The notes under the pieces: generated by a model
What the model saw: only the letters and a program-made list of their open reading frames with translations
Databases searched by the model: none
What the model was told of the DNA's origin: nothing
In this document: positions 1-54,857 of the stretch, piece by piece
Layout: each line of letters opens with the position of its first letter
Position numbering within the stretch: position 1 is the first letter of the stretch
Virus record (IMG/VR): IMGVR_UViG_3300045988_021436
Coordinates: 1 to 54,857 of that record
Reading direction: 5' to 3' (one strand)
DNA: 54,857 bases
DNA from: a virus
Translations under genes and position numbers: made by a program

Positions 1-170
1 TGTGCGGAATATCCACTACTGCCAATCTGTGCGTAATTTCCACTACTGCCAATCTTTGCGGAATCTCCACTACTGCCAATCTTTGCGTAATTTCCACTAC
101 TGCCAATCTTTGCGGAATCTCCACTACTGCCAATCTGTGCGGAATCTCCACTACTGCCAATCTGTGCGGA
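1..170 (-). repeat. 27-bp tandem repeat (consensus tKtgcgKaatHtccactactgccaatc), about 6.3 copies here. It continues at 54796-54857 across the circular junction.
   Basis: Counted directly: units start at 1, 28, 55, 82, 109 and 136, with a partial unit at 163. The array is in frame on the minus strand and encodes the nonapeptide IGSSG(D/N/Y)(S/Y)A(K/Q). Confidence 0.95.
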
Positions 171-548
171 ATTTTCAGAAATATCATTTGATAATTCTGT
201 GTCACCACTTTCATATTTTGTTTTCTCTAACGTAAAATCAATGCACGCTTTCAAAAAACCTTTCAACCCAAGTTTTGCACCAATGTGTAATTTGGTTGTT
301 GCACACTTATCCTCTTGCTCAAACAACTCTCCCTGTGCCTCCACATCTGCAAATTCAGATATTTCGCCATTCTCATTTACAATTGGGTAATAATTCAACA
401 CATCCCACGGGTTCTTACAAAAGTGCATAACACCAGCATTGCAAATGTCTTTTCCGTTTTCTTCGTATGTTGTATTTTCCTTGTATTGTTTTCCACGACA
501 AGTCATATCCTTATTAAAGCCCTTATATCCTTTGATTTTTTCGCTCAT
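1..548 (-). CDS. 5' part of a junction-spanning gene. An N-terminal domain resembling DUF7666-type phage proteins (MSEKIKGYKGFNKDMTCRGKQY...) is followed by nonapeptide repeats. The gene continues at 54822..54555.
   Basis: The ATG at 548-546 overlaps the TGA of the upstream gene (ATGA). The frame is open to base 1 and in phase with the ORF ending at 54555 once the 35-bp overlap is removed, giving about 271 aa. It is missing from the ORF track because it runs off the window edge. Confidence 0.7.
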   Translation of the reverse strand, partial: MSEKIKGYKGFNKDMTCRGKQYKENTTYEENGKDICNAGVMHFCKNPWDVLNYYPIVNENGEISEFADVEAQGELFEQEDKCATTKLHIGAKLGLKGFLKACIDFTLEKTKYESGDTELSNDISENSAQIGSSGDSAQIGSSGDSAKIGSSGNYAKIGSSGDSAKIGSSGNYAQIGSSGYSA

Positions 549-1309
549 GCAACTACCTCCATGTCCGGCAAAATATCCTCTGCCTTTAACTTCTCGTACA
601 AGAACATTCTTCCTTTCTGCGTCCACACGGTAGATGTCCTTGTGCCGGTTGCTCCGTTCGTTTTCTCATAGTCATATGTTTTGTTCTGCACATACCCCTT
701 GCCTTGATATTCCGAATATAATATCCATTGGCTACCAACTTTCCGTTGAATACCAATGCCGGCAAGAATGTTATTGAACCGAACTGCAGTCATACCGTAC
801 TCCTGTGCGATCTGTGTAACCGTCATGCTATCCTTGGAAGATAAAATGCGGTCGACATAATCAACTTTCGGTGTCATGTCTGTAATTACTGCATCCATCT
901 GTTGAACGGTTCCTTGAAGTTCTTTAACTTCCTGTTCTTTTGCCGCAAGTAGCTTCTGTGCTTCTACTACTGCTAATGCAATCAATTCAGCACCGCTAGG
1001 CACTTTAGATTTAATAGCATCTTCCATTTCATGAAAACGGTTAATGTACTTTGCCGTAAATTCTGTACCCTTTACGCCTGTAAGCTTGTGTGCAATAAAC
1101 TCACAACCTTTCTTTGTTACTTGATAGCACGGCATCTTCTTATTCTGTGTATTGACATATGTACTTTCTGTAAAGAAATCGGACTGGGGAATATTCCCCT
1201 CTCCTAATTGACCGGCATATCTTCTAATATCTTTCAACAATTCGTTGTGTTGCTTTCCTACCATTTCAGCCACTTCTCGGCTGTCAATAAATTGTTCTAA
1301 TTGTTCCAT
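545..1309 (-). CDS. Rha-family phage regulatory protein / antirepressor (Rha-like N-terminal domain plus KilAC/ORF6C-like C-terminal domain)
   Basis: The N-terminus IDSREVAEMVGKQHNELLKDIRRY matches the Rha family signature. The C-terminal part MTVTQIAQEYGMTAVRFNNILAGIGIQ is typical of antirepressor C-terminal domains. The gene is second in the early leftward operon. Confidence 0.65.
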   Translation of the reverse strand: MEQLEQFIDSREVAEMVGKQHNELLKDIRRYAGQLGEGNIPQSDFFTESTYVNTQNKKMPCYQVTKKGCEFIAHKLTGVKGTEFTAKYINRFHEMEDAIKSKVPSGAELIALAVVEAQKLLAAKEQEVKELQGTVQQMDAVITDMTPKVDYVDRILSSKDSMTVTQIAQEYGMTAVRFNNILAGIGIQRKVGSQWILYSEYQGKGYVQNKTYDYEKTNGATGTRTSTVWTQKGRMFLYEKLKAEDILPDMEVVA

Positions 1310-1359
1310 CTGGATCTCCTTTCTTAAACTTGTTTTTTCCGAACTACAATTCTTGATTG

Positions 1360-1551
1360 CTACTTCATAAAAAATTCAATGTTTACATTGAAATAATCAG
1401 CAATCAATTTCAACTTATCTGCCTTTGGCGTGTATCGACCGTTTTTCCATTCAGACAGTGTTGCAGTTGAAACTCCTGTGTCTGTTGCAACTCGGTAAGG
1501 TGTTACCTTTTTCTCGTTGCACAAATCTTGAAACTTATCATAACTAAACAA
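1360..1551 (-). CDS. Cro-like Xre-family HTH regulator (63 aa)
   Basis: HTH segment GVSTATLSEWKNGRYTPKADKLKLIADYF. It is the first gene of the leftward operon and faces the cI-like gene. Confidence 0.75.
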   Translation of the reverse strand: MFSYDKFQDLCNEKKVTPYRVATDTGVSTATLSEWKNGRYTPKADKLKLIADYFNVNIEFFMK

Positions 1552-1578
1552 AATATCAACCTCCTTTCCAATAAGTGG

Positions 1579-1607
1579 TTGACATTAACTAAGATTTCTT
1601 ATATAAT
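1579..1607 (+). promoter_or_regulatory. Rightward sigma-A type promoter for the cI-like gene (TTGACA-17-TATAAT)
   Basis: TTGACA at 1579-1584, a 17-nt spacer, and TATAAT at 1602-1607. The spacer contains the operator word CTAAGATTTCTTA. Confidence 0.7.
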
Positions 1608-1732
1608 AACAATCGCCAAAAAGATTATTACATAGAAAAGATAACTATGTCACTCGCACTTATTTTTCTTAGATAGATAATAGCATAGTTTTCTTAGTGT
1701 GTCAAGATAAAATAACTAATTTTTCTTAGTTG
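1589..1732. promoter_or_regulatory. Operator set: four same-orientation copies of TTTCTTA(G/T), two of them inside imperfect palindromes
   Basis: Copies at 1595-1601, 1665-1672, 1690-1697 and 1722-1729. CTAAGAtTTCTTA lies at 1589-1601 and AACTAAtttttcTTAGTT at 1714-1732. Confidence 0.55.
1677..1705 (-). promoter_or_regulatory. Leftward promoter for the cro-like/Rha operon (TTGACA-17-TATTAT on the minus strand)
   Basis: Reverse complement of 1700-1705 is TTGACA, followed by a 17-nt spacer (cactaagaaaactatgc, containing an operator word). Reverse complement of 1677-1682 is TATTAT. Confidence 0.65.
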
Positions 1733-1750
1733 TTTTTTAGGAGGGAAATT

Positions 1751-2062
1751 ATGTATGAATTATTCCAAAAATTATTAGACGAAAAAGGTGTTTCTGCATA
1801 TGCAGTGGGAAAAGCAACAGGCATAAGCACCGCAACATTAACATCTTGGAAACAGGGGAAATATACGCCAAAGAAAGAAAATTTAAGAAAAATTACCGAC
1901 TATTTTGGTGTAGATAGAGATTATTTTGAGACAGGAGAAAAGTTTGGTTCTGTACCAACTTTCTCACCAGATCACATTGAATTAATTTCTGCATACGATA
2001 AATTGTCAAATGCGGATAAACTTGCTATAATGCAAATTATAAAAAGCCTAAGTGCTAAATAA
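1751..2062 (+). CDS. cI-like Xre-family HTH repressor (103 aa) with no S24/LexA-type peptidase domain
   Basis: The ATG at 1751 is preceded by taggaggg. The ORF-track start at 1730 is a TTG upstream of the RBS. The HTH GISTATLTSWKQGKYTPKKENLRKITDYF is nearly the same as the recognition region of the cro-like protein. Confidence 0.75.
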   Translation: MYELFQKLLDEKGVSAYAVGKATGISTATLTSWKQGKYTPKKENLRKITDYFGVDRDYFETGEKFGSVPTFSPDHIELISAYDKLSNADKLAIMQIIKSLSAK

Positions 2063-2077
2063 GAGGGAGGAATTTAT

Positions 2078-2788
2078 ATGGCATTAGTTAAATGTAAAGA
2101 ATGTGGAAAGGAAATATCTGATAAGGCTAAAACTTGCCCTAATTGTGGTTGCCCTATTGAGGATGAATTTGCAAAAACCGAAACCACGAAAGATATTCAA
2201 ACAGAACCGAAAAAGAATGAGAAAAAGAAAAATAGTAAATTAAGTACCATTGCGGCAGTGTTGGCATTTTTTACTGTAACTTCTCCGATAGCGTTTGTGG
2301 TAGCAATAATTGACTTGCTAAAAAGAGATAAGGAACACAAGCATACAGGCTCATGGTTCGCAATCATCTTCTTTATTGCACTTTTTTGGTTATTTAATGA
2401 CAATAAAGACAGTTCGTCAAGCAATAACTCAAAATCAGAAATCCAAGTAAATAAATTGCTTTGTGAAGATGAAAACATATCCGTGTATCTTGACCATATA
2501 GAAAACGGGAAAATTTACGTTAAGTATGTTAATCATTCAGACGAAAATAAAAATGTGTGCTATTCAGACTTAACTATAAATGGAACACGATATTATAAAG
2601 GGATATTTGTTCAAGAAGTTTATTCAAATGACGATTATATACAGAAATTAGATTTGTACGATAAAGAGGGAAACAAAGTAAATTACAACTACGAAAGCGG
2701 AACAATTTTAGGAAAATTTGAATACGCTGGTACAGGAATTAGTCTTATTGAGGAATTAGAGTTTAAAGAAACGGATTTTAACAAATAA
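2078..2788 (+). CDS. Zinc-ribbon membrane protein co-transcribed with the repressor (possible lysogen-expressed exclusion or moron gene)
   Basis: N-terminal CKECGKEISDKAKTCPNCG zinc ribbon, two hydrophobic segments (LSTIAAVLAFFTVTSPIAFVVAIIDLL and WFAIIFFIALFWLF), and the RBS agggagg. Confidence 0.5.
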   Translation: MALVKCKECGKEISDKAKTCPNCGCPIEDEFAKTETTKDIQTEPKKNEKKKNSKLSTIAAVLAFFTVTSPIAFVVAIIDLLKRDKEHKHTGSWFAIIFFIALFWLFNDNKDSSSSNNSKSEIQVNKLLCEDENISVYLDHIENGKIYVKYVNHSDENKNVCYSDLTINGTRYYKGIFVQEVYSNDDYIQKLDLYDKEGNKVNYNYESGTILGKFEYAGTGISLIEELEFKETDFNK

Positions 2789-2790
2789 AA

Positions 2791-2822
2791 AGAAAGCAGA
2801 GGAACGAACCTCTGCTTTTCTT
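2791..2822. terminator. Bidirectional intrinsic terminator between the convergent cI operon and the small LexA-controlled gene
   Basis: Stem GCAGAGG (2796-2802) / CCTCTGC (2809-2815) with loop aacgaa. An A-run lies on one side and a T-run on the other. Confidence 0.75.
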
Positions 2823-2928
2823 ATCCCCATTTTTCAATTGCACATCTAATAAATTCAAGCAAGTATCTTATCAATTTAACGTTCTCAATCTCATCAATCA
2901 GTTTCTTGATTTCCTCTTTTTCTTTCAT
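2821..2928 (-). CDS. 35-aa protein MKEKEEIKKLIDEIENVKLIRYLLEFIRCAIEKWG (candidate SOS-induced antirepressor or small regulator)
   Basis: The ATG at 2928-2926 lies 5 nt after the SD GGGGGTG. It sits directly downstream of a consensus promoter carrying a LexA box and is too short for the ORF track. Confidence 0.55.
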   Translation of the reverse strand: MKEKEEIKKLIDEIENVKLIRYLLEFIRCAIEKWG

Positions 2929-2962
2929 AATTCACCCCCATGTAGCGTTTTTGTTTTCACCC

Positions 2963-2991
2963 ATTATAGAACATATGTTCTTTCTTGTCAA
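2963..2991 (-). promoter_or_regulatory. Perfect consensus promoter on the minus strand (TTGACA-17-TATAAT)
   Basis: Reverse complement of 2986-2991 is TTGACA, the spacer is 17 nt, and reverse complement of 2963-2968 is TATAAT. Confidence 0.8.
2968..2981. promoter_or_regulatory. LexA binding site (Firmicute Cheo/SOS box, GAAC-N4-GTTC) within the promoter spacer
   Basis: AGAACATATGTTCT is a perfect 14-bp palindrome with GAAC at 2969-2972 and GTTC at 2977-2980. Confidence 0.75.
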
Positions 2992-3095
2992 TATAAGCGG
3001 GGCAACAGGAAAACGCCAATCAACCCATTGCCCCTTGCCAGAACTTGAAGCCCTCTTTTTGAGGACACGTTCATTGTACCATATACGTTATGAAA

Positions 3096-3145
3096 ATATA
3101 CCTATATTCATTCGTACTTTTCCGACACGATATACCTATATTCAT
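3096..3145 (+). repeat. Two exact 16-bp direct repeats ATATACCTATATTCAT, 34 bp apart, just outside the left inversion repeat
   Basis: Copies at 3096-3111 and 3130-3145. The region is non-coding. Confidence 0.9.
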
Positions 3146-3180
3146 CTTTTGTAGCATTTTAATTTTATTGTTTATTATTT

Positions 3181-3786
3181 TACAATAAATAGTAATTTAA
3201 CAAATGATTATACTCAAAACAAAGCACTCACCACTGGTACAAATATAATTTTTTCAAAAGATCTTTCTGCTGGTACATATTTAATTGTCGGCGAAGCACA
3301 GTTAGTTGGTACAATTAGCGGAAGATATGATTTATACGTAGAAGGTAACGGAACATCCGCTGGAGATACTTTTCCTAATGATTATAGTTATCCATGTGCT
3401 TGTGCAATGTTGGTATTATCTTTTACCGAACAAAAAACAATTCAATTAAAAATTTGGCAAACAGCAGTTACAACATTAAATAATGCACGACTAATAACAT
3501 TGCGCTTAAAATAATTTAGGAGTGAAATTATCGTACATTACAATAATGAATCATGATTGGTACATTGTTTGCAGTAAACGGATTGTAGAAATATACAAAT
3601 AAATTTCCAGAAGAATCAAAAGCATGTCCTATCACAAATTGATAATCATATGTCTGTGATCTTTCGATATTAACATCTAACACAAAGATATTTGATACAC
3701 CTATTTCTGATGGTGTAATTATACAATATGAATCTGACATGTTTTTTAACACAATTTTTCTTTTGACTAAATTACTATTTATAGTA
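3181..3786. other. Putative invertible DNA segment (about 0.6 kb) bounded by 19-bp inverted repeats
   Basis: tacaataaatagtaattta at 3181-3199 and taaattactatttatagta at 3768-3786 (its reverse complement with one mismatch). The perfect core is 15 bp. Confidence 0.7.
3182..3514 (+). CDS. Promoterless, start-less alternative tail-fibre C-terminal cassette (TINSNL-TNDYTQNKALTTG...ARLITLRLK*)
   Basis: The frame is open from 3155 to the TAA at 3512-3514, with no in-frame ATG/GTG plus RBS near its 5' end. The first codons duplicate the TINSNL segment of the fibre gene. Confidence 0.65.
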   Translation, partial: TINSNLTNDYTQNKALTTGTNIIFSKDLSAGTYLIVGEAQLVGTISGRYDLYVEGNGTSAGDTFPNDYSYPCACAMLVLSFTEQKTIQLKIWQTAVTTLNNARLITLRLK

Positions 3787-5372
3787 TCTATCTTTTCATG
3801 TAACACCTTTCCTTGATTTGCCGACAAGGATTTATCTGCATCCTGGCTTGTAAGATTATCTACTACCGGTCTCCATGTATCTGGTGGAACAGACCATGTA
3901 CCATCAGATCTTAAATATCTATTAGATTCTCCTGCACTCGGTGCAGGCGCATACCCTGCTGTGCCCGCCGACGAAGTATTTGCTCCTTTTAGTGCAATCC
4001 AAGTATCATTATCTGTAAATTTTGCATTTGCTGGCACATCACTATTTACTGTATGACCATTGACTTTTGTTGCGGAATCTGCGCTTCCGGCATTTTTTGC
4101 GTACTTAACACTTTTGTTTGAATCAGGTGTATTATCTACATTTCCTAGACCAATATTACTAGGGGTTATCTCTACATTACCTCTCCTATAACTAGATTCT
4201 GACGATCCTTTAATTCCCGTCACAGGGCTTCCAGCTAACACATCCCATTTACCACCAGAAGTTTTATAAACATTACTTCCTGCCGGTTCTGTAATTCCTG
4301 CACCCTCTACAAAATCTGACGTTGTAACAAATTCATCTGAAATGTTGTACATATCTCCATCTGTTACAGAAGAAACACTTGGAAGATTAGAAAACAAAAC
4401 AGTACCCATTGGTCTTAATGCTCCGCTTAAAGATTCTGAAATGTTTTTCACTTGATCGTAATACTTTTTAGAATTTGTTTCAGATACAAGTGCATTGTTT
4501 GCACTTTGTAAAGCGTTACTTTTCGATTCTGCCGCTGACGAAGAACTGTTGCTTGCACTTTGTTCTGATAGTTTAGCGTTTTCTTCACTCTTTTTTGCTT
4601 CTGTTTCGCTAGATTTTGCATTTGATTCAGAAGTGCTTGCGGCTAATTCACTTTTCTTAGCAGAATCACTACTATTTAATGCTTGTTGGCTATAATACTT
4701 AGAATTATCTATATCCTCATTTTCTCTACTGTTAGTTCCACCAATAGCATAGCTTTTAGATAATTTTGCGCTACTTTCAGCAGATTCTTTATATTGCTTA
4801 GCGTTGTTTTCGGATTCTGTTGCCAAATCACTTTTTTCTTTTGCTAATTCTGCCGCCGTAGTTGCTTTTGCTGATTCTGACTTGATATCAGCAAGGTAGT
4901 TAGGTTGCAATTTGCTTTCTGTAATGCTTCCGTCTTTGACAGTAAATGAATACGTCTTATTCACTCCGCTACCGCTAACAGAAACAGCTATTTGGTCGCT
5001 TTCGTTAAATGTAAGCACAGGTATCATAGAACCAATATTAGCAGTAAATTGTGTACCATCAGATGTTGTCATGGTAAGTATTCCGCTAGGTGACAATTCA
5101 AAGGTGACAGGTATTTTCTCAATATTTAAGTCGAACATAATCTTTGAGCCATCTTGCTTTTCAACAGTAATAACACCTGTTGTTTCATCCATAGTCCAAT
5201 TCTTGACCATGTTATTTACCGTTGTCTGATTGGCTTTTGTACTATCCTGTTCAATTACCCTGTTATCCAAGTCATCTATTGCCTTATCCATGCGGTTTAG
5301 GTTTGTTTCGTTAATTGCCGTGGATGTATTCGGATAATTTTTCCAAATAATTCTACTGTAAACCTTGTTCAT
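3528..5372 (-). CDS. Tail fibre protein (614 aa)
   Basis: It is the last gene of the tail operon. It has a long Ser/Ala/Glu/Lys-rich coiled central region and Gly-rich segments typical of fibres. Its C-terminal 79 aa lie inside the invertible segment. Confidence 0.75.
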   Translation of the reverse strand: MNKVYSRIIWKNYPNTSTAINETNLNRMDKAIDDLDNRVIEQDSTKANQTTVNNMVKNWTMDETTGVITVEKQDGSKIMFDLNIEKIPVTFELSPSGILTMTTSDGTQFTANIGSMIPVLTFNESDQIAVSVSGSGVNKTYSFTVKDGSITESKLQPNYLADIKSESAKATTAAELAKEKSDLATESENNAKQYKESAESSAKLSKSYAIGGTNSRENEDIDNSKYYSQQALNSSDSAKKSELAASTSESNAKSSETEAKKSEENAKLSEQSASNSSSSAAESKSNALQSANNALVSETNSKKYYDQVKNISESLSGALRPMGTVLFSNLPSVSSVTDGDMYNISDEFVTTSDFVEGAGITEPAGSNVYKTSGGKWDVLAGSPVTGIKGSSESSYRRGNVEITPSNIGLGNVDNTPDSNKSVKYAKNAGSADSATKVNGHTVNSDVPANAKFTDNDTWIALKGANTSSAGTAGYAPAPSAGESNRYLRSDGTWSVPPDTWRPVVDNLTSQDADKSLSANQGKVLHEKIDTINSNLVKRKIVLKNMSDSYCIITPSEIGVSNIFVLDVNIERSQTYDYQFVIGHAFDSSGNLFVYFYNPFTANNVPIMIHYCNVR

Positions 5373-8244
5373 ATTTATCCATCCTTTCTGTTAGTGTTGC
5401 TAGTTGTTGTTTTAGGGTGTCTATTTCTTGTTGCTGAATTTGAGCCATTTTAATTAGATACGGGGTGAATTTTGAGTAATCTACCCCTGGGAATACATAT
5501 TCCTCACCATTTAGAAAGTGTTCTTCATAATCCTTATCTTTGCAAACGGCAACCGATGGTATTATATCCTTTACCTCTTCGTAAATTACACCCCTTTGGT
5601 TTTTGCTTCCTCCGTTGATATAATCAAAAGATACTACATTTACGTATAATATCTTTTTTGCTTCTTCGTTTGATAGCGGTTCAATATTCTTTTTTGCAAG
5701 CCTTGTGGATATGTTGGAAATGTTCGATGCCTCAATCGTTCCTCCGAAAAACATATAATACCCCTCATTCCAATCACCTGCCATCGAATCATGTCTAACA
5801 TAAAATGGTATATGCACAACATCATCATCACCCAAAAACCCAAAACCTATATGGATATATCTGGAAGTATGGCTACTTGATGTATTAACCATTGCAACAC
5901 CGTCCGATGTAAAAGTACCTCCGCTCATACCCTCAAAGTTATTTGATATGGTAAATGTTCCAGAGTCAAATCTTCCATATTCCAAAGAATTTTTAATAAT
6001 GTTCAACAAAGTTGCATTGATTTCTCCGCTTACTTTTGCACCGTTGCATACCATATTTCCATCTTCATCTACACTAAAATTGGTAGAATCAATAGAAATA
6101 TTCTTACTTGTAAGGTTTATAGAACTATTCGCAATAATATCAATTATATCCGAAGCAGTAAGAGAAATATTATCCGCATCTACTGTAAATTCCGTGCCAT
6201 CTTTTGGGTCGCCCGTCAACGCAACCTCTACAATTCTTCCGTTTGCATCTACTTTTAAAACTATCTCTTGCGCCTGTTGCGAAATCTCGCTAGATAAGTT
6301 TTCAGATATTTTTTTGAACGTATAAGTTGGCTCATTTAATAAAATTGCGACTTGCCTACCGGAAAGCCAATGAAAACCGTTACACTTCCACGCTTTTCCC
6401 GTTTCTTGGTCTAAATAAAATTCGCCGTATTGTATGGTTTCTGAATAAACATATGGTTCTCCTGTTTCCATGTGTCCATCTATTCCATATCCGTACTCGC
6501 TTATATTTACTTCGTTTCCGTTAGCGTCTACTGTTTCCCATGTGTCTTGTGATTTTGCAACAGTGCTTTCTATACCCTCTTTGCTAATTTCAATAGCACT
6601 GTTCATTTCTTCTGTCGTTGAATAATTCTCAAATTTTGAATTAACAGATGCAGTTATGCTTTTTTCTGTCTCTTCTATTGATGATTGAATTGTCTCCGTT
6701 GTCTTTTTTAATGGTCCGTTATACTTAAATATATATTTTTGATTTTCTGCATCATAAACAGGATCCCAACTATCACCCGTATCAACCTTTACATATAATT
6801 CTTTTTCACCACTTGGCGATATTCCACTTGGAGCAGATGTGCCATATATGATTTTCCATCCGTTTTCTTCGTATTTGCTTACGTCCCACTTGATTTGGGT
6901 GGAAGAAACAATACTTGTGATACTTTCTGCGGTTTGCTTAATTTCTGACTTCAACCCTTTTTCAACATTGGCAATTGTAGAACGTGTTTCATCAATGCTT
7001 CGTTCTAATACATTACTTCTGCCTTGTAATTTCTTAATCTGACCGCTAGTAGAATTTACATCAACCGACCTGTATTCTTCTCCGTTAGATTCAAATTCAT
7101 CTGTAAGAGATTGGCAACCTTTTAATGTACGATTTATAACATAAGAATAAAGAATTGCACTATTCGTAACAATCTTGATAATATCCCCAACAGTAACACA
7201 CGGATTTCCTATCACATTGGCTTTAATCGGTGTATATTTGGCTTTTTCTATTACTGATAATATATTTGTACCAACTGTCTCTAATTCCGCATCAGAAAGG
7301 CTATATGTTAAAAAATTGCTATTTACAACATACTTGTTTCCATCAGTACCCACCGTCATTCCAATATCATTATCTTCTTGAATAATCTGCACTTGTGTAA
7401 TTGGTTGCACATCAAAATCTTCATACTCTGTTGCTTCGTATTGCCAATTGTAAATAACAACTCCTGTATTATCACTTGCCGGGTATAAATCATTTTTAGG
7501 GAACAAATCGTCAGCCGGGAACAATTCCTTTGCAATTGTTTGCAATGTCACATATTCAAACTTTCCGTCTCTGTTTATGTGACCAAAACAACCATTTAAT
7601 TCGCATATAGCTTCAATTACCGTACTTCCGCTAAGCGTTTCTCCGATAGTGCCATCTTCGTTAGGAACAATTTCTATTGTCTTACTTACAACCATTCCGT
7701 CATTAGGCAATGTAACATCTACTTGATCTATACCAAAGTGCAAAAATAAACTATCTCTAAATTTCTTTAATGTGGTTGTACTGTATGTTACAACTGTTGT
7801 TTCGTTGCCATCTTCATCTGTTGTGGTTGTTGTATTTGCCTTAAACTGATTATTGTACCATGCCGCTACATCTGCATGAATAATATCGTACATACTATCA
7901 TAAGCAACTATATCAATGAAATCTCTGTCAGCCGTAGGCTTTGCACTTGCAATCTTGTACTTACCTATCTGCATAGGACTATCTGCCTGACCGCCTAAAA
8001 CCTCACTAATTGTAATCTTTTGCCCTACAAGTCGGTTAGGAATCGCAAATATACGAAACTTAACACAACTAGCTTCACACGCACCAAATCGCAATTCATC
8101 TTCCGAACAAATGCTTTCCTCTAACTCAAATTCTTCACTATAAATCATTGAGTTATCAAGAATTGTTCCATTTTCTAATTCAATTTTTAATTGCTTATCT
8201 ATACTGTCTTGCCAATATAAATCCTTATGGATATAATCAATCAC
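5353..8244 (-). CDS. Tail-associated protein (Tal-like N-terminus) with a C-terminal S74-type intramolecular chaperone domain
   Basis: 963 aa, positioned after TMP and a Dit-like gene. The C-terminus (...SNISTRLAKKNIEPLSNEEAKKILYVNVVSFDYI...IDTLKQQLATL) resembles the endosialidase / tail-spike chaperone auto-cleavage domain. Confidence 0.65.
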   Translation of the reverse strand: MIDYIHKDLYWQDSIDKQLKIELENGTILDNSMIYSEEFELEESICSEDELRFGACEASCVKFRIFAIPNRLVGQKITISEVLGGQADSPMQIGKYKIASAKPTADRDFIDIVAYDSMYDIIHADVAAWYNNQFKANTTTTTDEDGNETTVVTYSTTTLKKFRDSLFLHFGIDQVDVTLPNDGMVVSKTIEIVPNEDGTIGETLSGSTVIEAICELNGCFGHINRDGKFEYVTLQTIAKELFPADDLFPKNDLYPASDNTGVVIYNWQYEATEYEDFDVQPITQVQIIQEDNDIGMTVGTDGNKYVVNSNFLTYSLSDAELETVGTNILSVIEKAKYTPIKANVIGNPCVTVGDIIKIVTNSAILYSYVINRTLKGCQSLTDEFESNGEEYRSVDVNSTSGQIKKLQGRSNVLERSIDETRSTIANVEKGLKSEIKQTAESITSIVSSTQIKWDVSKYEENGWKIIYGTSAPSGISPSGEKELYVKVDTGDSWDPVYDAENQKYIFKYNGPLKKTTETIQSSIEETEKSITASVNSKFENYSTTEEMNSAIEISKEGIESTVAKSQDTWETVDANGNEVNISEYGYGIDGHMETGEPYVYSETIQYGEFYLDQETGKAWKCNGFHWLSGRQVAILLNEPTYTFKKISENLSSEISQQAQEIVLKVDANGRIVEVALTGDPKDGTEFTVDADNISLTASDIIDIIANSSINLTSKNISIDSTNFSVDEDGNMVCNGAKVSGEINATLLNIIKNSLEYGRFDSGTFTISNNFEGMSGGTFTSDGVAMVNTSSSHTSRYIHIGFGFLGDDDVVHIPFYVRHDSMAGDWNEGYYMFFGGTIEASNISNISTRLAKKNIEPLSNEEAKKILYVNVVSFDYINGGSKNQRGVIYEEVKDIIPSVAVCKDKDYEEHFLNGEEYVFPGVDYSKFTPYLIKMAQIQQQEIDTLKQQLATLTERMDKYEQGLQ

Positions 8245-8672
8245 CGTGTTTTACCTCCATATCCGATAAATGCAATTCGTGTAGAGTTATATTTGATAAC
8301 GTTTTCATCTGCAAAATACAAGGTTGGTGTAATGTCCGGTACATAACATTTTTGAGTTACATATTTATTCAACTCCGGAATCCATGCCGTTACATTGCAA
8401 CTCTTTTCAACCTTATCAATGTATTGTTGTTCCAATTTACTGAAAAACTCTGCATAATCTTCATCTGTTTTCATAGGTGGTATCTCGAACTCTGTCTTAA
8501 TAATCGTGTTTTTTAGTGCCGTTCTATGTAACATTCCGTCTGTATCTCTGGTTGAATCTAAATCTTGACCGGAATTAAAAGGCTTATATGTGTTAGCAGA
8601 CATCCACTTAAGAGGTATCTTCCAATCTCCTACCTTTATCAGATAACCGCCATAATTACTTTTCTTTGCCAT
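8241..8672 (-). CDS. Small distal-tail-type protein (call based on position)
   Basis: 143 aa, immediately downstream of the tape measure gene and overlapping the next gene. Confidence 0.4.
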   Translation of the reverse strand: MAKKSNYGGYLIKVGDWKIPLKWMSANTYKPFNSGQDLDSTRDTDGMLHRTALKNTIIKTEFEIPPMKTDEDYAEFFSKLEQQYIDKVEKSCNVTAWIPELNKYVTQKCYVPDITPTLYFADENVIKYNSTRIAFIGYGGKTR

Positions 8673-8724
8673 GTAATCACCTCAATAAAAAGCACCTACC
8701 CAATCATGAGTAAGTGCTTAATTT

Positions 8725-11700
8725 TTAAAAGCTGTATGCTTCTTTTCCTGTTCTGTTGTAATAATCTCTTGCGTAAGACCTACTAGCCTTGCCTATGTCA
8801 TTCTTTGAAATGCCAAATTCTTTCGCAAGAATACCTTGTAACAATTGGTTCTGTTCTCTTAAGTATTCCATTTCCTGTTGTGAAGTTGAATAAATCGCAT
8901 CCCGAATACCTGTAATTTCTGCCCCACCGGCTACGGCAGTTTTACCGCCCACAGTACCGGCAATCTCCGGTATTCCATTTTCGCCAGCCATAAACAAGCT
9001 GTATTTTTGAGGATAACCACCGTTGGCATATCCTTTAAAAGTTGGAACATCATTAATTTTTTTACCTACAAACGGTATTTTATCAACCATATTATTTATA
9101 CTTCTTGCTATTGAGTTCCACGCACGTTTTATAGGTGCCGTAAAATTATCTGTAAATGCAACACTTAACTTCTTTGCTTTTCCAACAATAGAATCCCACG
9201 CATTTTTAACTTTTTTAAGCTTAGAAGAAACACTGTCTTTAAACGAAACCTTTAATTTCTTTGTTCCTTTTTTTATTCCATTCCACTGCTCTTTTATATT
9301 CTTTAATTTATCCGCACCGTCAGCTTTTACGTTTGCAACAAAATCTTTCGCTTCATCTGTTTTATTTGCAAACCAATCTTTTATCTGTTGAGCTTTCTCA
9401 TCAATTTTGCCAACAACATTCATTGTAAATTGAATGACGTTTCCCGGTAATGCTTTCATTTTTTCTACAATATCACTTATCATTTGTGCCCCGGCATTTA
9501 CAACCTCATCGGTTGTTATCGTTTCATCACCGCTTACCCACCTAAGTGCCGGTGTTAATGATATGTCAACCACCGCACCATCAGATATTGCATTTCCTAT
9601 TTCTGACCATGAAATATCCTTTGTTAGCAAGCCCTTTATAATATCGCCAATACCGCCTTGCGCTTCTTCGCCCGTTACATCCTCATAGTATTGCTCTCCA
9701 AACTTCAATCCCATAACAAGTGCTAACGTTGCCGAAACAACAAAGCCACCAATAGGAAGCAGTTTAGGAAGTGTCGATGTAAAAAATGCAGTTAATCCAG
9801 GAACAAGGCTAGTTAGCGCCCATGTCTTTAACGATGCCCCCAATGTTCCCGCAACAGCCATTCCGCCAATGGATGCAATTGGTAACGCAATTGAAAGCCC
9901 AACTAGCGAAACACCTATTGTTCTTGAAATGGCTATCGTGTCTCCATCTTTCATTATCCAAGCAGCTATACCATCCGATATGTTTTGTATTCCTTGCACA
10001 TTATCATATAGCCAATTGCCAATCTTAAAACTTGTAATTGCCGTTGCAATAGAAAGGCTTACTGCAACAGACAAAGGAACCGTTTTCTCTCCAATACCTG
10101 TTGAAATCTGCGTTTTCATAAGTGTGTTTAATGCTCCGGCAACAATTTCTTTACCACCATGAAACCACTTAAACGCACCGACCGTAATAGCAATTGTGTC
10201 TAAGTCTAAGTTTGTAAGAAACTCCATGCCGCCTTTTAAAATATCAGACCATGATATTTTTTTCAGTGCGGTAAGAACTGTTGTTTTAATTCCATCTACC
10301 CAAACATTAAGCGTGTTCGCCAATGATGCAAAATCAAACGTCTGGAAGAAATTATTGATACCGCTTGCGATAGATTCTCCAAAGTCCTTAAAATCAAAAT
10401 TTTCGCCGAATGATAGAGCGGCATATATAGCAGTGTTCAAAGAACCGGCAATTGTTTTTCCTACTGCTCCGAATAACTCCGGACTAATCAAACCATTAAG
10501 GAAATCTGCTAATCCTTTACCAAAGTTTCTAGCGCCCTCATACACATTATTCCACTGGATTTTATTGAAGGAATTTGTCAGTGTAGTGCCGATATATTCT
10601 CCCAATTCTTCGAGCGTGTCAATACTACTTTTAAACAATCCCTCTGTTTCTTCTAGCTTGTATTTCAGCCCGTTTGTGTCTTCTCCGCCGTCACCTGTTC
10701 CACTTCCGCTACCTTTACCACCAGAACCGCTACCGCTTTTATCTGTTGTTAATACGTTTAATTCATCAACACCCTGTAACTGTTGTCTTAACTTCTTTGC
10801 ATTGTCAGCAGCTTTTCCGGTTCCACTTGCCAAATCATCTGCGCTATCAGATGCAGTTTCAAAATCATCCGCAATTGAACCGGCTTGAATTTCAATCTTC
10901 CAACCGAATATCTTACCTAATGCATTTACCACGTTATTAGCAAACGTTATAACCGCACTCATAGCCTTATTTAAGGCTTGAACAAGTGGTTTTAACATAT
11001 TTATAAAGGCATTACCTAAAACAGCACCTAAAGCCTTTACTTGCTCTTTTAGAATACGGATTTGGTTCGCCCAATTCTGTGAAGTTCTGGCAAAGTCACC
11101 CTGTACATTTGCGGTATTTTCCATTACATACTGATAACGCAACATAGTTTTCTGCAATTGTGTCATGGAAGAAATATTCGCATCTAACCCATTCTTCATT
11201 GCGTACTCTTTTAATGTATTTTGCGTCAAGTCAATACCAAACTTACGCATAGGCTCTGTTTCGCCTGTAAACACACTCCAAAGACTTCTAGCCGCATCTG
11301 CTTGTTCTACATTATAGAAAGATGCTAAATCTGCCGACAATTCAGTAAGGCTAACTGACATATCAGACATCTTCTTAATAGGTGCGCCCATTGCGATACC
11401 CATAGCTTGAAATCTACTAGCAGTTTCTTTTGCAGTTAGTTCAGAAATACCGTATGCCTTTATAGCAGATTTCGAAAACTTCTCTACTAGGTCTGTATAT
11501 TGACCGAATGTATTTACAACAACATTCTGCACCTCTGTTAAGTCGGATGAAATGTCAATTGCACTTTTTACCTTGCCTACTGCTCTAAATAGTAACCAAT
11601 AAGACGCATATACTTTTCCTATTGCCGCCGCAAGGCTAAACGAACTTTTTTTCGCTTTCACAGTAGACGAACTAAACAAATTAAGAGAATTTGTCAGTGA

Positions 11701-12249
11701 CTTAGCCGCACTACCGCTGGCAGAACCGGTTCTAGCCAATTTTGCGAGTGCATTCGTCATGTCAATAAGGTTTTGGCTTACTTTTGGAACACCGGCAAGG
11801 GTATTCATAAGACTTTTCATTGCAGTTGCTAATTTAGGTATATTATCAATTGCATTTGTTGCAGACTTGTAACCCAACTGTGATATTCCCTTTGCCAGAT
11901 CAGAAATATTTTTAGATGTTTCTGCCGTTCCCGCAATCTTGCTTAAGGACTTACCCATTTGTGTCATTGCGGATGCGGCACGGTTAATACTAGCCGTATC
12001 AATCATTGACATTTTAGTTATTCCAGTTGCAATCCTTGTAAAATCAGCTCCTTTAACAGAACTCATACCTTGCATTGAGGTTGATAATTTTTGAACACCA
12101 TTCGCAAGCCCGGTTAAATTTCCTGTATTTAAAGTACCTAACGATGCAGAAAGTTTCGATATGTTGTTAATCAGCTTATCTATTTGGTTGTTTGCCCTAG
12201 TTGCACTTGCGCTGATTTTTATATCCAAGCTATCTACTTCTGCTCCCAT
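8725..12249 (-). CDS. Tape measure protein (1174 aa)
   Basis: Called from its size, its position after the chaperone pair, helical Ala/Ser/Leu-rich repeats, hydrophobic central segments and a Gly/Ser-rich linker. Confidence 0.9.
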   Translation of the reverse strand: MGAEVDSLDIKISASATRANNQIDKLINNISKLSASLGTLNTGNLTGLANGVQKLSTSMQGMSSVKGADFTRIATGITKMSMIDTASINRAASAMTQMGKSLSKIAGTAETSKNISDLAKGISQLGYKSATNAIDNIPKLATAMKSLMNTLAGVPKVSQNLIDMTNALAKLARTGSASGSAAKSLTNSLNLFSSSTVKAKKSSFSLAAAIGKVYASYWLLFRAVGKVKSAIDISSDLTEVQNVVVNTFGQYTDLVEKFSKSAIKAYGISELTAKETASRFQAMGIAMGAPIKKMSDMSVSLTELSADLASFYNVEQADAARSLWSVFTGETEPMRKFGIDLTQNTLKEYAMKNGLDANISSMTQLQKTMLRYQYVMENTANVQGDFARTSQNWANQIRILKEQVKALGAVLGNAFINMLKPLVQALNKAMSAVITFANNVVNALGKIFGWKIEIQAGSIADDFETASDSADDLASGTGKAADNAKKLRQQLQGVDELNVLTTDKSGSGSGGKGSGSGTGDGGEDTNGLKYKLEETEGLFKSSIDTLEELGEYIGTTLTNSFNKIQWNNVYEGARNFGKGLADFLNGLISPELFGAVGKTIAGSLNTAIYAALSFGENFDFKDFGESIASGINNFFQTFDFASLANTLNVWVDGIKTTVLTALKKISWSDILKGGMEFLTNLDLDTIAITVGAFKWFHGGKEIVAGALNTLMKTQISTGIGEKTVPLSVAVSLSIATAITSFKIGNWLYDNVQGIQNISDGIAAWIMKDGDTIAISRTIGVSLVGLSIALPIASIGGMAVAGTLGASLKTWALTSLVPGLTAFFTSTLPKLLPIGGFVVSATLALVMGLKFGEQYYEDVTGEEAQGGIGDIIKGLLTKDISWSEIGNAISDGAVVDISLTPALRWVSGDETITTDEVVNAGAQMISDIVEKMKALPGNVIQFTMNVVGKIDEKAQQIKDWFANKTDEAKDFVANVKADGADKLKNIKEQWNGIKKGTKKLKVSFKDSVSSKLKKVKNAWDSIVGKAKKLSVAFTDNFTAPIKRAWNSIARSINNMVDKIPFVGKKINDVPTFKGYANGGYPQKYSLFMAGENGIPEIAGTVGGKTAVAGGAEITGIRDAIYSTSQQEMEYLREQNQLLQGILAKEFGISKNDIGKASRSYARDYYNRTGKEAYSF

Positions 12250-12314
12250 ACTCTCACCAACTTTCTACATATAATGAAAAAAGCGGTACAGTTTTTACAC
12301 CATACCGCTTTAAA

Positions 12315-12863
12315 TTATTTCTTCGTAAGACCTTTAACAATTGCACTTGCCATCTTTTCTGCATTGTATAATTTTACATCGTCACGATCATCTACAAAGC
12401 AACACTCAATCAGCATTGCCGGACTAGCAGTGTGCCGCAACACATACAATCCTGGTCTGTACTTAACACCTCTATTTTTGAAACCTAACTTTGCAATTTC
12501 CTCACATACGGCTTGTGCTTGTGGGATTGCCTTACTGTTGTTGCCATACACCAAAACTTCAACACCGGTTGTTTTTCTGTTTCCTGTCTGATCGAACGCA
12601 CCACTGTTGAAATGAATAGACACATCTAAATCAACCTTATGTGCATTACATTTTTGAACAATCTGTGCTAAATTCTGACCAACACTAGGTGCCTTGTCTA
12701 CCGTGCAATCATATACGGTATGTTTCTGTTTTCTTAACTTTTTAATAACTCTCTTTTTTACTGCTCTTGCTTGCGTGGATTCCTTAATCAACCCAACCGC
12801 ACCACAAGCAATATATCCATCTTTGTTATGCCCTGCATGAATATTAAACTTCATATCATTCAC
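12315..12863 (-). CDS. N-acetylmuramoyl-L-alanine amidase (Amidase_3-type catalytic domain only); candidate endolysin
   Basis: MKFNIHAGHN...VDLDVSIHFNSGA...GVEVLVY...ASPAMLIECCFVDD matches the CwlC/CwlA-type amidase_3 pattern. No wall-binding domain is present. Confidence 0.75.
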   Translation of the reverse strand: MNDMKFNIHAGHNKDGYIACGAVGLIKESTQARAVKKRVIKKLRKQKHTVYDCTVDKAPSVGQNLAQIVQKCNAHKVDLDVSIHFNSGAFDQTGNRKTTGVEVLVYGNNSKAIPQAQAVCEEIAKLGFKNRGVKYRPGLYVLRHTASPAMLIECCFVDDRDDVKLYNAEKMASAIVKGLTKK

Positions 12864-13179
12864 TCTCTTTCTTTGGATGATTTAATTCAAAATTGGCTTG
12901 CATTGCTAAAAGCCCGCCAAGAAACGCTTCACGTTGTTTTTGTAGCCTTTCCTCTTTTGTTGCTTCATCTTCTTCGTAAAGGATAGGTGTTTCCGGGTAT
13001 TCAACTTTTCCCTTATTCATTCCTAACCTTACTCCAAGCGCAGCAGAAATAATCCCGTACTCTCTAAACCTTAAGAACCATTGTTCGTCCTCTAATCTTC
13101 TTCGTTGCTCATATCCTTTCATGCACATTTCAAGCATTTTGGGGTTCATGTGCTTAAACTCTGTAATGGATATTCCCAT
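12856..13179 (-). CDS. Tail assembly chaperone, T-like part (probably made as a -1 frameshift extension of the upstream ORF)
   Basis: It lies in the -1 frame relative to 13212..13685. That frame stays open upstream through the end of the G-like ORF. Confidence 0.5.
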   Translation of the reverse strand: MGISITEFKHMNPKMLEMCMKGYEQRRRLEDEQWFLRFREYGIISAALGVRLGMNKGKVEYPETPILYEEDEATKEERLQKQREAFLGGLLAMQANFELNHPKKESE

Positions 13180-13211
13180 TGAAAAAGCAATAGGGAAATG
13201 GTTTTCCCATA

Positions 13212-13685
13212 TTATTTTGTGCCAGTTGACTTCTTGTGGTCTTGTGGGGTTTTTGTTGTTCTCTTCGGTTTCTGTTCTTCCTGATCTCCGAACATCTCCT
13301 TGATTGCTTCCGTTATCCCCGATAGGTCGAAAAAACCGTCATCTTCCATGCACTTGTTCAATTCATCATACAATCCCTTGTACGATAAACCGTTTTCTTT
13401 CATATATTTTCTCATTAGTGTTTTAGCTTCGTCCGTTGACATTGGATTTTCCTCTAACAAACCGGCATAGAATCCAATTCTGCAAATGCTAGGCATATCA
13501 CTAATCATAGAAATTGAGCCTTTAATTAAATCCCTTGCCGTTGGTTCTTCTACGTCGCTTGCTTCTGAAACTAAATACGCACCAGAACGGACATTGAACA
13601 TTTTCTGAACAAAGTCCTTGTACTCTGCCGCTTCATATAAAAACACCAACTTATATTCCTTATTGTCTACTGTAATAATCTTCAT
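13212..13685 (-). CDS. Tail assembly chaperone (G-like)
   Basis: 157-aa acidic protein between the major tail and TMP genes. Confidence 0.6.
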   Translation of the reverse strand: MKIITVDNKEYKLVFLYEAAEYKDFVQKMFNVRSGAYLVSEASDVEEPTARDLIKGSISMISDMPSICRIGFYAGLLEENPMSTDEAKTLMRKYMKENGLSYKGLYDELNKCMEDDGFFDLSGITEAIKEMFGDQEEQKPKRTTKTPQDHKKSTGTK

Positions 13686-13848
13686 AACTACGTCCTTTTC
13701 CCTTTCCCCTATGTCTTACATAGGAAAGGGGGCAGACCGAAATCTGCCCCTCTTTTTTGCTAATAAATTGTTTCATCAAGTTCCGGTTCTGTATCGGTTG
13801 TACTATCTTCGTCAGCCACAGCAACCGATTTACTCATTGACTGACTAC

Positions 13849-14325
13849 TTATTCCCCCGGTGTAAATGCCACCGTCTCATCTAATCCCTTGTATTCCTCA
13901 ATTGTGAGGTTCATTTCTACTGTAAGTAACTCGTTCTGACCGATTTCCGGCTGTGGGATTTCCTCTGGTGGTTGCGCTACCACAAAGAAAGAATTAGTGA
14001 TACCCGGAATAATAGTCTCAAACCACATTCTTTTACCGTCAGACAGTGCTTTGTATGCAGTAATGAGGTCTTGCCATTCTTTAACAGTATCAGAAGTGAA
14101 GTTTACTGTTACGGCAAACGAACCACCTGTATCCGCACGCCCTTTAACATATCTAGTAATTGAATCCTCTAATGCAGATGCGTCAATCTGTTCCGGCTCA
14201 ATGTTGATACCACCCAAAGCGTTAATTCTTGTCAACTGCTTAAAAGAAGTCGGCTTTGTTCCGGCTGTTGTTTCTGTTCCGTAACCAAAAGTAATTTCTA
14301 ATGTAGAAATACCTGCTGCTGCCAT
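13849..14325 (-). CDS. Major tail protein
   Basis: MAAAGISTLEITFGYGTETTAGTKPTSFKQLTRINALGGINIEPEQIDASALED resembles the siphovirus major tail family. The start was chosen at the ATG after aggaggt; the ORF track starts 7 codons earlier. Confidence 0.75.
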   Translation of the reverse strand: MAAAGISTLEITFGYGTETTAGTKPTSFKQLTRINALGGINIEPEQIDASALEDSITRYVKGRADTGGSFAVTVNFTSDTVKEWQDLITAYKALSDGKRMWFETIIPGITNSFFVVAQPPEEIPQPEIGQNELLTVEMNLTIEEYKGLDETVAFTPGE

Positions 14326-14376
14326 TTTAATACCTCCTATTTTCACATAAAAAAATAAAGCCTTTCGGCTTTTCGT

Positions 14377-14826
14377 TTATTGGTTATCCATTTTCAGTTT
14401 GTCATTTCTTCCTATCACACGCCTAAAACGTGTAGTAGACCGATAGACCTTATCTTGTGACTTAAACTCCGGCATTGATACAATCTCAAACCGTAATTCT
14501 TTCATAACATCTGCAACCACACGCATGATCTGTTTTGCGTCCGATTGCCTTGTGTTCGTTATACAATCAATCTGAAATGTTTCTAACACCGCATTGATTG
14601 ATTGCCCCTCTAAATCTTTTCCTTGCTCCGCTCCGGCTAATTCGTGAACATATATTGTTGGGAATATCGTGCCGGATAATCGGCTTTCCTCATTTGTTAC
14701 GGCATTAGTGAATCTGGTTGTCTTAAATATATCCAACTTCTTCAATCGTGGTATGGCATATGAGTTAATAAGCCCTAACACTTTTGTCTCTATCTCATAA
14801 GCCCATGTGTTATCAACCATTCTCAA
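14377..14826 (-). CDS. Tail completion / tail terminator-like protein
   Basis: Called from position and size (149 aa) upstream of the major tail gene. Confidence 0.45.
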   Translation of the reverse strand: MRMVDNTWAYEIETKVLGLINSYAIPRLKKLDIFKTTRFTNAVTNEESRLSGTIFPTIYVHELAGAEQGKDLEGQSINAVLETFQIDCITNTRQSDAKQIMRVVADVMKELRFEIVSMPEFKSQDKVYRSTTRFRRVIGRNDKLKMDNQ

Positions 14827-15346
14827 ATACCTCCTTTGCCGTTTTTAAAACAATGTCTCTTAGTTGAATTGACGTGTAGTACATAAATGGTCTGCTAGGC
14901 ATACCCTCTGTAAACCACCACTGCCCGTCATCATCTTTGTAAAACCATCCATATCTGCCATCTGATAATTGTCTGATTGTTTTACCGCTTGCATATTCCC
15001 AAGAGACACCATCCGGCAATTCTCCGGGATAAGGTGATTGTTTTCCTACGATACCGGTTCCAAACTCTACAAACATTGCATGATCTGTACCGGCAACAAC
15101 CGACCACACACTTCCGCCCTTTGTGCTTCCCTTATATTCTGCATGAATACTAGAAAGCAGTTCAGATGTAAATATTGCGTCAAGGTCAGCAATTTGCACT
15201 CTCGCAATCTCTACGCCCTTTTCTGCCAACTTTTCGGCTAACAGTTGGCATTTATATGTCAAATCATTTTGATAGGCTCTTAACTGCTTTATAGCGTTTT
15301 CTATGCTACTTTTCGACAATGCGTTGATTGTAATTTTTTTAGGCAT
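14813..15346 (-). CDS. HK97 gp10-like head-tail joining protein
   Basis: Called from position. The GTDHAMFVEFGTG segment is typical of the gp10 family. Confidence 0.55.
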   Translation of the reverse strand: MPKKITINALSKSSIENAIKQLRAYQNDLTYKCQLLAEKLAEKGVEIARVQIADLDAIFTSELLSSIHAEYKGSTKGGSVWSVVAGTDHAMFVEFGTGIVGKQSPYPGELPDGVSWEYASGKTIRQLSDGRYGWFYKDDDGQWWFTEGMPSRPFMYYTSIQLRDIVLKTAKEVFENG

Positions 15347-15354
15347 ATAATCAC

Positions 15355-15834
15355 CTACTCTGCATTCTTTACATTCTTTTGTAACAAAAATAGATCAGCA
15401 GTTAAGCCCTCATCCGCAACACCCTTTGCGGTGTAATCTGCCGACAAACTATCAACAATGGTTTTATCATCGTCTTTATACTTAACATCTGACCTTTTCC
15501 AAACAAGACTACCTACCGTCAATGGCAATGCGCCCTTATCCGCTACAATCTGTGCATATAATGTACTGTTGTCAATACCAAATTCCTTTACAAGCACTTC
15601 GTCAAGCTTGTTGTTAATGCTTGCCTTGAATTTCTCCGGCTTTTCGTATGATGTAGTCATACCGCCTGTTGGCAGTGGTATTTTGTTGCCATCTTCATCT
15701 AAATACGGTATAAAGTTGCCGTCATCATCTGTATATCCATCATACTTAATATTGCCGTTTTCATCTGTTTCGTACTCCGGCACTTCTTCGCCGATTAGCG
15801 AATACGTCATTTCTTGTTGGTTGATTTTTAACAT
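15355..15834 (-). CDS. Hypothetical structural (head-tail region) protein
   Basis: 159-aa acidic protein. The call rests on position only. Confidence 0.3.
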   Translation of the reverse strand: MLKINQQEMTYSLIGEEVPEYETDENGNIKYDGYTDDDGNFIPYLDEDGNKIPLPTGGMTTSYEKPEKFKASINNKLDEVLVKEFGIDNSTLYAQIVADKGALPLTVGSLVWKRSDVKYKDDDKTIVDSLSADYTAKGVADEGLTADLFLLQKNVKNAE

Positions 15835-16038
15835 TTACTCCACCTCTGGAAGTCCGGCAATGCTTGTAAGGATAGATAGCAGTCCGGCTAGTGCGCTTGA
15901 ACTAAGGACGACTAACCAATTTACATCACCCATAGTTGCTGCAACTCCGATTGTCGCAATTGCAGTCTGTGCTACCGTCTTAATTGCTCTAACTCCTGCA
16001 GCTTTTACCCATTGTTTCCAATCTCTCATAGCAATCAC
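15835..16038 (-). CDS. Holin (r1t-type pattern)
   Basis: 67 aa. WKQWVKAAGVRAIKTVAQTAIATIGVAATMGDVNWLVVLSSSALAGLLSILTSIAGLPE has two TM segments and the W..RA.KT.AQT...DV.W...LS...A...S.LTS pattern seen in r1t-like holins. Confidence 0.65.
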   Translation of the reverse strand: MIAMRDWKQWVKAAGVRAIKTVAQTAIATIGVAATMGDVNWLVVLSSSALAGLLSILTSIAGLPEVE

Positions 16039-16346
16039 TCCTTTCCATTCAACCTTTCCTCAATTCCATCCAATCTGTGATGCGCCGAAGATACGCTTGA
16101 TTCAATTTTTGTTATCCTTGAATCGTGTTCTGACAATTTCTTTGTCATTTCTGACCTTTCATCTTTCATCTCGTTAATGGTATCTAATATCGCATCTAGC
16201 TTCATATTGATTCGTGTATTTTCCTTTACACGATCTTCTATATCTTTTGTATCTGTACGTTTGTTGCTTTTCAATCCCATAAAGACGGAAAAACCTAATG
16301 ATAGCACGCTTATAATGATTGCTGTTGAAATTTCAATAGTCATCAA
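16035..16346 (-). CDS. Membrane-anchored coiled-coil protein adjacent to the holin (possible lysis accessory)
   Basis: N-terminal TM segment (IEISTAIIISVLSLGFSVFMGL) followed by heptad-rich sequence. It overlaps the holin start. Confidence 0.35.
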   Translation of the reverse strand: MMTIEISTAIIISVLSLGFSVFMGLKSNKRTDTKDIEDRVKENTRINMKLDAILDTINEMKDERSEMTKKLSEHDSRITKIESSVSSAHHRLDGIEERLNGKE

Positions 16347-16474
16347 TCATATACCGCCTTTCTTATTATTTGGCACACCGCCCACCACCCTTAAAGTGTG
16401 CCGCCTGCTACCAAATCTGCAACGCAAATCTGATAACGCACAATCTTCTTTAACTTTTGGCTCTAAAAGCATTG

Positions 16475-16843
16475 TTATACAATTCTTGATATTGGTGTGA
16501 CCCCTCTCAACAACTCTTTCGAATCAACCCAACTTCTCGATACGCCGTTTTCAGAATAACTTTTCATAAATTCTTCGCCAGCTTGTGATCTATAATAAAT
16601 AACAAAATCAACTATGTTGTCTTCGTATCTTAACAAGTCTTTTTCTATTTCATCGTCCGTGTAATAATCTGGGTTATTCTCGTAGTGCCGTTCTTTTTTA
16701 ATGGAAGACACTGCCTTTTTTATGAGTTGGCTAAGCATAGGGTTTTCTTCTGCATGGGTGAATGTCATTTCATCCGTAACCGGGTCAACAGAATATTGTA
16801 GCAATCTTATTTTCACTTGTTCTAATATTTCCTTTTCATCCAT
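16475..16843 (-). CDS. Head-tail connector (gp6-like)
   Basis: Called from position after the capsid gene, size (122 aa), and the N-terminal LEQVKIRLL... pattern common in this family. Confidence 0.5.
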   Translation of the reverse strand: MDEKEILEQVKIRLLQYSVDPVTDEMTFTHAEENPMLSQLIKKAVSSIKKERHYENNPDYYTDDEIEKDLLRYEDNIVDFVIYYRSQAGEEFMKSYSENGVSRSWVDSKELLRGVTPISRIV

Positions 16844-16856
16844 GCTACATCACCTC

Positions 16857-17123
16857 TTACAATTCAAACTTTTCAATCAACATTCTCTTCAAATCTGAAC
16901 CGTTGATTTCTTCCACATCAGAAAATCCTTGCTCTTTTGCAAGTTTTCGTAATTCTGCGGTTGACATACGGTTAATACTTGTTTTTGTAAAAGAGGAACA
17001 CGGAAATTTATCCGGTTCCTCTTCGTACTTAAGTTCATCGCCGTATGTTGTTTTTTGTACTTCTTTTTCCACTTCCACGTCACACAATGCAGCAGCGTTG
17101 ATTTTGTGTCTTCTTAACAACAT
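16857..17123 (-). CDS. Small protein with a Rho-N/SAP-like helix-extended-helix motif
   Basis: MSTAELRKLAKEQGFSDVEEINGSDLKRMLIEKF resembles the Rho N-terminal / HeH motif. Confidence 0.45.
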   Translation of the reverse strand: MLLRRHKINAAALCDVEVEKEVQKTTYGDELKYEEEPDKFPCSSFTKTSINRMSTAELRKLAKEQGFSDVEEINGSDLKRMLIEKFEL

Positions 17124-17135
17124 ACAATCACCGCC

Positions 17136-18164
17136 TTACTCTGTATCAGCTTTAAAATGCGCAACAACAACCTTGGAATCATTGCTCAATACCGCCGTGT
17201 AATGCTCGTCACCGGAGATTACCGTTGTTTTTGCAAGAATATCTCTGTCTGATTCGATCTCTACGTTTCTCTTCATGTAAATTGTCAGTGCGTTTTCTTC
17301 TTCGGAAGCACCATCTGCACTTGAATCCTCGTTAGGATCTTCTGCGGAAACAATCACGATAGGGCAAGCATAGTAAGGTGTTGTTGCACTCTTAACTTTG
17401 TCTCCAACAGCAAGCTTTCCAGCATAGTTCGGAAGAATTGTTGACAGATGTTTCTTTGTCGCATCTTCTGTTACTGTGTCTGCTACGATTGTAATGGTGC
17501 CGGCTTCATTGTCTTTCTCGTACTTTACGAGTTTTACCTTCTTGGATTTAACAACTTGTGCGCCTGCAATAGAACCAATTGTTCCGTTCATAATCACATT
17601 AAGTGGGTATTTGTCGTTTGACTTGAAATCTGCGTCATTCAATAATGTGGCTTCCTGTGCTGGATTGATAAACAGGATTTTTGTGAGCGCTGCGTCGGAT
17701 TCATCATCAAACTTGCTATTAGCTGCTACAACAGCGGAATAGCTAATATTTGCAGAAGTTCCGTCATACTGAATTGGTGCGTCGCAAAGTGCATCGTAGC
17801 AATCATTGTCTACCTTTGCTGCAATTGACATCGCAATCTGATTTACAGTTGTACCCATAGGGTCGCCATATCCAGATAAAACGGATTCATCTGTTAATTC
17901 AACTGCTTTTCCGGCTTTCTTTACCTTTGCTTCTGTTGTAGATGCAGTAAGTACGGTTGTTCCCATTGCAACACCCTCTGCTACATCTTCTGCATCACCA
18001 ATATAAGCATATTTAGGAACAACAATTGTGCTTCCTGGTCTTCCTACAAGTGTAGTGTCAATTCTTGCAATTGGTGAAAACTTGATTTTTTTTGGCAACT
18101 TTGCTGATACCATATCAGCCATTACTTCTGGGTCTACTAAATTTGATAACTTTGTTTGTGGCAT
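17136..18164 (-). CDS. Major capsid protein
   Basis: MPQTKLSNLVDPEVMADMVSAKL...GRPGSTIVVPKYAYIGDAEDVAEG follows a scaffold gene. The start was chosen at the ATG after ggaggt. Confidence 0.8.
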   Translation of the reverse strand: MPQTKLSNLVDPEVMADMVSAKLPKKIKFSPIARIDTTLVGRPGSTIVVPKYAYIGDAEDVAEGVAMGTTVLTASTTEAKVKKAGKAVELTDESVLSGYGDPMGTTVNQIAMSIAAKVDNDCYDALCDAPIQYDGTSANISYSAVVAANSKFDDESDAALTKILFINPAQEATLLNDADFKSNDKYPLNVIMNGTIGSIAGAQVVKSKKVKLVKYEKDNEAGTITIVADTVTEDATKKHLSTILPNYAGKLAVGDKVKSATTPYYACPIVIVSAEDPNEDSSADGASEEENALTIYMKRNVEIESDRDILAKTTVISGDEHYTAVLSNDSKVVVAHFKADTE

Positions 18165-18179
18165 AGTTTTTACCTCCAT

Positions 18180-18764
18180 TTACTCTGTGAACTTTTTATA
18201 AAGTTCAGGATTTTTACTCTTAAACTCCACTCTTTCGTGGTAATTCATTTTGTTAAACTGTTCTTGTGTAATTGTGCTTTCCTCTCCGGTTCCAGCATTT
18301 ACGGGCGGTCTTGATTTCAACCATTCTGCTTTCGCTTCTTTTACTCTTTTTTGAACCTCGTTTTCAATTACACTTGAAATCATTGCGTGGTCGGCATCGG
18401 CAACCGCATCAATCAACGTTTCGATGTTCTTTTCTTCGCTAATTGTTTTTTGGTAAGCATTAACTGCTTTAATGTGATTCAGTTCTTTACTCATGTTTTC
18501 AAACTTTTCCGCTTGAAGTTTTTCCGCTTCTGCTTTTGCTTCTGCCTCCTGTTCTTCTGCGGTTTGTTTTGATCTCAACTGTTTTTTAAACTGTGCTGCT
18601 TCCGAACTAGCTTTATCAGATGCGTTTTTGTACTTTTCCTTTTCTGCTCGTTCGTTCGCTAATTGAGCCATCAATTCTTCAACTGTTGGTGTTTTTTCTT
18701 CACTTGCACCAGTTGTCTGTTCACTTACCTGTGTTTCTGTTGTTGTAGTAGCTGTCTCTGCCAT
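18180..18764 (-). CDS. Scaffolding protein
   Basis: 194-aa acidic, Ala/Glu/Lys-rich coiled coil between the portal and capsid genes. Confidence 0.7.
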   Translation of the reverse strand: MAETATTTTETQVSEQTTGASEEKTPTVEELMAQLANERAEKEKYKNASDKASSEAAQFKKQLRSKQTAEEQEAEAKAEAEKLQAEKFENMSKELNHIKAVNAYQKTISEEKNIETLIDAVADADHAMISSVIENEVQKRVKEAKAEWLKSRPPVNAGTGEESTITQEQFNKMNYHERVEFKSKNPELYKKFTE

Positions 18765-18883
18765 AATTCTTACCTCTTCTTTCTGCGATTTAAGTTTTCT
18801 CTAACTTTTTGCGAAATTTTTATTGCCCTTTCTCTAGGGCATATAAAAAGCCATAGAAAATTTTCTATGGCTTAAAATCATAT

Positions 18884-20458
18884 TTATCGATCTGTTCTAC
18901 TCTTATCAATCATTGGGCTGTTTTCTATTTGGTCGGAAAGATCTTGCATAGTTCTTTCTTTATTTGGTTCTTTTTCTCCATCTCCGCCCTCTGCTTGATT
19001 GGTTGTATCCTTCTTTATAACACTATCTTGATACTCTCTTACCATTTCACCGCTTCTTGAAACAACATCATTAGGGTCATCAAAAAATGGTATTGCGCCA
19101 ATCGTATCTTCAAGGCTAAAACCGTGGCTAATCAATGTGGCAATTGAATTTACCTTTGTTGACATTTCGTAAGTTTTTTGCCTTTTTATATTGGGTTGCA
19201 CATCTCTTGATCTTAATTTTAACAGTGGATTGTTTGCTTCTATTCCACTTGATTGCTTGATCGCTTCCAAAACAACCTTAATCTCTTCCATTTTGCAGCC
19301 ATCAGTTATCAATTGTTGTTTTGCTGCTGCCGTTTCCGCTTGTGACCATCCTGTAGCATCACTCATTGCAACGCCTGTACTTCCACCGCTATTATCGTTT
19401 CTTTGAGGTACGTTGCATTTTTGCAATATCACTTGTCTTCTATATTGTATGTTATTTAGCATTCCGCTATAATCATATTGAACAGCCAATGGATTGATAA
19501 ACGGTTGCTTTCCGTCTTGCGATGTGTAAGTCAATATCCATTCATTTGTTCCCGGTTTTTTTGTGACCTCAACCTTTTTGCCGTTTTCATCTTCTATAAT
19601 TTCTTTTGGAAATTCGACATCATTACCGTGCCATATAGCCTGTGTATTTTGATCTACATCATTTGTAAAGTCAGAAATAAGTAAGTTGAGATTGTCCATT
19701 TCCGATATTTGACGTTCAAAGCATCCCATACGATCATAAGAACGAACATATTCAACAATTGGTATTTTATGTAATGGGTTTTCTTCTCCGTTTCTTTCAA
19801 GGAATCCCCATTTGTTTTTTTCTTCGTTTTTTCCATTTGTTATTTTTAATCCGTCTGTAATCTCAAACCTTTGATCTTTTGTAAAACATGTATAAAATCT
19901 TTTTCCGGTATTCTTTTCTTTCCTATACGTTCCGGCAAGAATAATTCTTCTATCGCTATAATACGTTGATCTAACAACAAATGTTATCCTTGGGTCTAAT
20001 ACATCATATGTAAAATAACTATCTCCATCCTCATATTCTGTATTAACATCAATATACACATATCCCACGCCGCAAATTTCTATATATCTAGCAAGTTCCT
20101 GTTGTTTTTGGTTGTAACCTTGTGACTGATAACATGTATTTAATTCCGCTATTGCTTTTGTGATGTTTTTATTACTTTTATCACCGTTTTGAACAAATGT
20201 AATAGGGTTACCCCATTTAAACCCAAGGTTAAATTCCGTTACTTCGTTTGCTACATTATCTACGCATCGGCAATCAATATCCGTCCTTGTTTTCTTCGTT
20301 CTTTGTAACGGTTGTATTCCGGCATCATAATCAAGAAGAAATTGTATTCTTGCAGAATTTTGGTCATGTTCAAGAATCGCACTTCTCAAAACGGATATTA
20401 CATTTTCTTTTGTTACTTCTTTTACATCTGTATAAATCACAATTCTTCCCGTTTGCAT
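18884..20458 (-). CDS. Portal protein (SPP1 gp6-like)
   Basis: 524 aa. The N-terminal ...ENVISVLRSAILEHDQNSARIQFLLDYDAGIQP pattern and the gene's position support the call. Confidence 0.8.
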   Translation of the reverse strand: MQTGRIVIYTDVKEVTKENVISVLRSAILEHDQNSARIQFLLDYDAGIQPLQRTKKTRTDIDCRCVDNVANEVTEFNLGFKWGNPITFVQNGDKSNKNITKAIAELNTCYQSQGYNQKQQELARYIEICGVGYVYIDVNTEYEDGDSYFTYDVLDPRITFVVRSTYYSDRRIILAGTYRKEKNTGKRFYTCFTKDQRFEITDGLKITNGKNEEKNKWGFLERNGEENPLHKIPIVEYVRSYDRMGCFERQISEMDNLNLLISDFTNDVDQNTQAIWHGNDVEFPKEIIEDENGKKVEVTKKPGTNEWILTYTSQDGKQPFINPLAVQYDYSGMLNNIQYRRQVILQKCNVPQRNDNSGGSTGVAMSDATGWSQAETAAAKQQLITDGCKMEEIKVVLEAIKQSSGIEANNPLLKLRSRDVQPNIKRQKTYEMSTKVNSIATLISHGFSLEDTIGAIPFFDDPNDVVSRSGEMVREYQDSVIKKDTTNQAEGGDGEKEPNKERTMQDLSDQIENSPMIDKSRTDR

Positions 20459-20471
20459 ATTTACACCTCTA

Positions 20472-20660
20472 TCAATAAAATCTCATTCCGCTTGAAGTTG
20501 TCCTTTCCACCTTGGAAACAACTGTCGAACCGCTCGCAACATAATAAGTAATAATTTTATTGCACTTATTACATTTAGTTTTTATATCTATTGTTTGCTT
20601 GCCATCATATGTTGCAATCTTCCGACCACATCTGGGGCAATATATTTTTTTCTGTTTCAT
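20472..20660 (-). CDS. Com-like zinc-finger protein
   Basis: MKQKKIYCPRCGRKIATYDG...KCNKCNKII has two CxxC pairs. The start was chosen after gaggt. Confidence 0.4.
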   Translation of the reverse strand: MKQKKIYCPRCGRKIATYDGKQTIDIKTKCNKCNKIITYYVASGSTVVSKVERTTSSGMRFY

Positions 20661-20844
20661 TTTCTTTACCTCATTTTTACCGCAAGTCAAAAACGGCATG
20701 ACAGCTTATTGCCATCACACCGCTTTCGATTTACCGATTTAAGAAAGGATATTACGTGAAATTCTTACAACTATTATTATACATTGTCAAATATCTAAAT
20801 GTAAATATGTGTAAAACTGCATTTTACTGAATATCAATGAATGA

Positions 20845-21267
20845 TTACATATATTCATCACCATAATTACGTTCAAACTCTTTAATTGCTTCTTTGTGTA
20901 GGCTATACACTTTTCTTTCGCACCAATTCATTTTTTTTGAAATATCCTCAAATTTTAAGCAATTTACATATCTAAGGCAAAGAATCTCATAATGTTCAAA
21001 TTTTTCCATATTGTCAATTTGGCTTATAATGTGTTTTCTTTTTTTTGAAAGATTATCAACCATTTCTTCTAATTCTTTTTCTGAATCTATTACTTTTGAA
21101 ACCGCACTGCTCAATTTATCATTCTTTATAGATGTTTGAACTCTTTCGCTTTCCGTTGAATTTGTAATTCCACAAGCCATTGCCTTTAACCGATATATTT
21201 CTGATAATTTGTTTTCAATCATTTTTTCCAATCTTTCTATTTGCGATAAATAGTTTTGTGTTGTCAT
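20845..21267 (-). CDS. DUF1492 / sigma-region-4-like phage transcriptional regulator
   Basis: The C-terminal HYEILCLRYVNCLKFEDISKKMNWCERKVYSLHKEAIKEF resembles a sigma-70 region 4 HTH. Confidence 0.5.
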   Translation of the reverse strand: MTTQNYLSQIERLEKMIENKLSEIYRLKAMACGITNSTESERVQTSIKNDKLSSAVSKVIDSEKELEEMVDNLSKKRKHIISQIDNMEKFEHYEILCLRYVNCLKFEDISKKMNWCERKVYSLHKEAIKEFERNYGDEYM

Positions 21268-21284
21268 GCTTTACACTCTCCTTT

Positions 21285-21500
21285 TCAATCGGCATATTCC
21301 CATTTGTAGCCCATATAACTATCCCTTTTCCCTATGCAGCACAAATATACTGTCTTTCTTTGATACCCCGTTTCTCTTTGCATCTTTTTAAATCCCGACC
21401 ATATTTTTACAACATTTCCGTCTAGGTCTTTTTGGTAGAACTTTCTTCTCTGTGTTTCTGCTCCTCTTTCCATGCAATCTCCATAATGATTATTATACAT
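21285..21500 (-). pseudogene. Homing-endonuclease C-terminal DNA-binding fragment (NUMOD1-like)
   Basis: ...KIWSGFKKMQRETGYQRKTVYLCCIGKRDSYMGYKWEYA matches the typical C-terminal module of HNH/GIY homing endonucleases, here on its own. Confidence 0.45.
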
Positions 21501-21559
21501 TTGTGTACACCACTCTAAATTATCTGCACTATTGTTAAGCTTATTTTGATCTTTGTGAT

Positions 21560-21838
21560 TTATTTGCGGATAGTTTTTCTAGGGTTTTCAATAAATGCTT
21601 CTGCAACCAATCTGTGCAAAAGTTTTCCGTATGCTTTTCCGTTTTTATGTAAATCAACTTTTACATATCCACTATTTTGAATAGTATTTGTCTTTATATT
21701 CATTCCTTTTTCTCTTTTAAGCCACCCCGCTTTTGTAACTACTATTCTATCTAGCGACCTTAGTTTTCCATTGTTGCTTATTTGATAAATCCCCTCAAAA
21801 CCAACAACATCTTTCCATACTTCCTCCATGTTTCCCAC
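21560..21838 (-). pseudogene. Homing-endonuclease N-terminal fragment (NUMOD4 motif) lacking the catalytic HNH core
   Basis: EEVWKDVVGFEGIYQISNNGKLRSL...LHRLVAEAFIENP, then a stop where NH..DGN would normally follow. Confidence 0.5.
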
Positions 21839-21842
21839 TCTC

Positions 21843-23597
21843 CTATATCGGACTTTCCATTATTATTGTCTTGTGCTTTCTTTTATTTGAATAGATCATG
21901 TCACACAACTGTGCGGTAGAATCAATTCCATCATCATGCTTCATTTTTCCTTCATATGTGCAAGATAAAATATTTTGAAAATATTTCCTGTATTCTTTTG
22001 ATTGATATTTCATGTCAACAAAATGCAATTTCCTAATGTCTGGTGCGTGATTTTTGATTCTATCCATTTTTGCCGTTTTATTATCTGCTGGGTCATGACT
22101 TGTATTAACCGGGTATCCGTCTCTTTCCCATATCTTTTCACATTCTGTTCGATATGCAGAAGTTGTCTTCGTCTCTTCAAAATGTACTTCTGCCGTTTTA
22201 TTTTCAAACTTATCCAAGTGATTTTCTATTCTGCTTGTGACTTCCGGTATTGTAATTTCTTTATCTCCATCGTTATACACAACATCAGTTATGTAATGTT
22301 CTCCGTCGATTTCATAACATATAGGCATTGAAACAAAATCTCCGCCACCATAAGCCGGGTCATTCGCTGCAAATATCTTATCCGGTCTTATTTCTTCTAT
22401 CTCTTTCGGATTAAAGAAATTCATGTTATCAACATTAAACATTTGACCTTTTCTTTCGATCGGCTCCTGCTGATATTGCGCCAACCACGATGCCAAATCG
22501 TCATTATTTTCAAACGAAGCCATTCTTCTTTTATAATCAAGTGTTGTGTATCCTAGTTTATAAGGGTAATCAAAGTTGCTCTCTCCGTTTTCATTCAGTG
22601 CTGGTATTATTATTTCTCTATGCCTTATTTCCGAATACTCTTGGTCGCCATTAAGCAATTCCAATCTTCTACCTTGCACATCCCTGGGCGCCCATCTTGT
22701 TCCAATTCCTATCAACTTTGCCTTTCCAGGCTTTATTCTCGGCATAAAATTGTTGTCAAACTTACCCCACACTGTGTTCTGCCTATCTTCACTTAGTGCT
22801 TCATCAATTCCACTAAATAGATCGTCGTATATCCCTAACCCATCACAATCACAAGCACCATTTAAAGTTCCGTAAATTGATCTCATCGTGAATGTCGGGT
22901 ACGTTTTTTTTCTATTTATATCAATTGTTAAGTCTTTTCCGTCTGTCAATCCATCAATTTTGTTGTCTGGATATATTTCTCTGTATGTATATGTCGGGTC
23001 TGTTATCATTTCCTTTGTTCCATCGTAAAATCCGCCTGTTATTTTGTCAGAATATGCAGAATACAGATTAGATCTTTCCGGTCTGTTGGAGCCAAACCAC
23101 AAATTTCCCATTTTTACTATCTGGGTTTTCCCGATACGACCTGGGCAAAAAACCATACCCTCATCCAACTTGTCATCATATAAATCCTGTATCAATTGTG
23201 CCACTTGTTTCAACGGATTTTGTCTCGGAATGTAAAACCTCTCCCATGGTGCCCTGTTTTTCTCCATGTAAACCATAAAACTTTCAAACAAAAAATGAGA
23301 TTCCAACAAAAACAATTCAAAATATGAATCTAAAACAGTTATTCCTTGGTCTATTTCGTTTTTATGTTTATAATAGTCCAAATCCCATATTGTTCCTCCC
23401 GTTTTACTTATGCAGAAACGCTCTATTTTGCCCTTAAAACACTTTGTAAGTTGCAACCCATACGGAATATCCTTTTCCCCGTTTATAGCCACCTTACAGG
23501 CTTCTATATATGCATTCATTACGGATTCATCTATGCCTTTTTGCTCTATGTAATTGTCATATCCTTGGATTGTCTTAATCAGATAATCAGATGCCAA
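21843..23597 (-). CDS. terL: Terminase large subunit
   Basis: 584 aa with a Walker A-like CPGRIGKT and a C-terminal nuclease-type acidic region. It lies upstream of the portal gene. The apparent start codon is TTG. Confidence 0.8.
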   Translation of the reverse strand: MASDYLIKTIQGYDNYIEQKGIDESVMNAYIEACKVAINGEKDIPYGLQLTKCFKGKIERFCISKTGGTIWDLDYYKHKNEIDQGITVLDSYFELFLLESHFLFESFMVYMEKNRAPWERFYIPRQNPLKQVAQLIQDLYDDKLDEGMVFCPGRIGKTQIVKMGNLWFGSNRPERSNLYSAYSDKITGGFYDGTKEMITDPTYTYREIYPDNKIDGLTDGKDLTIDINRKKTYPTFTMRSIYGTLNGACDCDGLGIYDDLFSGIDEALSEDRQNTVWGKFDNNFMPRIKPGKAKLIGIGTRWAPRDVQGRRLELLNGDQEYSEIRHREIIIPALNENGESNFDYPYKLGYTTLDYKRRMASFENNDDLASWLAQYQQEPIERKGQMFNVDNMNFFNPKEIEEIRPDKIFAANDPAYGGGDFVSMPICYEIDGEHYITDVVYNDGDKEITIPEVTSRIENHLDKFENKTAEVHFEETKTTSAYRTECEKIWERDGYPVNTSHDPADNKTAKMDRIKNHAPDIRKLHFVDMKYQSKEYRKYFQNILSCTYEGKMKHDDGIDSTAQLCDMIYSNKRKHKTIIMESPI

Positions 23598-23602
23598 AAG
23601 AA

Positions 23603-23631
23603 AAGCACCTCGCTTTCTAGCAAAGGTGCTT
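23603..23631 (-). promoter_or_regulatory. Stem-loop that sequesters the terL Shine-Dalgarno and resembles a terminator
   Basis: Minus-sense AAGCACCU (23631-23624), a 13-nt loop, and AGGUGCUU (23610-23603), followed by UUCUUUUG(G). The AGGUG in the 3' arm is the only SD for the TTG start. Confidence 0.5.
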
Positions 23632-23783
23632 ATATAGACCTCTGCCTATAATTATTCTAGGTTAGCGACTAACTCCTGTTTGTTAGCCGGTTTCTATTTA
23701 TTTTTTGGTTTCCCTACCACACATCGAAATTGGGTTTTCCAACACTGTTTCCATAACTCCTTAAACAGTCTTCCAATGATTTT

Positions 23784-24164
23784 TTACTTTTCTGCTGCTA
23801 CATTTATCACTCCATGTTTTTCAATAAGTTCATTATAATTATCAATCACATATCCTCCGCTGATAAAATAACGTTTAATTCCGTATCTTTCTGCCGTTTC
23901 TCTTTCGATCTGACATCTATTCCAAGCCCATGCCTCACTAATTCCGATAAATACATCTGCTTGTGCCAATTTCTTAAGGCTTTCTCCCAAAAACCAAATA
24001 GCTTGATTATTGCTTTTCGGTGGGTTATCTTCAATGTAACTGTCGATCATTTCTAATTCCTCTCCCTCGAAAATTTCCGCAATATTCTTCATCTTATCAA
24101 TTGTTTTTCTGATTTCTTCCTCTGTTCTTCCTTTCATTGGTACGCTTACAAATAATTTTTTCAT
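23784..24164 (-). CDS. Nucleoside 2-deoxyribosyltransferase-like / DUF4406-like protein (weak call)
   Basis: MKKLFVSVPMKGRTEEEI... has a Rossmann-like N-terminal pattern. The start was chosen after ggaaagga. Confidence 0.35.
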   Translation of the reverse strand: MKKLFVSVPMKGRTEEEIRKTIDKMKNIAEIFEGEELEMIDSYIEDNPPKSNNQAIWFLGESLKKLAQADVFIGISEAWAWNRCQIERETAERYGIKRYFISGGYVIDNYNELIEKHGVINVAAEK

Positions 24165-24187
24165 ATTATATTCCTTTCCGCTGATAA

Positions 24188-24427
24188 TCAGCAATTTATC
24201 TTTATTCCCTCTGTCAATATTCCGGTTTTGTCACTATCTAATTTATAATCTCCGTTTTCATCCAACTTTACCCATCTTGCATCAATTGTAATCATTGGTT
24301 TTTTATCTGCATGACCGATAAAATGTAATTCCATGTCTGTACACCTTACTTTTTCACCTTCAATAAACACTTGTGCCGTTTCGCCATCAGATATTATTTT
24401 AATTTTCTCTTTCATTTCTCCATACAC
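24188..24427 (-). CDS. Hypothetical protein
   Basis: ORF in operon context with an overlapping stop/start. Confidence 0.4.
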   Translation of the reverse strand: MYGEMKEKIKIISDGETAQVFIEGEKVRCTDMELHFIGHADKKPMITIDARWVKLDENGDYKLDSDKTGILTEGIKINC

Positions 24428-24478
24428 CCTTTCCGGAACTTTTGTTCTCTCGATTGGTTCCCGTCTGTAAGCAGATCT

Positions 24479-24685
24479 CTAAAAATTATCTTCGTACCAC
24501 CTATCCATTTCTCCGATAACTGAATTTGCATAATATGTCGGTTTACTCATAGTTTTTGTTCTGCTGCATAAAACCTCTTGATAGTTTTCTATAATAAACT
24601 CGCATTCATCACCGTTATACGCATAATCTTTATAGAACCTATAAAAAGATTTCAAATTTTTGATAAAATCAATTAGTGTTTTCAT
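24479..24685 (-). CDS. Hypothetical protein
   Basis: ORF in operon context. Confidence 0.4.
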   Translation of the reverse strand: MKTLIDFIKNLKSFYRFYKDYAYNGDECEFIIENYQEVLCSRTKTMSKPTYYANSVIGEMDRWYEDNF

Positions 24686-24956
24686 TCCTCATAAACCTCT
24701 CAAAATCTTTTCTACACTTAGGACACAAATGGAGTTCTTTGCTATCTTTATATGTGGTTCTAACTATTTCAACGCTAAAAGTATTATTTGCAATTTTATT
24801 CGTATCCGCAATATAACTTATTTCCGGTTTTTCATATATAAGTTTCAATTCAGCTTCAGGCATTATTAACCTGCTAACCCACGTTGAAAATTTTGGCAAT
24901 CTATCAATTTCTTTTCCACACCTGTCGCAGGTGTACCATTCTTTTTCGTGTTTCAT
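24669..24956 (-). CDS. Hypothetical Zn-ribbon protein
   Basis: Pairs CDRCGK ... CPKC. Confidence 0.4.
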   Translation of the reverse strand: MKHEKEWYTCDRCGKEIDRLPKFSTWVSRLIMPEAELKLIYEKPEISYIADTNKIANNTFSVEIVRTTYKDSKELHLCPKCRKDFERFMRNENTN

Positions 24957-24968
24957 TCTTCCACCGCC

Positions 24969-25223
24969 TTAATATCCGCCATCAAATTCCGAAAGCCATT
25001 CTTTCAGTTCTACATGCGCTTTAGCAAAGCAAAGTTCCATGTCGCAATCACTTTCATTAACAATTATTACATCTTCACCGTCATGCCTAGCTTTAGGGTA
25101 ATCATCGGCGCAGCCTCTTTTATAAATCAAAATATTCCAATCACATATTTTGCTGTAAGTGATTTCAAGATGCATAGGAAAGTCTTTTGCTTTATCGTCA
25201 AAAAATTTCAAAAATTCATTCAT
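24969..25223 (-). CDS. Hypothetical protein
   Basis: ORF in operon context. Confidence 0.4.
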   Translation of the reverse strand: MNEFLKFFDDKAKDFPMHLEITYSKICDWNILIYKRGCADDYPKARHDGEDVIIVNESDCDMELCFAKAHVELKEWLSEFDGGY

Positions 25224-25477
25224 TCTTCCACCAACTTTCTACCGCACATAGGGCAAAACAAAATATTTAATGCTCCTGCTCCATATTCATTTGCACTGTT
25301 CGTAAAAACAAGTGTAGGTTTATTAAGGCATTTACGAATTTCTATTTCTATTCCAGATGGTATCATTCCTGTTTCGTCTGGATTTATAAAATTCCAATTT
25401 GGAATTCCAATTCCTATTTGTTTGCAAAAATCACACATATCTATCACTCCTATATCAAAATTCCGCGCATCCGTCAC
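25220..25477 (-). CDS. Hypothetical Zn-binding protein
   Basis: Pairs CDFC ... CPMCG. Confidence 0.4.
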   Translation of the reverse strand: MTDARNFDIGVIDMCDFCKQIGIGIPNWNFINPDETGMIPSGIEIEIRKCLNKPTLVFTNSANEYGAGALNILFCPMCGRKLVEE

Positions 25478-25546
25478 AATCTACTTCATCTCTTTTAACC
25501 CATAAGGTATGTGGGTGCAACGAATTTTCCCGCCTCCGGCACTCGC

Positions 25547-26077
25547 TTATTCCACCTCTTTGTTGTGCTTACAATACACAAGCAAATGTTCCGCAATCTG
25601 CTCCAAATCTTCAATGTCATACTTTCTACATTCTATATTTCTATATTCGTATTTTTCATTTATCAGAAAATTTGCTACCTCAATTGCATCAAAAGGCAAT
25701 TCAACAGTTGAATTGTTTTCTTTTAATTCATCAGCCCCTACCACCCATAATGCACCATAATTACCTTTATCAAAGCTATCTCTTGCCGATTCTCTGCATC
25801 TCATGCGAATACTCTTTAATTTTTCTATATGTTTTTTGAGTTCTCTTATTTCATCTTTAAACACTTTATCGTGTTCCGTAAAATCAAGACTATCAAAAAC
25901 AATCCCGTAGCGTTTGCTTATTTCATCTTCTGTCATAACATCAGAATTGTACTCCGTATAATGCGCTGTAACACCGTTCAGTTTAAGAAGTTCACCTATT
26001 GATTTTGTAAAAGCAATTGCAACTTTATTGTCGTGACATTTTGCAAACTTATCAATAATCTCATCAACATTAGACAT
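25547..26077 (-). CDS. Hypothetical protein (176 aa)
   Basis: ORF with the RBS aaggggag. Confidence 0.45.
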   Translation of the reverse strand: MSNVDEIIDKFAKCHDNKVAIAFTKSIGELLKLNGVTAHYTEYNSDVMTEDEISKRYGIVFDSLDFTEHDKVFKDEIRELKKHIEKLKSIRMRCRESARDSFDKGNYGALWVVGADELKENNSTVELPFDAIEVANFLINEKYEYRNIECRKYDIEDLEQIAEHLLVYCKHNKEVE

Positions 26078-26251
26078 ATTTTTTTCTCCCCTTTCTTATT
26101 TTGCCTGTATCGGAACGATTTATATTCCGATCGTCATTACTTTGCAAACAAGCAGCTTTGCCAACCGACACAGGCATACTTGAAATGTAGATGGTTGTAA
26201 GAAATTTTGCAGATTACCAACAACTGCATTTCTTTTTTGTTACATTTCAAA

Positions 26252-26336
26252 CGCAGTGTATAGGAATCGAACCTATTCGCCCTTTCGAATGGCTACCGGT
26301 TAGCAACCGGACACATTACCTCTCTGTCAACACTGC
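26252..26336 (-). tRNA. tRNA-Ser (anticodon GCU), type II with a long variable arm
   Basis: Folded by hand. Acceptor GCAGTGT/ACACTGC, anticodon loop TTGCTAA, variable arm about 17 nt, T arm ATAGG-TTCGATT-CCTAT. Total 85 nt. No encoded CCA. Confidence 0.75.
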
Positions 26337-26694
26337 AAACGGGATTTTTATTCAGAATCCCATAACTGATATACATTTGAATTTTGGTTGGATTAACGCA
26401 CCAACCATACGGATTTTCACGTCTTTTCTGACTAAGACAGTGCTTAGATGTTGTGCAAGCCGCTATTGCCGATGCAGATTTCCTGTGGAATATAATCCAA
26501 AATTAACAGTTGCATTACACCGCCTATTGCGATTCTTTTAATTGCCTAAAGAGGGGTGACAATTTGGGTAACTACCGCAATTAAACCCGAACCCCACCGA
26601 ACCTTGCGACGGTTCTTAACAGCTTTCCGCTAGTGGGTACTTGGGAGGAGCATATGAAAAATGCCCAATCGGGTGTCGGCTAAGAACACCCGCA
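26337..26694 (-). ncRNA. ORF-free, hairpin-dense region of about 358 nt between two tRNAs: candidate structured ncRNA of unknown class
   Basis: No credible ORF on the gene strand. Perfect local stems at 26341-46/26356-61, 26386-91/26401-06, 26599-603/26611-15, 26641-45/26664-68 and 26671-76/26686-91. The region is GC-richer than its flanks. Confidence 0.5.
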
Positions 26695-26766
26695 CAGGGG
26701 TAGACGGACTCGAACCGCCAATAACAAGAATCAAAATCTTGCGCCTTACCGTTTGGCAATACCCCT
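26695..26766 (-). tRNA. tRNA-Gln (anticodon UUG)
   Basis: Folded by hand. Acceptor AGGGGTA/TACCCCT, D arm GCC-AAACGGTAA-GGC, anticodon arm CAAGA-TTTTGAT-TCTTG, T arm GGCGG-TTCGAGT-CCGTC. Total 72 nt. The layout closely parallels E. coli tRNA-Gln. Confidence 0.85.
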
Positions 26767-26772
26767 AGCTTA

Positions 26773-27180
26773 TTATGCGAATGGCAACTCGTCTTCAATT
26801 CCATCCGGAATATTCATGAAGCCATCACTTGACGGTTTACTATTTGAATTGCCGCTATCACTCTTGCTTTGTGCAAACTCTACATTTTCAGCAAATACAT
26901 CTGTTGTATAAACCTTGTTTCCGTCCTTGTTTGTATAACTTCCTGTCTGAATGTGACCGTCAAGCGCAATCATATCTCCTTTGTGGAAATACTTCTCTAC
27001 AAACTCTGCCGTCTTTCCCATTGCTACACAATTAGGGAAGTCTGCTTCATACTGACCGTTTGTCTTAAACTTTCTGTTTATCGCAAGGCTAAATCTTGCC
27101 GTACATGTATTCTTCTCATTGTTTGCATATCTAATCTCTGGATCTCTTGTAAGTCTGCCAACTAAAACAACTTTATTCAT
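26773..27180 (-). CDS. ssb: Single-stranded DNA-binding protein
   Basis: MNKVVLVGRLTRDPEIRY... OB fold with an acidic tail DGIEDELPFA. Confidence 0.9.
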   Translation of the reverse strand: MNKVVLVGRLTRDPEIRYANNEKNTCTARFSLAINRKFKTNGQYEADFPNCVAMGKTAEFVEKYFHKGDMIALDGHIQTGSYTNKDGNKVYTTDVFAENVEFAQSKSDSGNSNSKPSSDGFMNIPDGIEDELPFA

Positions 27181-27260
27181 TGCTTTCTATTCTCCTTTAT
27201 TTCAATTCAAAACACTGTTATTGAGTATTTATACCTTTTTTGCTTTAAAATGTCTTAAAA

Positions 27261-27512
27261 TCAATTCTGCGATGTTTCAGCACTATTAGAATTGTCTATC
27301 AATTCCATGTATTTATCCAAATACCATTTTGCTTTCCGCAAATCCTCTTCTCCGTTCTTCATATTGTGCCGGTATATGTACTTGAACGCATTGCATACAC
27401 AAAAGTTCTTTGTTGCTTCAATCCCTTGCGTTTCTATCATCACATCTATGCACTCAGATTTCCCTGTCTCATAATGCGACGGATGATTTACGTTATCATG
27501 TTCTTTTTCCAT
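27261..27512 (-). CDS. DUF3310 family protein
   Basis: HPSHYETGKSECIDVMIE...NAFKYIYRHNMKNGEEDLRKAKWYL matches the family pattern. Confidence 0.75.
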   Translation of the reverse strand: MEKEHDNVNHPSHYETGKSECIDVMIETQGIEATKNFCVCNAFKYIYRHNMKNGEEDLRKAKWYLDKYMELIDNSNSAETSQN

Positions 27513-27666
27513 TTAACTTCTCCCTGTGCCTTAATTGGCATTTCACCATTTCTGTCATATTGCTACGCCTTTGACCGATTGCGTGTCCTTGTCTTGTCAA
27601 TTGGCAAAACAGAACATCTCCACAACGTTCACATTCATCTTTTATCTCTACTCCGGATAATTTCAT
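27496..27666 (-). CDS. Small hypothetical protein (56 aa)
   Basis: Its ATG overlaps the MazG stop (TGATG) and its end overlaps the next start. It is below the ORF-track cutoff. Confidence 0.35.
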   Translation of the reverse strand: MKLSGVEIKDECERCGDVLFCQLTRQGHAIGQRRSNMTEMVKCQLRHREKLNGKRT

Positions 27667-28043
27667 CAAACATCATCCTTTGCTCTGTGATTAGCACGGT
27701 ATGTGTCAAATCCATCCGGGTAACGTGCTACTAATTTGTCTACATTCGTCTGCATTACATCATTAAGCGAAAAGCCAAATGATTCACACATCATTGCCAC
27801 GTACCACATTACATCTCCGATTTCTTTCTTGACATGACCTTTATCAAGTGGTGTGTTGTGGAAAATCCATTTCTTAATCATGTCGTTTAATTCTCCAACC
27901 TCACCGGATAATCCTAATGCTGCATTTACAATTCCGCCCATGTCCTGAAAATCCGAAAACACATCACAAGATCTTTCCAATCTTTCTGTTGCTTTTCCGT
28001 CATTGGTTCTCATTGCTAATTTTTGATAATCATTTCCTGTCAT
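27666..28043 (-). CDS. MazG-like nucleoside triphosphate pyrophosphohydrolase
   Basis: YQKLAMRT...GLSGEVGELNDMIKK...KKEIGDVMWYVAMM matches the MazG EEXXE/D-type motifs. Confidence 0.8.
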   Translation of the reverse strand: MTGNDYQKLAMRTNDGKATERLERSCDVFSDFQDMGGIVNAALGLSGEVGELNDMIKKWIFHNTPLDKGHVKKEIGDVMWYVAMMCESFGFSLNDVMQTNVDKLVARYPDGFDTYRANHRAKDDV

Positions 28044-28168
28044 TTACTCTGTTCCTCCGAAGCCCAATTAATCAACCTTACACCAACTGCAAAACTGCAT
28101 ACGCATATAACCCACATTGGTGCAGAAATTTTAATCAGCAAATACAAAATCATTATGTATGCTAACAT
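28040..28168 (-). CDS. Small hydrophobic peptide (42 aa)
   Basis: MLAYIMILYLLIKISAPMWVICVCSFAVGV... with the RBS aaagggga. Its stop overlaps the MazG ATG. Confidence 0.35.
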   Translation of the reverse strand: MLAYIMILYLLIKISAPMWVICVCSFAVGVRLINWASEEQSK

Positions 28169-28219
28169 GTTTAATCCCCTTTCTTAATCGTTACTCTTTT
28201 TTATTTTTGGAAAATTTTT

Positions 28220-28266
28220 GAATTTTATCTTTCGTAGAATTTTTAGAAATTTTATCTTTTGTAGAA
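28220..28266. repeat. Two imperfect 20/21-bp direct repeats GAA(A)TTTTATCTTT(C/T)GTAGAA
   Basis: Copies at 28220-28239 and 28246-28266, in an intergenic region. Confidence 0.8.
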
Positions 28267-28269
28267 AAC

Positions 28270-28434
28270 CTATTCATCTAGGTATATGATTCTTCTCATT
28301 CGACTTCTTTTGCTTATAAAGTCTATTTCTCTTTTTGTCCGAAATGCTACTAGCCAATTATCTTCGTTCAGGCAATGGTCTGATAGTATTTCTTTTTCTT
28401 CCTCTGTTGGTAATCTTGGGTATTCATCTTTCAT
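28270..28434 (-). CDS. Small hypothetical protein (54 aa)
   Basis: ATG after gaggtg. It is below the ORF-track cutoff. Confidence 0.35.
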   Translation of the reverse strand: MKDEYPRLPTEEEKEILSDHCLNEDNWLVAFRTKREIDFISKRSRMRRIIYLDE

Positions 28435-28447
28435 TAGATCACCTCAA

Positions 28448-28654
28448 TCATTTACCGTTTCCAGATTTGAATATTGTTGACAATAAGCACATAATCAACC
28501 AAATCCCTACAGCTACCGACCATTTAAACTTTAACCCAAAGCAAATAGTAATAAGCTTTATAATTCCACACGTTACAACAAGGCTTAATACACAACTAAT
28601 TATCAATAAAACAATTGTTAATACAATTACAGATAATGTTTTTTTATTGTTCAT
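28448..28654 (-). CDS. Small membrane protein (two TM segments)
   Basis: LSVIVLTIVLLIISCVLSLVVTCGIIKLITICF and WSVAVGIWLIMCLLSTIF. Confidence 0.5.
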   Translation of the reverse strand: MNNKKTLSVIVLTIVLLIISCVLSLVVTCGIIKLITICFGLKFKWSVAVGIWLIMCLLSTIFKSGNGK

Positions 28655-29020
28655 AAACTCACTCCTTATAATTATTTATGCATATAATATTATTTATTGT
28701 ATCTATTGTTATGTTGGTTAGTGTTATATGTATTGTTATATAATATAGCCTTTTTGTTTTTGAGAATATTTGGGGTGCTTAGTAGCAGCTCTACCAACTG
28801 CATATATAACCCCCTCCGCCCTGCTGATCTGTTCCGGTTTGGGACCTGTTCGGCTGCATCATGAATTGTGTTTAAATTGTAAACTATTTAGACAATTTAT
28901 TGCTGTTTGTATCTAACTATTCGCAAAACCCTCGTTTTCCGCAAAGTTAAACCGTGCTTATATACCTCAAATCCTTGTATTTCCTAGCTTTCTAAATTGT
29001 GTATAAATATATACAATTCG

Positions 29021-29644
29021 CTACTGTTCTATAACTGGCAATGATTCGGAATTGTCTATTGATTTCGTACAGTTCAATTGAGGTAGTGCGTCAGCGGTTA
29101 GGGCTTCTTTCCGGCTTTCCTGTCTCACTCCTGGCATGTTCCAATGATGCACCTTGTTTAACTTCGGTAATATCTTCATCGGATTATTCCGCCGGTCTTT
29201 CATCAAATTGAATAAAGATTCTTCGTTATCGTCCATTATTTTTTGTCGCAAGTCGGAACGCTGCGAACTTAGCGCCCCACTCTCCCACTCGTACAATGTT
29301 TGCTTTCCTATCCCGATCATGTCACAGAATCCCTTTTGACTAATCTCTTGACAATGATTATTACATAATCTCTTATATATATATTCATATACATATATTA
29401 CCCTATCTATATCATAGTCATTATATAATGCGTTATCTTTTTTTAATAACTTATTACATGGATTAAATAGCTTAACATTTAACTCCGTTATAATATCACT
29501 CCATATGCTAGGATATATATCTCTTTCGTCAATATCATATCTTTCACAATATGATTTTACTATATCGGCGGCTACTGCCGGCATATCTTCTACACAAGTA
29601 ATAGCCATTGAATATTCACTATCCGGATATTTTACTTTCGACAT
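29021..29644 (-). CDS. terS: Terminase small subunit-like protein
   Basis: ...ISQKGFCDMIGIGKQTLYEWESG...IMDDNEESLFNLMKDRRNNPMKILPKLNKVHHWNM follows the HTH plus '...NP...LKN..GW' layout of Terminase_2-type small subunits. It has an unusual N-terminal extension of about 100 aa. Confidence 0.55.
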   Translation of the reverse strand: MSKVKYPDSEYSMAITCVEDMPAVAADIVKSYCERYDIDERDIYPSIWSDIITELNVKLFNPCNKLLKKDNALYNDYDIDRVIYVYEYIYKRLCNNHCQEISQKGFCDMIGIGKQTLYEWESGALSSQRSDLRQKIMDDNEESLFNLMKDRRNNPMKILPKLNKVHHWNMPGVRQESRKEALTADALPQLNCTKSIDNSESLPVIEQ

Positions 29645-29705
29645 CTTGCCGCCTCCTATTCTTGCCTGCCGAGATTGGTAGACAAATTTTTCTTGTTTTC
29701 CGAGA

Positions 29706-29742
29706 AATTAAAAAGCCCACAGAATAACTTATATCCTGTGAG
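29706..29742 (-). terminator. Intrinsic terminator/attenuator in the leader upstream of terS
   Basis: Minus-sense CUCACAG, a 13-nt loop, and CUGUGGG (one G-U pair), followed by CUUUUUAAUUU. Confidence 0.6.
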
Positions 29743-29941
29743 CGTGTAGCTTGTTCCTGATCTCTTGCCGGTCTTGCTCCTATCCGTCTACTTGCTGCGG
29801 CTCCTGATCTGATCACCGGCTTTTCAGAGAACCTACAAGCGACTTTCTACGGCTTAATATAATATATATAATGGTATTTGTCAAGCATATATTTATAATG
29901 TCTATATAGGGCATATAATAGCCATATATCTATATATATTA

Positions 29942-29978
29942 AAAGAGATAGCCATATATTAAATATAACTATCTCTTT
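29942..29978. terminator. Hairpin with a 10-bp stem ending the RHH operon
   Basis: AAAGAGATAG (29942-51) / CTATCTCTTT (29969-78), flanked by A/T runs. Confidence 0.6.
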
Positions 29979-30038
29979 CTAATTGAATCCCTAGATTCAC
30001 TGCTCTTATAATATATACTAATATCTATATAATGTCAA

Positions 30039-30206
30039 CTACTCTTCTTCGTCCACTTCCACAATCTCGTAAAAATCCGGTGTATAATCGCCGTTTTCCT
30101 TGTCCTCCTCCTCAAATCGTTCAAGTTCCTCCAGTGCTTCTTCGTAGTTGCTAAACACGTCAAAGTCTGTAATTCCTGCCTCTCGATCTCTTAATATATA
30201 CTTCAT
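30039..30206 (-). CDS. Small very acidic protein (55 aa)
   Basis: MKYILRDREAGITDFDVFSNYEEALEELERFEEEDKENGDYTPDFYEIVEVDEEE with the RBS aaaggtgga. It is below the ORF-track cutoff. Confidence 0.45.
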   Translation of the reverse strand: MKYILRDREAGITDFDVFSNYEEALEELERFEEEDKENGDYTPDFYEIVEVDEEE

Positions 30207-30233
30207 AATGTCCACCTTTCCTTTCTTTTAAAT

Positions 30234-30746
30234 TTATAAATTTATAGTTACTCCGTTTTCATCCGCATCATAAGACAATATTTTTTCGTGCATCACATAC
30301 GGATTTCCCTTCTTCAGCTCTTCATATGTTCCAGCAAATCCCTGTACATCTCCGTAATATATCTCTATGATGTAGTCGCTTTTTGCTCCATCCAGGAATT
30401 CTTCCAATGTCGGCTTGTTTGCCCGTTCTTTCTCGTATCTTATGGCATCCCTCAACGCTTCCAGCGTTACATAATCTTTGCCGCAGCAAAAGTATTCATC
30501 ACATGTATCATTCGCGATGCTTTCTAGCTCCTTGATTGCTTTTTCTCTTTTGGCTATGTACTTCTCGTCTACTTCTTTGTATCTGACAAGATCATATGCA
30601 TCACAGAAGCACATTTTACTAATTAGTGCCGTCTCAATCTGATCCTTGATCTCCCAAGGCTTTTCCGTGTTCTTTTCTAATTCCAGGAAATACTTTTCCC
30701 GGCTATAAGCCGTTTTGATTGTGAATACTATTGATTTAGTTTCCAT
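30234..30746 (-). CDS. Hypothetical protein (170 aa)
   Basis: ORF with the RBS aagggaagtga. No recognizable motif. Confidence 0.5.
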   Translation of the reverse strand: METKSIVFTIKTAYSREKYFLELEKNTEKPWEIKDQIETALISKMCFCDAYDLVRYKEVDEKYIAKREKAIKELESIANDTCDEYFCCGKDYVTLEALRDAIRYEKERANKPTLEEFLDGAKSDYIIEIYYGDVQGFAGTYEELKKGNPYVMHEKILSYDADENGVTINL

Positions 30747-30780
30747 GTAATCACTTCCCTTTCTTGTTGATAGTGTTACT

Positions 30781-31271
30781 ATAACACGTTATCGTTATAT
30801 TGTCAACAAGAATTTTCAACTTTTATAAAAATGGACAATCTTCCTTTCCTTCTTGGCTTTCTAACTCTTCCAGACGATCAAGAACACATTTCGTAATGAA
30901 ACCATTTAGACTATCTCCCGCCGCTGATCTTATGCGCTCCTCGTCTGTCTTCTTAAATCTAACAAGCGTTTTGAAATATGCTTTTTCTTCATATTTGGAA
31001 GTGGCTCTAATATGCGCCGCTGATGTTTTTTTCTTTTCTTCCATGCTCTCTTCCTCCTATATAATGATATCGTGATTTACATTTAACACGATATCACAAT
31101 AACGCTATCGTGTCAACATATAACAACTTTCCTATATAATGATATCGTTATTTTCCTTTCAAAATTTTCTACCAATAATCCAAACTGTGCAATATGTACA
31201 ATAGATATAACGTTATCGTGTTATTATTTGTGCAACATTGGGGTATTGCGTATATAACGTTATCGTGTTAT
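30781..31271. promoter_or_regulatory. Array of at least 7 copies of a TATCGT/ACGATA-containing operator word flanking the RHH gene
   Basis: Exact 20-bp repeat atataacgttatcgtgttat at 31205-24 and 31252-71. Exact 18-bp repeat cctatataatgatatcgt at 31056-73 and 31131-48. Inverted pair acacgata...tatcgtgt at 31086-31112. A further copy ataacacgttatcgttat at 30781-98. Confidence 0.8.
30823..31044 (-). CDS. Ribbon-helix-helix (Arc/CopG-like) DNA-binding protein
   Basis: ...SAAHIRATSKYEEKAYFKTLVRFKKTDEERIRSAAGDSLNGFITKCVLDRLE shows a beta-strand-helix-helix pattern and is surrounded by repeated operator words. Confidence 0.55.
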   Translation of the reverse strand: MEEKKKTSAAHIRATSKYEEKAYFKTLVRFKKTDEERIRSAAGDSLNGFITKCVLDRLEELESQEGKEDCPFL

Positions 31272-31274
31272 AGT
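31246..31274 (+). promoter_or_regulatory. Promoter of the plus-strand operon, with an operator in the spacer
   Basis: TTGCGT (31246-51), a 17-nt spacer, and TATAGT (31269-74). The spacer is the 20-bp operator repeat. Confidence 0.55.
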
Positions 31275-31337
31275 TAATACATCGAAAGGAACAAACAACA
31301 AACCGGATTACCGGAGAATAAGAAAGGGGTTTTAACC

Positions 31338-31457
31338 ATGAAGAATTATAAAGTATATGTAAAAGGAATGTACACAGGAGAAATCGAACTACTTGCAAGC
31401 GAAGTTGTAGCAGTTGAAAGAGATTTCGAGATTAAACTTGTAGAAGTAAGCAAATAG
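31338..31457 (+). CDS. Small protein (39 aa)
   Basis: MKNYKVYVKGMYTGEIELLASEVVAVERDFEIKLVEVSK with the RBS gaaagggg. Confidence 0.4.
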   Translation: MKNYKVYVKGMYTGEIELLASEVVAVERDFEIKLVEVSK

Positions 31458-31595
31458 CATTTTATTTCTGACAATTCCATAATTAGCGGCTGACGTTGAC
31501 AAGATCGGCGGCGGTCGTTAGGTGGATAGCAGAATGTAGGAGCACATCAATTAAGTTAAAAGAAAGGAAGCGCAGAAAGGCGCAAGGTGGATATT

Positions 31596-31928
31596 ATGAG
31601 AAAATTAACAATTGCAGAGAAAAGAGAAAACGCTGTTATCGAGTTAGCAAGCCGTACAAATGGTAACATAGCATCAGCAAGAAAGGCAATGAATGCCTAT
31701 TATAGACTTTGTGGGTTAGAAGAAAGACTATTAATTCTTGAGAATGACGAAAGAACTTGTAACACTCCATACACAAGATCATTACAGGAGAAAGAAGAAA
31801 GAACCATCGAAAGAGTTAAGGGATATTTCAAAGAGTTCAACGCAATTCTTGTATGGTTTGGATATCTTCCGACTATTTGCGAGCCAGGAACCACACAAGA
31901 TTTATACCTGGCACATTTCTACAACTAA
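31596..31928 (+). CDS. Hypothetical protein (110 aa)
   Basis: ATG after aaggtgg. The ORF track starts 3 codons earlier at a GTG. Confidence 0.5.
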   Translation: MRKLTIAEKRENAVIELASRTNGNIASARKAMNAYYRLCGLEERLLILENDERTCNTPYTRSLQEKEERTIERVKGYFKEFNAILVWFGYLPTICEPGTTQDLYLAHFYN

Positions 31929-31975
31929 GCAAGCGCAGACGGTACGGCTCCGGGGTTCAAATCCCCGGCTTGCTT
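31928..31975 (+). ncRNA. tRNA-like acceptor/T-arm minihelix (no D or anticodon arms)
   Basis: AGCAAGC (31928-34) pairs with GCTTGCT (31968-74). An internal CGGGG-TTCAAAT-CCCCG forms a canonical T arm. The element overlaps the stop codon of the upstream gene. Confidence 0.45.
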
Positions 31976-32005
31976 TTACCCGGATAAACGGGATATAATC
32001 AAATT

Positions 32006-32599
32006 ATGAGGTGCTTTATGAAAAAATATATAAGACTTGGAGAAATCCCGGCGGACGGTAAGTCTGTCAATTTTTTAAAATTAACAAAAAATCAAAAAGA
32101 TAACTTCCGTTGTGCAAGCATTCCGGAAGAATGCAAAGAATGCGGAGTATCTGTTTTCGCGGATGGGAAAGACGGTATGCCTGTTTTTGAAAACTTGCGC
32201 CAAGTGTCATCGTTCTGCTGCCGGTATGGAAGCGAAAGAATATACGAAGTGACCGGCGAAGAGGTCGGAAGCGGTCAAGATAGCGAGCCGCTTCTTTCTG
32301 GCGTCGAGATAATAAAATCTCGCAGAATATCGGCAGAAAAGGCAAGAGCCTGTGTCCTTTCTTTTATGTGCCGGAATTTTAAAAATATACAGCCGGGAAG
32401 TGACCCAGATATTGACAAGTTGGGCTTTTTTCATTTTTATGAGGATGAGAGAATAAATATAATCACCGGTGAACGTGTGCCGTCTTTCGCCGCTTGCGGT
32501 TCGGAATGGGTAAAGGTGCCGGGGCGTGACGTTTACACCGTTTGCGGCTGGACATTCTCCGATCCGGTTCCGGGGTTAGATGTGCGACTTGGGATTTAA
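32006..32599 (+). CDS. Hypothetical protein (193-197 aa), GC-rich codon usage
   Basis: ORF with two candidate ATGs (32006 and 32018, the latter after gaggtg). No recognized motif. Confidence 0.5.
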   Translation: MRCFMKKYIRLGEIPADGKSVNFLKLTKNQKDNFRCASIPEECKECGVSVFADGKDGMPVFENLRQVSSFCCRYGSERIYEVTGEEVGSGQDSEPLLSGVEIIKSRRISAEKARACVLSFMCRNFKNIQPGSDPDIDKLGFFHFYEDERINIITGERVPSFAACGSEWVKVPGRDVYTVCGWTFSDPVPGLDVRLGI

Positions 32600-32659
32600 T
32601 TCCAGGGCGTAAAATCATTCCGATCATTTTCTCGTTTCGCGAGATTGGTAGCCGTTTTT

Positions 32660-32695
32660 TTCTTGCTATGCAAGAATAATATTTTGTGGTTTATT
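32660..32695 (+). terminator. Intrinsic terminator of the plus-strand operon
   Basis: TTCTTGC-tat-GCAAGAA (32660-76) followed by a T-rich tract. Confidence 0.6.
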
Positions 32696-32800
32696 TTTAT
32701 TTGTTTTTTAAATAGGCAACCCGTAAGCCTATTATTATCTAAAAATCGAAATTTAGGGCGAAATACGACCTTGTAGCGGTATTTTCTGCCCGTCTGCACC

Positions 32801-32829
32801 TTGACAATTTAACACTACCGGAATATAAT
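32801..32829 (+). promoter_or_regulatory. Perfect consensus promoter (TTGACA-17-TATAAT) with no ORF downstream
   Basis: TTGACA at 32801-06 and TATAAT at 32824-29. Confidence 0.75.
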
Positions 32830-32835
32830 AGCGTC

Positions 32836-33207
32836 AAATAATCCCCTATGTGCTTGTTCCTTTCGATCGTGTACAATCACATACAGGATTTCATATCGGC
32901 GCACTAGGTCTATCTATTGGGCGTTTTTGTCGTGCTTATGATTACGCACGAAAGCACCCGGATAGACGGCTGCCGGATATGTGGCAGATCACACGACCGC
33001 ACAACGCTTTTCACTAAAAACTTCGTCAAAGAGTGCTTTATCTTCACACGAAAAATTCGATTCACTTTTTCAAGTGAAATCTGCAAAAATCGAGCAAAAA
33101 TTTCCAAAATTTTCAATCTCATATTTGGTGTAAAATTTTAAACACAGGGGGGGTTCAAATTCTGTCGGAATATTTTTCGTGGCGGCAAAATTTTTTATTT
33201 TTTTACG
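32836..33207 (+). ncRNA. Candidate non-coding transcript of about 370 nt from the orphan promoter
   Basis: There is no ORF with an SD. Stems include CTGCC/GGCAG (32963-32980) and TTCACTT/AAGTGAA around 33064-33085. The region ends in a long T-tract at 33191-33204. The 3' end is uncertain. Confidence 0.35.
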
Positions 33208-33335
33208 TTCATTGCTCCAAATATCAACGACTTAGCCGCATATTCGCTTTTGCTTAATTCTTCAACCAATTTCTCCCTTGTCATTTCTGGATTAGTCTTT
33301 TGTATATACAATAATATTTCATCTACTCTATCCAT
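33195..33335 (-). CDS. Small protein (46 aa)
   Basis: Its ATG overlaps the upstream stop (ATGGATAG). It is below the ORF-track cutoff. Confidence 0.35.
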   Translation of the reverse strand: MDRVDEILLYIQKTNPEMTREKLVEELSKSEYAAKSLIFGAMNVKK

Positions 33336-33654
33336 ATCTTTTCTCCATAACATTACTCATAATACTATCAGCAATATATATAATATCTCTGCCATATAGC
33401 GACATAAAATCTGCAATTATTTCTTCTGTCTGTATATCTATATTGCAGTTATTTTCAAAGCTATAAACGTGTACCAACTCATGGCACAACACCTTGTTTG
33501 TCATGTAATCAGACATACCGTAAGCAATTGTTACCGTCTTGGTGTTGTTGTCGGTAACACCTAGTGTATATACATTGTCACTGCGTCTTAATTCTTCACT
33601 ATTCGGGCTTGCAAACTGCAACGTCCACCGGTTGTTATTTACTGTAAATTTCAT
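33328..33654 (-). CDS. Small HExxH zinc-metallopeptidase-like protein
   Basis: The CHELVHVYSFEN motif in a 108-aa protein. Confidence 0.45.
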   Translation of the reverse strand: MKFTVNNNRWTLQFASPNSEELRRSDNVYTLGVTDNNTKTVTIAYGMSDYMTNKVLCHELVHVYSFENNCNIDIQTEEIIADFMSLYGRDIIYIADSIMSNVMEKRYG

Positions 33655-33703
33655 GGGACCACCTCAAAACAGGCTATGAGTATTGCACCCATAGCCCTTA
33701 ATT

Positions 33704-34342
33704 TTACTGAATTTTTTGCATCAAAATCTGCATTTTTGTTCTTAAAAGGTTCTTCTCTTCGTCAGACATATCCGATACCATTTCAACTACATCTTCCGTA
33801 AGAGACTTTGCATACCTTTCCAACTCCTGCATTTTAGCTTTCTTATCTTCCGGTGTATTACCTCTGTGCATTTCCTTTGTCTCTGTGTATGTTCTCTTTG
33901 CACGATCATATCCACTCTCATTCATGTTGGTTTCCGTGTAATACATTCTGCTATGCGTATCTCTATCCATGTCACGGTACATTTCCGGTGTCATGTGATA
34001 ATATGGCGGTTCTTCGTATCCTCTTCGGTATGATCCATGCCCTTTTGGTGCAAATCTTCCACTTGCATATCTGTAGTGATCATAGTATCTTCTTCCGGCA
34101 TCTTCTCCGTACTCTTCTTTCAGTTCACGAAGCAAAATCTTTTCGTACTCTTCTTCCTCTTCATCAGCTTTTTTCATAGCCTTTACGATTACCGCTTTAT
34201 ACTCTGCTTCGTTAAGGTCTTTAATCATATCTACCACTTGTCCCATTTCGCAAGTGTCAACATTTTCTGTGCCTTTTTCAAGTTCACATAATGCTTTTTC
34301 GGTTAGACATTCAATCATTTTGTGCATTCTTTCAATGTGCAT
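33704..34342 (-). CDS. Hypothetical acidic, Tyr/Arg-rich protein (212 aa)
   Basis: ORF with low-complexity segments EEEEEYEK and RRYYDHYRYASGRF...YRRGYEEPPYYH. Confidence 0.5.
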   Translation of the reverse strand: MHIERMHKMIECLTEKALCELEKGTENVDTCEMGQVVDMIKDLNEAEYKAVIVKAMKKADEEEEEYEKILLRELKEEYGEDAGRRYYDHYRYASGRFAPKGHGSYRRGYEEPPYYHMTPEMYRDMDRDTHSRMYYTETNMNESGYDRAKRTYTETKEMHRGNTPEDKKAKMQELERYAKSLTEDVVEMVSDMSDEEKNLLRTKMQILMQKIQ

Positions 34343-34353
34343 AACATCACCCC

Positions 34354-34776
34354 CTACGCTTCACGAACCGCAATCAAGTTAGCATTTTGCACTTCAATAG
34401 CTTGCGTAGAAGTATTCTGTACCGCTACTGTACTGCAACATCCGCAAGGTACATCAATGTATGCCTGTGCTGATACGTTAAAGAAATTTTCTACTGCTGC
34501 CGGTGTAACAATCATTCTTGTTGACTGCAAAGGCTCACCATCTACCGCAAGCGCAAGTGAGATAGCTTCAACCGTACCGCCTGTTGGTATCTGAATATTT
34601 CCACTAAACGATACAAGAAATCTTGCTCTGCACTGGTTTGTAATACCTCTTAACTTGACAATTCCACTTCCCTGTCTATGAACAATACATTTGCTACCGC
34701 CCACCGGTGTTTCTGTTAATGCAACATCTTCTCCGGCTGCAACTGTTTGTAATGTAATTCCTGTAAATTCTGCCAT
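34354..34776 (-). CDS. TNF/C1q-like jelly-roll protein resembling BclA-C-terminal-type spore-surface domains (weak call)
   Basis: The beta-strand periodicity of GIVKLRG...ARFLVSFSGNIQIPTGG...ISLALAVDGEPL...YIDVPCGCCSTVAVQNTS..IEVQNANLIAVR supports the fold. The start was chosen at the ATG after gagaggt. Confidence 0.35.
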   Translation of the reverse strand: MAEFTGITLQTVAAGEDVALTETPVGGSKCIVHRQGSGIVKLRGITNQCRARFLVSFSGNIQIPTGGTVEAISLALAVDGEPLQSTRMIVTPAAVENFFNVSAQAYIDVPCGCCSTVAVQNTSTQAIEVQNANLIAVREA

Positions 34777-34905
34777 TTTATTTACCTCTCTTTCAAAAAA
34801 TAAGGGCAAACATATTTCAGTCTGCCCTTTTGCTTACAAGTAATACCGCTTTTGCAGACATAATCGAGTTAAACTCAATTAAGATACTCAATTATTCTGT
34901 TGTAA

Positions 34906-35661
34906 TTAGCATCCGCAACTCTGGTTGCATCCGCATCCATAAGCGTATGCATTTGGATTTGGAACAACATATGCCGGGATTGCTGGTGGGTTTACAGCAT
35001 TGATAATCTGGCTTGTCTGCGCTGTCATTGCAGTAGTCAAAAGTGCGTTCTGTCTATCCTGTGATGCAGCGTGTCTAAGATCGTTGTTCTCTGCCTGTAA
35101 TGTTGCAATCTTATCCTGGCACAAATAATCTAAGATACTACGTGTGCTATCCGCAATTGCCTGTCTTGTCTGGCAAGCCTGTGTAGCCATATTGTAGTTA
35201 GTGTCGGCAAATCCTCTTTCGATCTGTCTCTGTGTTTCACAGCAACATGAAGCGTTCTGTGCCGCCATGTTGGTAAGCGTTGACTGAATGGCATTTGTGT
35301 TCTGCATTCCACTTACTGTATCAGCGTTGATTGCCTGCTGAATACCAAAGCCGGTTTGCAGAATATTTGTGTTGATACCATTCATCTGTGCTAACTGATC
35401 GTAGCCGAGACTGCAAATACCATTGTTGATACCATCAAGCTTTGAAACAACCGCCTGATTATCAAAACCTCTCTGAATTGCCGCATCGGTATAACCATTT
35501 CCGGCACCGTTACCGCCCCAGCCATTACCGCCGAAGCCTCCCCATCCGAAAATCAAGAGAATGACAATCCACCAAGCACCATCGCCCCACATGCCATCGT
35601 TGTTTCTGTTGTTGCCCGTTACTGCCGCAATATCGGCAAGGCTTACTCCGTTGTTAAACAT
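34906..35661 (-). CDS. Membrane-anchored Gly-rich / Gln-Asn-rich protein with a Cys-rich C-terminus
   Basis: WWIVILLIFGWGGFGGNGWGGNGAGNG, an internal CCC, and a C-terminal YGCGCNQSCGC. Confidence 0.5.
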   Translation of the reverse strand: MFNNGVSLADIAAVTGNNRNNDGMWGDGAWWIVILLIFGWGGFGGNGWGGNGAGNGYTDAAIQRGFDNQAVVSKLDGINNGICSLGYDQLAQMNGINTNILQTGFGIQQAINADTVSGMQNTNAIQSTLTNMAAQNASCCCETQRQIERGFADTNYNMATQACQTRQAIADSTRSILDYLCQDKIATLQAENNDLRHAASQDRQNALLTTAMTAQTSQIINAVNPPAIPAYVVPNPNAYAYGCGCNQSCGC

Positions 35662-35743
35662 ATTAGTTTACCTCCATTTGTTTATTTACAAATAGGGAAC
35701 CGTGGTTTTTGTTGTCCGGACAAAACCCTAATATGTACTAGAT

Positions 35744-35971
35744 TTATCTAAACATTTGCTTTATTTCGCTCATGCTTAAACCATTTTCGCCCATAAAATT
35801 ATTAAGTGTCTGCTCTACGCCTGCCATGTTTCCAGACTGGATATTCTGCAAAATTCCGTTTGCCATTTGATTTCCTTGTCTTGCTGCATTCTGTAATACT
35901 TGCATAGCTGCCTGTTGCGGATTTCTGATTGATTTTAACTGATTGATTGCTTGTATCATCTGCTGATTCAT
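35744..35971 (-). CDS. Small Gln/Asn-rich protein (75 aa)
   Basis: ORF. Its stop overlaps the upstream stop/start region. Confidence 0.45.
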   Translation of the reverse strand: MNQQMIQAINQLKSIRNPQQAAMQVLQNAARQGNQMANGILQNIQSGNMAGVEQTLNNFMGENGLSMSEIKQMFR

Positions 35972-36498
35972 TATGCTTCACCTCCGCTTGCATCATCTTC
36001 AACCAACTTTTGGCTAGTTTTAGATTTAGTCGAAGATTTAGTTAAGGATTTAGTCAAAGATTTTTCATCAATTTTCTTCTCCAATTCGTCTATCTTTGAA
36101 AACAAGGTATCAAAGTGTTTCTCAAATACATCTGTAACGTTCTCTGATAGGTCAATTTTCAATTTTTCTGTTTCTGACGATAACTTGTTAGGGTTATCTG
36201 CTAAAACAGGCTTAAAAACGCTTGTAGAGATTTTCCCGTCCGTTCCCCATTGTTTAGCATAAATTTCCGACAAGTCACTTTTAGGGAAGAATGCAACTGC
36301 ACCATTCATAGGTACATCACTAGGAATTATATTTTCTGCGTCCTGTACCACTTTACCAAACAACCCGGATTGCATTTGAAACTCCTGTTGAGGTTGATAC
36401 CTCTGCTGCATATTTCCTATTTGGTTGTATTGATATGCCGGATATTGCGGCATATAACTATTCATCTGTTGCTGATAAGGATTGTTGTTTATATTCAT
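35971..36498 (-). CDS. Protein with a Q/N/Y-rich N-terminus and a KSLTKS-repeat tail
   Basis: MNINNNPYQQQMNSYMPQYPAYQYNQIGNMQQRYQPQQ.... The ATG follows ggagg. The ORF track starts at an upstream TTG. Confidence 0.5.
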   Translation of the reverse strand: MNINNNPYQQQMNSYMPQYPAYQYNQIGNMQQRYQPQQEFQMQSGLFGKVVQDAENIIPSDVPMNGAVAFFPKSDLSEIYAKQWGTDGKISTSVFKPVLADNPNKLSSETEKLKIDLSENVTDVFEKHFDTLFSKIDELEKKIDEKSLTKSLTKSSTKSKTSQKLVEDDASGGEA

Positions 36499-36616
36499 CT
36501 TCGTATTCCTCCATTGATCTTTCAATTGCGTGTACTACCCTTGATTGTGTTTCACAATCCAATTCTTGTAATTCTGGCTTTGCAAAAATAATTGATAACA
36601 ATTCATCCGAAAACAC
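36458..36616 (-). CDS. Possible small leader ORF (52 aa, GTG start)
   Basis: A GTG 7 nt after aaggagg. The ORF overlaps the next gene by about 40 nt. Confidence 0.3.
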   Translation of the reverse strand: MFSDELLSIIFAKPELQELDCETQSRVVHAIERSMEEYEDEYKQQSLSATDE

Positions 36617-36649
36617 GGTAACACCTCCTTATGCCTTAAATTTTGGCAT

Positions 36650-36671
36650 AAAAAAAGACGGTGTAACCGCC
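36650..36671 (-). terminator. Intrinsic terminator T2 downstream of int/attP
   Basis: Minus-sense GGCGG-UUACA-CCGUC followed by seven U. Confidence 0.6.
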
Positions 36672-36702
36672 ACAAAACCGACATTTTACCGCCATTTCTG
36701 AA

Positions 36703-36738
36703 CAAAAAAATAACACCTCAAATTTCTTAGGGTGTTAC
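36703..36738 (-). terminator. Intrinsic terminator T1 downstream of int/attP
   Basis: Minus-sense UAACACC, a 13-nt loop, and GGUGUUA, followed by seven U. The stem is built from the arm-repeat word. Confidence 0.6.
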
Positions 36739-36951
36739 CTTAGGTGTTACCTCCACTCAAAACTAAAGATTATAAGCACCATTCAAATTGCTCCTTTCTT
36801 TAGTAAATCCAAGTGTTTTATAGTATTCAGTTAAAAACTAAAAGTAGTAGCGGAAGGGAGATTCGAACTCCGTACAAAACCCCGTTTTCCCCTTTAAAAT
36901 CAAGGCTTTCAGCAATCAACAAGGTGTTACTTCGTGTTGCTTTTGTGTTAC
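36711..36951. repeat. GGTGTTAC-type repeats flanking the att core (candidate integrase arm-type sites)
   Basis: GGTGTTAC at 36731-38, 36743-50 and 36923-30. Variants GTGTTGC at 36934-40 and GTGTTAC at 36945-51. An inverted TAACACC at 36711-17. Confidence 0.6.
36846..36872 (-). other. attP core candidate: copy of a tRNA 3' end (T loop plus 3' acceptor strand)
   Basis: Minus-sense GGAGTTCGAATCTCCCTTCCGCTACT. There is no matching 5' half, so this is not a tRNA gene. It lies 80 bp downstream of the integrase stop. Confidence 0.55.
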
Positions 36952-36953
36952 TT

Positions 36954-38186
36954 TTATGCCATTAACGCTTCGTTGATAGCTTTCGCTATTTCTTTGTCTG
37001 ACTTATTCAGCTTGTAATAATATCTTCTTGTTGTTTCTATGTCTGAATGCCCCATCTGGTCTATGATAACACTGTCCGGCACCTTTGCATCTATTAGCTT
37101 TGTTCCATATGTCGTTCTTGCCTTGTGCATTGATCTGTATTCAATACCCACATTGTCGCATATGACATATAGTTTTCTGCTAAACGCTTGCGCCTTTACT
37201 CTCTTTCCGTTTTTGCAAAACACCCATTCCCCAAACGGATTCATTGATCGAATTTTTTTAATTATCCGTATTGCTTCATCCGTCAGAACAACTTCCCTGT
37301 ACCCGGCATCCGTTTTTGGTAATTCTTGTCTCTCAAAAACATATCTTCCGTCTTCGCCACGGTATCTAACCTCTGTACCAGAAACAGAAATATATTTTGG
37401 GTAAACATCTTGCCATCTTAATGCTGCTATTTCTCCGGCTCTCAAACCGGTTTGAAATGCTAATGCAATCCCAAGTCCAATTATTGTTGGGTTTTCCATG
37501 ATAAAACTTTCCACCATTTTTTCTTCGTTTGAGAAAAATACTTTTTGATGCGGGTTTATCATTACCCTCTTAAATGACCGGTTGGATATGTCTAAGTCTC
37601 CCATGAAATTTGTTATGCTTAAATCTGTGTAACCATGTTTTTTCGCATACTTCCAAATTCCGTTTATTAAAATCCGCATATCTCCGTATGCCTTGCTTGT
37701 CAATTCCAAATCAGCAATCGTGACTTTTATAAATTCTTCCAGTGTATCTTCACCAATGTATTTGATTTTCTTATCCGCAATCGGAATTGATTTGTTTTCA
37801 AAAAACCTCTTGAAATTTGTGTGGTATTTATCATTTGTCTGTGGTGTTATCTCTTTCAGCCTTAATTTGTTTTCAATCCACATTCGGAAAACATCTGAAA
37901 CATAAGGTTCTTCTTCAACAGACTTATAATAATCCACTATTGCACTATTCAACTCCTCTTTTGCATTTCTCCTTATCAACCTCTTTCCTCTTTTGGCTTT
38001 CTGGTCTGGGATGTATGTATAATACTTTCCGTCTTTGCCTTGCCAAATCTTGTGTTCGTGTTGTTCTAAAAATTTTTTTCTTTCGCTCATTTCGATATTT
38101 TTTTGAATGGTGCTACGGTCAATAATACCATTTTCAATTGCATATTTCAACAGGTCACTGTCTGATATTTCTTCCACCAACATCAC
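36954..38186 (-). CDS. int: Tyrosine recombinase / phage integrase (410 aa)
   Basis: ...GLRAGEIAALRWQDV..., ...HKARTTYGTKL..., ...MGHSDIETTRRYY match the catalytic R...H-x-x-R...Y boxes. The N-terminus is SAM-like. Confidence 0.9.
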   Translation of the reverse strand: MMLVEEISDSDLLKYAIENGIIDRSTIQKNIEMSERKKFLEQHEHKIWQGKDGKYYTYIPDQKAKRGKRLIRRNAKEELNSAIVDYYKSVEEEPYVSDVFRMWIENKLRLKEITPQTNDKYHTNFKRFFENKSIPIADKKIKYIGEDTLEEFIKVTIADLELTSKAYGDMRILINGIWKYAKKHGYTDLSITNFMGDLDISNRSFKRVMINPHQKVFFSNEEKMVESFIMENPTIIGLGIALAFQTGLRAGEIAALRWQDVYPKYISVSGTEVRYRGEDGRYVFERQELPKTDAGYREVVLTDEAIRIIKKIRSMNPFGEWVFCKNGKRVKAQAFSRKLYVICDNVGIEYRSMHKARTTYGTKLIDAKVPDSVIIDQMGHSDIETTRRYYYKLNKSDKEIAKAINEALMA

Positions 38187-38382
38187 CCCCTGTCTTTTTC
38201 TTAATTTCTCTTACTCTTCTTTCCACCGTCCGTAAGGATAAGCACATCTTCATGCTGATTTCCTTTTGGGAATAACCACGGAAGAGAAATCTAAATATCT
38301 GTTCCTCTTCCGCAGTAAAATTGGCGTTCTCTAGCATCTTTTCAAGTTCCGGCTTTGTGAGTTTTGAATAATTCACTCCCAT
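38155..38382 (-). CDS. Sigma-70 region-4 / LuxR-type HTH protein (75 aa)
   Basis: EEEQIFRFLFRGYSQKEISMKMCLSLRTVERRVREIKKK. The gene overlaps the int start by 32 nt. Confidence 0.55.
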   Translation of the reverse strand: MGVNYSKLTKPELEKMLENANFTAEEEQIFRFLFRGYSQKEISMKMCLSLRTVERRVREIKKKTGGDVGGRNIRQ

Positions 38383-38395
38383 AGCCGTTTCTCCT

Positions 38396-39043
38396 TTACT
38401 TCTCCCTAATCATTTCTTGATATTCTATATATCTTCTGCTTTCTCTCTTTTTGACTTCTTCTCTCGCCTTTTTGCTTGATTCTGAATCTACAACCTTTAA
38501 AATTTTTCCGTAACACTCTTCGCATACGTTGTAATCTTTGTACGTTTCTTTTCCGCAATTGGAACACAACCCGTTTTCCAACCAGATAATGTGCAAACTT
38601 TTATCCGTTCCTCTTTTCCTCAACGAATATGACTTCATGTATTCTCTTCTCTTTTTCTTGCAAACATCACACGTTGCACAACCAACATCTGCCTTTCTTT
38701 TTCTGCAACTTGTACAAATACCGTTTTCCCTATCTTTCTTTCTGTTTCTTTTTCTGCTTTCGTAATCTGATTTTAACTTTAAATCCATGTTTCTCTGTAC
38801 GTACTTGTCGTTTATCGCTCTACATTCCGGGCAATTTTTTTCATCTCCGATCAGCTTATTCTTTCCGCATCTCGGACACAATCCAAGCATTCTTCTAAAT
38901 TCTCTCGTTTCCTGTGCTTCTTTTGTGTTTTTCTCTTTGCAAGCTTCACATGTTGTTTTTCCTTTTCTCTCTGGTTCAATCTCTTTTCCACAATCTGTAC
39001 ATAGCCCGTTGGCTTTTCGGTAATAATACGTTTTTTTGCTCAT
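38396..39043 (-). CDS. Multi-zinc-ribbon protein (at least 8 CxxC pairs)
   Basis: Repeated C-x2-C...C-x2-C units throughout the 215 aa. Confidence 0.5.
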   Translation of the reverse strand: MSKKTYYYRKANGLCTDCGKEIEPERKGKTTCEACKEKNTKEAQETREFRRMLGLCPRCGKNKLIGDEKNCPECRAINDKYVQRNMDLKLKSDYESRKRNRKKDRENGICTSCRKRKADVGCATCDVCKKKRREYMKSYSLRKRGTDKSLHIIWLENGLCSNCGKETYKDYNVCEECYGKILKVVDSESSKKAREEVKKRESRRYIEYQEMIREK

Positions 39044-39101
39044 TTTCAGGAGGCAACTATAGTTTTATTGTCCGGACAAACCTCTTCACCTCCAATCTTT
39101 T

Positions 39102-39299
39102 TTATTTTATTCTACCTCTTGTCATTCTTTTTCTTGATTCGTTGATCTGTTTTACAATCATTTGGCACTCTTCGGCTCTTGCTGCTCTCTCGTCCCTTAT
39201 TTTCTGTTGCTTATTGTTGTAGTCGATATAATCAGCGCATTCAGAATGGCATCCCAAACATCTTTTATAGCAGTCCTTACATGGTGCTTGTGGTTTCAT
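39102..39299 (-). CDS. Small Cys-rich protein
   Basis: CKDCYKRCLGCHSEC. Confidence 0.4.
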   Translation of the reverse strand: MKPQAPCKDCYKRCLGCHSECADYIDYNNKQQKIRDERAARAEECQMIVKQINESRKRMTRGRIK

Positions 39300-39681
39300 C
39301 CTTTACACCCCGTTTCTTCAACTCTTCGTTCACATCTATCCCTGCCATATCTTTCAACAGGTCTGACAGTTCCTCTTTGCTTACTGTTCCATCCTGTACC
39401 GCTTCATAAAGGCTCATTACATCATTGATAAACTTTGGTGCTCTTTTCTTTGCTGACTTCGACCAATAATCATTAACCAACACATTAAGTGGAATCGCAA
39501 GCATATACAGAAATGCGTTATCTGTTGCGCTATTTTCCATTTTCTCTGCTTGCTTTTTAGCACATTCTCTAATCATGCACATATCAATTGCCGACAATCC
39601 GGCTTTCTTACCTCTCAAATTCTGTTTTCTAATCTTGTTCAAGTCCTGGCACTCCTTTCTATCTTCCGGATCCAATATCAT
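39277..39681 (-). CDS. Hypothetical protein
   Basis: ORF in operon context. Confidence 0.45.
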   Translation of the reverse strand: MILDPEDRKECQDLNKIRKQNLRGKKAGLSAIDMCMIRECAKKQAEKMENSATDNAFLYMLAIPLNVLVNDYWSKSAKKRAPKFINDVMSLYEAVQDGTVSKEELSDLLKDMAGIDVNEELKKRGVKDETTSTM

Positions 39682-39868
39682 CCATCAATTCTTCGTAACA
39701 ATCCATGCAGTAATCTTTTCCTCCGACACATTGAAACTCTGTTTTATCTTTCGAAGTGTAACCACACTCGTCACATTCCCAAATGTAATAATTTCTGTTT
39801 CTGCCACAATTCATACATGTTTCACGTCCAACACAATCATTTTCTCTGTAACTAGCCATTGTTTTCAC
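39659..39868 (-). CDS. Small Zn-ribbon protein
   Basis: CMNCG...CDECG...CMDC. Confidence 0.4.
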   Translation of the reverse strand: MKTMASYRENDCVGRETCMNCGRNRNYYIWECDECGYTSKDKTEFQCVGGKDYCMDCYEELMDDIGSGR

Positions 39869-40496
39869 CGCCTAGCACTAACTTCTTCCGGCACTCATCA
39901 ATTGCATTTGATATTTCATTGAAATCCTTTGTCTTCTGCTCTATCACATTTGGCAATTCTGCAATTGGTTCTTTCTTCTCGATCTGCACAGTTGGAATGC
40001 TGCTAATCAATTTCTTAACATCTTCCGGCATCTTTGTGTATTCTTCATCCCTCTTAACTGCCGTTCTGTAACTCCGCAAAAAATTTGATTGGATAACCGT
40101 TGACACCTCGTTGCTATCACTCATAGCCCACCGTTTAATCATGTCAGCACTACCGACCGCTTTCTGAACTATTGGTGGAAGTTTTTCAAATTCTTCTACC
40201 GAACCATAGTTGCCATTCCCGATTGCTTTTCTCACTAACGACCACGCTTCCATTTCTCCTAACTGCTCTTGCACTGTGCATTTCTGAATAAGTGATATAA
40301 TCTGACCAATACTGCAAGCAAATCCGCTAGTGTCTGTTGCTATGTACGTTCGCAATGCAGTTTCAACAATTTTGTAGTCATAATCCTTTAGCATGATGTA
40401 CCATGTATTTACCGCCACTGATTTGTCCGGTATTTTGTAATTTGGGAATGCTGCCTGTATCATCATCAACAATTGCTTTGTTTCATCTCTTGTCAT
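39852..40496 (-). CDS. G39P-like replicative helicase loader
   Basis: MTRDETKQLLMMIQAAFPNYKIPDKSVAVNTWYIMLKDYDYKIVETALRTYI matches the N-terminal domain pattern of SPP1 G39P. The start is at TAATG, overlapping the upstream stop. Confidence 0.55.
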   Translation of the reverse strand: MTRDETKQLLMMIQAAFPNYKIPDKSVAVNTWYIMLKDYDYKIVETALRTYIATDTSGFACSIGQIISLIQKCTVQEQLGEMEAWSLVRKAIGNGNYGSVEEFEKLPPIVQKAVGSADMIKRWAMSDSNEVSTVIQSNFLRSYRTAVKRDEEYTKMPEDVKKLISSIPTVQIEKKEPIAELPNVIEQKTKDFNEISNAIDECRKKLVLGGENNG

Positions 40497-41317
40497 TAAG
40501 CATCCCTCCATTCGTCAAATACCGTCTTCTCTTTCTTTGCAGTTACTTTTTGGTTCAAATAGCTTTCAAACTTTGTACCAAACAGTGTAGCCGGTCTTAA
40601 ATACTTCTCCTGTTCAGTTCCAATCCATTCGGCAGACTTTTTATCAATCACCGTAAAGAAGTCATCCTTTGTGTAGCCATCTCTTAATCTTGCCCTTATG
40701 TGTTTCTTACTGTCTGCCGTTGTATGTTTATATCTAGTATTACACTTAGTATTTAAATAATCTATAATATCTTTAATAATATCTATATCTTTAGTATTAT
40801 TTATATTATTTACTGTATCTCTATATATACTATTAACAGTATCAGATACAGAATCAGAATCAGTATCAGAATCAGTATCAGAAACAGATGTTACCATAGG
40901 GTATGCATACCCTATCGGTAAAACACCGTTCCTTATTGAATTTACTACGTCTAACACGTATTTCTTAAAAGATTCACTCTTAATAAACTGTGCTACTTTT
41001 TCAACTCCTGTTAATACCTTTTCCGATCTGCTCCAATTGTACTTGTGCCAATTAAGAATCAAAACTTCTTTGGTTGAAGAATCAAACTTGATTACGTTGT
41101 GAGCCTTATCAAATCTTTCTAACAATCTGATAATAGTTTCCTTGTTGTAACCAGTCTGCCTTGTCATCTGTGAGTAACTAACTTCATAGCAACCGCATAT
41201 ATTAGTTTGTGGATTGGTAAGCAAATATAAATAAAAGTATTTATCTTCCGGTGTAAAGTCATCCTCAACCTTATTGTCAGTCCAAAACGATAACTGTACA
41301 TTTCTATAAATTGCCAT
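40496..41317 (-). CDS. Phage replisome organizer (DnaD-like, with the conserved phage C-terminus)
   Basis: The N-terminal MAIYRNVQLSFWTDNKVEDDFTPEDKYFYLYLLTNP and the C-terminal IIDYLNTKCNTRYKHTTADSKKHIRARLRDGYTKDDF...LRPATLFG both fit the family. Confidence 0.8.
   Translation of the reverse strand: MAIYRNVQLSFWTDNKVEDDFTPEDKYFYLYLLTNPQTNICGCYEVSYSQMTRQTGYNKETIIRLLERFDKAHNVIKFDSSTKEVLILNWHKYNWSRSEKVLTGVEKVAQFIKSESFKKYVLDVVNSIRNGVLPIGYAYPMVTSVSDTDSDTDSDSVSDTVNSIYRDTVNNINNTKDIDIIKDIIDYLNTKCNTRYKHTTADSKKHIRARLRDGYTKDDFFTVIDKKSAEWIGTEQEKYLRPATLFGTKFESYLNQKVTAKKEKTVFDEWRDA
40841..40886 (-). repeat. Short tandem repeat (atcaga/atcagt hexamers) encoding an SDTDSDTDSDSVSDT linker
   Basis: Read directly. 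It lies in frame inside the replisome organizer gene. Confidence 0.8.
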
Positions 41318-41318
41318 C

Positions 41319-41615
41319 TCAAATCACCTCTTCAAATAAAATAGAATATCCTTTAGCAAGTGCATATCCGTATTCCTGACACGAACCGCACGAATCTTTC
41401 CAACCGTCCAACATATAGATTGTTTTGCACATATCTAATAGTGCAAAGCTAATCTTCATATAATCTTCGTGAGTAAAATCATCCGGCATATTTGAGTTGA
41501 CTTTTGCGGGGTTTATGCAACTAAATCCTAGTTTCTTTAATTCATTTTCCACTCTTTCAAAATGATTGAAGTAGTCCTTATCTTTTGTGATTGCACCGCT
41601 TATATAAATTCTCAT
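41319..41615 (-). CDS. DUF4406 / nucleoside 2-deoxyribosyltransferase-like protein
   Basis: MRIYISGAITKDKDYFNHFERVENELKKLGFSCINP...DGWKDSCGSCQEYGYA matches the family pattern. The start was chosen after aaagga. Confidence 0.65.
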   Translation of the reverse strand: MRIYISGAITKDKDYFNHFERVENELKKLGFSCINPAKVNSNMPDDFTHEDYMKISFALLDMCKTIYMLDGWKDSCGSCQEYGYALAKGYSILFEEVI

Positions 41616-41647
41616 GTAATCACATCCTTTCAAGCTCCGGTATGGCG

Positions 41648-41821
41648 TTATAAAATTTCTAACCAATAACCTTTTTCACCATCTTTTTCATACAAAAAAT
41701 CTGTATGAATATTTTCTTTCTCTAAATCATTCATAGTTTTAATCATATCTTCTGCATCAAAACATTTAATTGTGTCTCCGCTTTTTAACACAAAATCACC
41801 ACTTTTTAATCTTCCACCCAT
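41648..41821 (-). CDS. Small hypothetical protein (57 aa)
   Basis: Its ATG overlaps the end of the upstream gene. It is below the ORF-track cutoff. Confidence 0.35.
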   Translation of the reverse strand: MGGRLKSGDFVLKSGDTIKCFDAEDMIKTMNDLEKENIHTDFLYEKDGEKGYWLEIL

Positions 41822-42012
41822 TCAATACCACCGTTATACTTACCCGGACGTGATACAATCTTGCCCGGATAAGCTTTTTTCAAATAGGATAAATCGTATT
41901 GAATAGTTCTGTTTGTCACGCCAAAATATTCCGATAGCTGCCATACTTTCACAAATTTATCACGCTTCAATATGGCTATAATCTCTAATTGCCTTTTGTT
42001 AGACTTGTTCAT
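41806..42012 (-). CDS. Small winged-HTH (DeoR-type HTH) protein
   Basis: RQLEIIAILKRDKFVKVWQLSEYFGVTNRTIQYDLSYL. Confidence 0.55.
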   Translation of the reverse strand: MNKSNKRQLEIIAILKRDKFVKVWQLSEYFGVTNRTIQYDLSYLKKAYPGKIVSRPGKYNGGIEWVED

Positions 42013-42020
42013 ACAATCAC

Positions 42021-42296
42021 CTACAATTCTGCTTCTTTTCGCAAATAGTCCATGTATTTCATTGATTGTTCAAGCACATATACAGACATTGCATTAGTCA
42101 TTCTGTCGAGCATATCTTCATCATCTTTATAACGTTCATAAGAATTGTGTATAACCTCTCCTATTTGCGTGTATTGTGCCTTTCCTTGACTATTTATAAA
42201 GTTGGTAATGTCTTTCACTTCTCCACTCTTAATCTTTGATTTTAAGTAGTCTGTAAGCGTAATCTGACCATCACATGAATAATCATTTGATAACAT
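42021..42296 (-). CDS. Hypothetical protein
   Basis: ORF in operon context. Confidence 0.45.
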   Translation of the reverse strand: MLSNDYSCDGQITLTDYLKSKIKSGEVKDITNFINSQGKAQYTQIGEVIHNSYERYKDDEDMLDRMTNAMSVYVLEQSMKYMDYLRKEAEL

Positions 42297-43145
42297 TTAA
42301 TCACTCTCCAAATCAAATATGGTCATTTGCTTGTCTTTATCAAATACAAGCATTTCATTCTTTGCCCGTTCATAAAAATTCCTGTCAATTTCAAATCCAT
42401 AAGCGCTTCTTCCAAGTTCTGCGGCGGCTCTCAATGTGCTACCGCTACCACAGCAAGGATCTATAACTACATCTCCCTCGTCTGTAAAAATTTCAATCAG
42501 TTTTTTAATGACTGAAACAGGCTTTTGTGCCGGGTGAATCTTCGGTATATCTTTACCGTCTTTCTCCCATGTAAACCAATTAAATACCATATGACCTGTT
42601 CCTCTGATATTCTTTCCGTTTTCGTCCTGCTTGCAACCATTTCTGAATTTTGGAAGTTTATCACGATAAAGCACAAGTGCATATTCCGTAGCCCCTACGA
42701 TACGCATATTTGCTTTAAGTACCTGTGGACTGTAATTCTTAACAAACACTAAAGGTATGTAATTTACAAATCCGTGCTTCTTTGCCGCCGCAATCAATGT
42801 CTGCAACTGCTCAAATGAGCAAAACACGACCATGCATGGGCTGTTGCCACTTCTTCCTCTTGCGATCGGCTTGGAATCTTCTTTCTTCAACATCTTTGAA
42901 CAGAAATGGAAGTATTCATAAAGGTTGAAATTGAAATCAGAATTAAAAGCTGCTTTCTTTGCAAGTTTACTTTCTCCATTCTTATTATCCCCCCCGTTGT
43001 ACCACATAGGATTGCTACCATAGAAGTTAGTTCCTACATTGTAAGGAACATCAGCTATAATCAACTGTGCCGGAGGAATAGCATATTTCTTGTAATTCTG
43101 CATAGAATCACGATATATCTCACATTTAATCTTCTTTTTATACAT
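42297..43145 (-). CDS. DNA methyltransferase (beta-class N6-adenine/N4-cytosine type)
   Basis: Motif IV-like IIADVPYN lies upstream of motif I VVIDPCCGSGSTLRAAAELGR. Confidence 0.8.
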   Translation of the reverse strand: MYKKKIKCEIYRDSMQNYKKYAIPPAQLIIADVPYNVGTNFYGSNPMWYNGGDNKNGESKLAKKAAFNSDFNFNLYEYFHFCSKMLKKEDSKPIARGRSGNSPCMVVFCSFEQLQTLIAAAKKHGFVNYIPLVFVKNYSPQVLKANMRIVGATEYALVLYRDKLPKFRNGCKQDENGKNIRGTGHMVFNWFTWEKDGKDIPKIHPAQKPVSVIKKLIEIFTDEGDVVIDPCCGSGSTLRAAAELGRSAYGFEIDRNFYERAKNEMLVFDKDKQMTIFDLESD

Positions 43146-43213
43146 TCTAAATCTACCAAAAGGAAACCTGGGTTTTATGTCCGGACAACCTTATTCCTTT
43201 CTTTGATTTTTAG

Positions 43214-43429
43214 TTAGTTAAATCTGTTTCTTGGAAGAGTAAAATTTACTCTCTGACCGCAGTTATAGAACCACTTGTAAGAGTATTTAATAATATCTTT
43301 ACCTGTAAAAATCTGACCGCACACAGGACATTTGTAATCATCTTCGCTATCCTGTACAGCAATTATATCTTTTTCTTTCAGTTTTTCTTTTAAGTGGTCT
43401 AATACCTCTATGCAATCATTTCTTTTCAT
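43214..43429 (-). CDS. Small Zn-ribbon protein
   Basis: CPVCG ... NCG. Confidence 0.4.
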   Translation of the reverse strand: MKRNDCIEVLDHLKEKLKEKDIIAVQDSEDDYKCPVCGQIFTGKDIIKYSYKWFYNCGQRVNFTLPRNRFN

Positions 43430-43728
43430 TCTGAATCACCCACGTTCAATATCTCAAAAGGTTTGCCTTTGTCTAGCGTTAATTCCGTTCCGTCAATGTT
43501 GCCATTTAGCTTGTTTTGGCAGTGGCATAACAATGTTTCAAGGTCGCAGATTCTGCCAGCTCTGTATTCATCGCGAATAAAATCCAAAACCCTATCTACA
43601 CTTTCCAACCTATATGCAAGTTTATAATCATCACTACTTTTAAAACGGCTATCGGCAAGCTTTCTGAACCTCTCTCCCTCGGCGTATTTTTCTTTCGCCT
43701 TGTTTAAATATTCTTCCGCTTTTGTCAT
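43426..43728 (-). CDS. Hypothetical protein
   Basis: ORF with overlapping stops and starts. Confidence 0.45.
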   Translation of the reverse strand: MTKAEEYLNKAKEKYAEGERFRKLADSRFKSSDDYKLAYRLESVDRVLDFIRDEYRAGRICDLETLLCHCQNKLNGNIDGTELTLDKGKPFEILNVGDSE

Positions 43729-44321
43729 TCACTTTCACCCACTTTCAATAAATCCATAAATTTCTCATACTGTTTCTGCGATACCTTGTTATGCTTTTTA
43801 TCCTCTCTAATTTCGATTTTAAGGTGTTTTTCTGCAATAGAGGATAATTCCATTGCCAAAACCTTTTTGCCTTGCTGTATGCCCTGCGTATATGTCTTAG
43901 GTTGCTTATATTGACCTGTTACCAACTTGCCTTGACCTTGACTACCGGCTGTGACGTTGTACATCTGAAATCCCTTGTCAGCAAATTGCTTGATCGTAGC
44001 AACTTCCTTTTCGTCTAATTCAGATTTAGGGCAAGTTTTAAAATCTAACTTCCAACCATAAGGATTATCCTCACTGTAAAACCCGTGTTTCTTTAGACTT
44101 AATGCTATATGGTCGTATTCTCCAAGGTGTGAAGCGCATCTTTCACACAAATGTAATGCTTGCCCCACGTACGACCTCTTTATACCGGCTTCATCCACTC
44201 TGTGAAATGCGTATATTCCACTTGTGTTTGGAATATTAGGGCAAATAGACTTAATTCGATTTTCTCTAGCTGCTTTCTTTGCGTATATCTGCCTATAATT
44301 TGGTTTACTCACAAGAACCAC
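43725..44321 (-). CDS. GIY-YIG nuclease-domain protein
   Basis: SGIYAFHRVDEAGIKRSYVGQALHLCERCASH, i.e. GIY...YVG...R. Confidence 0.6.
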   Translation of the reverse strand: MVLVSKPNYRQIYAKKAARENRIKSICPNIPNTSGIYAFHRVDEAGIKRSYVGQALHLCERCASHLGEYDHIALSLKKHGFYSEDNPYGWKLDFKTCPKSELDEKEVATIKQFADKGFQMYNVTAGSQGQGKLVTGQYKQPKTYTQGIQQGKKVLAMELSSIAEKHLKIEIREDKKHNKVSQKQYEKFMDLLKVGESE

Positions 44322-44604
44322 CCCAATCTAATTTCTGACCACAATCAGAACAAAAAACATCTGTTCCATCACAATCACGACTTACATTCAAACCGCAAGT
44401 AGGGCATTCGCCGTCATCAAATCCATCAAATTTATGAATATGCCTTAATTGCACCTTTTTTGGTATCTGTTTTTCAAGTGCTTGTATTGCCATTTCGTTA
44501 GCTTTGTAATCATCTTCTGTAAACTTGCAGTCGTTGTTCTCGTCCGTAATCTGCATAAACAATCGCATATTTTTCAGTTTTTCTATTGCTTCACTCTCTG
44601 TCAT
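44305..44604 (-). CDS. Hypothetical protein with a C-terminal Zn ribbon
   Basis: CPTCG...CSDCG. Confidence 0.45.
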   Translation of the reverse strand: MTESEAIEKLKNMRLFMQITDENNDCKFTEDDYKANEMAIQALEKQIPKKVQLRHIHKFDGFDDGECPTCGLNVSRDCDGTDVFCSDCGQKLDWGGSCE

Positions 44605-44605
44605 A

Positions 44606-45004
44606 TTATCCCTCGCTTTCTAATAACTCTGGATTGTCAAATTTGTTGCCAACACGCTCCAATTCATCCGAATAATATAGATTTAACATCAAGTTATAAT
44701 CGGTTACTTTCACAACAATACCATTAACACAAACACAATTGACATCTGTTGCATCAACAATATCATTCTCCCAAATCAACTTTCCATTCTTATCTTTCAA
44801 ACCTGTGCATTGGCAGATTGTGAATGGGTCTACCAACTTAAAACCGCCAAATCCATAAGATTGTCCATTGAGCGAGGAATATTCACTCATGCACTCATAA
44901 GGATTTTCGCATACATAACAATCCTTCTTTGCATAAATTAAATATCCTTCCACCCATTCTCCGTTGTCAACCCTTTTTGCCCTGAATAAATATCTATCTT
45001 CCAT
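44606..45004 (-). CDS. YopX family protein
   Basis: YLFRAKRVDNGEWVEGYLIY...CQCTGLKDKNGKLIWENDIV. Confidence 0.8.
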   Translation of the reverse strand: MEDRYLFRAKRVDNGEWVEGYLIYAKKDCYVCENPYECMSEYSSLNGQSYGFGGFKLVDPFTICQCTGLKDKNGKLIWENDIVDATDVNCVCVNGIVVKVTDYNLMLNLYYSDELERVGNKFDNPELLESEG

Positions 45005-45132
45005 ATTCCATCCTTTCTAATTCCTCTAGAATTTTCTTAGCTTTAGCACTGTGTTCGTTACATTTTTCATACAATAAACTCATTATTGAAAAATAAAATT
45101 TTATTACCGCAAGATGAAACTCAAATCTAACT

Positions 45133-45651
45133 TCATTCATTTTTTATACTACCCCATTCCGCTTCTGATTGAAGCCATTTTAATGCTATTTCTCTGTCTT
45201 TCTTCTTACCACAGTTAAAAGCGCAGCCCTGTGCAAAACTATCACAATAATTAGCACAATCAAAATTCAGACTGCCTATAATAAGTTCTGCCAACTCTTC
45301 ATCTGACATATTCCTTATCCTGTCGGCATTCGTTGTTTTCTTTTCTACAATTTCAAAACATTCCTTTTTCCATTTCAGTACATAATCTACATAATAAGAA
45401 CTATATCCAACGTTATAACAATCCTCTCCAACCTTTTTATATTTAATCTCGTAATATGGTTTTTTACCAATCATTCTAAAAATTAAATATAATTCAGTTA
45501 CTTTTATTTTCTCGTTTTTTGTACTGTCAAAAGAAACTTTAGTTTCAGTTCCCATAAAGCCACATCCTTTCCAATCGGAAACAACACTATGGCTACCCTT
45601 GTCACTGCCGTAACGCAAATTAAGTATTGTTTTACGTCCGAATTTCTTCAC
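45133..45651 (-). CDS. Hypothetical protein
   Basis: ORF. The start is uncertain. Confidence 0.45.
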   Translation of the reverse strand: MKKFGRKTILNLRYGSDKGSHSVVSDWKGCGFMGTETKVSFDSTKNEKIKVTELYLIFRMIGKKPYYEIKYKKVGEDCYNVGYSSYYVDYVLKWKKECFEIVEKKTTNADRIRNMSDEELAELIIGSLNFDCANYCDSFAQGCAFNCGKKKDREIALKWLQSEAEWGSIKNE

Positions 45652-45675
45652 CCATATTCAGACAACCGATTATTC

Positions 45676-46719
45676 CTAATATTTAATATTCATGTTCCCG
45701 TGTTCGTTTATCCAATCAATAGCTTGACGGTATGTAATTCCGTTGTTCTTGATAATATCTAACAGCCTATACATTCCAGGATGTGTTTCTTTGAGTTTTA
45801 CAAATCGTGCATCCTCCGGCTTTTCTAAATGGCAACCAAATCCACACATTACACATCCGGTTCTGCTACATCCGGTGGTTTTTAAAAGTGGTCGTTCCAG
45901 ATCGAATATCCCGTAGTCGGATAAACTCATTTGATTTTCACATTGTTTCATTGCGGAAATATCAACAACCACATCACCATAAACGCTGCATATCGGTAAT
46001 TTATTCTCATAAATGTATAAAAGCACATCCTGTTCCATCCAGAACGACATAGGATTGCTTGTAGGCTCTTTCATATCAAACCCGTTGCAACCGTTCTTAA
46101 GCCATTGTTGGGTTCTTAATCTGCTTTCGTCTGCCATCTGACCTAGAATTGCTTTTCTACCGGTTTCTTTTTCGTACCTATGTGCCGGTTCTTTCTTCAT
46201 CACATTGCAGCATTTATTTGAAACATCAAAAGGTGCGTCAAGCATAAATTCGTATTTCTTGCAAGTATATCTGTTCTTCTCTTGACCATCTGCATATTCT
46301 CCCGTTCCTGTTAATTTGCGATAAAAGGATGCGTAACACCCCCCCCTCAAAAATTTCTTAGAATGTGAAACACACTCGGAAACTTCCTTGCTGATAAGAG
46401 GGAACCCATACTTTTCGCAAACTTCCATAAAAGAAATCTTAGGTTTTACAATATCCACATTATCAAAAGACTTTACAAACTCTCTTAACTCGACATATTG
46501 CGTTGGAACATCTACAAACATTGCTTTCAAATCCGGGTACAATTTTCTAGCAATATCAAGTAACACCGTACTGTCTTTACCACCACTAAAACTGACGTAA
46601 ACTCCATCTTCACCAAAACGATCAACCCATTCTTCAATTCTCCGTTGTGTCATTTGGATTTTTACAGAAAGAGGAAGTGATTGCATCTGGTGTAAGTCTG
46701 TTATTGTGTGTTTAGACAT
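45676..46719 (-). CDS. PAPS-reductase-like (adenine-nucleotide alpha-hydrolase) protein with a C-terminal Cys cluster
   Basis: The VSFSGGKDSTVLL PP-loop and the C-terminal TGCSRTGCVMCGFGC. Confidence 0.75.
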   Translation of the reverse strand: MSKHTITDLHQMQSLPLSVKIQMTQRRIEEWVDRFGEDGVYVSFSGGKDSTVLLDIARKLYPDLKAMFVDVPTQYVELREFVKSFDNVDIVKPKISFMEVCEKYGFPLISKEVSECVSHSKKFLRGGCYASFYRKLTGTGEYADGQEKNRYTCKKYEFMLDAPFDVSNKCCNVMKKEPAHRYEKETGRKAILGQMADESRLRTQQWLKNGCNGFDMKEPTSNPMSFWMEQDVLLYIYENKLPICSVYGDVVVDISAMKQCENQMSLSDYGIFDLERPLLKTTGCSRTGCVMCGFGCHLEKPEDARFVKLKETHPGMYRLLDIIKNNGITYRQAIDWINEHGNMNIKY

Positions 46720-46999
46720 CTATACCACCTACCCTTACAACCTCAATCATATCTGCCAAAATGCCAGAACATCCAAATCTTTCTAATTCCTCTTCATACT
46801 CTTCCAACTGATTCACAACTGTATTTACGTCATAGGCTGTCGGCTGCTTGTCAATAAAATTAAACAAATCAATTACATCGTCGCTTGTACATATATGGTC
46901 ACTATACATAAGTCTGCCATTTTCGTTAAAATAAGCATCAAAGTGTTTTACTAATGCTTTTTTAAATTCATCCGCATCAATTAGTCGCATCTTCTTCAC
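46712..46999 (-). CDS. Hypothetical protein
   Basis: ORF in operon context. Confidence 0.45.
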   Translation of the reverse strand: MKKMRLIDADEFKKALVKHFDAYFNENGRLMYSDHICTSDDVIDLFNFIDKQPTAYDVNTVVNQLEEYEEELERFGCSGILADMIEVVRVGGIDV

Positions 47000-47345
47000 C
47001 TCTTAATTCTTCATAATAAAATTTCACATGATCCGTTATATGCTTCACTATGCCAAAACGTTCTGCCACTTGATAAGGTATACTATCACGCATAAGCCGT
47101 TTATGTATTTCTGAAAGGTATTTTCTATATCCTTCTATATCTAAGGTAGATTTATAGTGATTGCAAGACCGACAAGCAGGCATATAGTTAGATATATCAT
47201 CAGCCCCACCAATTCTAAGCGGTGTTGCATGGTCTACCTGCATATCTTTGTAATCTATTTCTGTACCACAATAAGCACAATGTCCGTTATACATGAGATA
47301 TACAGATTGTCTCACTTTTTTAGGTATTGCTTTTCGTTTATTCAT
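46977..47345 (-). CDS. HNH endonuclease
   Basis: CAYCG...VDHATPLRIGGADDISNYMPACRSCNHYK. Confidence 0.8.
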   Translation of the reverse strand: MNKRKAIPKKVRQSVYLMYNGHCAYCGTEIDYKDMQVDHATPLRIGGADDISNYMPACRSCNHYKSTLDIEGYRKYLSEIHKRLMRDSIPYQVAERFGIVKHITDHVKFYYEELRGEEDATN

Positions 47346-47658
47346 TTTTACCTCTCAATTCTTTCAGTTTTGCTTCGGCTTCTTCTCTTGTCGGAAACCA
47401 TTTTTTACAAAATTCTTCCCAAAAGATACCGATAAATATCATATCTGCTTTGCGCTTGACTATTGTTTCACTGTTTTTTATAAAATAAACGGTATCTCCC
47501 ACCTTACAAGGCAATTTAACAAGTCTGCCCTGTTCCTCTAAGTCCTCGTATTCTGCCAATCTGCGATATGCCGATTCCTTTCGCCCCCATCTTCTTGTTT
47601 CATCTGTATCAGAAATCCAGATTTCGCCTTTGCTTCCCTTGTTTGTTAATCTCTCCAT
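47338..47658 (-). CDS. Hypothetical protein
   Basis: ORF in operon context. Confidence 0.45.
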   Translation of the reverse strand: MERLTNKGSKGEIWISDTDETRRWGRKESAYRRLAEYEDLEEQGRLVKLPCKVGDTVYFIKNSETIVKRKADMIFIGIFWEEFCKKWFPTREEAEAKLKELRGKNE

Positions 47659-47765
47659 TACTGCTCCTTTCTACCACACAGGGTAATAATTCCCTTTATC
47701 ATCAGCAACCCAATAACCTGTGCTCCAAGTATCAGTTAATGGGTCGTAGACTTTTCTGCCTTTAA

Positions 47766-48008
47766 TCATCTTTCTTGCCTCTCATATTCTTCCATAGTTG
47801 GTCTTTTCCCATCTAAATCGTTCCAACTGTAAAGCTTGTGATTTTCATCTTGCCATTGACTTTTGTAGCAATTTCTACAACTACATCTTCCACTTAGCCA
47901 ACGCATTTCTCCGTAATACTCTGGCTTTCCACAGTGCTTACAAATTATAATTTTATCCACATATTTCTCCTTTCTAAAACGGACACTCTTTTTCTTTGTG
48001 TTTAGCAA
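47766..48008 (-). CDS. Small Cys-rich protein
   Basis: CKHCG...CSCRNC. Confidence 0.4.
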   Translation of the reverse strand: MLNTKKKSVRFRKEKYVDKIIICKHCGKPEYYGEMRWLSGRCSCRNCYKSQWQDENHKLYSWNDLDGKRPTMEEYERQER

Positions 48009-48294
48009 ATAATCTCTTTATCCACTTGGGCAACATACACTTCCATGTTGGAACATCAAGGCCACCTTTTCTGTCGAACAAGCACCCGCAATCATCACAT
48101 TCTCCCTCATAGCTTATGCTTTCCCAACCACAAGGACAATTCTCGCAATCATTGTCATACCAACAGTTAATTTCTGTGTAGTGTTCCCACTTATCAGAAT
48201 TTTCAATAGGCTTTGAATATTTGAATGTTGAAATTCTCACATTTCCAAACCGCTTGTCTATTTCAATGTCTTTATTCACTTTGAATAATTTCAC
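47974..48294 (-). CDS. Small Cys-rich protein
   Basis: ORF containing CENCPCGWES...CDDCGC. Confidence 0.4.
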   Translation of the reverse strand: MKLFKVNKDIEIDKRFGNVRISTFKYSKPIENSDKWEHYTEINCWYDNDCENCPCGWESISYEGECDDCGCLFDRKGGLDVPTWKCMLPKWIKRLFAKHKEKECPF

Positions 48295-48304
48295 CTTTTA
48301 CCTC

Positions 48305-49035
48305 CTAAAACGGACATTCGTTTGGGTTGCTTAAAACCCATTCTTTATTAGGCTCTGCAACGTCCACATTTGCATTTTTAGCAACTTTTTTCATCTTCTC
48401 GATAAAACTATCACTATCAGCATTTTCACTTGATAAATGACACATAATCACATTTTGTAAATCGTTTGAATTGTTCGATTTTACGAACTCACAAGCCGTG
48501 TCAATGCTTAAATGACCTCTGAATACATGGTTGGCTTTGCTTTGGTTATCCACATTTACTAAATCCTTATCGTAGTTTGTGCCTAGTAAAATGTGATTGA
48601 TTCCTTTGAACCTCCATTTAATCAGTTCGGTATCTGTGATATAAAGCATTCTCCCCATTTCCTTGTGAGTAATCAGAAAGCCGTATATCGGGCAAGGTGT
48701 TCCGTCTGCATTGGTATGTGTCCAGCTTCCGTCTATTGTCGTTAAATCAAAAGGTTTTACTGTAAATTCGCCCATATTCATTGATTTACAACTATCGCCT
48801 AAATATGGGGCAAGTATCGGTATTCCAATAAGCTTAAAATCGTTTAATGACTTGCTATGGTCTAGAGGTGGGTGTGACTTATAATCACACCCTTAATCCC
48901 CCTTATATTCCAATCTAAGCCTTTCTTAATCTCCTTAATCGGTATTCCGCAATCAAGGATAAGCGTTTCTCCACCGTTGGAAGTTAGCAGATAGCAATTT
49001 CCGGCCGACGATGAGCCTAAGCATTTTAATTTCAT
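48305..49035 (-). pseudogene. Metallo-beta-lactamase-fold hydrolase gene, split by a frame disruption inside the HxHxDH motif
   Basis: The N-terminal frame MKLKCLGSSSAGNCYLL...GVIISHTHL stops at a TAG. The downstream frame continues ..PPLDHSKSLNDF...MNMGEFTVKPF to 48305. The sequence cacacccacCTCTAgaccat has 5 nt where a canonical H-x-D spacing needs 3. Confidence 0.65.
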
Positions 49036-49037
49036 AC

Positions 49038-49388
49038 TCACACCTCAATTTCATCATCCTGTGGAAACTGAAAGATAGCATTGTTAATAAAATCTACTTT
49101 TGACGGCTGATTTTCTGCTCGCACAATAACACCGCCTTTCTTTAATCTTTCAAATTCCTTTTCCACATCAAGTGAAACATCAACATTCTGCATTACGATA
49201 GGCATACCGGTATATGTATCTATCAACATTTTCATAGCCTTAAACGCCTTTTCTTCTGTTGAATAACTACCCATTGAATATCTTTCATCACCAACTTTGG
49301 CAATAACACTTTCATATTCAACATAAACAACTGCCACTTCATAAGGAATATCAATTCTTCCACTCTGGCTAATAATTCTCATAATCAA
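49038..49388 (-). CDS. Hypothetical protein
   Basis: ORF in operon context. Confidence 0.45.
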   Translation of the reverse strand: MIMRIISQSGRIDIPYEVAVVYVEYESVIAKVGDERYSMGSYSTEEKAFKAMKMLIDTYTGMPIVMQNVDVSLDVEKEFERLKKGGVIVRAENQPSKVDFINNAIFQFPQDDEIEV

Positions 49389-50128
49389 CCCTCCTGCATG
49401 AACTCCGGCTCTGCCGATTCGGTTACTTCTTCCGGTTCAAATTCCTGTGAATTAGCATTTTCTGCGATATCCTTTTGAACCTGTGCCTGTAAATCTTCCA
49501 TAGGGTACTCGTTGAAATCGTTATCCTCGATTTCTTCCTTCGTGTAAATTCCCATTGTTAGTTCTGGGCAATTCAGACTGCTAAAGAATGAAGCGGCTCT
49601 GTATCTAAGCATAAGCTGCGGCATCGTTTTCCATTTGCTACCATTTTTATCAAGCCACCCCTCGTCCTTTGCCATCTGCATATTGACTTCCATACCTTCA
49701 ATTCTTCTACCATTCTTCATCGTCCAAGCAACGCAAGAGTACGGTTTTCCATCCTTATCTTTTGTTTCGTCGTACTGCAACTCCATGTCAAATTTCCGAC
49801 TTGCGTTGATAGAAGCAATCAGAAACTTGCTGCTCCAACTTGGTTTTCCCTGTATAGGGTAAAGATTCTGCATAACCATAAGAGGGCTGATATTCATTCT
49901 CTGCGCCTGTTCAATCGCGATCAAACAGTTAGATGGATTCTTCTGATACGTCTGTGGAACAATAGTTGATTCTGAAAGTGCCTTTGCCATTTGCATAGCC
50001 ATGATGAAATTGTCCGATGTCCCGAAAATTCCAAGACTGTAATCCGTTACTTTATTTGCCTGCTGAACTGCTGTCTGCTCTTTTTTCTCGACTAACTGTG
50101 TATTCTCTTCCATAATTATTTTCCTCAC
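49385..50128 (-). CDS. RecT/Red-beta-like single-strand annealing protein
   Basis: Called from its position in the recombination module and from ...MAKALSESTIVPQTYQKNPSNCLIAIEQAQRMNISPLMVMQNLYPIQGKPSWSSKF.... Confidence 0.5.
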   Translation of the reverse strand: MRKIIMEENTQLVEKKEQTAVQQANKVTDYSLGIFGTSDNFIMAMQMAKALSESTIVPQTYQKNPSNCLIAIEQAQRMNISPLMVMQNLYPIQGKPSWSSKFLIASINASRKFDMELQYDETKDKDGKPYSCVAWTMKNGRRIEGMEVNMQMAKDEGWLDKNGSKWKTMPQLMLRYRAASFFSSLNCPELTMGIYTKEEIEDNDFNEYPMEDLQAQVQKDIAENANSQEFEPEEVTESAEPEFMQEG

Positions 50129-50138
50129 TTTCTTTTAA

Positions 50139-51377
50139 TCAATCTTCCTTAACTTCCATCAATTCAAGGGTGTACACTGACCATCCTTTTTTTCTCTTTC
50201 TGTTTCCGTCAAATTTTCCTGTAAAGTAATCTTTCACATCTTCAATATCCTTAAGGGGTTCTCTCGTAGGAAACGATCCATCGCAGCGGTGTATTATCCC
50301 ATCCTTAACCTCGTAAATATGACCAGTTTTGAATATTCCGTCACCTTTAGTAAAAATAATCTTTCCGTTGTAAAGCTTTGGGGTTTCTTCCACAAGGTCA
50401 AAATACTTAGATTCAAGACCGTAGAAGTTACCACTATCACCATGCTTATGCTCTAACATTTCAACGTCAATGAACTTGCCATCCTCTGAAACCTCTGTAA
50501 TCTTACCCCTTGTCATATTGCTATTAGTGATACGGTAACGATCATCACTTTCTGAATTACCCTTGACAATATCACCAACTTTGAATTTGTGTGGTTCTTT
50601 CGGTTTACACTCTTTGTCCGGATTGTAGCCTTCAAGCACAACATATTCACTATCGTGCAGATATTGACCATCACAATATCCATATCTAACATAATCCACA
50701 TCATCAACAATCTTCAATATGTCACCATTCTTATAATTTCCATAAGATGAAATTGCGTCTATTATTTTAACGTACTCACCTACCTTGGCACGTCTCTTAA
50801 CTTCTTTAATACCGGTGCCAAAAACAATATTAAAAGCAGCTTTGATCTCTTTGTTGCTCATTGTGTAATTACCGGAGTTGTCTTTTATCATAAAATTAGT
50901 ACCACGCCCGCAACGATACGTTGAGTATTTTAATTTGCAATTACAACATGATCTACCTCTGCAATAGGACTTTAACCTCTTTCGCATATCCTCAACGGTG
51001 ATGCTTTCTTTATTGCCGTTCATGAGACGTTCAAATGCCAATTTTGCGCCAACATTGAAGTCGAACGTATCTTCCGGGCTACACTTTGCAATTGCTTTCT
51101 TGCCCGTTCTCTTATCAAGTGCAATAACGTCATTGTCTTTGCGATAAATCACAATGGTTTCATTTCCGCAACGCTCCAACCCTCTTTTATCAAATATATA
51201 GTGCCCAGTATCATGGCAAGCGTAACCAATTTTGCCACTACAGATTTTGCAAACATAACTAATTGTAGTAATAGTATCTACATACTTTTTCATGTTTGTG
51301 CACCATCCGCCTGCATAATTCTTAATGGTTGAACCATCTAAAATCCTTACCTTATCCCCAACTTTAAATTTGCTCAT
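50139..51377 (-). CDS. Hypothetical protein (412 aa) with repeated SH3/KOW-like beta modules
   Basis: Three similar segments: KFKVGDKVRIL, KVGEYVKIID and KFKVGDIVKGN. Confidence 0.45.
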   Translation of the reverse strand: MSKFKVGDKVRILDGSTIKNYAGGWCTNMKKYVDTITTISYVCKICSGKIGYACHDTGHYIFDKRGLERCGNETIVIYRKDNDVIALDKRTGKKAIAKCSPEDTFDFNVGAKLAFERLMNGNKESITVEDMRKRLKSYCRGRSCCNCKLKYSTYRCGRGTNFMIKDNSGNYTMSNKEIKAAFNIVFGTGIKEVKRRAKVGEYVKIIDAISSYGNYKNGDILKIVDDVDYVRYGYCDGQYLHDSEYVVLEGYNPDKECKPKEPHKFKVGDIVKGNSESDDRYRITNSNMTRGKITEVSEDGKFIDVEMLEHKHGDSGNFYGLESKYFDLVEETPKLYNGKIIFTKGDGIFKTGHIYEVKDGIIHRCDGSFPTREPLKDIEDVKDYFTGKFDGNRKRKKGWSVYTLELMEVKED

Positions 51378-51379
51378 CT

Positions 51380-53299
51380 TTACACCTCCACTTTCAATTC
51401 TTTGCTATCATTTACAAGTAACATAATCAACTGACTATCGACCATATCCGCAACCTTTGATTGATTTACAGTGTCTAAATTTTCTGTATCATCAAGCCAA
51501 ATAGGACAATTTATACCGCTTATTTTCTGAATCGACTTGCAAATATCAATTCTACCTAGAATACGGTTGCCCTTGTTTGACATGGTTGTAAGAATAGATT
51601 TACCGTCAACCATTGGAATACAAACTGACTTGTAATTACCATTCTTTGCGTTATCAAAAAGTTTCCATTGAACTAAAGAGAAATGGCTATTGATCTGATC
51701 TGTAAGAAGTTCATTCTTTGTCTTGTCAAGTTCATCTAACAGGTAGAGTATCTTCTCGCAATCTGTCTTTGATTGCTCCATATCTAACTTCTTTTTCTTT
51801 AATTCAGAAATTCTTTCCTCGTCTGCGGTTGTATCAGACTTCGCAATCTCGGCTTCACATTCCGCTAACTGTTGTCTTAAAGCTGTTTCCTGTGCCTTTA
51901 ATTCAGCTCTAATATCGCCGGAAGATAACTTATTAGCATATTCTTCTTTCTCTGCAATTTGGTTTTGAATAACCTTATAATCTTCCGTGCATGAAATATC
52001 AACAAAAGTTGGTTGACTATCTGCTTTCTTGTTCAATTCTTCAAGTCTCTGGTCTGCTTCGTCTAACTGAATTTGCAGCTTGTCAAGTTCAATCTCTAAT
52101 TCCTTAATACGATCGTTGTTCTTGTCAATCTGTGACTTGCAATCCATACCTTTAGCAGTAATATCATCAAGCCTATTCTTCTTGTTTCTTTCAAAATCGT
52201 TTCTAAGGCTTGTAATCTTGCTTGTAGCAAGTTTTCTACCACAGGTAGGGCAAATAGTAGTATCTTCGTTGAATTGCTCCGAATTGACTGATTTCCACTC
52301 TTCCGCATAGGAATTTCTCTTCCTATTAAAAATGTCTACATTGTCCTTACAAGTTGCAATCTGTCGCTTTGCTTCTGAAATGTAAGTCTCTGTTGATCTC
52401 TTAACATTCATCACATCAGAAATGGTCTTGCTAATCTCTGCACTTGCAGAAATCAATTCTTCATTTGCTTTGTTCTGCAATCCGGATAAGTCAAACTTTA
52501 ACTTCATGATTTCATCCTGTACCTTGCTACATTCTTCCATCATGTTTTCTGCGCTTGTCTGCTTATCCACATTCTCCTTAATCTGCTCTTTCAAGCTATT
52601 TCTAAGCAATTCCAAGTCGGAAACATCAATGTCCGATTTTATCTGAATGTCACGCTCTTTCTCTTTAATCTGACCATCAAGAATAGGTAACTCTTTTGAA
52701 ACCTTGCTCTTTGTAGCTTTATTCATTGCGAGTAGCTCTTCTGCTTTGTACTTCTCCAATAACGGAACTAATTCTTTCAAGTCCTTATTAGAACTAGCAA
52801 CTTGAACGTCTGTCACCTCTGAAACTAAAGAAAAGAGATAGCTTCTCATGTCTACCGGTTTCTGACTAAGGAAAGCATTTACAGATGTACACATTTTCCA
52901 GACATTAATATCAAGTTCAAAATATGCGTTAAAATCCTTTAATGTCTTAGGTACATCATTGATAAAATACTTGTTATCATCCTTATATGACGTTCCATCC
53001 TTGCTATAAGTACGTTTCTGTACTTTCTTAGCGGTGATCTCCTTACCATCCATATCAATTACTGCAGTAACAGATACATCTACATCATCAATTGTCTTTC
53101 CGCCCACCTCACGCCTAACGGTCTGATTATCTCTTAACTCATAATCACAGTTAAAAAATAACCACATATACGCATTTGCGATAGTTGACTTCCCAACACC
53201 ATTCATCGCATAAATTTTAGTAAAATCAGAAAAATCAATCTCTTTCAGTGCATAACACATGAAGTTTTCTAAAATCAACTTCTTTAATTTAATCTCCAT
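51380..53299 (-). CDS. SMC/Rad50/SbcC-like AAA ATPase
   Basis: The N-terminal KKLILENFMCY...YAMNGVGKSTI Walker A, a long coiled-coil middle section, and a CPTCGR zinc hook-like motif. Confidence 0.75.
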   Translation of the reverse strand: MEIKLKKLILENFMCYALKEIDFSDFTKIYAMNGVGKSTIANAYMWLFFNCDYELRDNQTVRREVGGKTIDDVDVSVTAVIDMDGKEITAKKVQKRTYSKDGTSYKDDNKYFINDVPKTLKDFNAYFELDINVWKMCTSVNAFLSQKPVDMRSYLFSLVSEVTDVQVASSNKDLKELVPLLEKYKAEELLAMNKATKSKVSKELPILDGQIKEKERDIQIKSDIDVSDLELLRNSLKEQIKENVDKQTSAENMMEECSKVQDEIMKLKFDLSGLQNKANEELISASAEISKTISDVMNVKRSTETYISEAKRQIATCKDNVDIFNRKRNSYAEEWKSVNSEQFNEDTTICPTCGRKLATSKITSLRNDFERNKKNRLDDITAKGMDCKSQIDKNNDRIKELEIELDKLQIQLDEADQRLEELNKKADSQPTFVDISCTEDYKVIQNQIAEKEEYANKLSSGDIRAELKAQETALRQQLAECEAEIAKSDTTADEERISELKKKKLDMEQSKTDCEKILYLLDELDKTKNELLTDQINSHFSLVQWKLFDNAKNGNYKSVCIPMVDGKSILTTMSNKGNRILGRIDICKSIQKISGINCPIWLDDTENLDTVNQSKVADMVDSQLIMLLVNDSKELKVEV

Positions 53300-53888
53300 C
53301 TTTCTTCACCATCCTTATACTAGAACAGGAAATCTCGTATGCAGTACGATCTTCGCTTGTTCCATCTTCTAAAACCTTTGTATATTCTCTGCTCTGAAAT
53401 CTTCCTCTGATACTAACGGTTGAGTACAGTTCAACAGTATCAAGCCATTTTGCCGTGCTGCTCCAACAGATACACGGAATATATGCACTTCTTCCATTCG
53501 GATAATTGATTGCTGCAACAAAATCACAAACTGTCTTTCCTAAAGGTGTTACTCTGCTTGGATTTTTCTTAACAATGGTGCAATCATATTTCACATTATT
53601 TGAACCTAATTCAGCAAATGGGAGTTTTTCGACTTCTTCCGAACTATTGACATATACATACACAATTAAATGCGATCCATTTTCGTCATGCTTATTTCTT
53701 GTGCATACTTCACCTTTCATGTTGTAAAACTGTCCATTTTCAATATCTAACGAACCGTCAAAAACAATCGGGACCTTGTCAATAACGTTGCTAAATCTCT
53801 CTACTCCTACCATTCCGTTATAATAAAGTTTTCCTTTAACTTCGTGAGAAAATTCTATATCTTTCACAAATCCGGATAATTCAATCAT
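53289..53888 (-). CDS. Putative OB-fold ssDNA-binding-like protein
   Basis: Called from the ...VSIRGRFQSREYTK... pattern and its recombination-module context. This is a weak call. Confidence 0.3.
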   Translation of the reverse strand: MIELSGFVKDIEFSHEVKGKLYYNGMVGVERFSNVIDKVPIVFDGSLDIENGQFYNMKGEVCTRNKHDENGSHLIVYVYVNSSEEVEKLPFAELGSNNVKYDCTIVKKNPSRVTPLGKTVCDFVAAINYPNGRSAYIPCICWSSTAKWLDTVELYSTVSIRGRFQSREYTKVLEDGTSEDRTAYEISCSSIRMVKKDGD

Positions 53889-53906
53889 CTTCTGTTCCCC
53901 TTTCTT

Positions 53907-53939
53907 ACAAAACGGTCAATGCTTTTCTTTTGACCGTTT
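53907..53939. terminator. Hairpin with an 11-bp stem and flanking A/T runs
   Basis: AAAACGGTCAA (53907-17) / TTGACCGTTTT (53929-39). Confidence 0.6.
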
Positions 53940-54057
53940 TCTTTATTTATCAACTTCAGATAAATGTCTGTTTCCTCAATTACCGCCCACTGACTAGCAA
54001 TCAAGCCGTGTGAGGAAATAACTTCTTTCTGACTTCTTGTAGGTTTCTTAGCCTGTT

Positions 54058-54564
54058 TCAATCATTATCCCCCTTTACAATCCTTACTCTTGCTTTTTGC
54101 ACTCCAAAATTCATTGCTTTCTCATGGTCTGCAAAGAAAATATCAATCCGGTTTTCTTTGATAGCACCACCGCAATCTTCTGCAACGTATGTACCGAATC
54201 CTTCAATTTCAACGGTTGTTCCGTATGGTATATTGGTTGTATCTACTGCAACAGTTCTTCCCGGAGTTGCAATTGTTCCACTAGCCGTAATGCCATCAGA
54301 CTTTCCGCAACATTTTTCGCAACTGCAATATGCGGTTAAAGTGTAATCTTCCCATTCATCTTCCACCCGGTCGTAACTGAATACTAATGGCTTGTATGTT
54401 GCACCAGAAACCTTTCCGCTTTCTTCAATCTCTGTTGCATTTACAAGTGTGGAATTTTTCACGCTTGTAAAATCCGGTTCAGACGGTGAAATGCTGACAA
54501 CTGCCAGAATAACCAAAACCAAAAGGAATTTTCCTATCATTAGTAATTTACCTTTCATTTGCAA
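54058..54564 (-). CDS. Secreted or membrane-anchored 3D-domain (RlpA/MltA-like double-psi beta-barrel) protein
   Basis: N-terminal signal/TM segment LLMIGKFLLVLVILAVV. The C-terminal ...TLTAYCSCEKCCGKSDGITASGT...GRTVAVD...IPYGTTVEIEGFGTYVAEDCGGAIKENRIDIFF matches the 3D domain. Confidence 0.75.
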   Translation of the reverse strand: MQMKGKLLMIGKFLLVLVILAVVSISPSEPDFTSVKNSTLVNATEIEESGKVSGATYKPLVFSYDRVEDEWEDYTLTAYCSCEKCCGKSDGITASGTIATPGRTVAVDTTNIPYGTTVEIEGFGTYVAEDCGGAIKENRIDIFFADHEKAMNFGVQKARVRIVKGDND

Positions 54565-54857
54565 ACCTCCACAAATTCACCATCTACCAATTTATAAAAT
54601 GTGTCTTCCTTAATGCGCTCTCCGTCTACATACTCTGTCTTTACGCATTTAGGGATATAAATTCTATATCCTCTTTCGTCCTTTTCTCCTGTGCCAACCC
54701 ATTCAGCAAGAGTAATCCAACTGCCAACCTTTGCCTTTGCAATAGAATTATATCCGGCAGCCATAACAACAGAATTTTTACCTTCCGATACAATCTTTGC
54801 GGAATCTCCACTACTGCCAATCTGTGCGGAATATCCACTACTGCCAATCTGTGCGTA
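54555..54857 (-). CDS. 3' part of the junction-spanning repeat protein (continuation of 548..1)
   Basis: The frame is open from the window end. It reads ...IGSSGYSAQIGSSGDSAKIVSEGKNSVVMAAGYNSIAKAKVGSWITLAEW...EFVEVCK*. Bases 54823-54857 duplicate 1-35. Confidence 0.7.
   Translation of the reverse strand, partial: YAQIGSSGYSAQIGSSGDSAKIVSEGKNSVVMAAGYNSIAKAKVGSWITLAEWVGTGEKDERGYRIYIPKCVKTEYVDGERIKEDTFYKLVDGEFVEVCK
54823..54857. repeat. 35-bp direct terminal repeat identical to 1-35 (signature of circular closure or assembly overlap)
   Basis: tgtgcggaatatccactactgccaatctgtgcgta occurs at both ends. Confidence 0.95.

Follow-up and report, generated by a model that had tools for sequence, protein, structure and literature searches.

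The window, by which we mean the whole 54.9-kb stretch of viral DNA analysed here, carries a tail-fibre gene of 614 aa (3528..5372, minus strand) whose product ends in ...HEKIDTINSNL followed by a 79-aa tip. Within the fibre, PF22337 matches aa 503-533, and the shaft upstream of the tip is 94-100% identical among relatives that carry different tips. On the opposite strand an open frame of 120 codons (3155..3514; 9 + 6 + 104 + stop) reads HFNFIVYYF-TINSNL-TNDYTQNK...RLK and converges on the fibre gene; it counts as start-less because its earliest in-frame ATG, GTG or TTG is a Met lying 34 codons before the stop. A preliminary description of the locus had recognised the fibre gene, the convergent frame without a start codon, the shared TINSNL and the 13 bp between the two stops, all of which our reading of the frames bears out; the silent tip, which it gave as 105 aa, counts 104. 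The 13-bp spacer is too small for an extra gene or a terminator within the segment, and a terminator-like hairpin outside it (Table 1) could, judging from its context, end the late transcript in both orientations.

Table 1. Coordinates of the fibre locus and of the integrase gene in the window
Feature	Coordinates	Strand	Basis or remark
Intrinsic-terminator-like hairpin, outside the segment	2793..2818	- (fibre strand)	sequence
Conserved non-coding outer flank ...TATTATTTTAC, open frame HFNFIVYYF without start	3155..3180	+	found ahead of the outer site in every window-type phage
Inverted repeat, outer arm	3181..3199	+	perfect core 3185-3199; universal 13-nt core 3187-3199
Silent start-less tip cassette, 104 aa + stop, TNDYTQNK...RLITLRLK	3200..3514	+	open frame, homologues elsewhere
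Spacer between convergent stop codons, 13 bp	3515..3527	.	sequence
Expressed tip cassette, 79 aa + stop, VKRKIVLKNMSD...HYCNVR	3528..3767	-	ORF, in-frame reading
Inverted repeat, gene-internal arm, encodes (D)TINSNL; proposed crossover site	3768..3786	-	15-nt core 3768-3782; universal 13-nt core AAATAGTAATTTA 3768-3780
Constant fibre part (shaft), aa 1-529	3786..5372	-	ORF; a Phage_fiber_rpt helix closes it directly ahead of the junction
Tyrosine integrase, 410 aa, the genome's only site-specific recombinase	36954..38186	-	PF00589 1.4e-20

The inverted repeat and its core

The repeat sits inside the fibre gene, where a constant N-terminal part meets alternative C-terminal parts. Its two arms are 19 nt long and complementary at 18 of 19 positions, in line with the single mismatch described previously, and the perfect 15-mer within them, ATAAATAGTAATTTA, is present in exactly two copies in the window. 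The arms also share codon phase, as had been claimed, and a frame read from the shaft on through the outer arm stays open for 110 aa, TINSNL plus tip. By itself the repeat is only mildly significant, because 3.4% of simulated 2.6-kb regions contain a 19-nt inverted repeat that is perfect or has one mismatch. Its placement at matching codons in the two open frames, together with its conservation in relatives, nevertheless takes it far beyond chance. The explanation that a chance repeat happens to adjoin a spurious open frame can draw on that simulated frequency, but it is refuted by the comparative data (the shared phase, the conservation, the homologous cassettes elsewhere and the inversions documented below), and its probability is practically negligible.

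Across relatives, 47 copies of a 13-nt core, AAATAGTAATTTA, show no variation and join 24 unrelated tip types, seven of which occur in both the expressed and the silent position, while the codon ahead of it varies (ATA, TTA, CCA, GAA, TGA or AGA). Since the core is unchanged at all synonymous positions in these 47 copies, it must be under constraint at the level of the DNA. The length of the whole repeat differs between relatives, from 15-26 nt in the window's group to about 50 nt in L049. One site of the related element L074 (-2286) consists of the left flank of one L072 site (+205) and the right flank of another (-3184), joined at the core, and this junction shows that crossover takes place within the core.

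The silent TNDY cassette contains no stops, and against two homologues (94% and 85% aa identity) its dN/dS is 0.31 and 0.24, respectively. Both homologues occupy silent positions in recombinase-bearing shufflons, and from these comparisons the TNDY tip type is under purifying selection and kept as a protein. Structure prediction for the two tips gave an all-beta model of low confidence for the silent one (pLDDT 57) and an unusable model for the expressed one (pLDDT 41). In Foldseek the silent tip model had no match at E <= 0.001; its top matches, with TM scores of 0.5-0.6, were carbohydrate-binding modules and phage fibre tips, which is suggestive at most. Against the GenBank phage collection, positions 2000-9000 had no DNA match and the silent cassette no protein match.

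Orientation of the segment in related phages

Two pairs of sister lineages that share the window's Dit, outer flank and core differ in the orientation of the segment. L079 and L080 (from SRR31227307 and SRR31227326), compared over 10-kb stretches only, are 100% identical at 1-6562 and 99.9% identical at 7318-10444, with the 791 bp between (6545-7335) 100% identical but reversed, so that the NGHR and NDYI tips trade their expressed and silent positions. Likewise, a 534-bp segment of L062 is reversed relative to L077/L078 at 97.2% identity, with collinear flanks of 97-98% identity. The breakpoints in both pairs fall in the repeat. An assembly artefact is an unlikely source of these differences, because repeats of 15-25 bp are shorter than the usual assembly k-mers. 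The comparison of genomes thus supports the inversion reading put forward in the preliminary description, namely a flip of about 0.6 kb that joins the shaft to either tip: both orientations are found among related genomes, whose flanks stay as they are while the segment is exactly reversed, and the cassettes are intact and the repeat conserved, instead of being degraded by stops and lost.

We consider that the 0.6-kb segment (approximately 3187-3780) probably works as a two-cassette switch that exchanges the receptor-binding tip of the tail fibre by inversion. In this model the promoter, start codon and shaft lie outside the segment and the two convergent tip cassettes inside it, and the core (A)TAAATAGTAATTTA encodes INSNL, the junction peptide at the head of each cassette. 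The segment would flip by conservative site-specific recombination at the two inverted cores, which would fuse the shaft in frame to either the 79-aa tip (the 614-aa fibre of the present state) or the 104-aa tip (a 639-aa fibre), and the flipped junction would read ...GATAGATAC(T/A)ATAAATAGTAATTTA-ACAAATGATTAT. By analogy with known fibre switches, flipping of the tip may result in a switch of host range.

For its own tip pair the window (identical to its twin L064, ENA ERZ28576014 / SAMEA4545404) has been seen in one orientation only, as has L065 (ERR11029155). The TNDY tip was fused to a shaft in 0 of about 5 independent copies, in a protein index that is demonstrably non-exhaustive. A protein search with a chimera of shaft and silent tip found no expressed chimera and only two short stand-alone calls, a null result that is weak evidence because even the fibre cluster of the window itself escaped this search. 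A first metagenome scan, with the shaft junction, gave no matches, and a second, with the outer flank, gave two further loci, neither with the window's pair in the flipped state. Taken with the missing cognate recombinase described below, the single orientation of the pair in both independent genomes and the never-observed expressed TNDY tip could indicate a frozen relic, that is, a two-cassette block captured from a shufflon-bearing phage that no longer flips and in which the second tip is silent cargo, or at most raw material for recombination with other phages. Such end states have parallels: L081-L083 are single-site relatives, and a neighbouring phage group with the core ACTCGAAT, whose recombinase is decayed or absent and in which one cassette was in the silent position in all 10 contigs, looks frozen. 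We nonetheless regard a relic as very improbable for the window, given that sister phages with no recombinase near the segment are found in both orientations, although L079 and L080 may carry one beyond their 10-kb stretches, that both cores of the window are intact and match the active ones exactly, and that the silent cassette is free of stops with a low dN/dS.

A working switch might also operate with no dedicated enzyme, through host RecA or the phage's RecT-like protein (49385..50128) acting between the short inverted repeats. The genome does encode a weak RecT-family match and an SSB, the repeats stay identical because both encode INSNL, and their length, as noted above, is not constant among relatives. 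Repeats of 15-25 bp are, however, very short for RecA or RecT, and yet L079 and L080 differ by the inversion while being identical elsewhere. The invariance of the 13-nt core at synonymous positions, and the use of that same core as the exchange point in recombinase-bearing multi-site shufflons, also argue against this route, which we judge quite improbable. A diversity-generating retroelement was considered as well, and none of the observations suggested one.

Recombinases in the window and beside related cassettes

The preliminary description had stated that no Gin/Cin/Hin-type serine invertase is encoded in the genome, and this holds: tblastn of the window with Hin and Gin gave a best E of 2.2, and PF00239 was not found among the approximately 30 window ORFs scanned. 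It had made no mention of the 410-aa tyrosine integrase, which the genome does encode.

Recombinases of another kind lie beside related cassettes in other elements. In L072, L074 and L075 a 324-aa tyrosine recombinase (PF13495 + PF00589; rec72) is found 90 bp from a TNDY cassette, and L072 is a six-site shufflon, with six core copies arranged around the recombinase. This protein is Xer-like (NF040815 at 230.9 bits, against a cut-off of 220; PDB 4a8e, XerC-like, 9e-33). L092 holds the window's entire two-cassette segment (594 bp, 93.9% nucleotide identity) next to a further 324-aa recombinase (rec92) that is 46% identical to rec72, and there the window's expressed tip (70 aa, 100% identical) is a stand-alone silent ORF beside the Xer-like enzyme. 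This arrangement points to the Xer-like recombinase found beside the cassettes in other elements as their likely cognate enzyme. These elements are poorly defined because their contigs are short (1.7-7.6 kb). Within the window, rec72 has no tblastn match, the integrase included, and the fibre-associated recombinase group has no member, intact or decayed. Genome contigs scanned with rec72 returned only an irrelevant 26% match and identified no host. In two isolated phages, TPELB_ph1 and phiCp-D, which have a rec72-like "integrase", no convincing cassette repeats were seen beside that gene.

In our model the segment would be flipped by a small, arm-less tyrosine recombinase, Xer-like and similar in kind to those that related elements encode next to these cassettes. 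As the window has no cognate recombinase, either such an enzyme acts in trans, from a co-resident phage or the host, or the integrase does the job. The second option, in which the phage's own integrase flips the segment and also serves integration or dimer resolution, requires no foreign enzyme. It fits the standing of the integrase as the sole site-specific recombinase in the genome, the inversions in sister phages where the 5-10 kb around the segment contain no recombinase, and the absence of an obvious role for the protein, given that the window-type contigs are all about 55 kb and none lies inside a long chromosomal contig. The integrase is, however, distant from the cassette-adjacent recombinases, matching a profile of six fibre-associated recombinases only weakly (E = 4.4e-7), and its Xer-like region is preceded by approximately 105 additional residues at the N-terminus, which would be typical of integrases with an arm-binding domain. 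Moreover, a third copy of the core, which near the int gene would have hinted at an attP-like site, was sought through the window and none was found, leaving two sites in total. We therefore think it unlikely that the integrase flips the segment.

The first option leads to a broader proposal, which we advance tentatively and at somewhat less than even odds: that the flip-flop, lacking a recombinase, is a dependent module in which a Xer-like recombinase from a co-resident shufflon-bearing phage or from the host switches the tips, and that at least 24 tip cassettes, exchangeable at the common 13-nt site, form a pool shared by both kinds of phage. If so, another mobile element would control the host-range switching of one phage, and the source of the enzyme matters for the question of whether such switching makes phages dependent on other phages or on the host.

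Comparison with known tip switches

The preliminary description had likened the locus to the Mu G and P1 C segments and to shufflons. The anatomy of the segment and the shufflon-type cassettes uphold the likeness in part, but with no serine invertase in the genome the comparative data support placing the locus in the tyrosine-recombinase (shufflon/Rin) type and not the Gin/Cin type, with Mu G serving as the precedent for two tips. This goes part of the way to explaining why no invertase was encountered. Serine-invertase fibre switches have their own crossover sites, a Fis enhancer and a tail-fibre assembly gene in the segment. Mu G/Gin, P1 C/Cin, e14 P/Pin and p15B Min resemble the window in keeping the constant part of the fibre out of the segment, in placing the alternative C-termini within it and in the logic of a host-range switch, and Mu and P1 share its two states. 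They differ in that a serine invertase is encoded next to the segment in the Mu G / P1 C type, whereas the window has no serine recombinase and a core of 13 nt, and in the tail-fibre assembly gene (U/U'), for which the window has no counterpart in a segment where just 13 bp separate the tip stops.

The R64 shufflon acts on a plasmid pilus adhesin (PilV tips) and not on a phage fibre, and its sites and protein are not known to be related in sequence to those described here. The R64 / IncI plasmid system (Rci) is otherwise alike in its tyrosine recombinase, its short, partly conserved sites and its swapping of C-terminal adhesin tips, a multi-site form of which is seen in L072. The closest parallel is the Rin shufflon of Bifidobacterium and Eggerthella lenta prophages (Mavrich et al. 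2018, PMC6109161; PMC8778435), which has a XerD-like, arm-less tyrosine recombinase separate from the integrase of the phage and an 11-bp repeat termed rix (PMC6109161; PMC8778435). Both systems combine a constant N-terminal receptor-binding-protein gene with start-less variable C-terminal cassettes, each preceded by a short, asymmetric, conserved repeat (11 bp for rix, 13 bp here), and in both the orientation differs among related genomes, here among sister phages, with the window's own pair seen in one state. When domain architecture is compared with the published description, an arm-less recombinase of this kind is seen in L072, L074 and L092, and none in the window. The two differ in host phylum, the host here being of Lachnospiraceae type as judged from names, and in site sequence (TTCCCTAACCC for rix, AAATAGTAATTTA here), and their fibres and tips are unrelated. 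Having two cassettes and no recombinase, the window is also unlike multi-cassette shufflons such as the six-site L072; a two-segment inversion with no flanking recombinase has been described in Bifidobacterium prophages, for which an enzyme acting in trans was proposed (PMC6109161).

Tail-fibre tips set host range, and flipping of the tip is a known route by which phages change it. The present locus would be an example, open to direct testing, of programmed tip switching by DNA inversion in uncultured human-gut Firmicutes phages, with natural genomes in both states and a large pool of interchangeable tip cassettes joined at one 13-nt site. Silent tips of this kind are missed by gene callers or mis-called as small ORFs, clustering at 90% identity conceals tip variants within one fibre cluster, and small recombinases located after tail genes are annotated as integrases. 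A single assembly consequently presents host-range prediction with one of the encoded specificities.

The same recombinase family also serves the phase-variable hsdS inversion loci of Type I R-M systems, which are alike in that the repeats lie where a modular specificity protein has a conserved peptide junction, and differ in that the target is a DNA-specificity subunit and not a virion protein. To take the many multi-copy inverted 12-mers near recombinase homologues on viral contigs as fibre shufflons proved too broad, and we give no prevalence figure for fibre shufflons. The viral contig L096 has a rec92 homologue of 42% identity with an hsdS gene on either side, and an inverted 12-mer in four copies bounds these two genes; this is a Type I R-M hsdS inversion locus.

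The two tips and their inverted repeat

The fibre ends in ...HEKIDTINSNL followed by 79 residues (the VKRK tip), and 13 bp past its stop a frame on the opposite strand, open over 3155..3514, reads HFNFIVYYF-TINSNL followed by 104 residues (the TNDY tip). As the earliest in-frame start codon of this frame lies only 34 codons ahead of its stop, it has no usable start, and translation bears out the start-less second frame of the preliminary description; the silent tip does differ after TINSNL, as had been stated there, but is 104 rather than 105 residues long. Each TINSNL stretch is specified by one arm of a 19-nt inverted repeat (3181-3199 and 3768-3786) with 18 of 19 positions complementary, the one-mismatch arrangement previously reported, whose perfect 15-mer ATAAATAGTAATTTA occurs twice in the window, once at each arm. 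The arms also share a codon phase, as proposed, and inversion would yield a continuous fibre of 639 residues. A repeat of such quality appears in 3.4% of simulated regions; the case for a switch rests on the phase and on comparison with relatives, not on the repeat by itself. With no gene or terminator between the two tips, and a strong terminator-like hairpin outside the segment, a complete late transcript would be expected in either orientation. The 34-aa ORF beside this hairpin is also found in L001, the closest related locus, and other relatives have small genes called at the same position.

Cassette exchange and inversion among relatives

A scan of viral contigs yielded 61 related fibre loci. 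L001 matches the fibre at 100% over residues 1-535, ending exactly at the L of TINSNL, beyond which it carries another expressed tip and another start-less convergent cassette, both lying between the arms of a perfect 22-nt inverted repeat; its core (the short site heading each cassette) and outer flank are those of the window. Many further fibres from a protein search and a cluster look-up combine 78-100% identical shafts with unrelated tips, the junction always being (T/A/D)(I/L)NSNL, and three pairs (P0165/P0169, P0034/P0167 and P0033/P0163) have identical shafts, private substitutions included, and different tips. Clustering at 90% identity groups same-shaft fibres with unrelated tips (622, 649, 614 and 611 aa) together, and a single representative then masks the tip diversity; a word-indexed protein search with a shaft and tip chimera failed to recover the window's own fibre cluster.

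At the recombination site the 13-mer AAATAGTAATTTA is identical in all 47 collected copies, while the codon preceding it varies (ATA 30, TTA 9, CCA 3, GAA 3, TGA 1, AGA 1). Downstream lie 24 tip clusters (at least 60% identity), and seven tip types are seen both expressed and silent. N-S-N-L shows no synonymous variation, even among cassettes with dS of about 0.25, which points to selection on the DNA beyond the peptide alone. Furthermore, the site at -2286 of the related contig L074 joins the left flank of site +205 of contig L072 to the right flank of its site -3184, with the junction exactly at the core, which makes the core the point of exchange. These observations speak against a rival account, in which RecA or the phage's RecT-like protein would invert the segment by acting on short repeats.

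Comparison of related genomes, suggested in the preliminary description, revealed both orientations. The sister contigs L079 and L080, from two sequencing runs, agree at 100% over 1-6562 and at 99.9% over 7318-10444, whereas the intervening 791 bp are 100% identical but reversed, such that the NGHRSAWK... and NDYIVVKD... tips swap expressed and silent positions; a third contig, L091, is in the same state as L080. Likewise, L062 expresses SNAIGGG and keeps SNNIKIY silent, with the converse in L077 and L078, across a reversed 534-bp segment (97.2% identity) between collinear flanks (97-98%). An assembly mis-join is unlikely, since the repeats, at 15-25 bp, are shorter than common assembly k-mers. 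The window shares the Dit protein, the outer flank (TATTATTTTAC) and the core with these inverted sisters.

The window's own tip pair was found in the window orientation only, in L064 (the same genome, with 100% identity across 12 kb) and in the independent L065, a pattern that a frozen relic, its segment no longer flipping, would also give. In the TNDY cassette, dN/dS is 0.31 (window against L074) and 0.24 (L072 against L074), indicating from sequence that it is kept as a protein, though never seen expressed. AlphaFold predicts for it, at low confidence (pLDDT 57), an all-beta domain of eight strands; Foldseek returned nothing at E <= 0.001, and the best matches, carbohydrate-binding modules and phage fibre tips, are at most consistent with a receptor-binding head. 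The locus is a genuine, and probably active, inversion switch for the tail-fibre tip.

A homologue of the VKRK tip also occurs at 2884-3144 of contig L093, as a co-directional stand-alone ORF right after a 617-aa fibre-like gene and upstream of a GIY-YIG endonuclease gene. It lacks a matching repeat and is a relic or, alternatively, a protein expressed on its own.

Possible source of the recombinase

No serine invertase was found in the window, in agreement with the preliminary description. A profile of six Xer-like recombinases of the type described below gave a single match, weak (E = 4.4e-7), to the phage's integrase, which is the enzyme that another rival account would have perform the inversion; a six-frame search with this profile found no remnant of a cognate recombinase, which is truly missing from this genome. 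Nor do the inverted sisters have a recombinase gene near the fibre, within 3.5 to 5.4 kb downstream (up to the contig end) or 5 to 10 kb upstream. The noteworthy feature of the system is that these sister genomes still flip while the window genome lacks the cognate recombinase.

Such an enzyme does lie beside the same cassettes elsewhere. The protein collection holds two TNDY-tip homologues (94% and 85% identity), both short stand-alone calls, and on both contigs a divergent 324-aa tyrosine recombinase (PF13495 and PF00589) lies 90 bp away. On L072 (3.5 kb), 97.6% identical to the window in nucleotides over the TNDY part, six core copies surround the recombinase gene and head several start-less cassettes and a fibre 3' end, which makes L072 a shufflon. 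Its recombinase, rec72, is an arm-less enzyme of Xer-like type (NF040815, 230.9 bits with a cut-off of 220; XerC-like structure 4a8e at 9e-33). For the VKRK tip, a stand-alone 70-aa homologue with 100% identity lies on contig L092, which carries the entire segment of the window (594 bp, 93.9% identity, both cassettes and both cores), with both cassettes silent and adjoining a 324-aa recombinase, rec92, 46% identical to rec72. The 94% nucleotide identity over the whole block argues for recent exchange with recombinase-bearing elements, and thus for shared host cells, in which a co-resident donor is plausible. In our preferred model, site-specific inversion at the 13-15-nt core would flip the segment, the enzyme most likely being an Xer-like tyrosine recombinase supplied in trans.

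Homologues of these recombinases number at least 521 on viral contigs and do not all serve fibres. The viral contig L096 (6197-14336) holds a Type I R-M locus, hsdM-hsdS-recombinase-hsdS'-hsdR, with an inverted, partial hsdS', four copies of an inverted 12-mer and a recombinase 42% identical to rec92; it is a phase-variable hsdS shufflon whose recombinase belongs to one family with those of the fibre shufflons. In two isolated Clostridia phages, a Xer-type recombinase resembling rec72 (34-39% identity) is encoded immediately behind the final tail gene and ahead of the holin, with no clear cassette repeat found at either gene; one, TPELB_ph1, also has a second, larger integrase. A neighbouring phage group has the same junction peptide, T-L-N-S-N, and different core DNA, CTAAACTCGAAT. 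This ACTCGAAT-core group presents a decay series, from one site beside a recombinase that is still intact (L025, L038), through a broken recombinase with two sites (L002-5, L014, L029), to two sites and no recombinase (L007, L010, L011 and others); its 68-aa cassette KQDKNCYIYN... is silent in all 10 contigs.

In the Rin shufflon of Bifidobacterium prophages, a constant RBP gene is accompanied by Rv cassettes that lack a start; the repeat, rix, measures 11 bp, and the invertase is an arm-less XerD-like enzyme separate from the integrase. The study that described it also presents a 500-bp two-segment inversion without a flanking recombinase and proposes a trans-acting enzyme (Mavrich et al. 2018, PMC6109161). 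Prophages of Eggerthella lenta were subsequently reported to have Rin too (PMC8778435), and of the three papers in the searched library that use the exact phrase 'Rin shufflon', none describes such a system in Firmicutes phages. In its working the window locus resembles both Rin and Mu G. It falls outside the serine-invertase family. Of the Rin-type features tested, it lacks a cis-encoded recombinase and at least three cassettes, the alternative orientations are seen in its sisters, and the others are shared, the recombinase being likened by description; it is a further case of an already known type of system.

Genome context

Features of the window and of two isolated phages (window tail genes were assigned from size, position and calls in relatives)
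Feature	Record	Position	Strand	Remark
27-bp tandem array (TGTGCGGAATCTCCACTACTGCCAATC)	window	1-172 and 54791-54855		both window ends; ~9 copies in total
Strong terminator-like hairpin	window	2818->2793	minus	outside segment
34-aa ORF (MKEKEEIKKLIDEIENVKLIRYLLEFIRCAIEKWG)	window	2928->2824	minus	between promoter and hairpin
Perfect sigma-70-type promoter, TTGACA-17-TATAAT	window	2991->2963	minus	just outside invertible segment
Fibre gene	window	3528..5372	minus	PF22337 at aa 503-533
Tail protein, 963 aa	window	5353..8244
Dit	window	8241..8672		DUF6711
1174-aa ORF	window	8725..12249		position expected for tape-measure gene
Amidase_3 gene, N-acetylmuramoyl-L-alanine amidase	window	12315-12863	minus	just upstream of presumed tape-measure gene
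Portal, SPP1-type	window	18884..20458
tRNA-Ser (gct)	window	26251-26337	minus
tRNA-Gln (ttg)	window	26694-26767	minus
Tyrosine integrase, 410 aa	window	36954..38186	minus	after early/replication genes
Early/replication genes	window		minus	RecT-like gene, SSB, AAA_23, methylase, G39P-like loader
N6/N4 DNA methylase	window	42297-43145	minus	early region
PAPS-reductase-like gene (phrog_424)	window	45676-46719	minus
rec72-like gene, Terrisporobacter TPELB_ph1 (L088)	PP197244	17645-18640		annotated 'integrase'
rec72-like gene, C. perfringens phiCp-D (L089)	MW478291	21639-22616		annotated 'integrase'

The window is a single phage genome of about 55 kb. As the 27-bp array occupies both ends and the gene order of relatives continues across them, the window is a circular permutation, its assembly having broken within the array, in which the L001 contig likewise terminates; the array could represent a packaging region or a set of iterons. 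In relatives, capsid genes lie between the portal and Amidase_3 genes, and the head-tail module includes an r1t-type holin; behind the window's fibre gene there is no lysis cassette. Contigs of this phage type all measure 54.6-56.2 kb, and not one is embedded in a long chromosomal contig; the contigs that carry fibre relatives with 44% identity reach 590 kb. The phage may be mostly unintegrated, despite its integrase and cI/Cro/antirepressor module. A Lachnospiraceae bacterium from the human gut is the probable host, judging by the names given as sources for proteins that share 44% identity with the fibre and by one Hadza sample name.

What the first reader, a model, noticed from the sequence alone, without database searches (positions are those of the whole stretch)
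26252..26766. tRNA-Gln, about 358 nt of ORF-free structured RNA, and tRNA-Ser downstream of ssb
Two well-formed tRNAs, Gln-UUG (26766..26695) and type II Ser-GCU (26336..26252), bracket 358 nt that has no credible ORF on the gene strand. This stretch is visibly GC-richer than its surroundings.

It is packed with perfect local helices: GGGUGU/ACACCC, UUGGG..GCAU/AUGC..CCCAA, GAACC-GUCGCAA-GGUUC, GGUUGG/CCAACC and GGGAUU/AAUCCC. There is also a possible three-way junction, with CCCAC pairing to GUGGG around two hairpins. One of those hairpins looks like an anticodon arm, with a 7-nt loop carrying U33 and A37.

Phage T4 carries stable RNAs of unknown function inside its tRNA cluster. The large ornate GOLLD and ROOL RNAs are reported mainly in prophages, next to tRNAs. 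This element is shorter than those, and I cannot assign it to a known class by eye.
Basis: partly seen in the sequence, partly recalled or inferred. Interest (0 to 1): 0.75.

Follow-up and report, generated by a model that had tools for sequence, protein, structure and literature searches.

The report
Anticodon-less tRNA-like phage array RNA
Between two phage tRNA genes lies one copy of a widespread structured RNA that is absent from Rfam and from the papers I could search; its core looks like a tRNA that has lost its anticodon arm and is preceded by a copy of the ribosome's anti-Shine-Dalgarno sequence, so it is a real RNA element whose function is still untested.

Summary
Both tRNAs are real (Gln-UUG 26695-26766, Ser-GCU 26252-26336, minus strand). 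The 358-nt spacer has no credible ORF and is GC-richer than its surroundings. It is not one demonstrably structured 358-nt RNA: the whole-spacer fold is barely better than shuffles (z = -1.5).

It belongs to a family found in at least 119 gut-phage contigs and a few Clostridia/Lachnospiraceae genomes. In 65 distinct sequences, 99.6% of cells pair and all 13 pairs change on both sides. G·U pairs place it on the tRNA strand.

It usually lies 40-70 nt after tRNA-Gln. An anti-Shine-Dalgarno-like tract (CCUCCUUUC; GCUCCUCCC here) precedes it, and N-UUU follows it, as after the CCA-less tRNAs nearby. Divergent relatives have canonical D- and T-arms, so the core is best read as a tRNA without its anticodon arm.

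A pseudoknot domain (26526-26588) has weaker support. The remaining ~170 nt has none, apart from one short recurrent motif.

No Rfam family matches. The closest by topology is int-alpA; ROOL is a neighbour in related arrays, not a relative. The most likely role, inferred and not shown, is a tRNA-type RNase P/Z processing signal or tRNA mimic.

The parts
26695..26766 (-). tRNA-Gln (anticodon UUG), no encoded CCA. It starts 6 nt after the ssb stop codon.
   Evidence: ARAGORN; Rfam RF00005, 61.6 bits. In 76 of 135 family instances a tRNA-Gln(UUG) lies 40-70 nt upstream of the junction.
26648..26692 (-). Leader with two local hairpins: GGGUGU/ACACCC at 26670-26692 and GGGCAU/AUGCUC at 26648-26666. 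The sequence is lineage-specific, but a hairpin at this place is the rule in the family.
   Evidence: MFE of the leader has z = -2.31. It has no sequence homologue beyond the sister contig. Other lineages have unrelated hairpins here.
26643..26651 (-). Pyrimidine tract GCUCCUCCC, the window's weaker version (6 of 9) of the family's anti-Shine-Dalgarno-like CCUCCUUUC tract. It ends 5 nt before the junction.
   Evidence: 18 of 27 lineages match CCUCCUUUC at 7 or more of 9 positions within 25 nt upstream of the junction, against a 0.9% background. 12 of 16 strong array-strand matches in 72 kb start 9-16 nt before the junction. None of 396 real tRNA upstream contexts has such a tract.
26593..26637 (-). 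Three-way junction, the conserved core. Closing stem CCCAC (26633-26637) / GUGGG (26593-26597); U (26632); hairpin 1 AGC-GGAAA-GCU (26621-26631); linker GUUAA (26616-26620); hairpin 2 GAACC-GUCGCAA-GGUUC (26599-26615); G (26598). It is followed by G-U-U-C (26589-26592).
   Evidence: Model R1 hit at 26589-26639, 72.1 bits. In alignment A3, 65 distinct sequences give 99.6% of 845 cells paired, 13 of 13 pairs changed on both sides, 0 of 500 shuffles as good, and 25-44% pairing in slid registers. The single-sequence MFE reproduces the junction topology, z = -2.29.
26526..26588 (-). Domain 2, a putative H-type pseudoknot. Stem a GGG (26586-26588) / CCC (26566-26568); helix b AUUGCGGU (26574-26581) / AUCGCAAU (26526-26533); a lineage-specific inserted hairpin (26540-26564); A-rich AAAAGA (26534-26539).
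   Evidence: Alignment A2 has 4 lineages and 12 sequences. All cells pair, helix b has 3 pairs changed on both sides plus a GU/AU switch, and stem a's outer pair is G-C / U-A / A-U. A divergent branch keeps helix b, with the compensatory variant GUUACGG/CCGUAAC. The domain occurs in only about 11 of 53 downstream contexts.
26412..26432 (-). Short recurrent module GUCAGAAAAGAC-GUG-AAAAUC: a small hairpin followed by an A-rich tail.
   Evidence: The pattern occurs in 36 loci (20 distinct), against about 2 expected from shuffles. Many are ROOL-bearing arrays that lack the junction.
26337..26411 (-). 3' remainder with two local hairpins (GGUUGG/CCAACC at 26385-26407; GGGAUU/AAUCCC at 26341-26361). 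No comparative support.
   Evidence: It matches only the sister contig. Its substitutions are not compensatory. z = -1.7.
26252..26336 (-). tRNA-Ser (anticodon GCU), type II with a long variable arm.
   Evidence: ARAGORN; Rfam RF00005, 52.5 bits.

Best explanation
SHOWN. The spacer holds one copy of a conserved structured-RNA family that I could not find in Rfam or in the searchable literature. The family lives in the tRNA/ncRNA arrays of gut Clostridia/Lachnospiraceae phages and is transcribed on the tRNA strand. Its invariant unit is:
[hairpin] - CCUCC(UUUC) tract - three-way junction - N-UUU - [hairpin].
Lineage-specific RNA domains follow the unit: a pseudoknot in this window, and a full ROOL RNA in one other lineage.

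INFERRED, fairly well supported. The junction is a tRNA derivative that has lost its anticodon arm.
- The closing stem corresponds to the acceptor stem.
- 'UAGC' corresponds to U8-A9-G10-C11.
- Hairpin 1 corresponds to the D-arm.
- The 5-7-nt linker corresponds to the variable loop.
- Hairpin 2 corresponds to the T-arm.

INFERRED mechanism, untested. RNase P and RNase Z recognise only the acceptor/T-arm/elbow part of a tRNA. The junction could therefore act as tRNA-type punctuation in the long array transcript.
- Cleavage at its 5' side would release an upstream 'hairpin + ...CCUCCUUUC-3'OH' fragment.
- Cleavage after the discriminator-like N would free the 5' end of the downstream structured RNA.
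- The stable tRNA-like fold may also protect those ends.
For: Family and structure:
- 9 Clostridia/Lachnospiraceae-type assemblies carry it, including the isolate Lachnospira intestinalis CLA-AA-H89B.
- 13 of 13 pairs covary, 99.6% of cells pair, and the slid-register controls collapse.
- Members found independently of the motif, through protein or ROOL loci, keep all three helices with new pair types.
- G·U pairs occur on this strand only.

Context:
- All neighbouring tRNAs are on the same strand, and 76 of 135 copies lie 40-70 nt after tRNA-Gln.
- There are no promoter- or terminator-like sites around the window's array.

tRNA ancestry:
- A divergent branch has UAGCUCAACGGAGCU and GGGGC-UUCAAAU-GUCCC.
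- With a 7-bp acceptor and a grafted anticodon arm, ARAGORN calls these tRNAs, against 0 of 320 shuffled controls.
- The sixth closing pair forms in 68% of sequences, with 5 pair types. With the invariant U·G this gives an 11-12-bp stack with hairpin 2.
- Hairpin 2's loop keeps U-C-R, and every hairpin-1 loop keeps a G.

Processing:
- 95% of real tRNAs in these arrays lack CCA, and their trailers start U (89%) then U (64%).
- The junction is followed by N, U (81%), U (98%), U (76%).
- In Firmicutes, RNase Z cuts CCA-less precursors after the discriminator, and RNase P can act first on precursors with long leaders (PMC1874595).
- A tRNA-like Y-RNA module with a 7-bp acceptor stem is cut by RNase P and receives CCA (PMC4201824).
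- In one lineage ROOL's own outer helix starts 3 nt after the junction.
Against: - No transcript ends have been seen, so processing is pure inference.
- The window's copy and the main branch fail every tRNA test. Rfam's tRNA model gives no hit at E<=10. ARAGORN rejects the native and grafted forms, even with an ideal acceptor stem.
- The closing stem is only 5-6 bp, and its 5' strand is C-rich, unlike most tRNAs. The YrlA study found RNase P cleavage only for the RNA with a 7-bp acceptor stem.
- The near-invariant, non-tRNA-like linker G(A)UUAA(A) and the loops GGAAA and GUCACAA suggest a specific partner beyond generic tRNA enzymes.
- The conserved anti-SD-like tract is not explained by processing alone, and it is absent upstream of real tRNAs.
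- The covariation sets were partly pre-selected or fitted to the model.
Confidence: 0.45

Rival explanations
1. The element is a trans-acting mimic. The tract plus junction works as one small RNA that imitates ribosomal or tRNA surfaces: the 16S rRNA 3' end (anti-SD), the tRNA elbow and the acceptor stem. It could sponge Shine-Dalgarno sequences, or it could titrate a host factor or defence nuclease that recognises the 16S 3' tail or tRNA ends.
For: - The tract matches the 16S 3' terminal sequence far above background and is locked 0-7 nt from the junction.
- The tract is specific to this element and absent upstream of real tRNAs.
- The aSD core CCUCC survives even in the most divergent branch.
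- The junction's strongly conserved non-tRNA-like nucleotides suggest a dedicated partner.
- There is precedent for array RNAs touching the translation apparatus: GOLLD pulls down ribosomes, and OLE is proposed to sequester bS21 (PMC12286853).
Against: - The phage's own genes use strong SDs, for example upstream of ssb, so a generic SD sponge would hit them too.
- The hairpin before the tract does not resemble 16S helix 45; its loops are U-rich, not GGAA.
- The window's own tract is only a 6-of-9 match.
- No partner has been identified.
Confidence: 0.25
2. The junction is the 5' structural domain of one larger, unprocessed ncRNA that runs from tRNA-Gln to the next tRNA (about 358 nt here). The junction and pseudoknot would be folding or assembly modules, in the manner of the ornate array RNAs such as ROOL.
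For: - The junction always lies 5' of further structured modules: the pseudoknot, the 'GUGAAAAUCAACC...' type, or ROOL.
- Arrays are mosaics of short conserved RNA modules.
- Hairpin 1 can carry a GNRA-type loop, which is typical of tertiary docking.
Against: - Downstream partners are interchangeable (27 sequence types).
- The distance to ROOL varies from 0 to more than 3 kb. Both points argue for an autonomous module.
- The window's 3' 170 nt lacks any conservation.
- The whole-spacer fold is not unusually stable.
Confidence: 0.15
3. The junction is a new small self-cleaving ribozyme that processes the array transcript.
For: - It is a compact three-way junction with near-invariant junction nucleotides and one conserved loop, as in small ribozymes.
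- These phages carry hammerhead ribozymes elsewhere in their genomes.
Against: - No known ribozyme family matches.
- The junction strands (1, 5-7 and 1 nt) do not fit the hammerhead core.
- The tRNA-like arms of the divergent branch give a simpler account.
- Similar highly conserved array motifs showed no self-cleavage when tested (PMC5737381).
Confidence: 0.05
4. The element is a decaying tRNA pseudogene or other functionless spacer.
For: - The junction derives from a tRNA.
- Most of the window's spacer is unconserved.
Against: - The junction is 80-93% identical across phages whose neighbouring protein is only about 35% identical.
- All 13 pairs are maintained by compensatory change.
- The loops and linker are near-invariant.
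This is purifying selection, not decay.
Confidence: 0.03
5. The signal belongs to the opposite strand. On that strand the tract reads GAAAGGAG and is often followed by ATG, so the element could be a leader or riboswitch plus a small ORF on the plus strand.
For: The mirrored tract is a textbook Firmicute ribosome-binding site, and about half of the lineages have a start codon 3-14 nt downstream of it.
Against: - The G·U pairs in the helices (dozens of cells in the two alignments) would all be A·C mismatches on that strand.
- The 'ORFs' are 1-44 aa, unrelated to each other, and absent in 13 of 27 lineages.
- They run antisense into tRNA-Gln.
- All genes and tRNAs of these regions are on the other strand.
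Confidence: 0.03

Closest known systems
int-alpA RNA (Rfam RF02996; Weinberg et al. 2017 motif of unknown function)
   Same: - It has the same three-way-junction topology: a closing stem, 'CUAG' opening a short first hairpin with a 5-nt loop, an A-rich linker, a 5-bp second hairpin, the closing strand, then a U-rich tail.
- It occurs in the same phage tRNA arrays on the same strand.
- It is the only Rfam family to give even a weak full-length alignment to a family member: L389, 10.9 bits.
   Different: - int-alpA has an 8-bp closing stem, junction strands UA / GAAAA / CU where this family has U / G(A)UUAA(A) / G, and a 9-nt second loop where this family has 7 nt.
- It has no CU tract.
- It sits 3-5 nt after the last tRNA of an array and looks like an elaborate terminator ahead of the next gene.
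- The window's element gives no int-alpA hit at E<=10, and model R1 does not hit the int-alpA copies.
tRNA-like module of bacterial Y RNAs (YrlA)
   Same: - Acceptor-, D- and T-arm mimicry without anticodon function.
- It also occurs in phages.
- The 7-bp-acceptor version is cut by RNase P and receives CCA (PMC4201824).
   Different: - YrlA is encoded next to rsr (Ro60) and carries a Ro-binding helix. The tRNA-like part is internal to a roughly 100-nt RNA.
- No Rfam Y-RNA hit appears here.
- This element sits in tRNA arrays and has the anti-SD-like tract and a shorter closing stem.
tRNA-like processing signals: mascRNA at the MALAT1 3' end, and mitochondrial 'tRNA punctuation' (established knowledge, not tested here)
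   Same: This is the proposed logic: a tRNA-shaped structure recruits RNase P or RNase Z to define the ends of neighbouring non-tRNA transcripts.
   Different: Those examples are eukaryotic or organellar, and they are cloverleaf structures that keep an anticodon arm. Processing here is only inferred.
ROOL and GOLLD RNAs
   Same: - They share the niche: prophage and phage tRNA islands, same strand, probably co-transcribed (PMC5737381; PMC12286853).
- In one lineage the junction directly abuts ROOL.
- About 31 of 100 ROOL-bearing contigs also carry the junction.
   Different: - ROOL is about 580 nt and GOLLD is over 800 nt, and both form multimeric cages.
- The window has no ROOL or GOLLD match.
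- The junction is a 45-nt autonomous module at a variable distance from ROOL.
Canonical tRNA, and T4-type stable RNAs within tRNA clusters (the latter from memory)
   Same: - Location inside a tRNA cluster.
- 'UAGC' entry into the first arm.
- A 5-bp stem with a 7-nt loop next to the 3' strand of the closing stem.
- A discriminator-plus-UU trailer.
   Different: - No anticodon arm and a short acceptor stem.
- D- and T-loops are non-canonical in the main branch.
- Neither ARAGORN nor Rfam's tRNA model recognises it.

Membership tests
tRNA (RF00005) | Cloverleaf with an anticodon stem-loop | tested here: not met
   Only 5-7 nt, G(A)UUAA(A), lie between hairpin 1 and hairpin 2 in all 65 sequences.
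tRNA (RF00005) | Score at or above Rfam gathering (29 bits), or an ARAGORN call | tested here: not met
   No tRNA hit on the junction even at E<=10. ARAGORN finds only the two flanking tRNAs.
tRNA (RF00005) | 7-bp acceptor stem | tested here: not met
   5 invariably paired positions. The sixth pair forms in 26 of 38 sequences and the seventh in 13 of 38. In the window the sixth position is A·G.
tRNA (RF00005) | Canonical D-arm and T-arm | tested here: inconclusive
   With an ideal acceptor stem and a grafted anticodon arm, ARAGORN accepts the arms of the divergent branch (L389, L402, L446). It rejects those of the window, L093, L088, L092 and L428. Shuffled controls gave 0 of 320.
ROOL RNA (RF03087) | Match to the roughly 574-position covariance model (gathering score 99.1 bits) | tested here: not met
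   No hit in the window at gathering threshold or at E<=10. Related loci L187 and L084 score 350 and 335 bits, so the search method does detect ROOL.
GOLLD, tmRNA, group I/II introns, Y RNA, known self-cleaving ribozymes (as represented in Rfam 15) | Match to the family covariance model | tested here: not met
   Nothing above noise in 26100-26900 at E<=10. The best non-tRNA hits are 15-19 bits to unrelated eukaryotic families. For 26560-26670 the best is Intron_gpII at 11.6 bits against a gathering score of 40. ARAGORN finds no tmRNA.
int-alpA RNA (RF02996) | Score at or above gathering (35.8 bits) | tested here: not met
   The window gives no hit at E<=10. The best family member, L389, scores 10.9 bits. 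True int-alpA copies in the same arrays score 38-53 bits.
int-alpA RNA (RF02996) | Three-way junction: closing stem, two hairpins, A-rich linker, U-rich tail | tested here: met
   The topology and the 'CUAG' entry are the same.
int-alpA RNA (RF02996) | Position directly after the last tRNA of an array, with an 8-bp closing stem plus U-run | tested here: not met
   The junction lies 29-139 nt (median 48) after a tRNA, behind a hairpin and the CU tract. It is followed by more RNA and further tRNAs.
YrlA / bacterial Y RNA | Encoded next to rsr (Ro60), with a Ro-binding helix | not tested
   No Rfam Y-RNA hit. The neighbouring genes are SSB, MazG, TerL and portal. I did not search the whole window for an rsr gene.
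RNase P / RNase Z substrate (functional class) | Cleavage at the 5' base of the closing stem and after the discriminator | not testable with these tools
   Only indirect support: the N-UUU trailer matches that of CCA-less tRNAs in the same arrays, and the stem stack is 11-12 bp.

The most novel reading that the evidence does not exclude
A vestigial tRNA is kept solely as an RNase P site, so that the phage can manufacture a free mimic of the 16S rRNA 3' end: a hairpin followed by ...CCUCCUUUC-3'OH, cut out between tRNA-Gln and the junction. This small RNA would pair with Shine-Dalgarno sequences, or would decoy a host factor or defence nuclease that targets the anti-SD tail. That would be a new way for a phage to manipulate translation initiation.
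Probability: 0.12. Interest if true: 0.85.

Novelty: new variant of a known kind. Interest (0 to 1): 0.62.

Why it matters
Phage tRNA islands are now known to hold enigmatic RNAs (ROOL, GOLLD) whose functions are open questions. This finding adds a compact, abundant, strongly covarying module to that repertoire and gives it an anatomy: a tRNA stripped of its anticodon arm, coupled to an anti-Shine-Dalgarno-like tract.

If the junction is a processing signal, it explains how non-tRNA RNAs in these arrays, including some ROOL RNAs, get defined ends. It would also show 'tRNA punctuation' operating in phages.

If the tract-plus-junction acts in trans, it would be a phage RNA aimed at the translation-initiation machinery.

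Either way it is directly testable. The element is only about 45-60 nt, and a cultured isolate (Lachnospira intestinalis CLA-AA-H89B) carries a copy. The family also deserves an Rfam entry, so that such spacers stop being left unannotated.

Tried and rejected
- **Known RNA families.** I ran Rfam at gathering and at E<=10 on the window, on the junction alone, and on relatives. Only tRNAs matched, plus ROOL, int-alpA, skipping-rope and hammerhead II elsewhere in related loci.
- **Cultured-phage relatives.** There is no GenBank phage match to the region or to the junction.
- **Prior description.** No paper holds the core sequence. The two large RNA-motif surveys could not be checked fully: one has no held supplements, and 200 of the other's 408 files were searched without a hit.
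- **Hidden or decayed gene.** ORFs overlapping the spacer have no Pfam or PHROG match. The opposite-strand 'RBS + ATG' ORFs are short, unrelated and inconsistent.
- **The tract pairing with hairpin 1's GGAAAG loop (pseudoknot or switch).** Rejected, because the tract stays CCUCCUUU when the loop changes to GAGA or AAGA. L215, whose tract is a perfect 10-nt complement of the junction, remains unexplained.
- **The tract as a generic tRNA leader.** Rejected: 0 of 396 tRNA upstream contexts have it.
- **The junction as a fixed 5' extension of ROOL.** Rejected, because the distance varies from adjacent to more than 3 kb and most copies have no ROOL nearby.
- **Hammerhead-like core.** The junction strand lengths and sequences do not fit.
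- **Resemblance of hairpin 2, hairpin 1 and the tract to 16S positions about 1494-1505, helix 45 and the aSD.** The order is reversed relative to 16S, so I treat it as coincidence. This comparison is from memory only.
- **Alternative pairing of helix b with hairpin 2's loop.** There is no consistent covariation.
- **Simple grafting of an anticodon arm.** It did not make any native copy a tRNA for ARAGORN.
Full report
**1. The observation**

ARAGORN and Rfam both call tRNA-Gln(UUG) at 26695-26766 and a type II tRNA-Ser(GCU) at 26252-26336 on the minus strand.

The 358 nt between them (26337-26694) hold only 20-62-aa ORFs on the gene strand, plus a 116-aa ORF antisense to tRNA-Ser. None matches Pfam or PHROGs. 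GC is 0.43-0.49 in the spacer against 0.30-0.40 around it.

As a whole, though, the spacer folds only marginally better than dinucleotide shuffles (z = -1.48). Thermodynamics alone would therefore not single it out.

**2. Homologues**

No deposited phage genome resembles the region. I fetched IMG/VR contigs through the flanking SSB and the downstream 176-aa ORF. These showed that only spacer positions about 56-137 are conserved.

- After structural filtering, it was also in 9 Clostridia/Lachnospiraceae-type genome assemblies, including the isolate Lachnospira intestinalis CLA-AA-H89B. The other genome hits are about what chance predicts.

**3. Structure of the core**

The consensus is: closing stem (5 bp) - U - hairpin 1 (3 bp; loop GGAAA, GGAAU, GAGA and others) - G(A)UUAA(A) - hairpin 2 (5 bp; 7-nt loop RUCRMAN) - G - closing stem - N-UUU.

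| Alignment | Sequences | Cells paired | Pairs changed on both sides |
|---|---|---|---|
| A1 (hand-checked) | 38 | 100% of 494 | 10 of 13 |
| A3 (model-based) | 65 distinct | 99.6% of 845 | 13 of 13 (158 cells) |

In A3, no shuffle out of 500 reached the observed values, and sliding the register dropped pairing to 25-44%.

The first set was pre-filtered for pairing, and the second is fitted to the model. However, members recovered independently of the motif keep all helices with new pair types: hairpin 1 AGG/CCU, AUC/GAU and GGC/GCC; hairpin 2 GGACU/AGUCC and GAGAU/AUCUC. These came from loci fetched by a protein or by a ROOL pattern.

The G·U pairs in the helices would be A·C mismatches on the other strand, so the RNA is on the tRNA strand.

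In the window the model gives a single hit, 26589-26639(-), at 72 bits. The isolated 49-mer folds into the same junction topology, z = -2.3.

**4. Context**

- 76 of 135 copies lie 40-70 nt downstream of a tRNA-Gln(UUG).
- Every nearby tRNA is on the same strand.
- The next tRNA starts 130-600 nt after the junction.
- In the window the array sits between the replication module (MazG, SSB) and the packaging module (TerL, portal), with no promoter- or terminator-like sites around it. This fits co-transcription followed by processing.

**5. The anti-SD-like tract**

Immediately 5' of the junction, 18 of 27 lineages match CCUCCUUUC at 7 or more of 9 positions, against a background of 0.9%. That this is the 3' terminal sequence of Firmicute 16S rRNA is established knowledge, not something I tested.

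- 12 of the 16 strong array-strand matches in 72 kb start 9-16 nt before the junction.
- The window's version is weaker: GCUCCUCCC at 26643-26651.
- The tract is absent upstream of real tRNAs (0 of 396 contexts).
- It does not covary with hairpin 1's loop.
- Its mirror image reads as a ribosome-binding site, but the opposite-strand ORFs are sporadic, 1-44 aa and unrelated. Together with the G·U evidence, this argues against a coding or leader reading.

**6. What follows the junction**

A U-run and a hairpin nearly always follow. Beyond that there are about 27 different sequence types.

In the window's type, four lineages support an H-type pseudoknot:
- stem a: GGG/CCC, with its outer pair G-C / U-A / A-U;
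- helix b: AUUGCGGU/AUCGCAAU, with three pairs changed on both sides;
- an unrelated hairpin inserted at the same place in each lineage;
- an A-rich strand before the 3' arm of helix b.

A deep branch keeps helix b with a further compensatory variant. This domain is 26526-26588.

The 5' 56 nt and the 3' 170 nt of the spacer match only a 97.5%-identical sister contig. That contig's nine differences avoid the leader, the junction and the helices, but none is compensatory.

One short motif in the 3' half, GUCAGAAAAGAC-N3-AAAAUC at 26412-26432, recurs in 36 loci against about 2 expected. The arrays are therefore mosaics of small modules.

**7. Relation to ROOL**

The window has no ROOL or GOLLD match.

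- In one lineage (L164/L187) the junction ends 3 nt before the outer helix of a full-length ROOL (350 bits).
- Among 100 ROOL-bearing contigs sampled independently, about 31 carry the junction. It is always on the ROOL strand, but it may be adjacent, 0.2-1.2 kb upstream or about 3 kb downstream.

The two are co-residents of the same arrays, not one RNA. The literature records the association of ROOL and GOLLD with tRNA islands, but not this element.

**8. What the junction is**

Its layout maps onto a tRNA lacking the anticodon arm.

| Junction part | tRNA equivalent |
|---|---|
| closing stem | acceptor stem |
| 'U-A-G-C' | U8-A9-G10-C11 |
| hairpin 1 (loop always contains G) | D-arm |
| 5-7-nt linker | variable loop |
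| hairpin 2 (5 bp + 7-nt loop, U-C-R fixed) | T-arm |

- The sixth closing pair forms in 68% of sequences, with five pair types. With the invariant U·G it yields an 11-12-bp stack with hairpin 2.
- The divergent branch has textbook arms: UAGCUCAACGGAGCU and GGGGC-UUCAAAU-GUCCC.
- Native and simply grafted sequences are never called tRNA by ARAGORN.
- With an ideal 7-bp acceptor stem and a grafted anticodon arm, ARAGORN accepts the divergent-branch arms (L389, L402, L446). It rejects the main-branch arms, including the window's. Shuffled controls gave 0 of 320.

I conclude that descent from a tRNA is likely. The window's copy is tRNA-like in architecture only, so it is not a member of the tRNA family.

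**9. Processing signature**

In these arrays 95% of real tRNAs lack an encoded CCA, and their trailers begin U (89%) then U (64%). The junction's closing stem is followed by N, U (81%), U (98%), U (76%).

In Firmicutes, RNase Z cleaves CCA-less precursors after the discriminator, and RNase P can act first on precursors with long leaders (PMC1874595). A tRNA-like Y-RNA module with a 7-bp acceptor stem is cleaved by RNase P and receives CCA (PMC4201824).

Neither enzyme needs the anticodon arm (established knowledge). That would explain why precisely that arm was lost.

This is the basis for my preferred mechanism: tRNA-type punctuation that defines the ends of the flanking RNAs. It remains an inference. 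The short C-rich closing stem, the non-canonical loops of the main branch and the unexplained tract all count against a purely generic processing role. They keep a trans-acting-mimic reading alive.

**10. Closest known family**

Rfam's int-alpA (RF02996) is the only family giving even a weak full-length alignment to a family member (10.9 bits against a gathering score of 35.8).

Its consensus has the same three-way-junction topology and the same 'CUAG' entry. It differs in the following ways:
- It has an 8-bp closing stem.
- It has different junction strands.
- It has a 9-nt second loop.
- It has no tract.
- It has a terminal, terminator-like position 3-5 nt after the last tRNA of an array.

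The window's element does not score against int-alpA.

I could not find the core sequence in any searchable paper. It was also not in the held supplements of a large motif survey. The IMG/VR survey of about 8,500 candidate RNAs could contain it, but its data are not held.

**11. Verdict**

This is a real RNA family that, as far as I could check, has not been catalogued. It is best classed as a new variant of the tRNA-like and int-alpA-like elements of phage tRNA arrays.

- The '358-nt structured RNA' shrinks to about 115 supported nucleotides.
- The function is inferred, not shown.

Noticed in passing
L081 2502-2587; L092 913-984; L103 1120-1191; also next to the junction in L236: ARAGORN calls tRNAs with anticodon UUA (reading the UAA stop codon) in several related phage arrays. 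This suggests ochre suppression or stop-codon recoding in some of these gut phages. The window itself has none.
   Followed up: no
L084, L161, L172, L201, L225 (just upstream of the tRNA that follows the junction RNA): Another recurrent motif, CAGGUGCUUGCAUAUCACCUAAAAUG...CAUAUGCAAU, directly precedes tRNA-Asn, -Ile, -Ser or -Tyr genes in several lineages. It is not present in the window.
   Followed up: no
window 26412-26432 (-); 36 loci including L368, L376, L378: A short hairpin-plus-A-tract module, AGUCAG(U/A)AAAGAC-N3-UAAAAUC, recurs far above chance in ROOL-bearing arrays, often about 0.7-0.9 kb upstream of ROOL and without the junction.
   Followed up: partly
L302, L228, L241, L177, L182, L225, L201, L081, L089, L411 (downstream of the junction): An alternative conserved downstream domain, 'GUGAAAAUCAACC-[hairpin]-GCCGUUAUAGGCGG', is often preceded by a hairpin with an 'AUCCCAC' loop and followed by a second CUCCUUU tract. 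It may be a variant of the window's domain 2, since both share 'AAAAUC...YAAYAGGCGG'.
   Followed up: partly
L215 (junction at 8355-8407, minus strand): Here the upstream tract is AUCAGCUUUC instead of CCUCCUUUC. This is a perfect 10-nt complement of GAAAGCUGAU inside the junction, which hints at an alternative fold in this one lineage.
   Followed up: no
L177 9386-9454; L172 9328-9396; L082 3514-3598; L225 6533-6633; int-alpA copies in L082, L089, L177, L183, L215: The same phages carry type II hammerhead ribozymes, skipping-rope RNAs and one or two int-alpA RNAs. The int-alpA copies sit 3-5 nt after the last tRNA of an array and just before the next gene's ribosome-binding site, like elaborate terminators.
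   Followed up: partly
window 25547-26077 (-): The 176-aa ORF downstream of tRNA-Ser has no Pfam or PHROG match. A roughly 35-residue central segment is 66-74% identical in more than 50 other gut-phage contigs, most of which lack the junction nearby.
   Followed up: no
L088, L089, L091 (tRNA-Asn AUU); L093, L094 (tRNA-Ser AGA); L119 (tRNA-Arg ACG); others with tRNA-Ile AAU: Many array tRNAs are called with A at anticodon position 34 (AUU, AGA, AAU, ACG). Apart from ACG this is unusual for bacteria, so these may be mis-called or atypical tRNAs.
   Followed up: no
L159, L185, L189, L202, L211, L230, L253, L267: About ten viral contigs share the 17-mer TAGCGGAAAGCTGTTAA in a different, non-pairing context (GGTAG...CTTTCATGTCGC). 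This is an unrelated conserved sequence, possibly coding, and it shows that the pattern alone is not diagnostic.
   Followed up: no

Follow-up and report, generated by a model that had tools for sequence, protein, structure and literature searches.

What does a temperate phage transcribe from a promoter that matches the consensus exactly and has no gene behind it? The question is raised by a locus in a 54,857-nt stretch of viral DNA (IMG/VR record IMGVR_UViG_3300045988_021436, hereafter the window). The initial annotation described an orphan perfect promoter followed by about 370 nt of ORF-less, structured sequence, and suggested a phage sRNA, an antisense regulator or a decoy RNA. We examined 136 distinct related loci. 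The unit was found in more than 130 related phages and is therefore regarded as a real noncoding unit. Judged from sequence comparison, it is indeed real and noncoding, but it is not the folded RNA first pictured. Our best guess is that the locus represents a self-contained noncoding RNA gene, conserved within a temperate-phage family, that would produce the transcript listed below with its surroundings.

32657-32679, plus strand: intrinsic terminator for the 197-aa cargo gene upstream; the module is bounded here on its 5' side
32801-32829, plus strand: promoter of the sigma-70/sigma-A type, with TTGACA (32801-06), a 17-nt spacer and TATAAT (32824-29)
32836-33200, plus strand: putative noncoding transcript of ~365 nt, its start placed 7 nt past the -10 hexamer and its end within the U tract, on the basis of the promoter and of the terminal hairpin and U tract
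33195-33353, minus strand: p52, with the conserved start probably at 33335
33328-33654, minus strand: p108, HExxH metallopeptidase-like

The promoter agrees with the sigma-70/sigma-A consensus at 12 of 12 positions with 17-nt spacing. Only three such 12/12 sites occur in the whole window, where sites with at most one mismatch number nine against 0.8 expected. At the same position, 123 of the 136 distinct related loci carry TTGACA-17-TAnnnT, the spacer occurring in 34 versions, and three further loci have one-mismatch variants there. TATGAT is the most frequent -10 hexamer (78 loci), followed by TATTAT (41) and TATAAT (four). All of 13 additional loci of the W type, one of the families compared here together with G2 and G3, have the hexamers and the spacing as well. 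The spacer drifts among the distinct loci while hexamers and 17-nt spacing stay fixed, and at the sequence level purifying selection on both is shown. The orphan promoter of the initial annotation is thus an exact consensus match that its relatives have kept.

The promoter is 372-614 nt away from p52 or p108 in the related loci, and the 370-610 nt that follow it are noncoding. A mechanical listing gives ORFs of 55-74 aa in the region. The 74-aa (plus strand) and 70-aa (minus strand) ORFs, already doubted in the initial annotation, are disrupted in close relatives by indels of -1, +2 and +21/22 nt, and indels in the related elements in general measure 1, 2 and 21-23 nt. No 3-nt periodicity of variation was found in the two larger families, and no start codon downstream of the promoter is conserved in the relatives; together with the frameshifting indels, this led us to reject small ORFs on either strand. 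The composition of the element shows no strand bias, with a GC skew of -0.05 compared to +0.21 to +0.28 for the sense strand of the neighbouring genes. A conserved promoter that leads into ORF-less sequence ending at converging minus-strand genes therefore points to a noncoding transcript, and conservation strongly supports this part of the original description.

The carriers are temperate phages of human-gut Clostridia/Lachnospiraceae; a CI/Cro-like pair was noted at 1360-2062 in the window. No DNA match to the element was obtained in GenBank phages. Relatives in G2 and G3 have an equivalent terminator immediately before the promoter, and the free exchange of upstream cargo genes extends as far as this terminator. 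The unit sits at the sole plus/minus convergence in this part of the genome, and across the related loci with a dedicated promoter it always converges with p52 or p108. It stays intact when cassettes of 1-2 kb part it from p52 (L148, L180 and L161), and in these loci, too, a minus-strand gene faces it. Nor does the distance from promoter to p52 differ in prophages that lie within host contigs of 129-233 kb.

Alignment of the relatives divides the unit into four parts, namely a conserved 5' segment, variable repeats, an AT-rich 3' domain and the U tract.

32836-32916, plus strand: conserved 5' segment, near-invariant among 11 distinct W-type sequences
32983-33001, no strand assigned: single partial copy of a 22-23-nt repeat unit, consensus CAGATCACACGCCACGACCGGAT
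33010-33195, no strand assigned: conserved AT-rich 3' domain (69% A+T), the part common to all families
33142-33164, no strand assigned: G-run motif ACACAGGGGGGGTTCAAATTCTG, conserved in W and G2
33162-33205, plus strand: terminal hairpin (33162-33185) followed by CAAAA-U6-A-U7, a putative weak intrinsic terminator

Repeat copy number varies at the site, the insertion point lying after position 32991. The window, L188, L192 and L197 hold a single copy, whereas other W-type relatives carry arrays of two to three units, giving a range of one to three or more and promoter-to-p52 distances of 418, 440, 461 and 522 nt. Family G2 has five to six dispersed units of the form AAGATCAG...CCGG, the repeat word of G3 is CAAGCCGU, and in L077 the units have undergone tandem expansion. 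The element is unrepeated elsewhere in the window, where no sign of a DGR template, a retron or CRISPR-like repeats was seen.

The 3' domain contains 66-73% A+T across the families. Its homologous block in G3 shows a column identity of 0.91-0.97, compared to 0.86 at third codon positions of p108; the region from the promoter to +40 and a 110-nt block both reach 0.91-0.97, while the G3 element as a whole is at 0.867 against 0.863 for third codon positions. In some variants without a dedicated promoter (L133 and L135), the 3' domain is kept behind a plus-strand gene. All families have a GGGGG core, the G run being 6-8 nt long, and the TTC of the G-run motif becomes TATC or TGTC in relatives. A CodY box matches at 14 of 15 positions in the conserved G3 block and at 13 of 15 in G2; the window element contains none with up to three mismatches, and the candidate was dropped. 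The three recurring words of the initial annotation were recovered as two exact copies of AAAAATCGA (32741 and 33085) and AAAAATTCGA at 33051, but the copy at 32741 lies upstream of the promoter.

The terminal hairpin has a folding energy of -6.5 kcal/mol (z=-1.0), and the hairpin and U tract were rejected by a strict terminator scan. All three substitutions in its 3' arm are wobble (G-U) compatible on the plus strand only, and this hairpin alone appears to tolerate change in an RNA-like, plus-strand manner. The T tract had been described as abutting the converging operon. It is present, but it does more than abut, as it contains the last two codons of p52 (Lys-Lys) and its stop at 33195-97.

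p52 and p108 are the last genes of an att-proximal operon (184-aa gene ... p108, p52). A scan of three families detected no intrinsic terminator for them in the interval from the p52 stop to the promoter. The att-proximal operon thus appears to lack a terminator of its own, and its transcripts would therefore enter the unit. p52 is predicted to be a soluble, hydrophilic three-helix bundle (pLDDT 81) with a maximum 15-residue Kyte-Doolittle mean of 0.56, and the predicted structure gave no significant fold match. Given this bundle and the lack of a fold match, p52 was rejected as a candidate DNA binder or toxin, and its solubility and low hydrophobicity speak against a type I toxin-antitoxin pair of the Bacillus/Clostridioides prophage type. 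A faint wHTH hint (E=0.16) was seen in a p52 homologue. PADLOC and NCBIfam returned no match for the neighbouring genes, and matches to p108 in GenBank phages were limited to three distant, unannotated proteins.

The initial annotation had pictured the transcript as structured, with a long-range helix at about 32921-33007 that encloses a CTGCC/GGCAG hairpin, and with a second hairpin further downstream. The words themselves are present: GCGTT/GTCGTG at 32921-35 and CACGAC/AACGC at 32992-33007, CTGCC at 32970-74 and GGCAG at 32983-87, and the second hairpin as follows.

33061-33078, no strand assigned: hairpin TTCACTT/AAGTGAA, with arms at 33061-67 and 33072-78

However, they are not upheld as structure, since relatives break the helices. 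The whole transcript folds with z=-3.4 and the opposite strand with z=-3.5. The region of the long-range helix reaches only z=-1.3, 20 of 200 shuffles folding equally well, and AACGC is changed to AACGA in most relatives without a compensating change. The 5' segment (32836-32916) has a local z of -2.5, yet its pairs are not kept in relatives. When 10 W-type sequences were compared with the minimum free energy fold of the window, 15 pair-states were kept and 24 broken on the plus strand, and 16 kept and 29 broken on the minus strand.

Covariation was equally absent from the alignments of relatives. RNAalifold gave covariation terms of -0.87 and -3.4 kcal/mol and no helix with two or more covarying pairs; a shuffle control reached the observed value in 178 of 500 trials, and two families showed none. 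The G3 consensus folds with z=-2.0 in the sense and +0.27 in the antisense direction, a hint, like the substitutions in the terminal hairpin, of an RNA from the sense strand; G2 gives no fold signal on either strand. Positive signs of structure are limited to the terminal hairpin and an isolated compensatory change from G-C to U-A within CTGCC/GGCAG in L196. One relative reads TTTACTT in the TTCACTT arm, which leaves a U-G pair on the plus strand. Comparison among relatives, as the initial annotation had advised, thus shows a conserved unit without covariation, and the notion of a structured RNA had to be given up: its fold is not strand-specific and most pairs of the window are broken in relatives. 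At this locus, a good-looking fold with a significant z-score is no evidence of RNA structure.

No known RNA accounts for the element. At gathering scores, Rfam 15 reports two tRNAs in the window, both outside the element, and nothing lies inside 32836-33200 at E up to 10. The two relatives L025 and L029 gave only far-sub-threshold, chance-level matches, so that the Rfam scan proposed at the outset yielded no family for the window or these relatives. A PreQ1-like match at 32695-32737 on the minus strand was rejected; at 20 bits it stays below the gathering score of 39, and it lies upstream of the promoter. The word once called T-loop-like, GGGGGGGTTCAAAT at 33147-60, resembles a T arm, but ARAGORN finds no tRNA at the element, and GGGGG and TCTGT, the flanks that would have to form the 5-bp stem around a 7-nt TTCRANY loop, make a poor pairing. 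The region reads GTATCAAAT or GTGTCAAAT in relatives and the loop position TATCAAAT or TGTCAAAT, so that neither the loop nor the length of the G run is kept.

What would such an RNA do? Own promoter and candidate target gene are convergent, and a plus-strand RNA would be perfectly complementary to operon read-through and to the 3' end of p52. This complementarity makes a cis-antisense role with convergent transcription the most likely reading, and we give a probability of roughly 0.35 to a noncoding RNA that is made from this promoter and is antisense to transcripts reading through from the att-proximal operon. Host RNA polymerase would initiate near 32836 and transcribe ~365 nt here and as much as ~600 nt in relatives. 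The RNA would span the 5' segment, the variable 22-23-nt repeats and the AT-rich domain with its G run, up to a leaky stop at the weak hairpin and the U tract overlapping the p52 stop codon. The minus-strand operon would then be capped, and p108 and p52 levels tuned, by colliding polymerases and by RNA duplexes, and minus-strand transcription would be kept out of the plus-strand block. As a binding platform, the repeat array may modulate these effects.

Known cis-encoded prophage antisense RNAs that overlap their targets at the 3' end include lambda OOP, which acts against cII, and RatA/txpA and SR4/bsrG from Bacillus prophage regions. Like these, the element belongs to a temperate phage, has a strong promoter of its own and converges with a protein-coding unit, and the 3' end of its RNA would reach the 3' end of the opposing gene. 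Unlike these, it measures 365-600 nt (theirs, 77-220 nt), lacks a strong terminator and has a variable repeat array. Its putative end overlaps p52 coding sequence by at most ~10 nt, unless either transcript reads through, and p52 is a hydrophilic three-helix protein and no membrane toxin. In coliphage 186, transcriptional interference reportedly takes place between the convergent promoters pR and pL, 62 bp apart. There too, the setting is a temperate phage with a strong promoter directed at an opposing transcription unit, whereas the promoter studied here faces the 3' end of a several-kilobase operon and not another promoter. Counting against a cis-antisense role are the tolerated cassette insertions, the 3' domain variants without a promoter, the weak terminal hairpin and the missing fold signal in G2; moreover, a purely cis-antisense role leaves the conserved internal blocks and the repeat array unexplained.

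These features lead to the second reading, which we hold to be possible but doubtful: a trans-acting noncoding RNA, in which the 22-23-nt units (AGAUCA...CCGG; CAAGCCGU in G3) would act as sponge or decoy sites for a nucleic-acid-binding protein of phage or host, or for a small RNA. The strong, conserved promoter, the sequence blocks conserved without coding signal, the survival of a discrete module after cassette insertion and the variable repeat number (one to three or more in W-type loci, five to six in G2, tandem expansion in L077) are consistent with it. CsrB/RsmZ and the type III antitoxin ToxI are protein-sponge or reiterated-unit RNAs, and they share with the element a strong promoter and short reiterated units whose number varies between relatives. 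Here, however, the units are not placed in conserved hairpins and their sequence differs by family, which is odd for a sponge of a host protein. The lack of covariation, of conserved secondary structure and of a canonical terminator also argues against it, and one copy suffices in the window and three relatives. A ToxIN-like type III toxin-antitoxin system was rejected, as no plus-strand gene follows that could encode the toxin and the PADLOC scan of the neighbours was empty. The search for complementary sequence in other phage regions gave nothing conserved: a 14-nt match between 32854-67 and 31281-94 (E=0.11) is missing in the closest relative. Of the sRNA, antisense and decoy proposals made at the outset, antisense and decoy or sponge remain the two leading RNA-level readings.

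On a similarly tentative footing, the locus may belong to a new family of gut-phage noncoding RNAs without a stable conserved fold. Its repeat array and G-run/AU-rich tail would be active as a decoy or sponge for a nucleic-acid-binding factor of host or phage. Alternatively, and just as unorthodox in a temperate phage that has its own initiator, the RNA would prime a second origin, host-driven and c2-like.

An origin brings in a reading at the level of DNA that was absent from the initial annotation and survives, although we consider it unlikely. The element would be a transcription-activated origin-like site, with iteron-like repeats and an AT-rich unwinding region, or another protein-binding DNA array. 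Tandem 22-23-bp units of varying copy number, an adjoining domain of 66-73% A+T, a conserved G run at the boundary, an inward promoter and no ORF are all present, and fold potential is equal on both strands without RNA covariation. SPP1 has the iteron origins oriL and oriR, the second copy being distant from the initiator gene; the element resembles them in its noncoding direct repeats of about two helical turns beside an AT-rich stretch, far from the organizer gene. Its unit, however, shares only ATCAGA with the intragenic 12-mers of the DnaD-like replisome organizer gene, and it is carried by phages in which no homologue of this organizer was detected. The origins of lactococcal Ceduovirus (c2-type) phages produce a noncoding PE1 transcript from a conserved promoter and contain neither ORF nor RBS; the c2, bIL67 and 923 ori types are conserved within a type with little similarity between types (PMC7150918). 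The element families likewise have a common promoter and no ORF or RBS and lie in an AT-rich context; in both cases the sequence types are >~87-90% identical internally, and the element families are barely alignable with each other. In contrast, c2 is virulent, with its ori between divergent early and late modules, whereas here the phage is temperate, the junction convergent, and the phage has an initiator gene of its own with internal repeats.

Those repeats (40760-40888 and 41054-41099) occupy the usual origin position for the gene family. None of 110 element-bearing G2/G3 contigs is among the contigs with an organizer homologue, and the element is therefore unlinked to the replication module. 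Further points against an origin are the single repeat unit in the window and the lack of a DnaA box in the element. Phased A-tracts or bent DNA were rejected because the spectral peaks are inconsistent (6 to 14.5 nt). A fork that followed the promoter's direction would collide head-on with almost all transcription, and a constitutive origin would be harmful in a prophage.

It is equally improbable that the RNA has no dedicated function and that the unit is an insulator or collision boundary, or what is left of a moron cassette carried along with the p108/p52 module. Its exact position at the sole convergence, the free exchange of cargo up to the pre-promoter terminator and an overall G3 identity (0.867) equal to that of third codon positions (0.863) would fit such a role. 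On the other hand, the module stays intact after cassette insertions, and hexamers invariant over 34 spacers, together with blocks at 0.91-0.97 identity, speak for selection beyond hitch-hiking.

A small protein or a known element (small ORF, tRNA-like RNA, attP or Rfam family), suggested by the mechanically listed ORFs and the T-arm-like GGGGGGGTTCAAAT, is effectively refuted by the frameshifting indels without periodicity, by the blank ARAGORN and Rfam results at the element, and by the location of attP at 36.72-36.96 kb, just downstream of int, where a tRNA 3' end GGAGTTCGAATCTCCCTTCCGCTAC and GTGTTAC arm repeats are found; provirus contigs begin at the point homologous to it (~36.85 kb), and the element is unsplit in integrated prophages.

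Gut Clostridia have abundant temperate phages whose regulation is almost unstudied. Well over 100 human-gut phage and prophage sequences carry this sharply delimited, apparently highly expressed noncoding unit, with the att-proximal accessory operon on one side and a cargo hot spot on the other. With a single promoter and a putative product of 365 nt, it would be an easy target. If control of the operon or titration of a host factor holds true, the unit would provide a handle on prophage behaviour in lysogens.

The promoter proposed in the initial annotation, TTGACA (32801-32806), a 17-nt spacer and TATAAT (32824-32829) on the plus strand, matches the consensus exactly. Three 12/12 promoter sites are present in the window, and nine were found when up to one mismatch was allowed, against 0.8 expected, which indicates that the phage uses host-type consensus promoters. 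Relatives were collected by a search with p108, a converging minus-strand gene (80 viral contigs, 4 genome contigs and 80 metagenome contigs), and ten more contigs were added by exact-protein look-up. Among the 136 distinct loci with enough sequence to judge the promoter, 123 carry it and three more have one-mismatch versions at an unchanged position. Since the hexamers are invariant across 34 different spacers in the 123 loci, this comparison indicates that the promoter is functional and under long-standing selection, which is our strongest single result. The selected promoter makes initiation by host RNA polymerase near 32836 very probable.

The window is a complete temperate phage genome of ~54.8 kb and 37% G+C, and a 35-nt overlap of its ends shows that the contig is circular. 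The minus strand carries nearly all genes. In addition to the features below, the phage encodes an SbcC-like protein, RecT and a DNA methyltransferase. Its relatives derive from human-gut metagenomes and from MAGs that carry the label Lachnospiraceae or Clostridia.

Features of the window and of three related contigs
1360-1551, minus: XRE-type HTH gene, 63 aa
1579-1607, plus: second perfect promoter
1752-2062, plus: CI-like XRE HTH gene, ~103 aa
2078-2788, plus: zinc-ribbon/membrane protein, 236 aa
~2790-2822: bidirectional terminator, with the 35-aa ORF of the third perfect promoter
2963-2991, minus: third perfect promoter, driving a 35-aa ORF with a good SD
26.2-27.2 kb: SSB and two tRNAs
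32657-32679: intrinsic terminator of the preceding 197-aa gene, upstream of the promoter
33704-36525, minus: att-proximal operon proteins, unusual, with family assignment only to function-unknown PHROGs
36720-36960, minus: attP region just downstream of int, tRNA 3' end GGAGTTCGAATCTCCCTTCCGCTAC at ~36845-36885
36954-38186: tyrosine integrase (int)
39852-41317: DnaD-like replisome organizer and helicase loader
40760-40888 and 41054-41099: tandem repeats in the organizer gene (18-nt AT-rich x2.2; 12-nt CAGTATCAGAAT x4.4; 23-nt x2)
L148 3425-4443, L180 3425-4444, L123 2153-3199: two-gene RHH+HNH cassette, inserted precisely between p52 and the element 3' end

The segment 1360-2991 is the probable lysis-lysogeny switch. 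A second control region is formed by the divergent region 31055-31275, which holds three copies of the operator-like word ATAACG(C/T)TATCGTGT and is flanked by a 73-aa RHH-like gene (30823-31044, minus) and a plus-strand block (39-aa ORF at 31338); one more copy lies within the minus-strand promoter 30778-30806. Both window ends (1-172 and 54791-54855) are covered by a 27-nt tandem repeat, TGTGCGGAATCTCCACTACTGCCAATC, which totals ~9 copies.

The att-proximal minus-strand operon starts right after attP and consists of 184-aa, 251-aa, 151-aa and 212-aa genes, then p108 and p52. The last gene, p52, ends at 33195 downstream of the element and overlaps p108 (33328-33654), which is HExxH metallopeptidase-like (phrog_1233; weak DUF6782/M78 matches). 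The 251-aa protein (phrog_16490) has a GWGGFGGNGWGGNG stretch and a Cys-rich tail, the 151-aa protein is phrog_20016, and the 212-aa protein is acidic and Tyr/Arg-rich; the operon proteins are possibly lysogenic-conversion or surface proteins.

No credible ORF was found in 32830-33194, in agreement with the earlier view that nothing downstream of the promoter is a supported gene. The listed ORFs of 55-74 aa are without ribosome-binding sites, and small indels shift their frames in close relatives. Within-family alignments of the element contain 1-nt indels and 21-23-nt steps, candidate start codons are unconserved (a G2 minus-strand ATG reads ACG in most sequences), and third-position periodicity of nucleotide diversity is absent from every block examined.

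The noncoding stretches fall into family W (the window, L027, L108, L109 and L188-L197), G2 (L002-L026 and others) and G3 (L028-L081 and others), with a few variants beside them. Between families, BLAST aligns this stretch only at the promoter and near p52. All families share one architecture, namely a terminator, TTGACA-17-TAnnnT, 370-610 nt of ORF-less sequence and the p52 3' end. The 5' 80 nt are almost invariant within W, and the G3 counterpart has a column identity of 0.95 from the promoter to +40. The middle is variable. In W it is built from tandem copies of the 22-23-nt sequence CAGATCACACGCCACGACCGGAT, of which the window, L188, L192 and L197 have one and others two or three; L109 has additional AGATCA-containing units and a mosaic insert. 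Because copy number varies, the promoter-to-p52 distance in W is 418, 440, 461 or 522 nt. The W unit and the organizer 12-mer CAGTATCAGAAT have ATCAGA in common. G2 carries five to six dispersed AAGATCAG...CCGG units, in a single orientation and inside the element only, and G3 carries CAAGCCGT units, tandemly expanded in L077. The most widely shared part is an AT-rich domain (66-73%) formed by the final 170-200 nt; it contains GAAATC/AAAATCGA words, and in it 5-8 consecutive G precede (T)NTCAAAT(T)TC. A 110-nt block of this domain in G3 shows 0.91-0.97 identity versus 0.863 at p108 third codon positions of the same genomes. A CodY-box-like AATTTTCAGAAAACT lies in the most conserved G3 block (14/15 match; L029 5584-5598 and homologues) and, with a 13/15 match, in G2 (L025 4028-4042); none was found in the window's element with up to three mismatches.

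A cassette with an RHH gene and an HNH-endonuclease gene separates p52 from the element in L148 and L180, and in L161 a different cassette does so. In all three the element is complete, with the promoter at one end and the G run and its trailing AU palindrome at the other, and it adjoins the inserted minus-strand gene. The G2-type L123 (a 3.7-kb contig) has the same RHH+HNH cassette and the 3' domain only, no promoter being found in the stretch available. L133 and L135 have only the 3' domain, directly after a plus-strand protein gene, without a dedicated promoter. Cargo genes upstream vary between otherwise near-identical phages. Taken together, these arrangements indicate that the unit is a separate module whose 3' boundary is well defined and lies near the p52 stop. 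The cassette, present in both G3-type and G2-type phages, encodes an RHH-like protein (56-57 aa; own promoter TTGCAA-N17-TATAAT/TATTAT) and an HNH-type endonuclease (249-268 aa), and looks like a mobile homing cassette.

RNA structure fared less well. The predicted fold of the window transcript is more stable than those of shuffled sequences (z=-3.4), but the same holds for its reverse complement (z=-3.5). The region of the proposed long-range GCGTT..GTCGTG/CACGAC..AACGC helix gives z=-1.3 and the 3' part z=+0.2. The helices named earlier are not upheld by the relatives: AACGC is AACGA in most of them, and in the enclosed CTGCC/GGCAG hairpin GGCAG reads AGCAG or GACAG in several, although a single sequence (L196) shows a compensatory G-C to U-A change there. 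RNAalifold covariation terms were -0.87 (25 G2 sequences) and -3.4 kcal/mol (45 G3 sequences), with two compensatory pairs each; an exhaustive scan of the sense strand gave no helix having two covarying pairs, and the structure-pair count was reached in 178/500 shuffle trials. Against column-shuffled controls, G3 gave z=-2.0 sense and +0.27 antisense, a marginal hint, and G2 no signal on either strand. In ten W-type sequences, the pairs of the window's minimum-energy fold were kept 15 and broken 24 times in sense, and 16 and 29 times in antisense. The exception is the terminal hairpin 33162-33185 (-6.5 kcal/mol, z=-1.0), in which all three 3'-arm substitutions are C/U changes opposite G, tolerated in plus-strand RNA only. 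It is followed by CAAAA-U6-A-U7, the U tract being the complement of the p52 Lys-Lys-stop, and the haplotype L189/L191/L194 has a better U6GC...GCA6 hairpin ahead of it. As a terminator, this hairpin with its U tract is a weak, if plausible, candidate. The original observation is real, and much better supported than sequence alone could show, because the promoter is conserved and the architecture modular, and not because the ORF-less transcript is structured.

Several known identities were rejected. The element matches no Rfam family in the window or two relatives and is not a tRNA (ARAGORN). It is not attP, which lies by int with GTGTTAC-containing direct repeats as arms (36726-36752 and 36924-36955) flanking the tRNA 3' end; provirus contigs L020, L025 and L026 begin exactly at the homologous tRNA fragment, and the element is intact in prophages inside 129-233 kb host contigs. 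It is not repeated elsewhere in the window, as a DGR or retron part would be, and type I and type III toxin-antitoxin systems were rejected since p52 is predicted to be hydrophilic with three helices, and the element has no plus-strand gene after it. A weak PreQ1-riboswitch-like match (32695-32737, minus; 20.2 bits, gathering score 39, E=0.5) coincides with a hairpin (32711-32733) that follows the cargo-gene terminator and precedes the promoter, and is probably chance. A tRNA-like minihelix (31927-31975, plus) is located after the 113-aa gene and before the 197-aa gene. Its acceptor-like stem of 7 bp, AAGCAAG/CTTGCTT, surrounds a perfect T arm, CCGGG GTTCAAATC CCCGG; there is no D or anticodon arm, no ARAGORN call and a weak mascRNA-like Rfam match (E=3.2). 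Its conservation extends to G2 and G3 relatives, in which spurious ORFs read GVRVPGLLLP, and L105 has a cleaner minihelix adjoining p52. The window's minihelix was rejected as an attP core and may be an RNase P/Z processing signal.

No canonical terminator was found between promoter and p52, nor for p52, in the window or the G2 and G3 representatives. Since p52 lacks one, transcripts of the att-proximal operon should run into the element, whose own RNA would end, leakily at best, at the stop codon of p52; in any region of overlap, the two RNAs would show full complementarity. We therefore tentatively favor a cis-antisense, convergent-transcription role (probability roughly 0.35), by which the element would cap and tune the operon and also shield the plus-strand block from antisense read-through. 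This accounts for orientation, promoter strength and the missing terminators, and leaves the conserved internal blocks and the repeat array unexplained. A trans-acting RNA whose reiterated units bind protein or RNA is the leading RNA-level rival, though an unlikely one. Considerably more doubtful is an origin-like DNA site made of repeat array, AT-rich domain and inward promoter. The published system most similar to such a site is the origin of c2-type lactococcal phages, with a conserved promoter, a noncoding transcript and three ori types that are >90% identical within and unrelated between types (PMC7150918). Against it, no DnaA boxes were found, the window has a single repeat unit, and 0/110 G2/G3 element-bearing contigs are among those with an organizer homologue. 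Moreover, intragenic repeats in the DnaD-like organizer gene are the usual origin position for such an initiator type, and the organizer here has its own. A pure boundary or relic is equally improbable.

In temperate phages, noncoding units that have their own promoter and face a converging operon are of a known kind; as a sequence family, this element is previously undescribed.

Follow-up and report, generated by a model that had tools for sequence, protein, structure and literature searches.

We demonstrate that a group of compositionally odd genes in the window, by which we mean the whole 54,857-nucleotide stretch of the viral record IMGVR_UViG_3300045988_021436, belongs to a conserved mobile cassette of five to ten genes that is present in thousands of gut and rumen phages and is built around D, a membrane-anchor-like coiled-coil protein, and E, a small TNF/C1q-like protein (Table 1). 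The original prediction had treated eight genes, A to H, as one unit. All eight open reading frames and every motif quoted for them are present on the minus strand at the coordinates given, and each is a real gene, with homologues at the protein level numbering tens to hundreds of loci. However, the unit itself is a different one: its core consists of an HTH gene, which lies outside the stretch spanned by A to H, and of B, C, D, E, and F, whereas A, G, and H are specific to one clade. We tentatively favor, with a probability of about 0.4, the interpretation that this is a self-regulated accessory cassette of tailed phages, whose products form a structure-building module centered on D and E and not an enzyme system.

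Table 1. Cassette genes and neighboring features, in window coordinates.
Feature	Position	Strand	Description
A	36616-36458	-	52-aa acidic protein, pI 4.2; clade-specific accessory
B	36498-35971	-	core member; N-terminus MNINNNPYQQQ..., C-terminal tail KSLTKSLTKSSTKSKT
C	35971-35744	-	core member; 75 aa, Q/N-rich (33%)
D	35661-34906	-	core member; contains GWGGFGGNGWGGNGAGNG, CCC, YGCGCNQSCGC
E	34776-34354	-	core member; 140 aa, PCGCC
F	34342-33704	-	core member; R/Y/D/G-rich low-complexity center
G	33654-33328	-	108-aa HExxH protein (CHELVH), putative small metallopeptidase
H	33353-33195	-	52 aa, overlaps end of G; clade-specific accessory
HTH gene	38155..38382	-	75 aa, Pfam GerE
Tyrosine integrase	36954..38186	-	Pfam Phage_integrase, phrog_1
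Terminator-like hairpin and T-run	36657..36671	-	directly 5' of gene A ribosome-binding site
Terminator-like hairpin, 10-bp stem	34802..34829	-	in 130-nt gap between D and E

The unusual composition noted at the outset is borne out by comparison with 99 proxy open reading frames of the window. With Q+N contents of 33%, 20.7%, and 16.3% (mean 8.9%, sd 4.3), C, D, and B hold ranks 1, 2, and 5 and exceed all other gene products in the set, the two frames ranked between D and B being short out-of-frame or edge frames. The description as Cys-rich was overstated for bulk composition, since D (4.0%) and E (3.6%) lie near the mean of 2.8% (sd 2.4), but it captures the clustered, invariant Cys motifs of both proteins. 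In addition, the cassette has a GC content of 0.41-0.43 versus about 0.36 nearby, and its Gln codon use is reversed. B, C, D, and F received no assignment in Pfam, NCBIfam, PADLOC, PHROG function, or PDB, and no enzyme domain was found among 125 members of B to F that were scanned. In line with what had been claimed, family searches gave no likeness to virion, lysis, or replication proteins, and no described system turned up that has these genes together.

Second, the core genes are inherited together and move together. B, D, E, and F are co-oriented and in the same order at 52 of 52 close and 50 of 52 diverse loci, and rather than occurring independently of each other they are found together at 102 of the 104 loci with room for them. 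The cassette is found in at least four contexts, namely in the interval between MuF-like minor head and scaffold genes, after the endolysin gene, beside integrase and att, and in early regions. At about 18 of 62 diverse loci it forms part of a head operon (portal, MuF-like minor head, cassette, scaffold, MCP), and in the crAss-like cr116_1 it is flanked by TerS and MCP; in the window, in C. perfringens phage XP41-N3, and in Bacteroides phage C3_41T2LP its neighbors are early, recombination, or lysogeny genes, and the structural genes are distant. Six relatives that share the portal-MuF-scaffold-MCP block do not carry it. These varied contexts, the relatives without the cassette, and the contrasts in GC content and Gln codon use argue that it is mobile and dispensable.

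Third, the properties of E and D point to a structural role. The AF2 model of E (pLDDT 72, pTM 0.69) is a C1q/TNF-like jelly roll, and the best Foldseek match in the PDB is the F-BclA C-terminal domain (9h38; E 2e-6, TM 0.71), followed by EDA-A1, 4-1BBL, BxpB/ExsFA, and C1q; the BFVD matches are stand-alone phage 'BclA protein' and C1q proteins. The fold originally guessed for E therefore holds, because its best structural matches include a BclA-type C-terminal domain and BxpB/ExsFA. E matches phrog_20016 (1.3e-70) and is the slowest-evolving cassette protein (median pairwise identity 52% versus 35-42% for B, D, and F), with an invariant CC pair. D matches phrog_16490 (1.4e-34), has more than 7878 homologues, and is present in all diverse phages, Bacteroides and crAss-like phages included. 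Its N-tail is acidic, and its short hydrophobic segment (WWIVILLIFGW) has Gly-rich runs on either side; the protein further has long helical regions rich in Q/N, an invariant CCC, and a C-terminus that is Pro-rich and finishes in a CGC cluster. W31, the G-run, C139-141, and C243 are invariant, and the CCC is kept across six distant homologues. The Bacteroides cassettes have CC-containing counterparts. Its peak KD19 hydropathy of 1.27 is borderline for a transmembrane helix, and its PDB profile matches (phiX174 H, E 0.17; coronavirus HR1) are only compositional. According to a hydropathy scan, D is the only one of B to F with a hydrophobic segment, and none of the five has a signal-peptide-like hydrophobic N-terminal stretch.

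B, C, and F are composed of low-complexity and short folded parts. B (phrog_21718, 1.3e-11), for which a profile search returned 5190 homologues, none of them named, combines a disordered Q/N/Y/P-rich N-terminus with a small, roughly 50-aa beta domain, a single long helix, and a K/S/T-rich tail. In its AF2 model (pLDDT 55) residues 1-45 are disordered, 47-95 contain the strands, and 119-152 the helix, and a fold search with this model gave no match. The B stop codon overlaps the C start (ATGA), which suggests translational coupling. At 49 of 61 diverse loci, B and D are separated by a C-like frame of 40-130 aa with a median Q+N content of 29%; a recurring ..LLNSGQ(I/V)SQxQxNQ.. was read from 15 of these sequences, and the C profile has a match in XP41-N3. 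F has acidic helical N- and C-terminal parts on either side of its center, and its profile family, directly 3' of E at 155 loci, has RRDSMGRYS-type cores and a 77-aa RDY-rich counterpart in the Bacteroides phage (E 9e-4); 36 members scanned gave no Pfam match. The lack of enzyme domains, the jelly roll of E, the helical Q/N-rich D, and the disorder, beta, and helix elements of B all speak for a structural character.

Such a structure could also be a dispensable appendage of the virion, although we consider this rather unlikely. Here D trimers would form a coiled-coil shaft like those of fibritin, sigma1, or head fibers, fixed to the particle via the hydrophobic D N-terminus and capped by an E knob, with B, C, and F as assembly chaperones or adaptors; the Cys residues would cross-link after release, and the knob might bind a common gut ligand, for instance glycans; this would account for a conserved E in phages that infect different hosts. 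Consistent with this, cassettes are found in head operons, between TerS and MCP in cr116_1, or behind the endolysin gene as the last part of the late operon, viral C1q/TNF-like domains are mostly fiber knobs, and E shares its fold with, among others, BclA tip domains, collagen-like virus fibers, and phage tail-fiber knobs. Cassette dispensability suits decoration proteins, and the lack of hydrophobic N-terminal stretches suits particle parts assembled in the cytoplasm. However, three cassettes, that of the window included, lie far from structural genes, the cassette has its own HTH regulator, and docking would be needed on particles as different as those of a crAss-like podovirus and of siphoviruses whose head modules are unrelated. 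Moreover, a peptidase and disordered proteins of prion-like and R/Y-rich composition would be unusual fiber accessories, and E stands alone: among the best 150 representatives of its 747 clusters at 50% identity, all are 76-196 aa long and none is fused to a shaft.

The remaining small genes vary between clades. A (45-59% protein-level identity across close loci) occurs at 88 loci and is missing from most diverse loci, and H has homologues at 76 loci, nearly all in the close clade; neither matched a family in the searches run. G matches phrog_1233 (1.2e-12) and phrog_13742 'peptidase' (6.5e-8), with sub-threshold Pfam matches to DUF6782 (3.7e-4), M78 (7.7e-3), and SprT-like (0.05), and adjoins the cassette only in its own clade. 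In other clades a Cys/His/Asp protein of about 125 aa (53 loci, adjoining B in 38) is found 5' of B instead, and the Bacteroides and crAss-like cassettes terminate in HExxH proteins, of which one carries the annotation PolyVal metallopeptidase.

As judged from sequence, the cassette has as its regulator gene a stand-alone LuxR/GerE-type HTH gene resembling sigma-70 region 4: its product matches Pfam GerE (1.7e-6, 28 bits, cut-off 23.5 bits), as do 17 of 37 family members, while 11-12 match Sigma70_r4. A homologue is located 5' of B at 51 of 52 close and 29 of 57 diverse loci, 80 in all, directly adjoining the cassette at 38 loci and with an integrase in between at 40. In the window, where the HTH gene overlaps the integrase start, the integrase (Phage_integrase, 1.4e-20) and attP part it from the remaining cassette. 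The integrase is not a cassette member and is inserted between the HTH gene and A; at loci with about 90% identical E, integrase identity is just 23-58%, or there is no integrase. attP probably lies within about 300 nt 3' of the integrase gene, at about 36660-36950. The predicted adjacency to attP is supported indirectly: the integrase gene ends 340 nt 5' of A, many IMG/VR proviral contigs terminate about 150-450 nt 5' of A, an integrated relative has its host/prophage junction about 120 nt 5' of A, and window homology to a relative integrated in sigF (L086) begins only at 36660. The hairpin preceding A has a counterpart in this relative, and at a further locus (L144) one lies between the HTH gene and B. 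Simple consensus scans detected no sigma-70-like promoter between attP and A, a weak promoter-like site (34796-34767) after the hairpin in the D-E gap, and a 12/12 sigma-70 consensus promoter between D and E of L144. With integrase and attP inside it, the window cassette would therefore be readable from the HTH-integrase operon only from a circular genome and hence during lytic development; the lack of a promoter match and the overlap of the HTH gene with the integrase start favor our interpretation.

The same region bears on the original proposal that the genes are lysogenic-conversion cargo through which the lysogen gains a disulfide-cross-linked layer or appendage on its spores or its cell envelope. 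The hosts of most carriers are Lachnospiraceae, Oscillospiraceae, or Clostridia, and in close relatives the prophage lies inside sigF, with the cassette directly 3' of and co-oriented with spoIIAA-spoIIAB-sigF'. The exosporium and appendage proteins matched by E, the GerE-family regulator, and a composition rich in Tyr/Arg, Gln, and Cys motifs, which recalls coat proteins, fit this proposal as well. However, a prophage in sigF would block sporulation and not decorate spores unless excised, the consensus scans found no promoter between attP and A, and the cassette proteins matched none of the Pfam-A coat families searched (C1q/BclA_C, DUF3992 (Ena), Coat_F, GerQ, and others). About one third of the diverse loci lie in head-gene operons and others after the endolysin gene or in early regions, contrary to att-proximal cargo. 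Butyrivibrio fibrisolvens, the host of phage Ceridwen, is non-sporulating. Equivalent cassettes are found in Ceridwen, for which only a lytic cycle was observed (PMC7372960), and in a C. perfringens, a Bacteroides, and a crAss-like phage. Carriers thus include phages that are virulent or have been seen only in the lytic cycle as well as phages whose hosts do not sporulate. This rules out the spore coat or exosporium as the site of a general function, and we judge the cargo proposal very improbable. What stands of the original prediction is that the genes are real, unusual, co-inherited, and att-adjacent, and that E has the fold proposed; the eight-gene unit and its role as spore or lysogeny cargo do not.

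We instead propose that the cassette, comprising the HTH gene, B to F, and one small peptidase-like protein, may be produced in the cytoplasm of the cell that supports phage development and would self-assemble into a non-enzymatic structure. D could be anchored by its Gly-flanked hydrophobic segment, the cytoplasmic membrane being the likeliest site, with the short acidic N-tail outside and the bulk inside, and form an oligomeric, Q/N-rich coiled-coil stalk, whose Cys triplet and C-terminal Cys cluster may bind trimeric E, with its invariant Cys pair, through metal or disulfide. B, C, and F might act as assembly partners or matrix, and the small peptidase (G in the window) might mature or clear a component. 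Where the cassette sits in head operons or after the endolysin gene, its expression would be late, which fits a structure attached to the virion equally well. As candidate purposes, the complex might exclude superinfecting phages, control lysis, or organize phage development at the membrane.

Finally, the first of these purposes, taken as a reading of its own, would make the cassette a superinfection-exclusion or anti-phage module, serving as a moron in temperate phages and used early in virulent ones, whose membrane-anchored complex stops entry or development of competing phages. We consider this decidedly unlikely, even though the cassette is dispensable and horizontally mobile, its carriers are both temperate and virulent, B, D, and F evolve fast, and its positions beside int/att, after the lysin gene, or within a structural operon are classic moron and defense sites; HK97 gp15 offers a comparison for insertion within a structural operon. 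PADLOC gave no match, no nuclease, NTPase, or other effector domain was found, no promoter for expression from a prophage was detected in the window, and E, the best-conserved member, is a TNF-like trimer for which no effector role suggests itself. Moreover, known exclusion systems consist of one or two small proteins and are thus far simpler than the five-protein module encoded by the cassette.

Each of the eight minus-strand ORFs, here called A to H, was found in the window sequence together with every motif quoted in the original prediction, and because each ORF has protein-level homologues elsewhere we regard all eight as real genes. Using tblastn and iterated profiles, we collected 80 IMG/VR loci picked by E, the 140-aa TNF/C1q-like protein, as well as 71 loci with E identities of 36-89% from species-representative genomes and additional phage records. 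The original grouping of neighbouring genes into one set holds across these genomes for B, D, E and F, which are ordered, co-oriented and confined to 5 kb in 52/52 loci close to the window's clade and in 50 of the 52 diverse loci with room. That they form a functional system is suggested by this strict co-inheritance. Of 61 diverse loci, 49 have a small Q/N-rich ORF between B and D, and A, G (an HExxH protein) and H are mostly limited to the window's clade. Most Bacillota cassettes carry, in place of G, an unrelated protein of ~125 aa (phrog_3754) marked by invariant Cys, His and Asp, which is present in 53 diverse loci and directly 5' of B in 38; the window lacks this protein and has G instead. 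In addition, a gene for a helix-turn-helix (HTH) protein of 66-90 aa is found 5' of B in 51/52 of the close and 29/57 of the diverse loci, either adjoining B (38 loci) or, as in the window, 1.4-1.8 kb away with the integrase in between (40 loci). Since this HTH gene belongs to the cassette, the integrase, attP and A lie inside the cassette in the window's lineage, and the cassette reaches beyond the eight-gene cluster originally described.

Further genes were seen around the HTH gene. Directly upstream of it, the window encodes a protein of 215 aa that has numerous CxxC pairs (7.9% Cys) and a faint double-zinc-ribbon Pfam match; with homologues in 34 related loci, it may be another, clade-specific cassette companion. 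A single-pass membrane protein of ~110 aa with a conserved external motif, YQYDFTGTIEQTGVYTLIDSQGN, is encoded in about 15 diverse loci just 5' of the HTH gene or, in L105, just downstream of it, and the cassette may be larger in such phages; the window has no homologue. At the same place, Dulem virus 35 carries an ORF whose product has a coiled coil at the N-terminus and a hydrophobic segment at the C-terminus and appears XhlA-like by eye.

The unusual composition noted originally is borne out for Gln and Asn. The Q+N content is 33% in C, 20.7% in D and 16.3% in B, versus a mean of 8.9% (sd 4.3) among 99 proxy ORFs of the window, so that C, D and B are the top three gene products; they rank first, second and fifth, B being only fifth because two short out-of-frame or edge ORFs intervene. 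The claim of Cys-richness stands in part: bulk Cys content is unexceptional (D 4.0%, E 3.6%), but the residues are clustered and invariant, with the CCC motif and C-terminal GC of D conserved in an alignment of six distant homologues and the pair C113-C114 invariant in E. The cassette also has a G+C content of 0.41-0.43 versus ~0.36 nearby, and its Gln codons are 63% CAG, those of other phage genes 66% CAA. A scan of the region for direct and inverted repeats returned nothing but the coding repeat of a KSLTKS tail.

Family searches place the cassette outside annotated systems. Pfam, NCBIfam and PADLOC gave nothing significant for A-F and H, and the only PADLOC entry listed for A-H, ZorA to B (E 0.13), was above E = 0.1. 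Pfam likewise did not match the distant homologues or 125 members of the B, D, F and Cys/His/Asp families, and sequence and profile searches of the PDB gave nothing significant for E, B, D, G or the Cys/His/Asp family. PHROGs recognized B (21718), D (16490), E (20016) and G (1233/13742), all labelled 'unknown function' save 13742 ('peptidase'), and no source names the families of B, D and E beyond 'hypothetical'. These families are nonetheless large, E reaching at least 7946 clusters at 90% and 747 at 50% identity, D at least 7878 clusters and B 5190 homologues. Literature searches on the PHROG numbers, on links of phages to TNF-like proteins or endospore appendages, on C1q-like gut-phage cassettes, and on BclA in Lachnospiraceae prophages or sigF-intervening prophages yielded no description of the module. 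Taken together, Pfam, NCBIfam, PADLOC, the PDB and the literature assign no function to this gene set.

AF2, given 30 sequences, models E as all-beta (pLDDT 72, pTM 0.69), and Foldseek against the PDB ranked the C-terminal domain of the F-BclA tip fibrillum first (9h38; E 2e-6, TM 0.71), followed by EDA-A1, 4-1BBL, BxpB/ExsFA and C1q domains; all 26 matches at E<=1e-3 have a TNF, C1q, BclA or BxpB fold. Among 100 matches in BFVD were C1q and collagen-like virus proteins, tail-fibre knobs and stand-alone phage proteins of 130-142 aa, one of them named 'BclA protein' and several fitting E with TM 0.75-0.83. Given these model-based matches in both databases, the earlier guess of a BclA-C-terminal/TNF-like protein was right at the level of the fold, and E is predicted to share the ten-strand jelly roll (~130-150 residues) of the C1q/TNF-like superfamily. 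By sequence, E matched no Pfam family at E<=1, C1q, BclA_C and TNF included, and no NCBIfam family, and it gave no significant PDB sequence match. E stands alone, at 76-196 aa in the best 150 representative homologues and fused to a shaft in none of them; the domain starts at residue 1, and the collagen-like (G-X-Y) stalk of BclA-type fibres is absent. The N-terminal Cys-rich connector of Ena-type proteins is also missing from E, whose Cys pair sits at residues 113-114. E is furthermore the slowest-evolving component, with a median pairwise identity of 52% versus 35-42% for B, D and F. In the place of E, C. perfringens phage XP41-N3 has an unrelated beta-type protein of 125 aa, beginning MTCNRRCNCCNRR, whose N-terminal Cys cluster recalls Ena-type connectors; it has no Pfam or PHROG match, and Pfam's Ena profile DUF3992 matched neither this protein nor E.

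In its AF2 model (pLDDT 55), B begins with a disordered stretch, continues with a domain of four strands and a single long helix, and ends in a basic tail that is again disordered, and a fold search with this low-confidence model gave no match at E<0.2. D, the anchor-like protein, has an acidic N-tail followed by a short hydrophobic segment of borderline hydropathy (KD19 1.27) between Gly runs and by long Q/N-rich helical regions, whose PDB similarities (phiX174 H at E 0.17, coronavirus HR1, Skp) are compositional only. We rejected D as an H-type DNA pilot protein, as the bias score of the 4jpp match equals its score, and dismissed the HR1 match as compositional. This resemblance explains why other annotators labelled D homologues 'spike protein/glycoprotein' and 'outer capsid protein/viral fiber' in two GenBank records. 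A hydropathy scan of B-F detected no signal-peptide-type hydrophobic N-terminal stretch. G contains HELVH and falls below the Pfam cut-offs (DUF6782 20.3 vs 27, M78 16.5 vs 22), matching phrog_13742 'peptidase' at 6.5e-8, and the HTH protein passes the Pfam GerE threshold (PF00196; 28.0 bits vs a 23.5-bit cut-off), as do 17/37 homologues.

Coordinates of features in the window and in related loci
Feature	Sequence	Position	Strand
Anti-repressor, tail fibre, tape measure, major head protein, portal and large terminase genes (PHROG matches)	window	545-23597	
tRNA	window	26251-26337	
tRNA	window	26694-26767	
ORF preceding T-arm-like hairpin	window	31587-31928	+
T-arm-like hairpin	window	31950-31968	+
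Conserved 197-aa protein	window	32006-32599	+
Conserved 197-aa protein	L086	12570-13181	
Stretch of ~600 nt 3' of H	window	32600-33195	
Sigma-70 consensus promoter	window	32801-32829	+
ORFs A to H	window	36616-33195	-
att region	window	36840-36950	-
Tyrosine integrase	window	38186-36954	-
HTH gene	window	38382-38155	
215-aa CxxC protein	window	38396-39043	-
Replication-type genes	window	above 39000	
Integration inside sigF	L086 (ENA ERZ27287442 k141_750256)	8677-9046	
Broken sigF	L053	9-110	
Broken sigF	L087	1-78	
125-aa protein at the position of E	L085 (XP41-N3)	5676-6053	
~110-aa membrane protein	L083	3687-3968	
~110-aa membrane protein	L094	6496-6900	
~110-aa membrane protein	L099	6460-6792	
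~110-aa membrane protein	L100	7194-7523	
~110-aa membrane protein	L105	7435-7785	
~110-aa membrane protein	L144	6989-7312	
tRNA-Gln(UUG)	L007, L022, L027, L038, L047, L055, L086, L092, L100		

With respect to expression, simple consensus scans found no sigma-70-like site between the integrase stop and A, one terminator-like hairpin 5' of A (kept in the close relative L086, with an equivalent 3' of the HTH gene in L144), a second between D and E, and no clear terminator 3' of H. Rfam reported two tRNAs only in the whole window and nothing in 31000-37100 even at E<=1; therefore no known leader or riboswitch precedes A. The HTH gene overlaps the integrase start, and, judging from this gene order, the cassette is predicted to lie at the far end of the HTH-integrase transcription unit when the genome is circular and to be severed from that unit in the prophage. 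The att region contains GGAGTTCGAATCTCCCTTCCGCTAC, which resembles a tRNA T-arm plus acceptor 3' end and was called as a tRNA fragment by neither Rfam nor ARAGORN, along with several direct and inverted GTAACAC motifs that are possibly arm sites or HTH sites. A T-arm-like hairpin, CCGGGGTTCAAATCCCCGG, directly 3' of a plus-strand ORF may represent the remnant of a tRNA or the scar of an old att site. The stretch that follows H has no convincing ORF and no Rfam match; it includes a perfect sigma-70 consensus promoter (TTGACA, 17 nt, TATAAT) convergent towards the cassette 3' end and could be an antisense or small-RNA unit. Past the cassette on the opposite strand, the window and L086 share a conserved 197-aa protein (5.1% Cys) without a family match. 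Relatives also carry tRNAs: tRNA-Gln(UUG) is present in 9/9 of those with any ARAGORN tRNA (13 loci scanned), and L022 and L038 have an additional suppressor-type tRNA with anticodon TTA. We rejected the idea that the phage tRNA-Gln(UUG) serves the Q-rich cassette genes because these prefer CAG (21 CAG:1 CAA in D).

The phage of the window also occurs in human gut metagenomes as 55-kb circularly permuted contigs, and searches for an integrated form of this exact phage returned circular or phage-form contigs only. L086, which shares 92% nucleotide identity with the window over the cassette, is integrated inside the host sigF gene (spoIIAC) at a site corresponding to just upstream of window position 36660. 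Its gene order is spoIIAA, spoIIAB, sigF cut after ...STYAVPMI (82 aa), ~120 nt and then A, co-oriented, and sigF is broken at the identical residue in two loci from other hosts. A literature search for sigF-intervening prophages found none in the papers retrieved. Placement of the cassette 3' of a truncated spoIIA operon in close relatives may matter for sporulation loss or control in gut Lachnospiraceae. The cassette is also present in Lachnospira intestinalis CLA-AA-H89B and Lachnospiraceae JLR.KK009.

The distribution of the cassette bears directly on its function. Bacteroides phage C3_41T2LP and the crAss-like phage cr116_1 encode a D homologue (profile E ~1e-43 to 1e-49). The genes after it encode a beta-rich, CC-containing protein, a protein with beta and coiled-coil parts and a K/S/T tail, a small protein rich in R, D and Y that matches the F profile at E 9e-4, and an HExxH protein; this is the same kind of gene set in another host phylum. 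In Butyrivibrio phage Ceridwen, D and E (46% identity) are accompanied by genes resembling B, C and F and by the Cys/His/Asp gene. The hosts of all three phages are not known to form endospores. The spore-surface or lysogenic-conversion role proposed originally is now favoured only by the fold relatives of E, the GerE-type regulator and sigF integration in some relatives; with the cassette in Ceridwen, C3_41T2LP and cr116_1, neither role can be the common function, and we consider this idea very improbable. The cassette is confined neither to endospore-forming hosts nor to temperate phages, as it occurs in a crAss-like phage, a plaque-isolated Bacteroides phage and Ceridwen, the last of which was observed solely in the lytic cycle, on Butyrivibrio fibrisolvens, and is virulent in its authors' view (PMC7372960). 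No integrase is annotated in the 12.5-kb stretch around the Ceridwen cassette.

The genomic position of the cassette varies. It lies between a MuF-like minor head gene and the scaffold and MCP genes in ~18/62 diverse loci and in Dulem virus 35, after the endolysin and often ahead of an integrase or a conserved 116-aa gene in Ceridwen and others, beside integrase and att in the window's clade and Dulem virus 39, and between antirepressor and Gam/Erf in XP41-N3. In the window, a ~55-kb phage genome with almost every gene on the minus strand, it is >10 kb away from the structural genes. Moreover, in 6/6 relatives with the same portal-minor head-scaffold-MCP block (minor head protein 43-63% identical), these genes are directly adjacent and the cassette is missing. 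The cassette is a dispensable, horizontally moving insertion, and it shows neither the fixed late-operon position nor the presence in all sharing relatives of core virion structural genes. A dispensable virion appendage is a serious rival, albeit an unlikely one in our estimation: many copies are found within head or late operons, and TNF-like domains typically serve as fibre knobs, but docking to the particle would need to fit very different particles. For this reason, and because the cassette is often among early genes, has its own regulator and encodes an anchor-like protein, we favour a cell-side, membrane-associated assembly, with a probability of roughly 0.4. Such a self-contained, non-enzymatic, structure-forming module would have D and E at its centre, would include disordered partners as well as a regulator and a small peptidase, and would be made in the cytoplasm of the cell in which the phage develops.

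A bolder conjecture, with odds well short of even, is that the cassette encodes an undescribed, phage-built proteinaceous assembly common to phages of Bacillota and Bacteroidota. It would combine a TNF-like trimer with an anchored keratin-like coiled-coil protein, whose head is Gly-rich, rod Q/N-rich and tail Cys-rich, and with disordered proteins of prion-like or R/Y-rich type, all of which would form a cross-linked or condensate-like body at the infected-cell membrane or around released particles. If true, such a body, equipped with a regulator and a maturation peptidase of its own, would be a phage 'organelle' or coat of a new class. The cassette is among the more abundant functional dark matter of gut phages; it spans the Bacillota/Bacteroidota divide and moves as a unit among genome positions, without a recognisable enzyme. 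Identifying its product could bring to light a new principle by which phages interact with hosts or the environment in the gut, for example exclusion, control of lysis, protection of particles or adhesion, and would assign a function to five PHROG families now labelled 'unknown'. Ceridwen, XP41-N3 and C3_41T2LP are cultivable carriers, which makes the question experimentally accessible.

Finally, individual parts of the cassette belong to known folds or families (C1q/TNF-like, LuxR/GerE HTH, HExxH), and as a system it has no known counterpart. The exosporium and appendage domains of BclA, F-BclA and BxpB/ExsFA (PDB 9h38, 8d02, 7r5i, 9h3d) agree with E in fold and size (Foldseek E 2e-6 to 1e-3, TM 0.65-0.72) at just 11-16% identity. 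E resembles BxpB/ExsFA in being a stand-alone domain without a hydrophobic N-terminal stretch, and its neighbours carry Cys motifs like the exosporium set. However, E matches no Pfam family and lacks both a collagen-like stalk and an N-terminal peptide for anchoring, nothing in the exosporium set corresponds to its partners B, C, D and F, and E is found only in phage contexts, including phages of non-sporulating hosts. The TNF/C1q-like knobs of phage tail-fibre C-termini and giant-virus collagen-like proteins also share the fold, but E is the most conserved rather than the most variable part of its module and is encoded outside tail-fibre regions. D may be likened to T4 fibritin, the phi29 head fibre and reovirus sigma1 in its putative hydrophobic N-terminal anchor and polar heptad-like helices; unlike in those fibres, Gly-rich flanks, a CCC motif and a CGC tail are present, and the sequence similarity is compositional and not significant (E >=0.17).

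The HTH protein (75 aa in the window) equals stand-alone GerE/LuxR regulators in size and passes their threshold, but it is phage-encoded and matches models of sigma-70 region 4 equally closely. G is a small phage HExxH protein, as is the product of the final gene in the Bacteroides and crAss-like cassettes, one of the latter products being annotated as a PolyVal metallopeptidase, a domain that Iyer and colleagues reportedly described in such proteins in 2017. G differs in being under every Pfam threshold, stand-alone and outside any polyvalent protein. An exclusion or defence role is a doubtful but conceivable purpose of the cell-side assembly. Lactococcal Sie2009, S. thermophilus Ltp, HK97 gp15 and T4 Imm are superinfection-exclusion morons and single small proteins; we found no homology between such morons and the cassette and no PADLOC match. 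Like the cassette, they are accessory and mobile, lie beside int or within structural operons and involve a protein with a single anchor-like hydrophobic segment, whereas the cassette conserves five to ten genes, among them those for a predicted TNF-like trimer and for disordered proteins.
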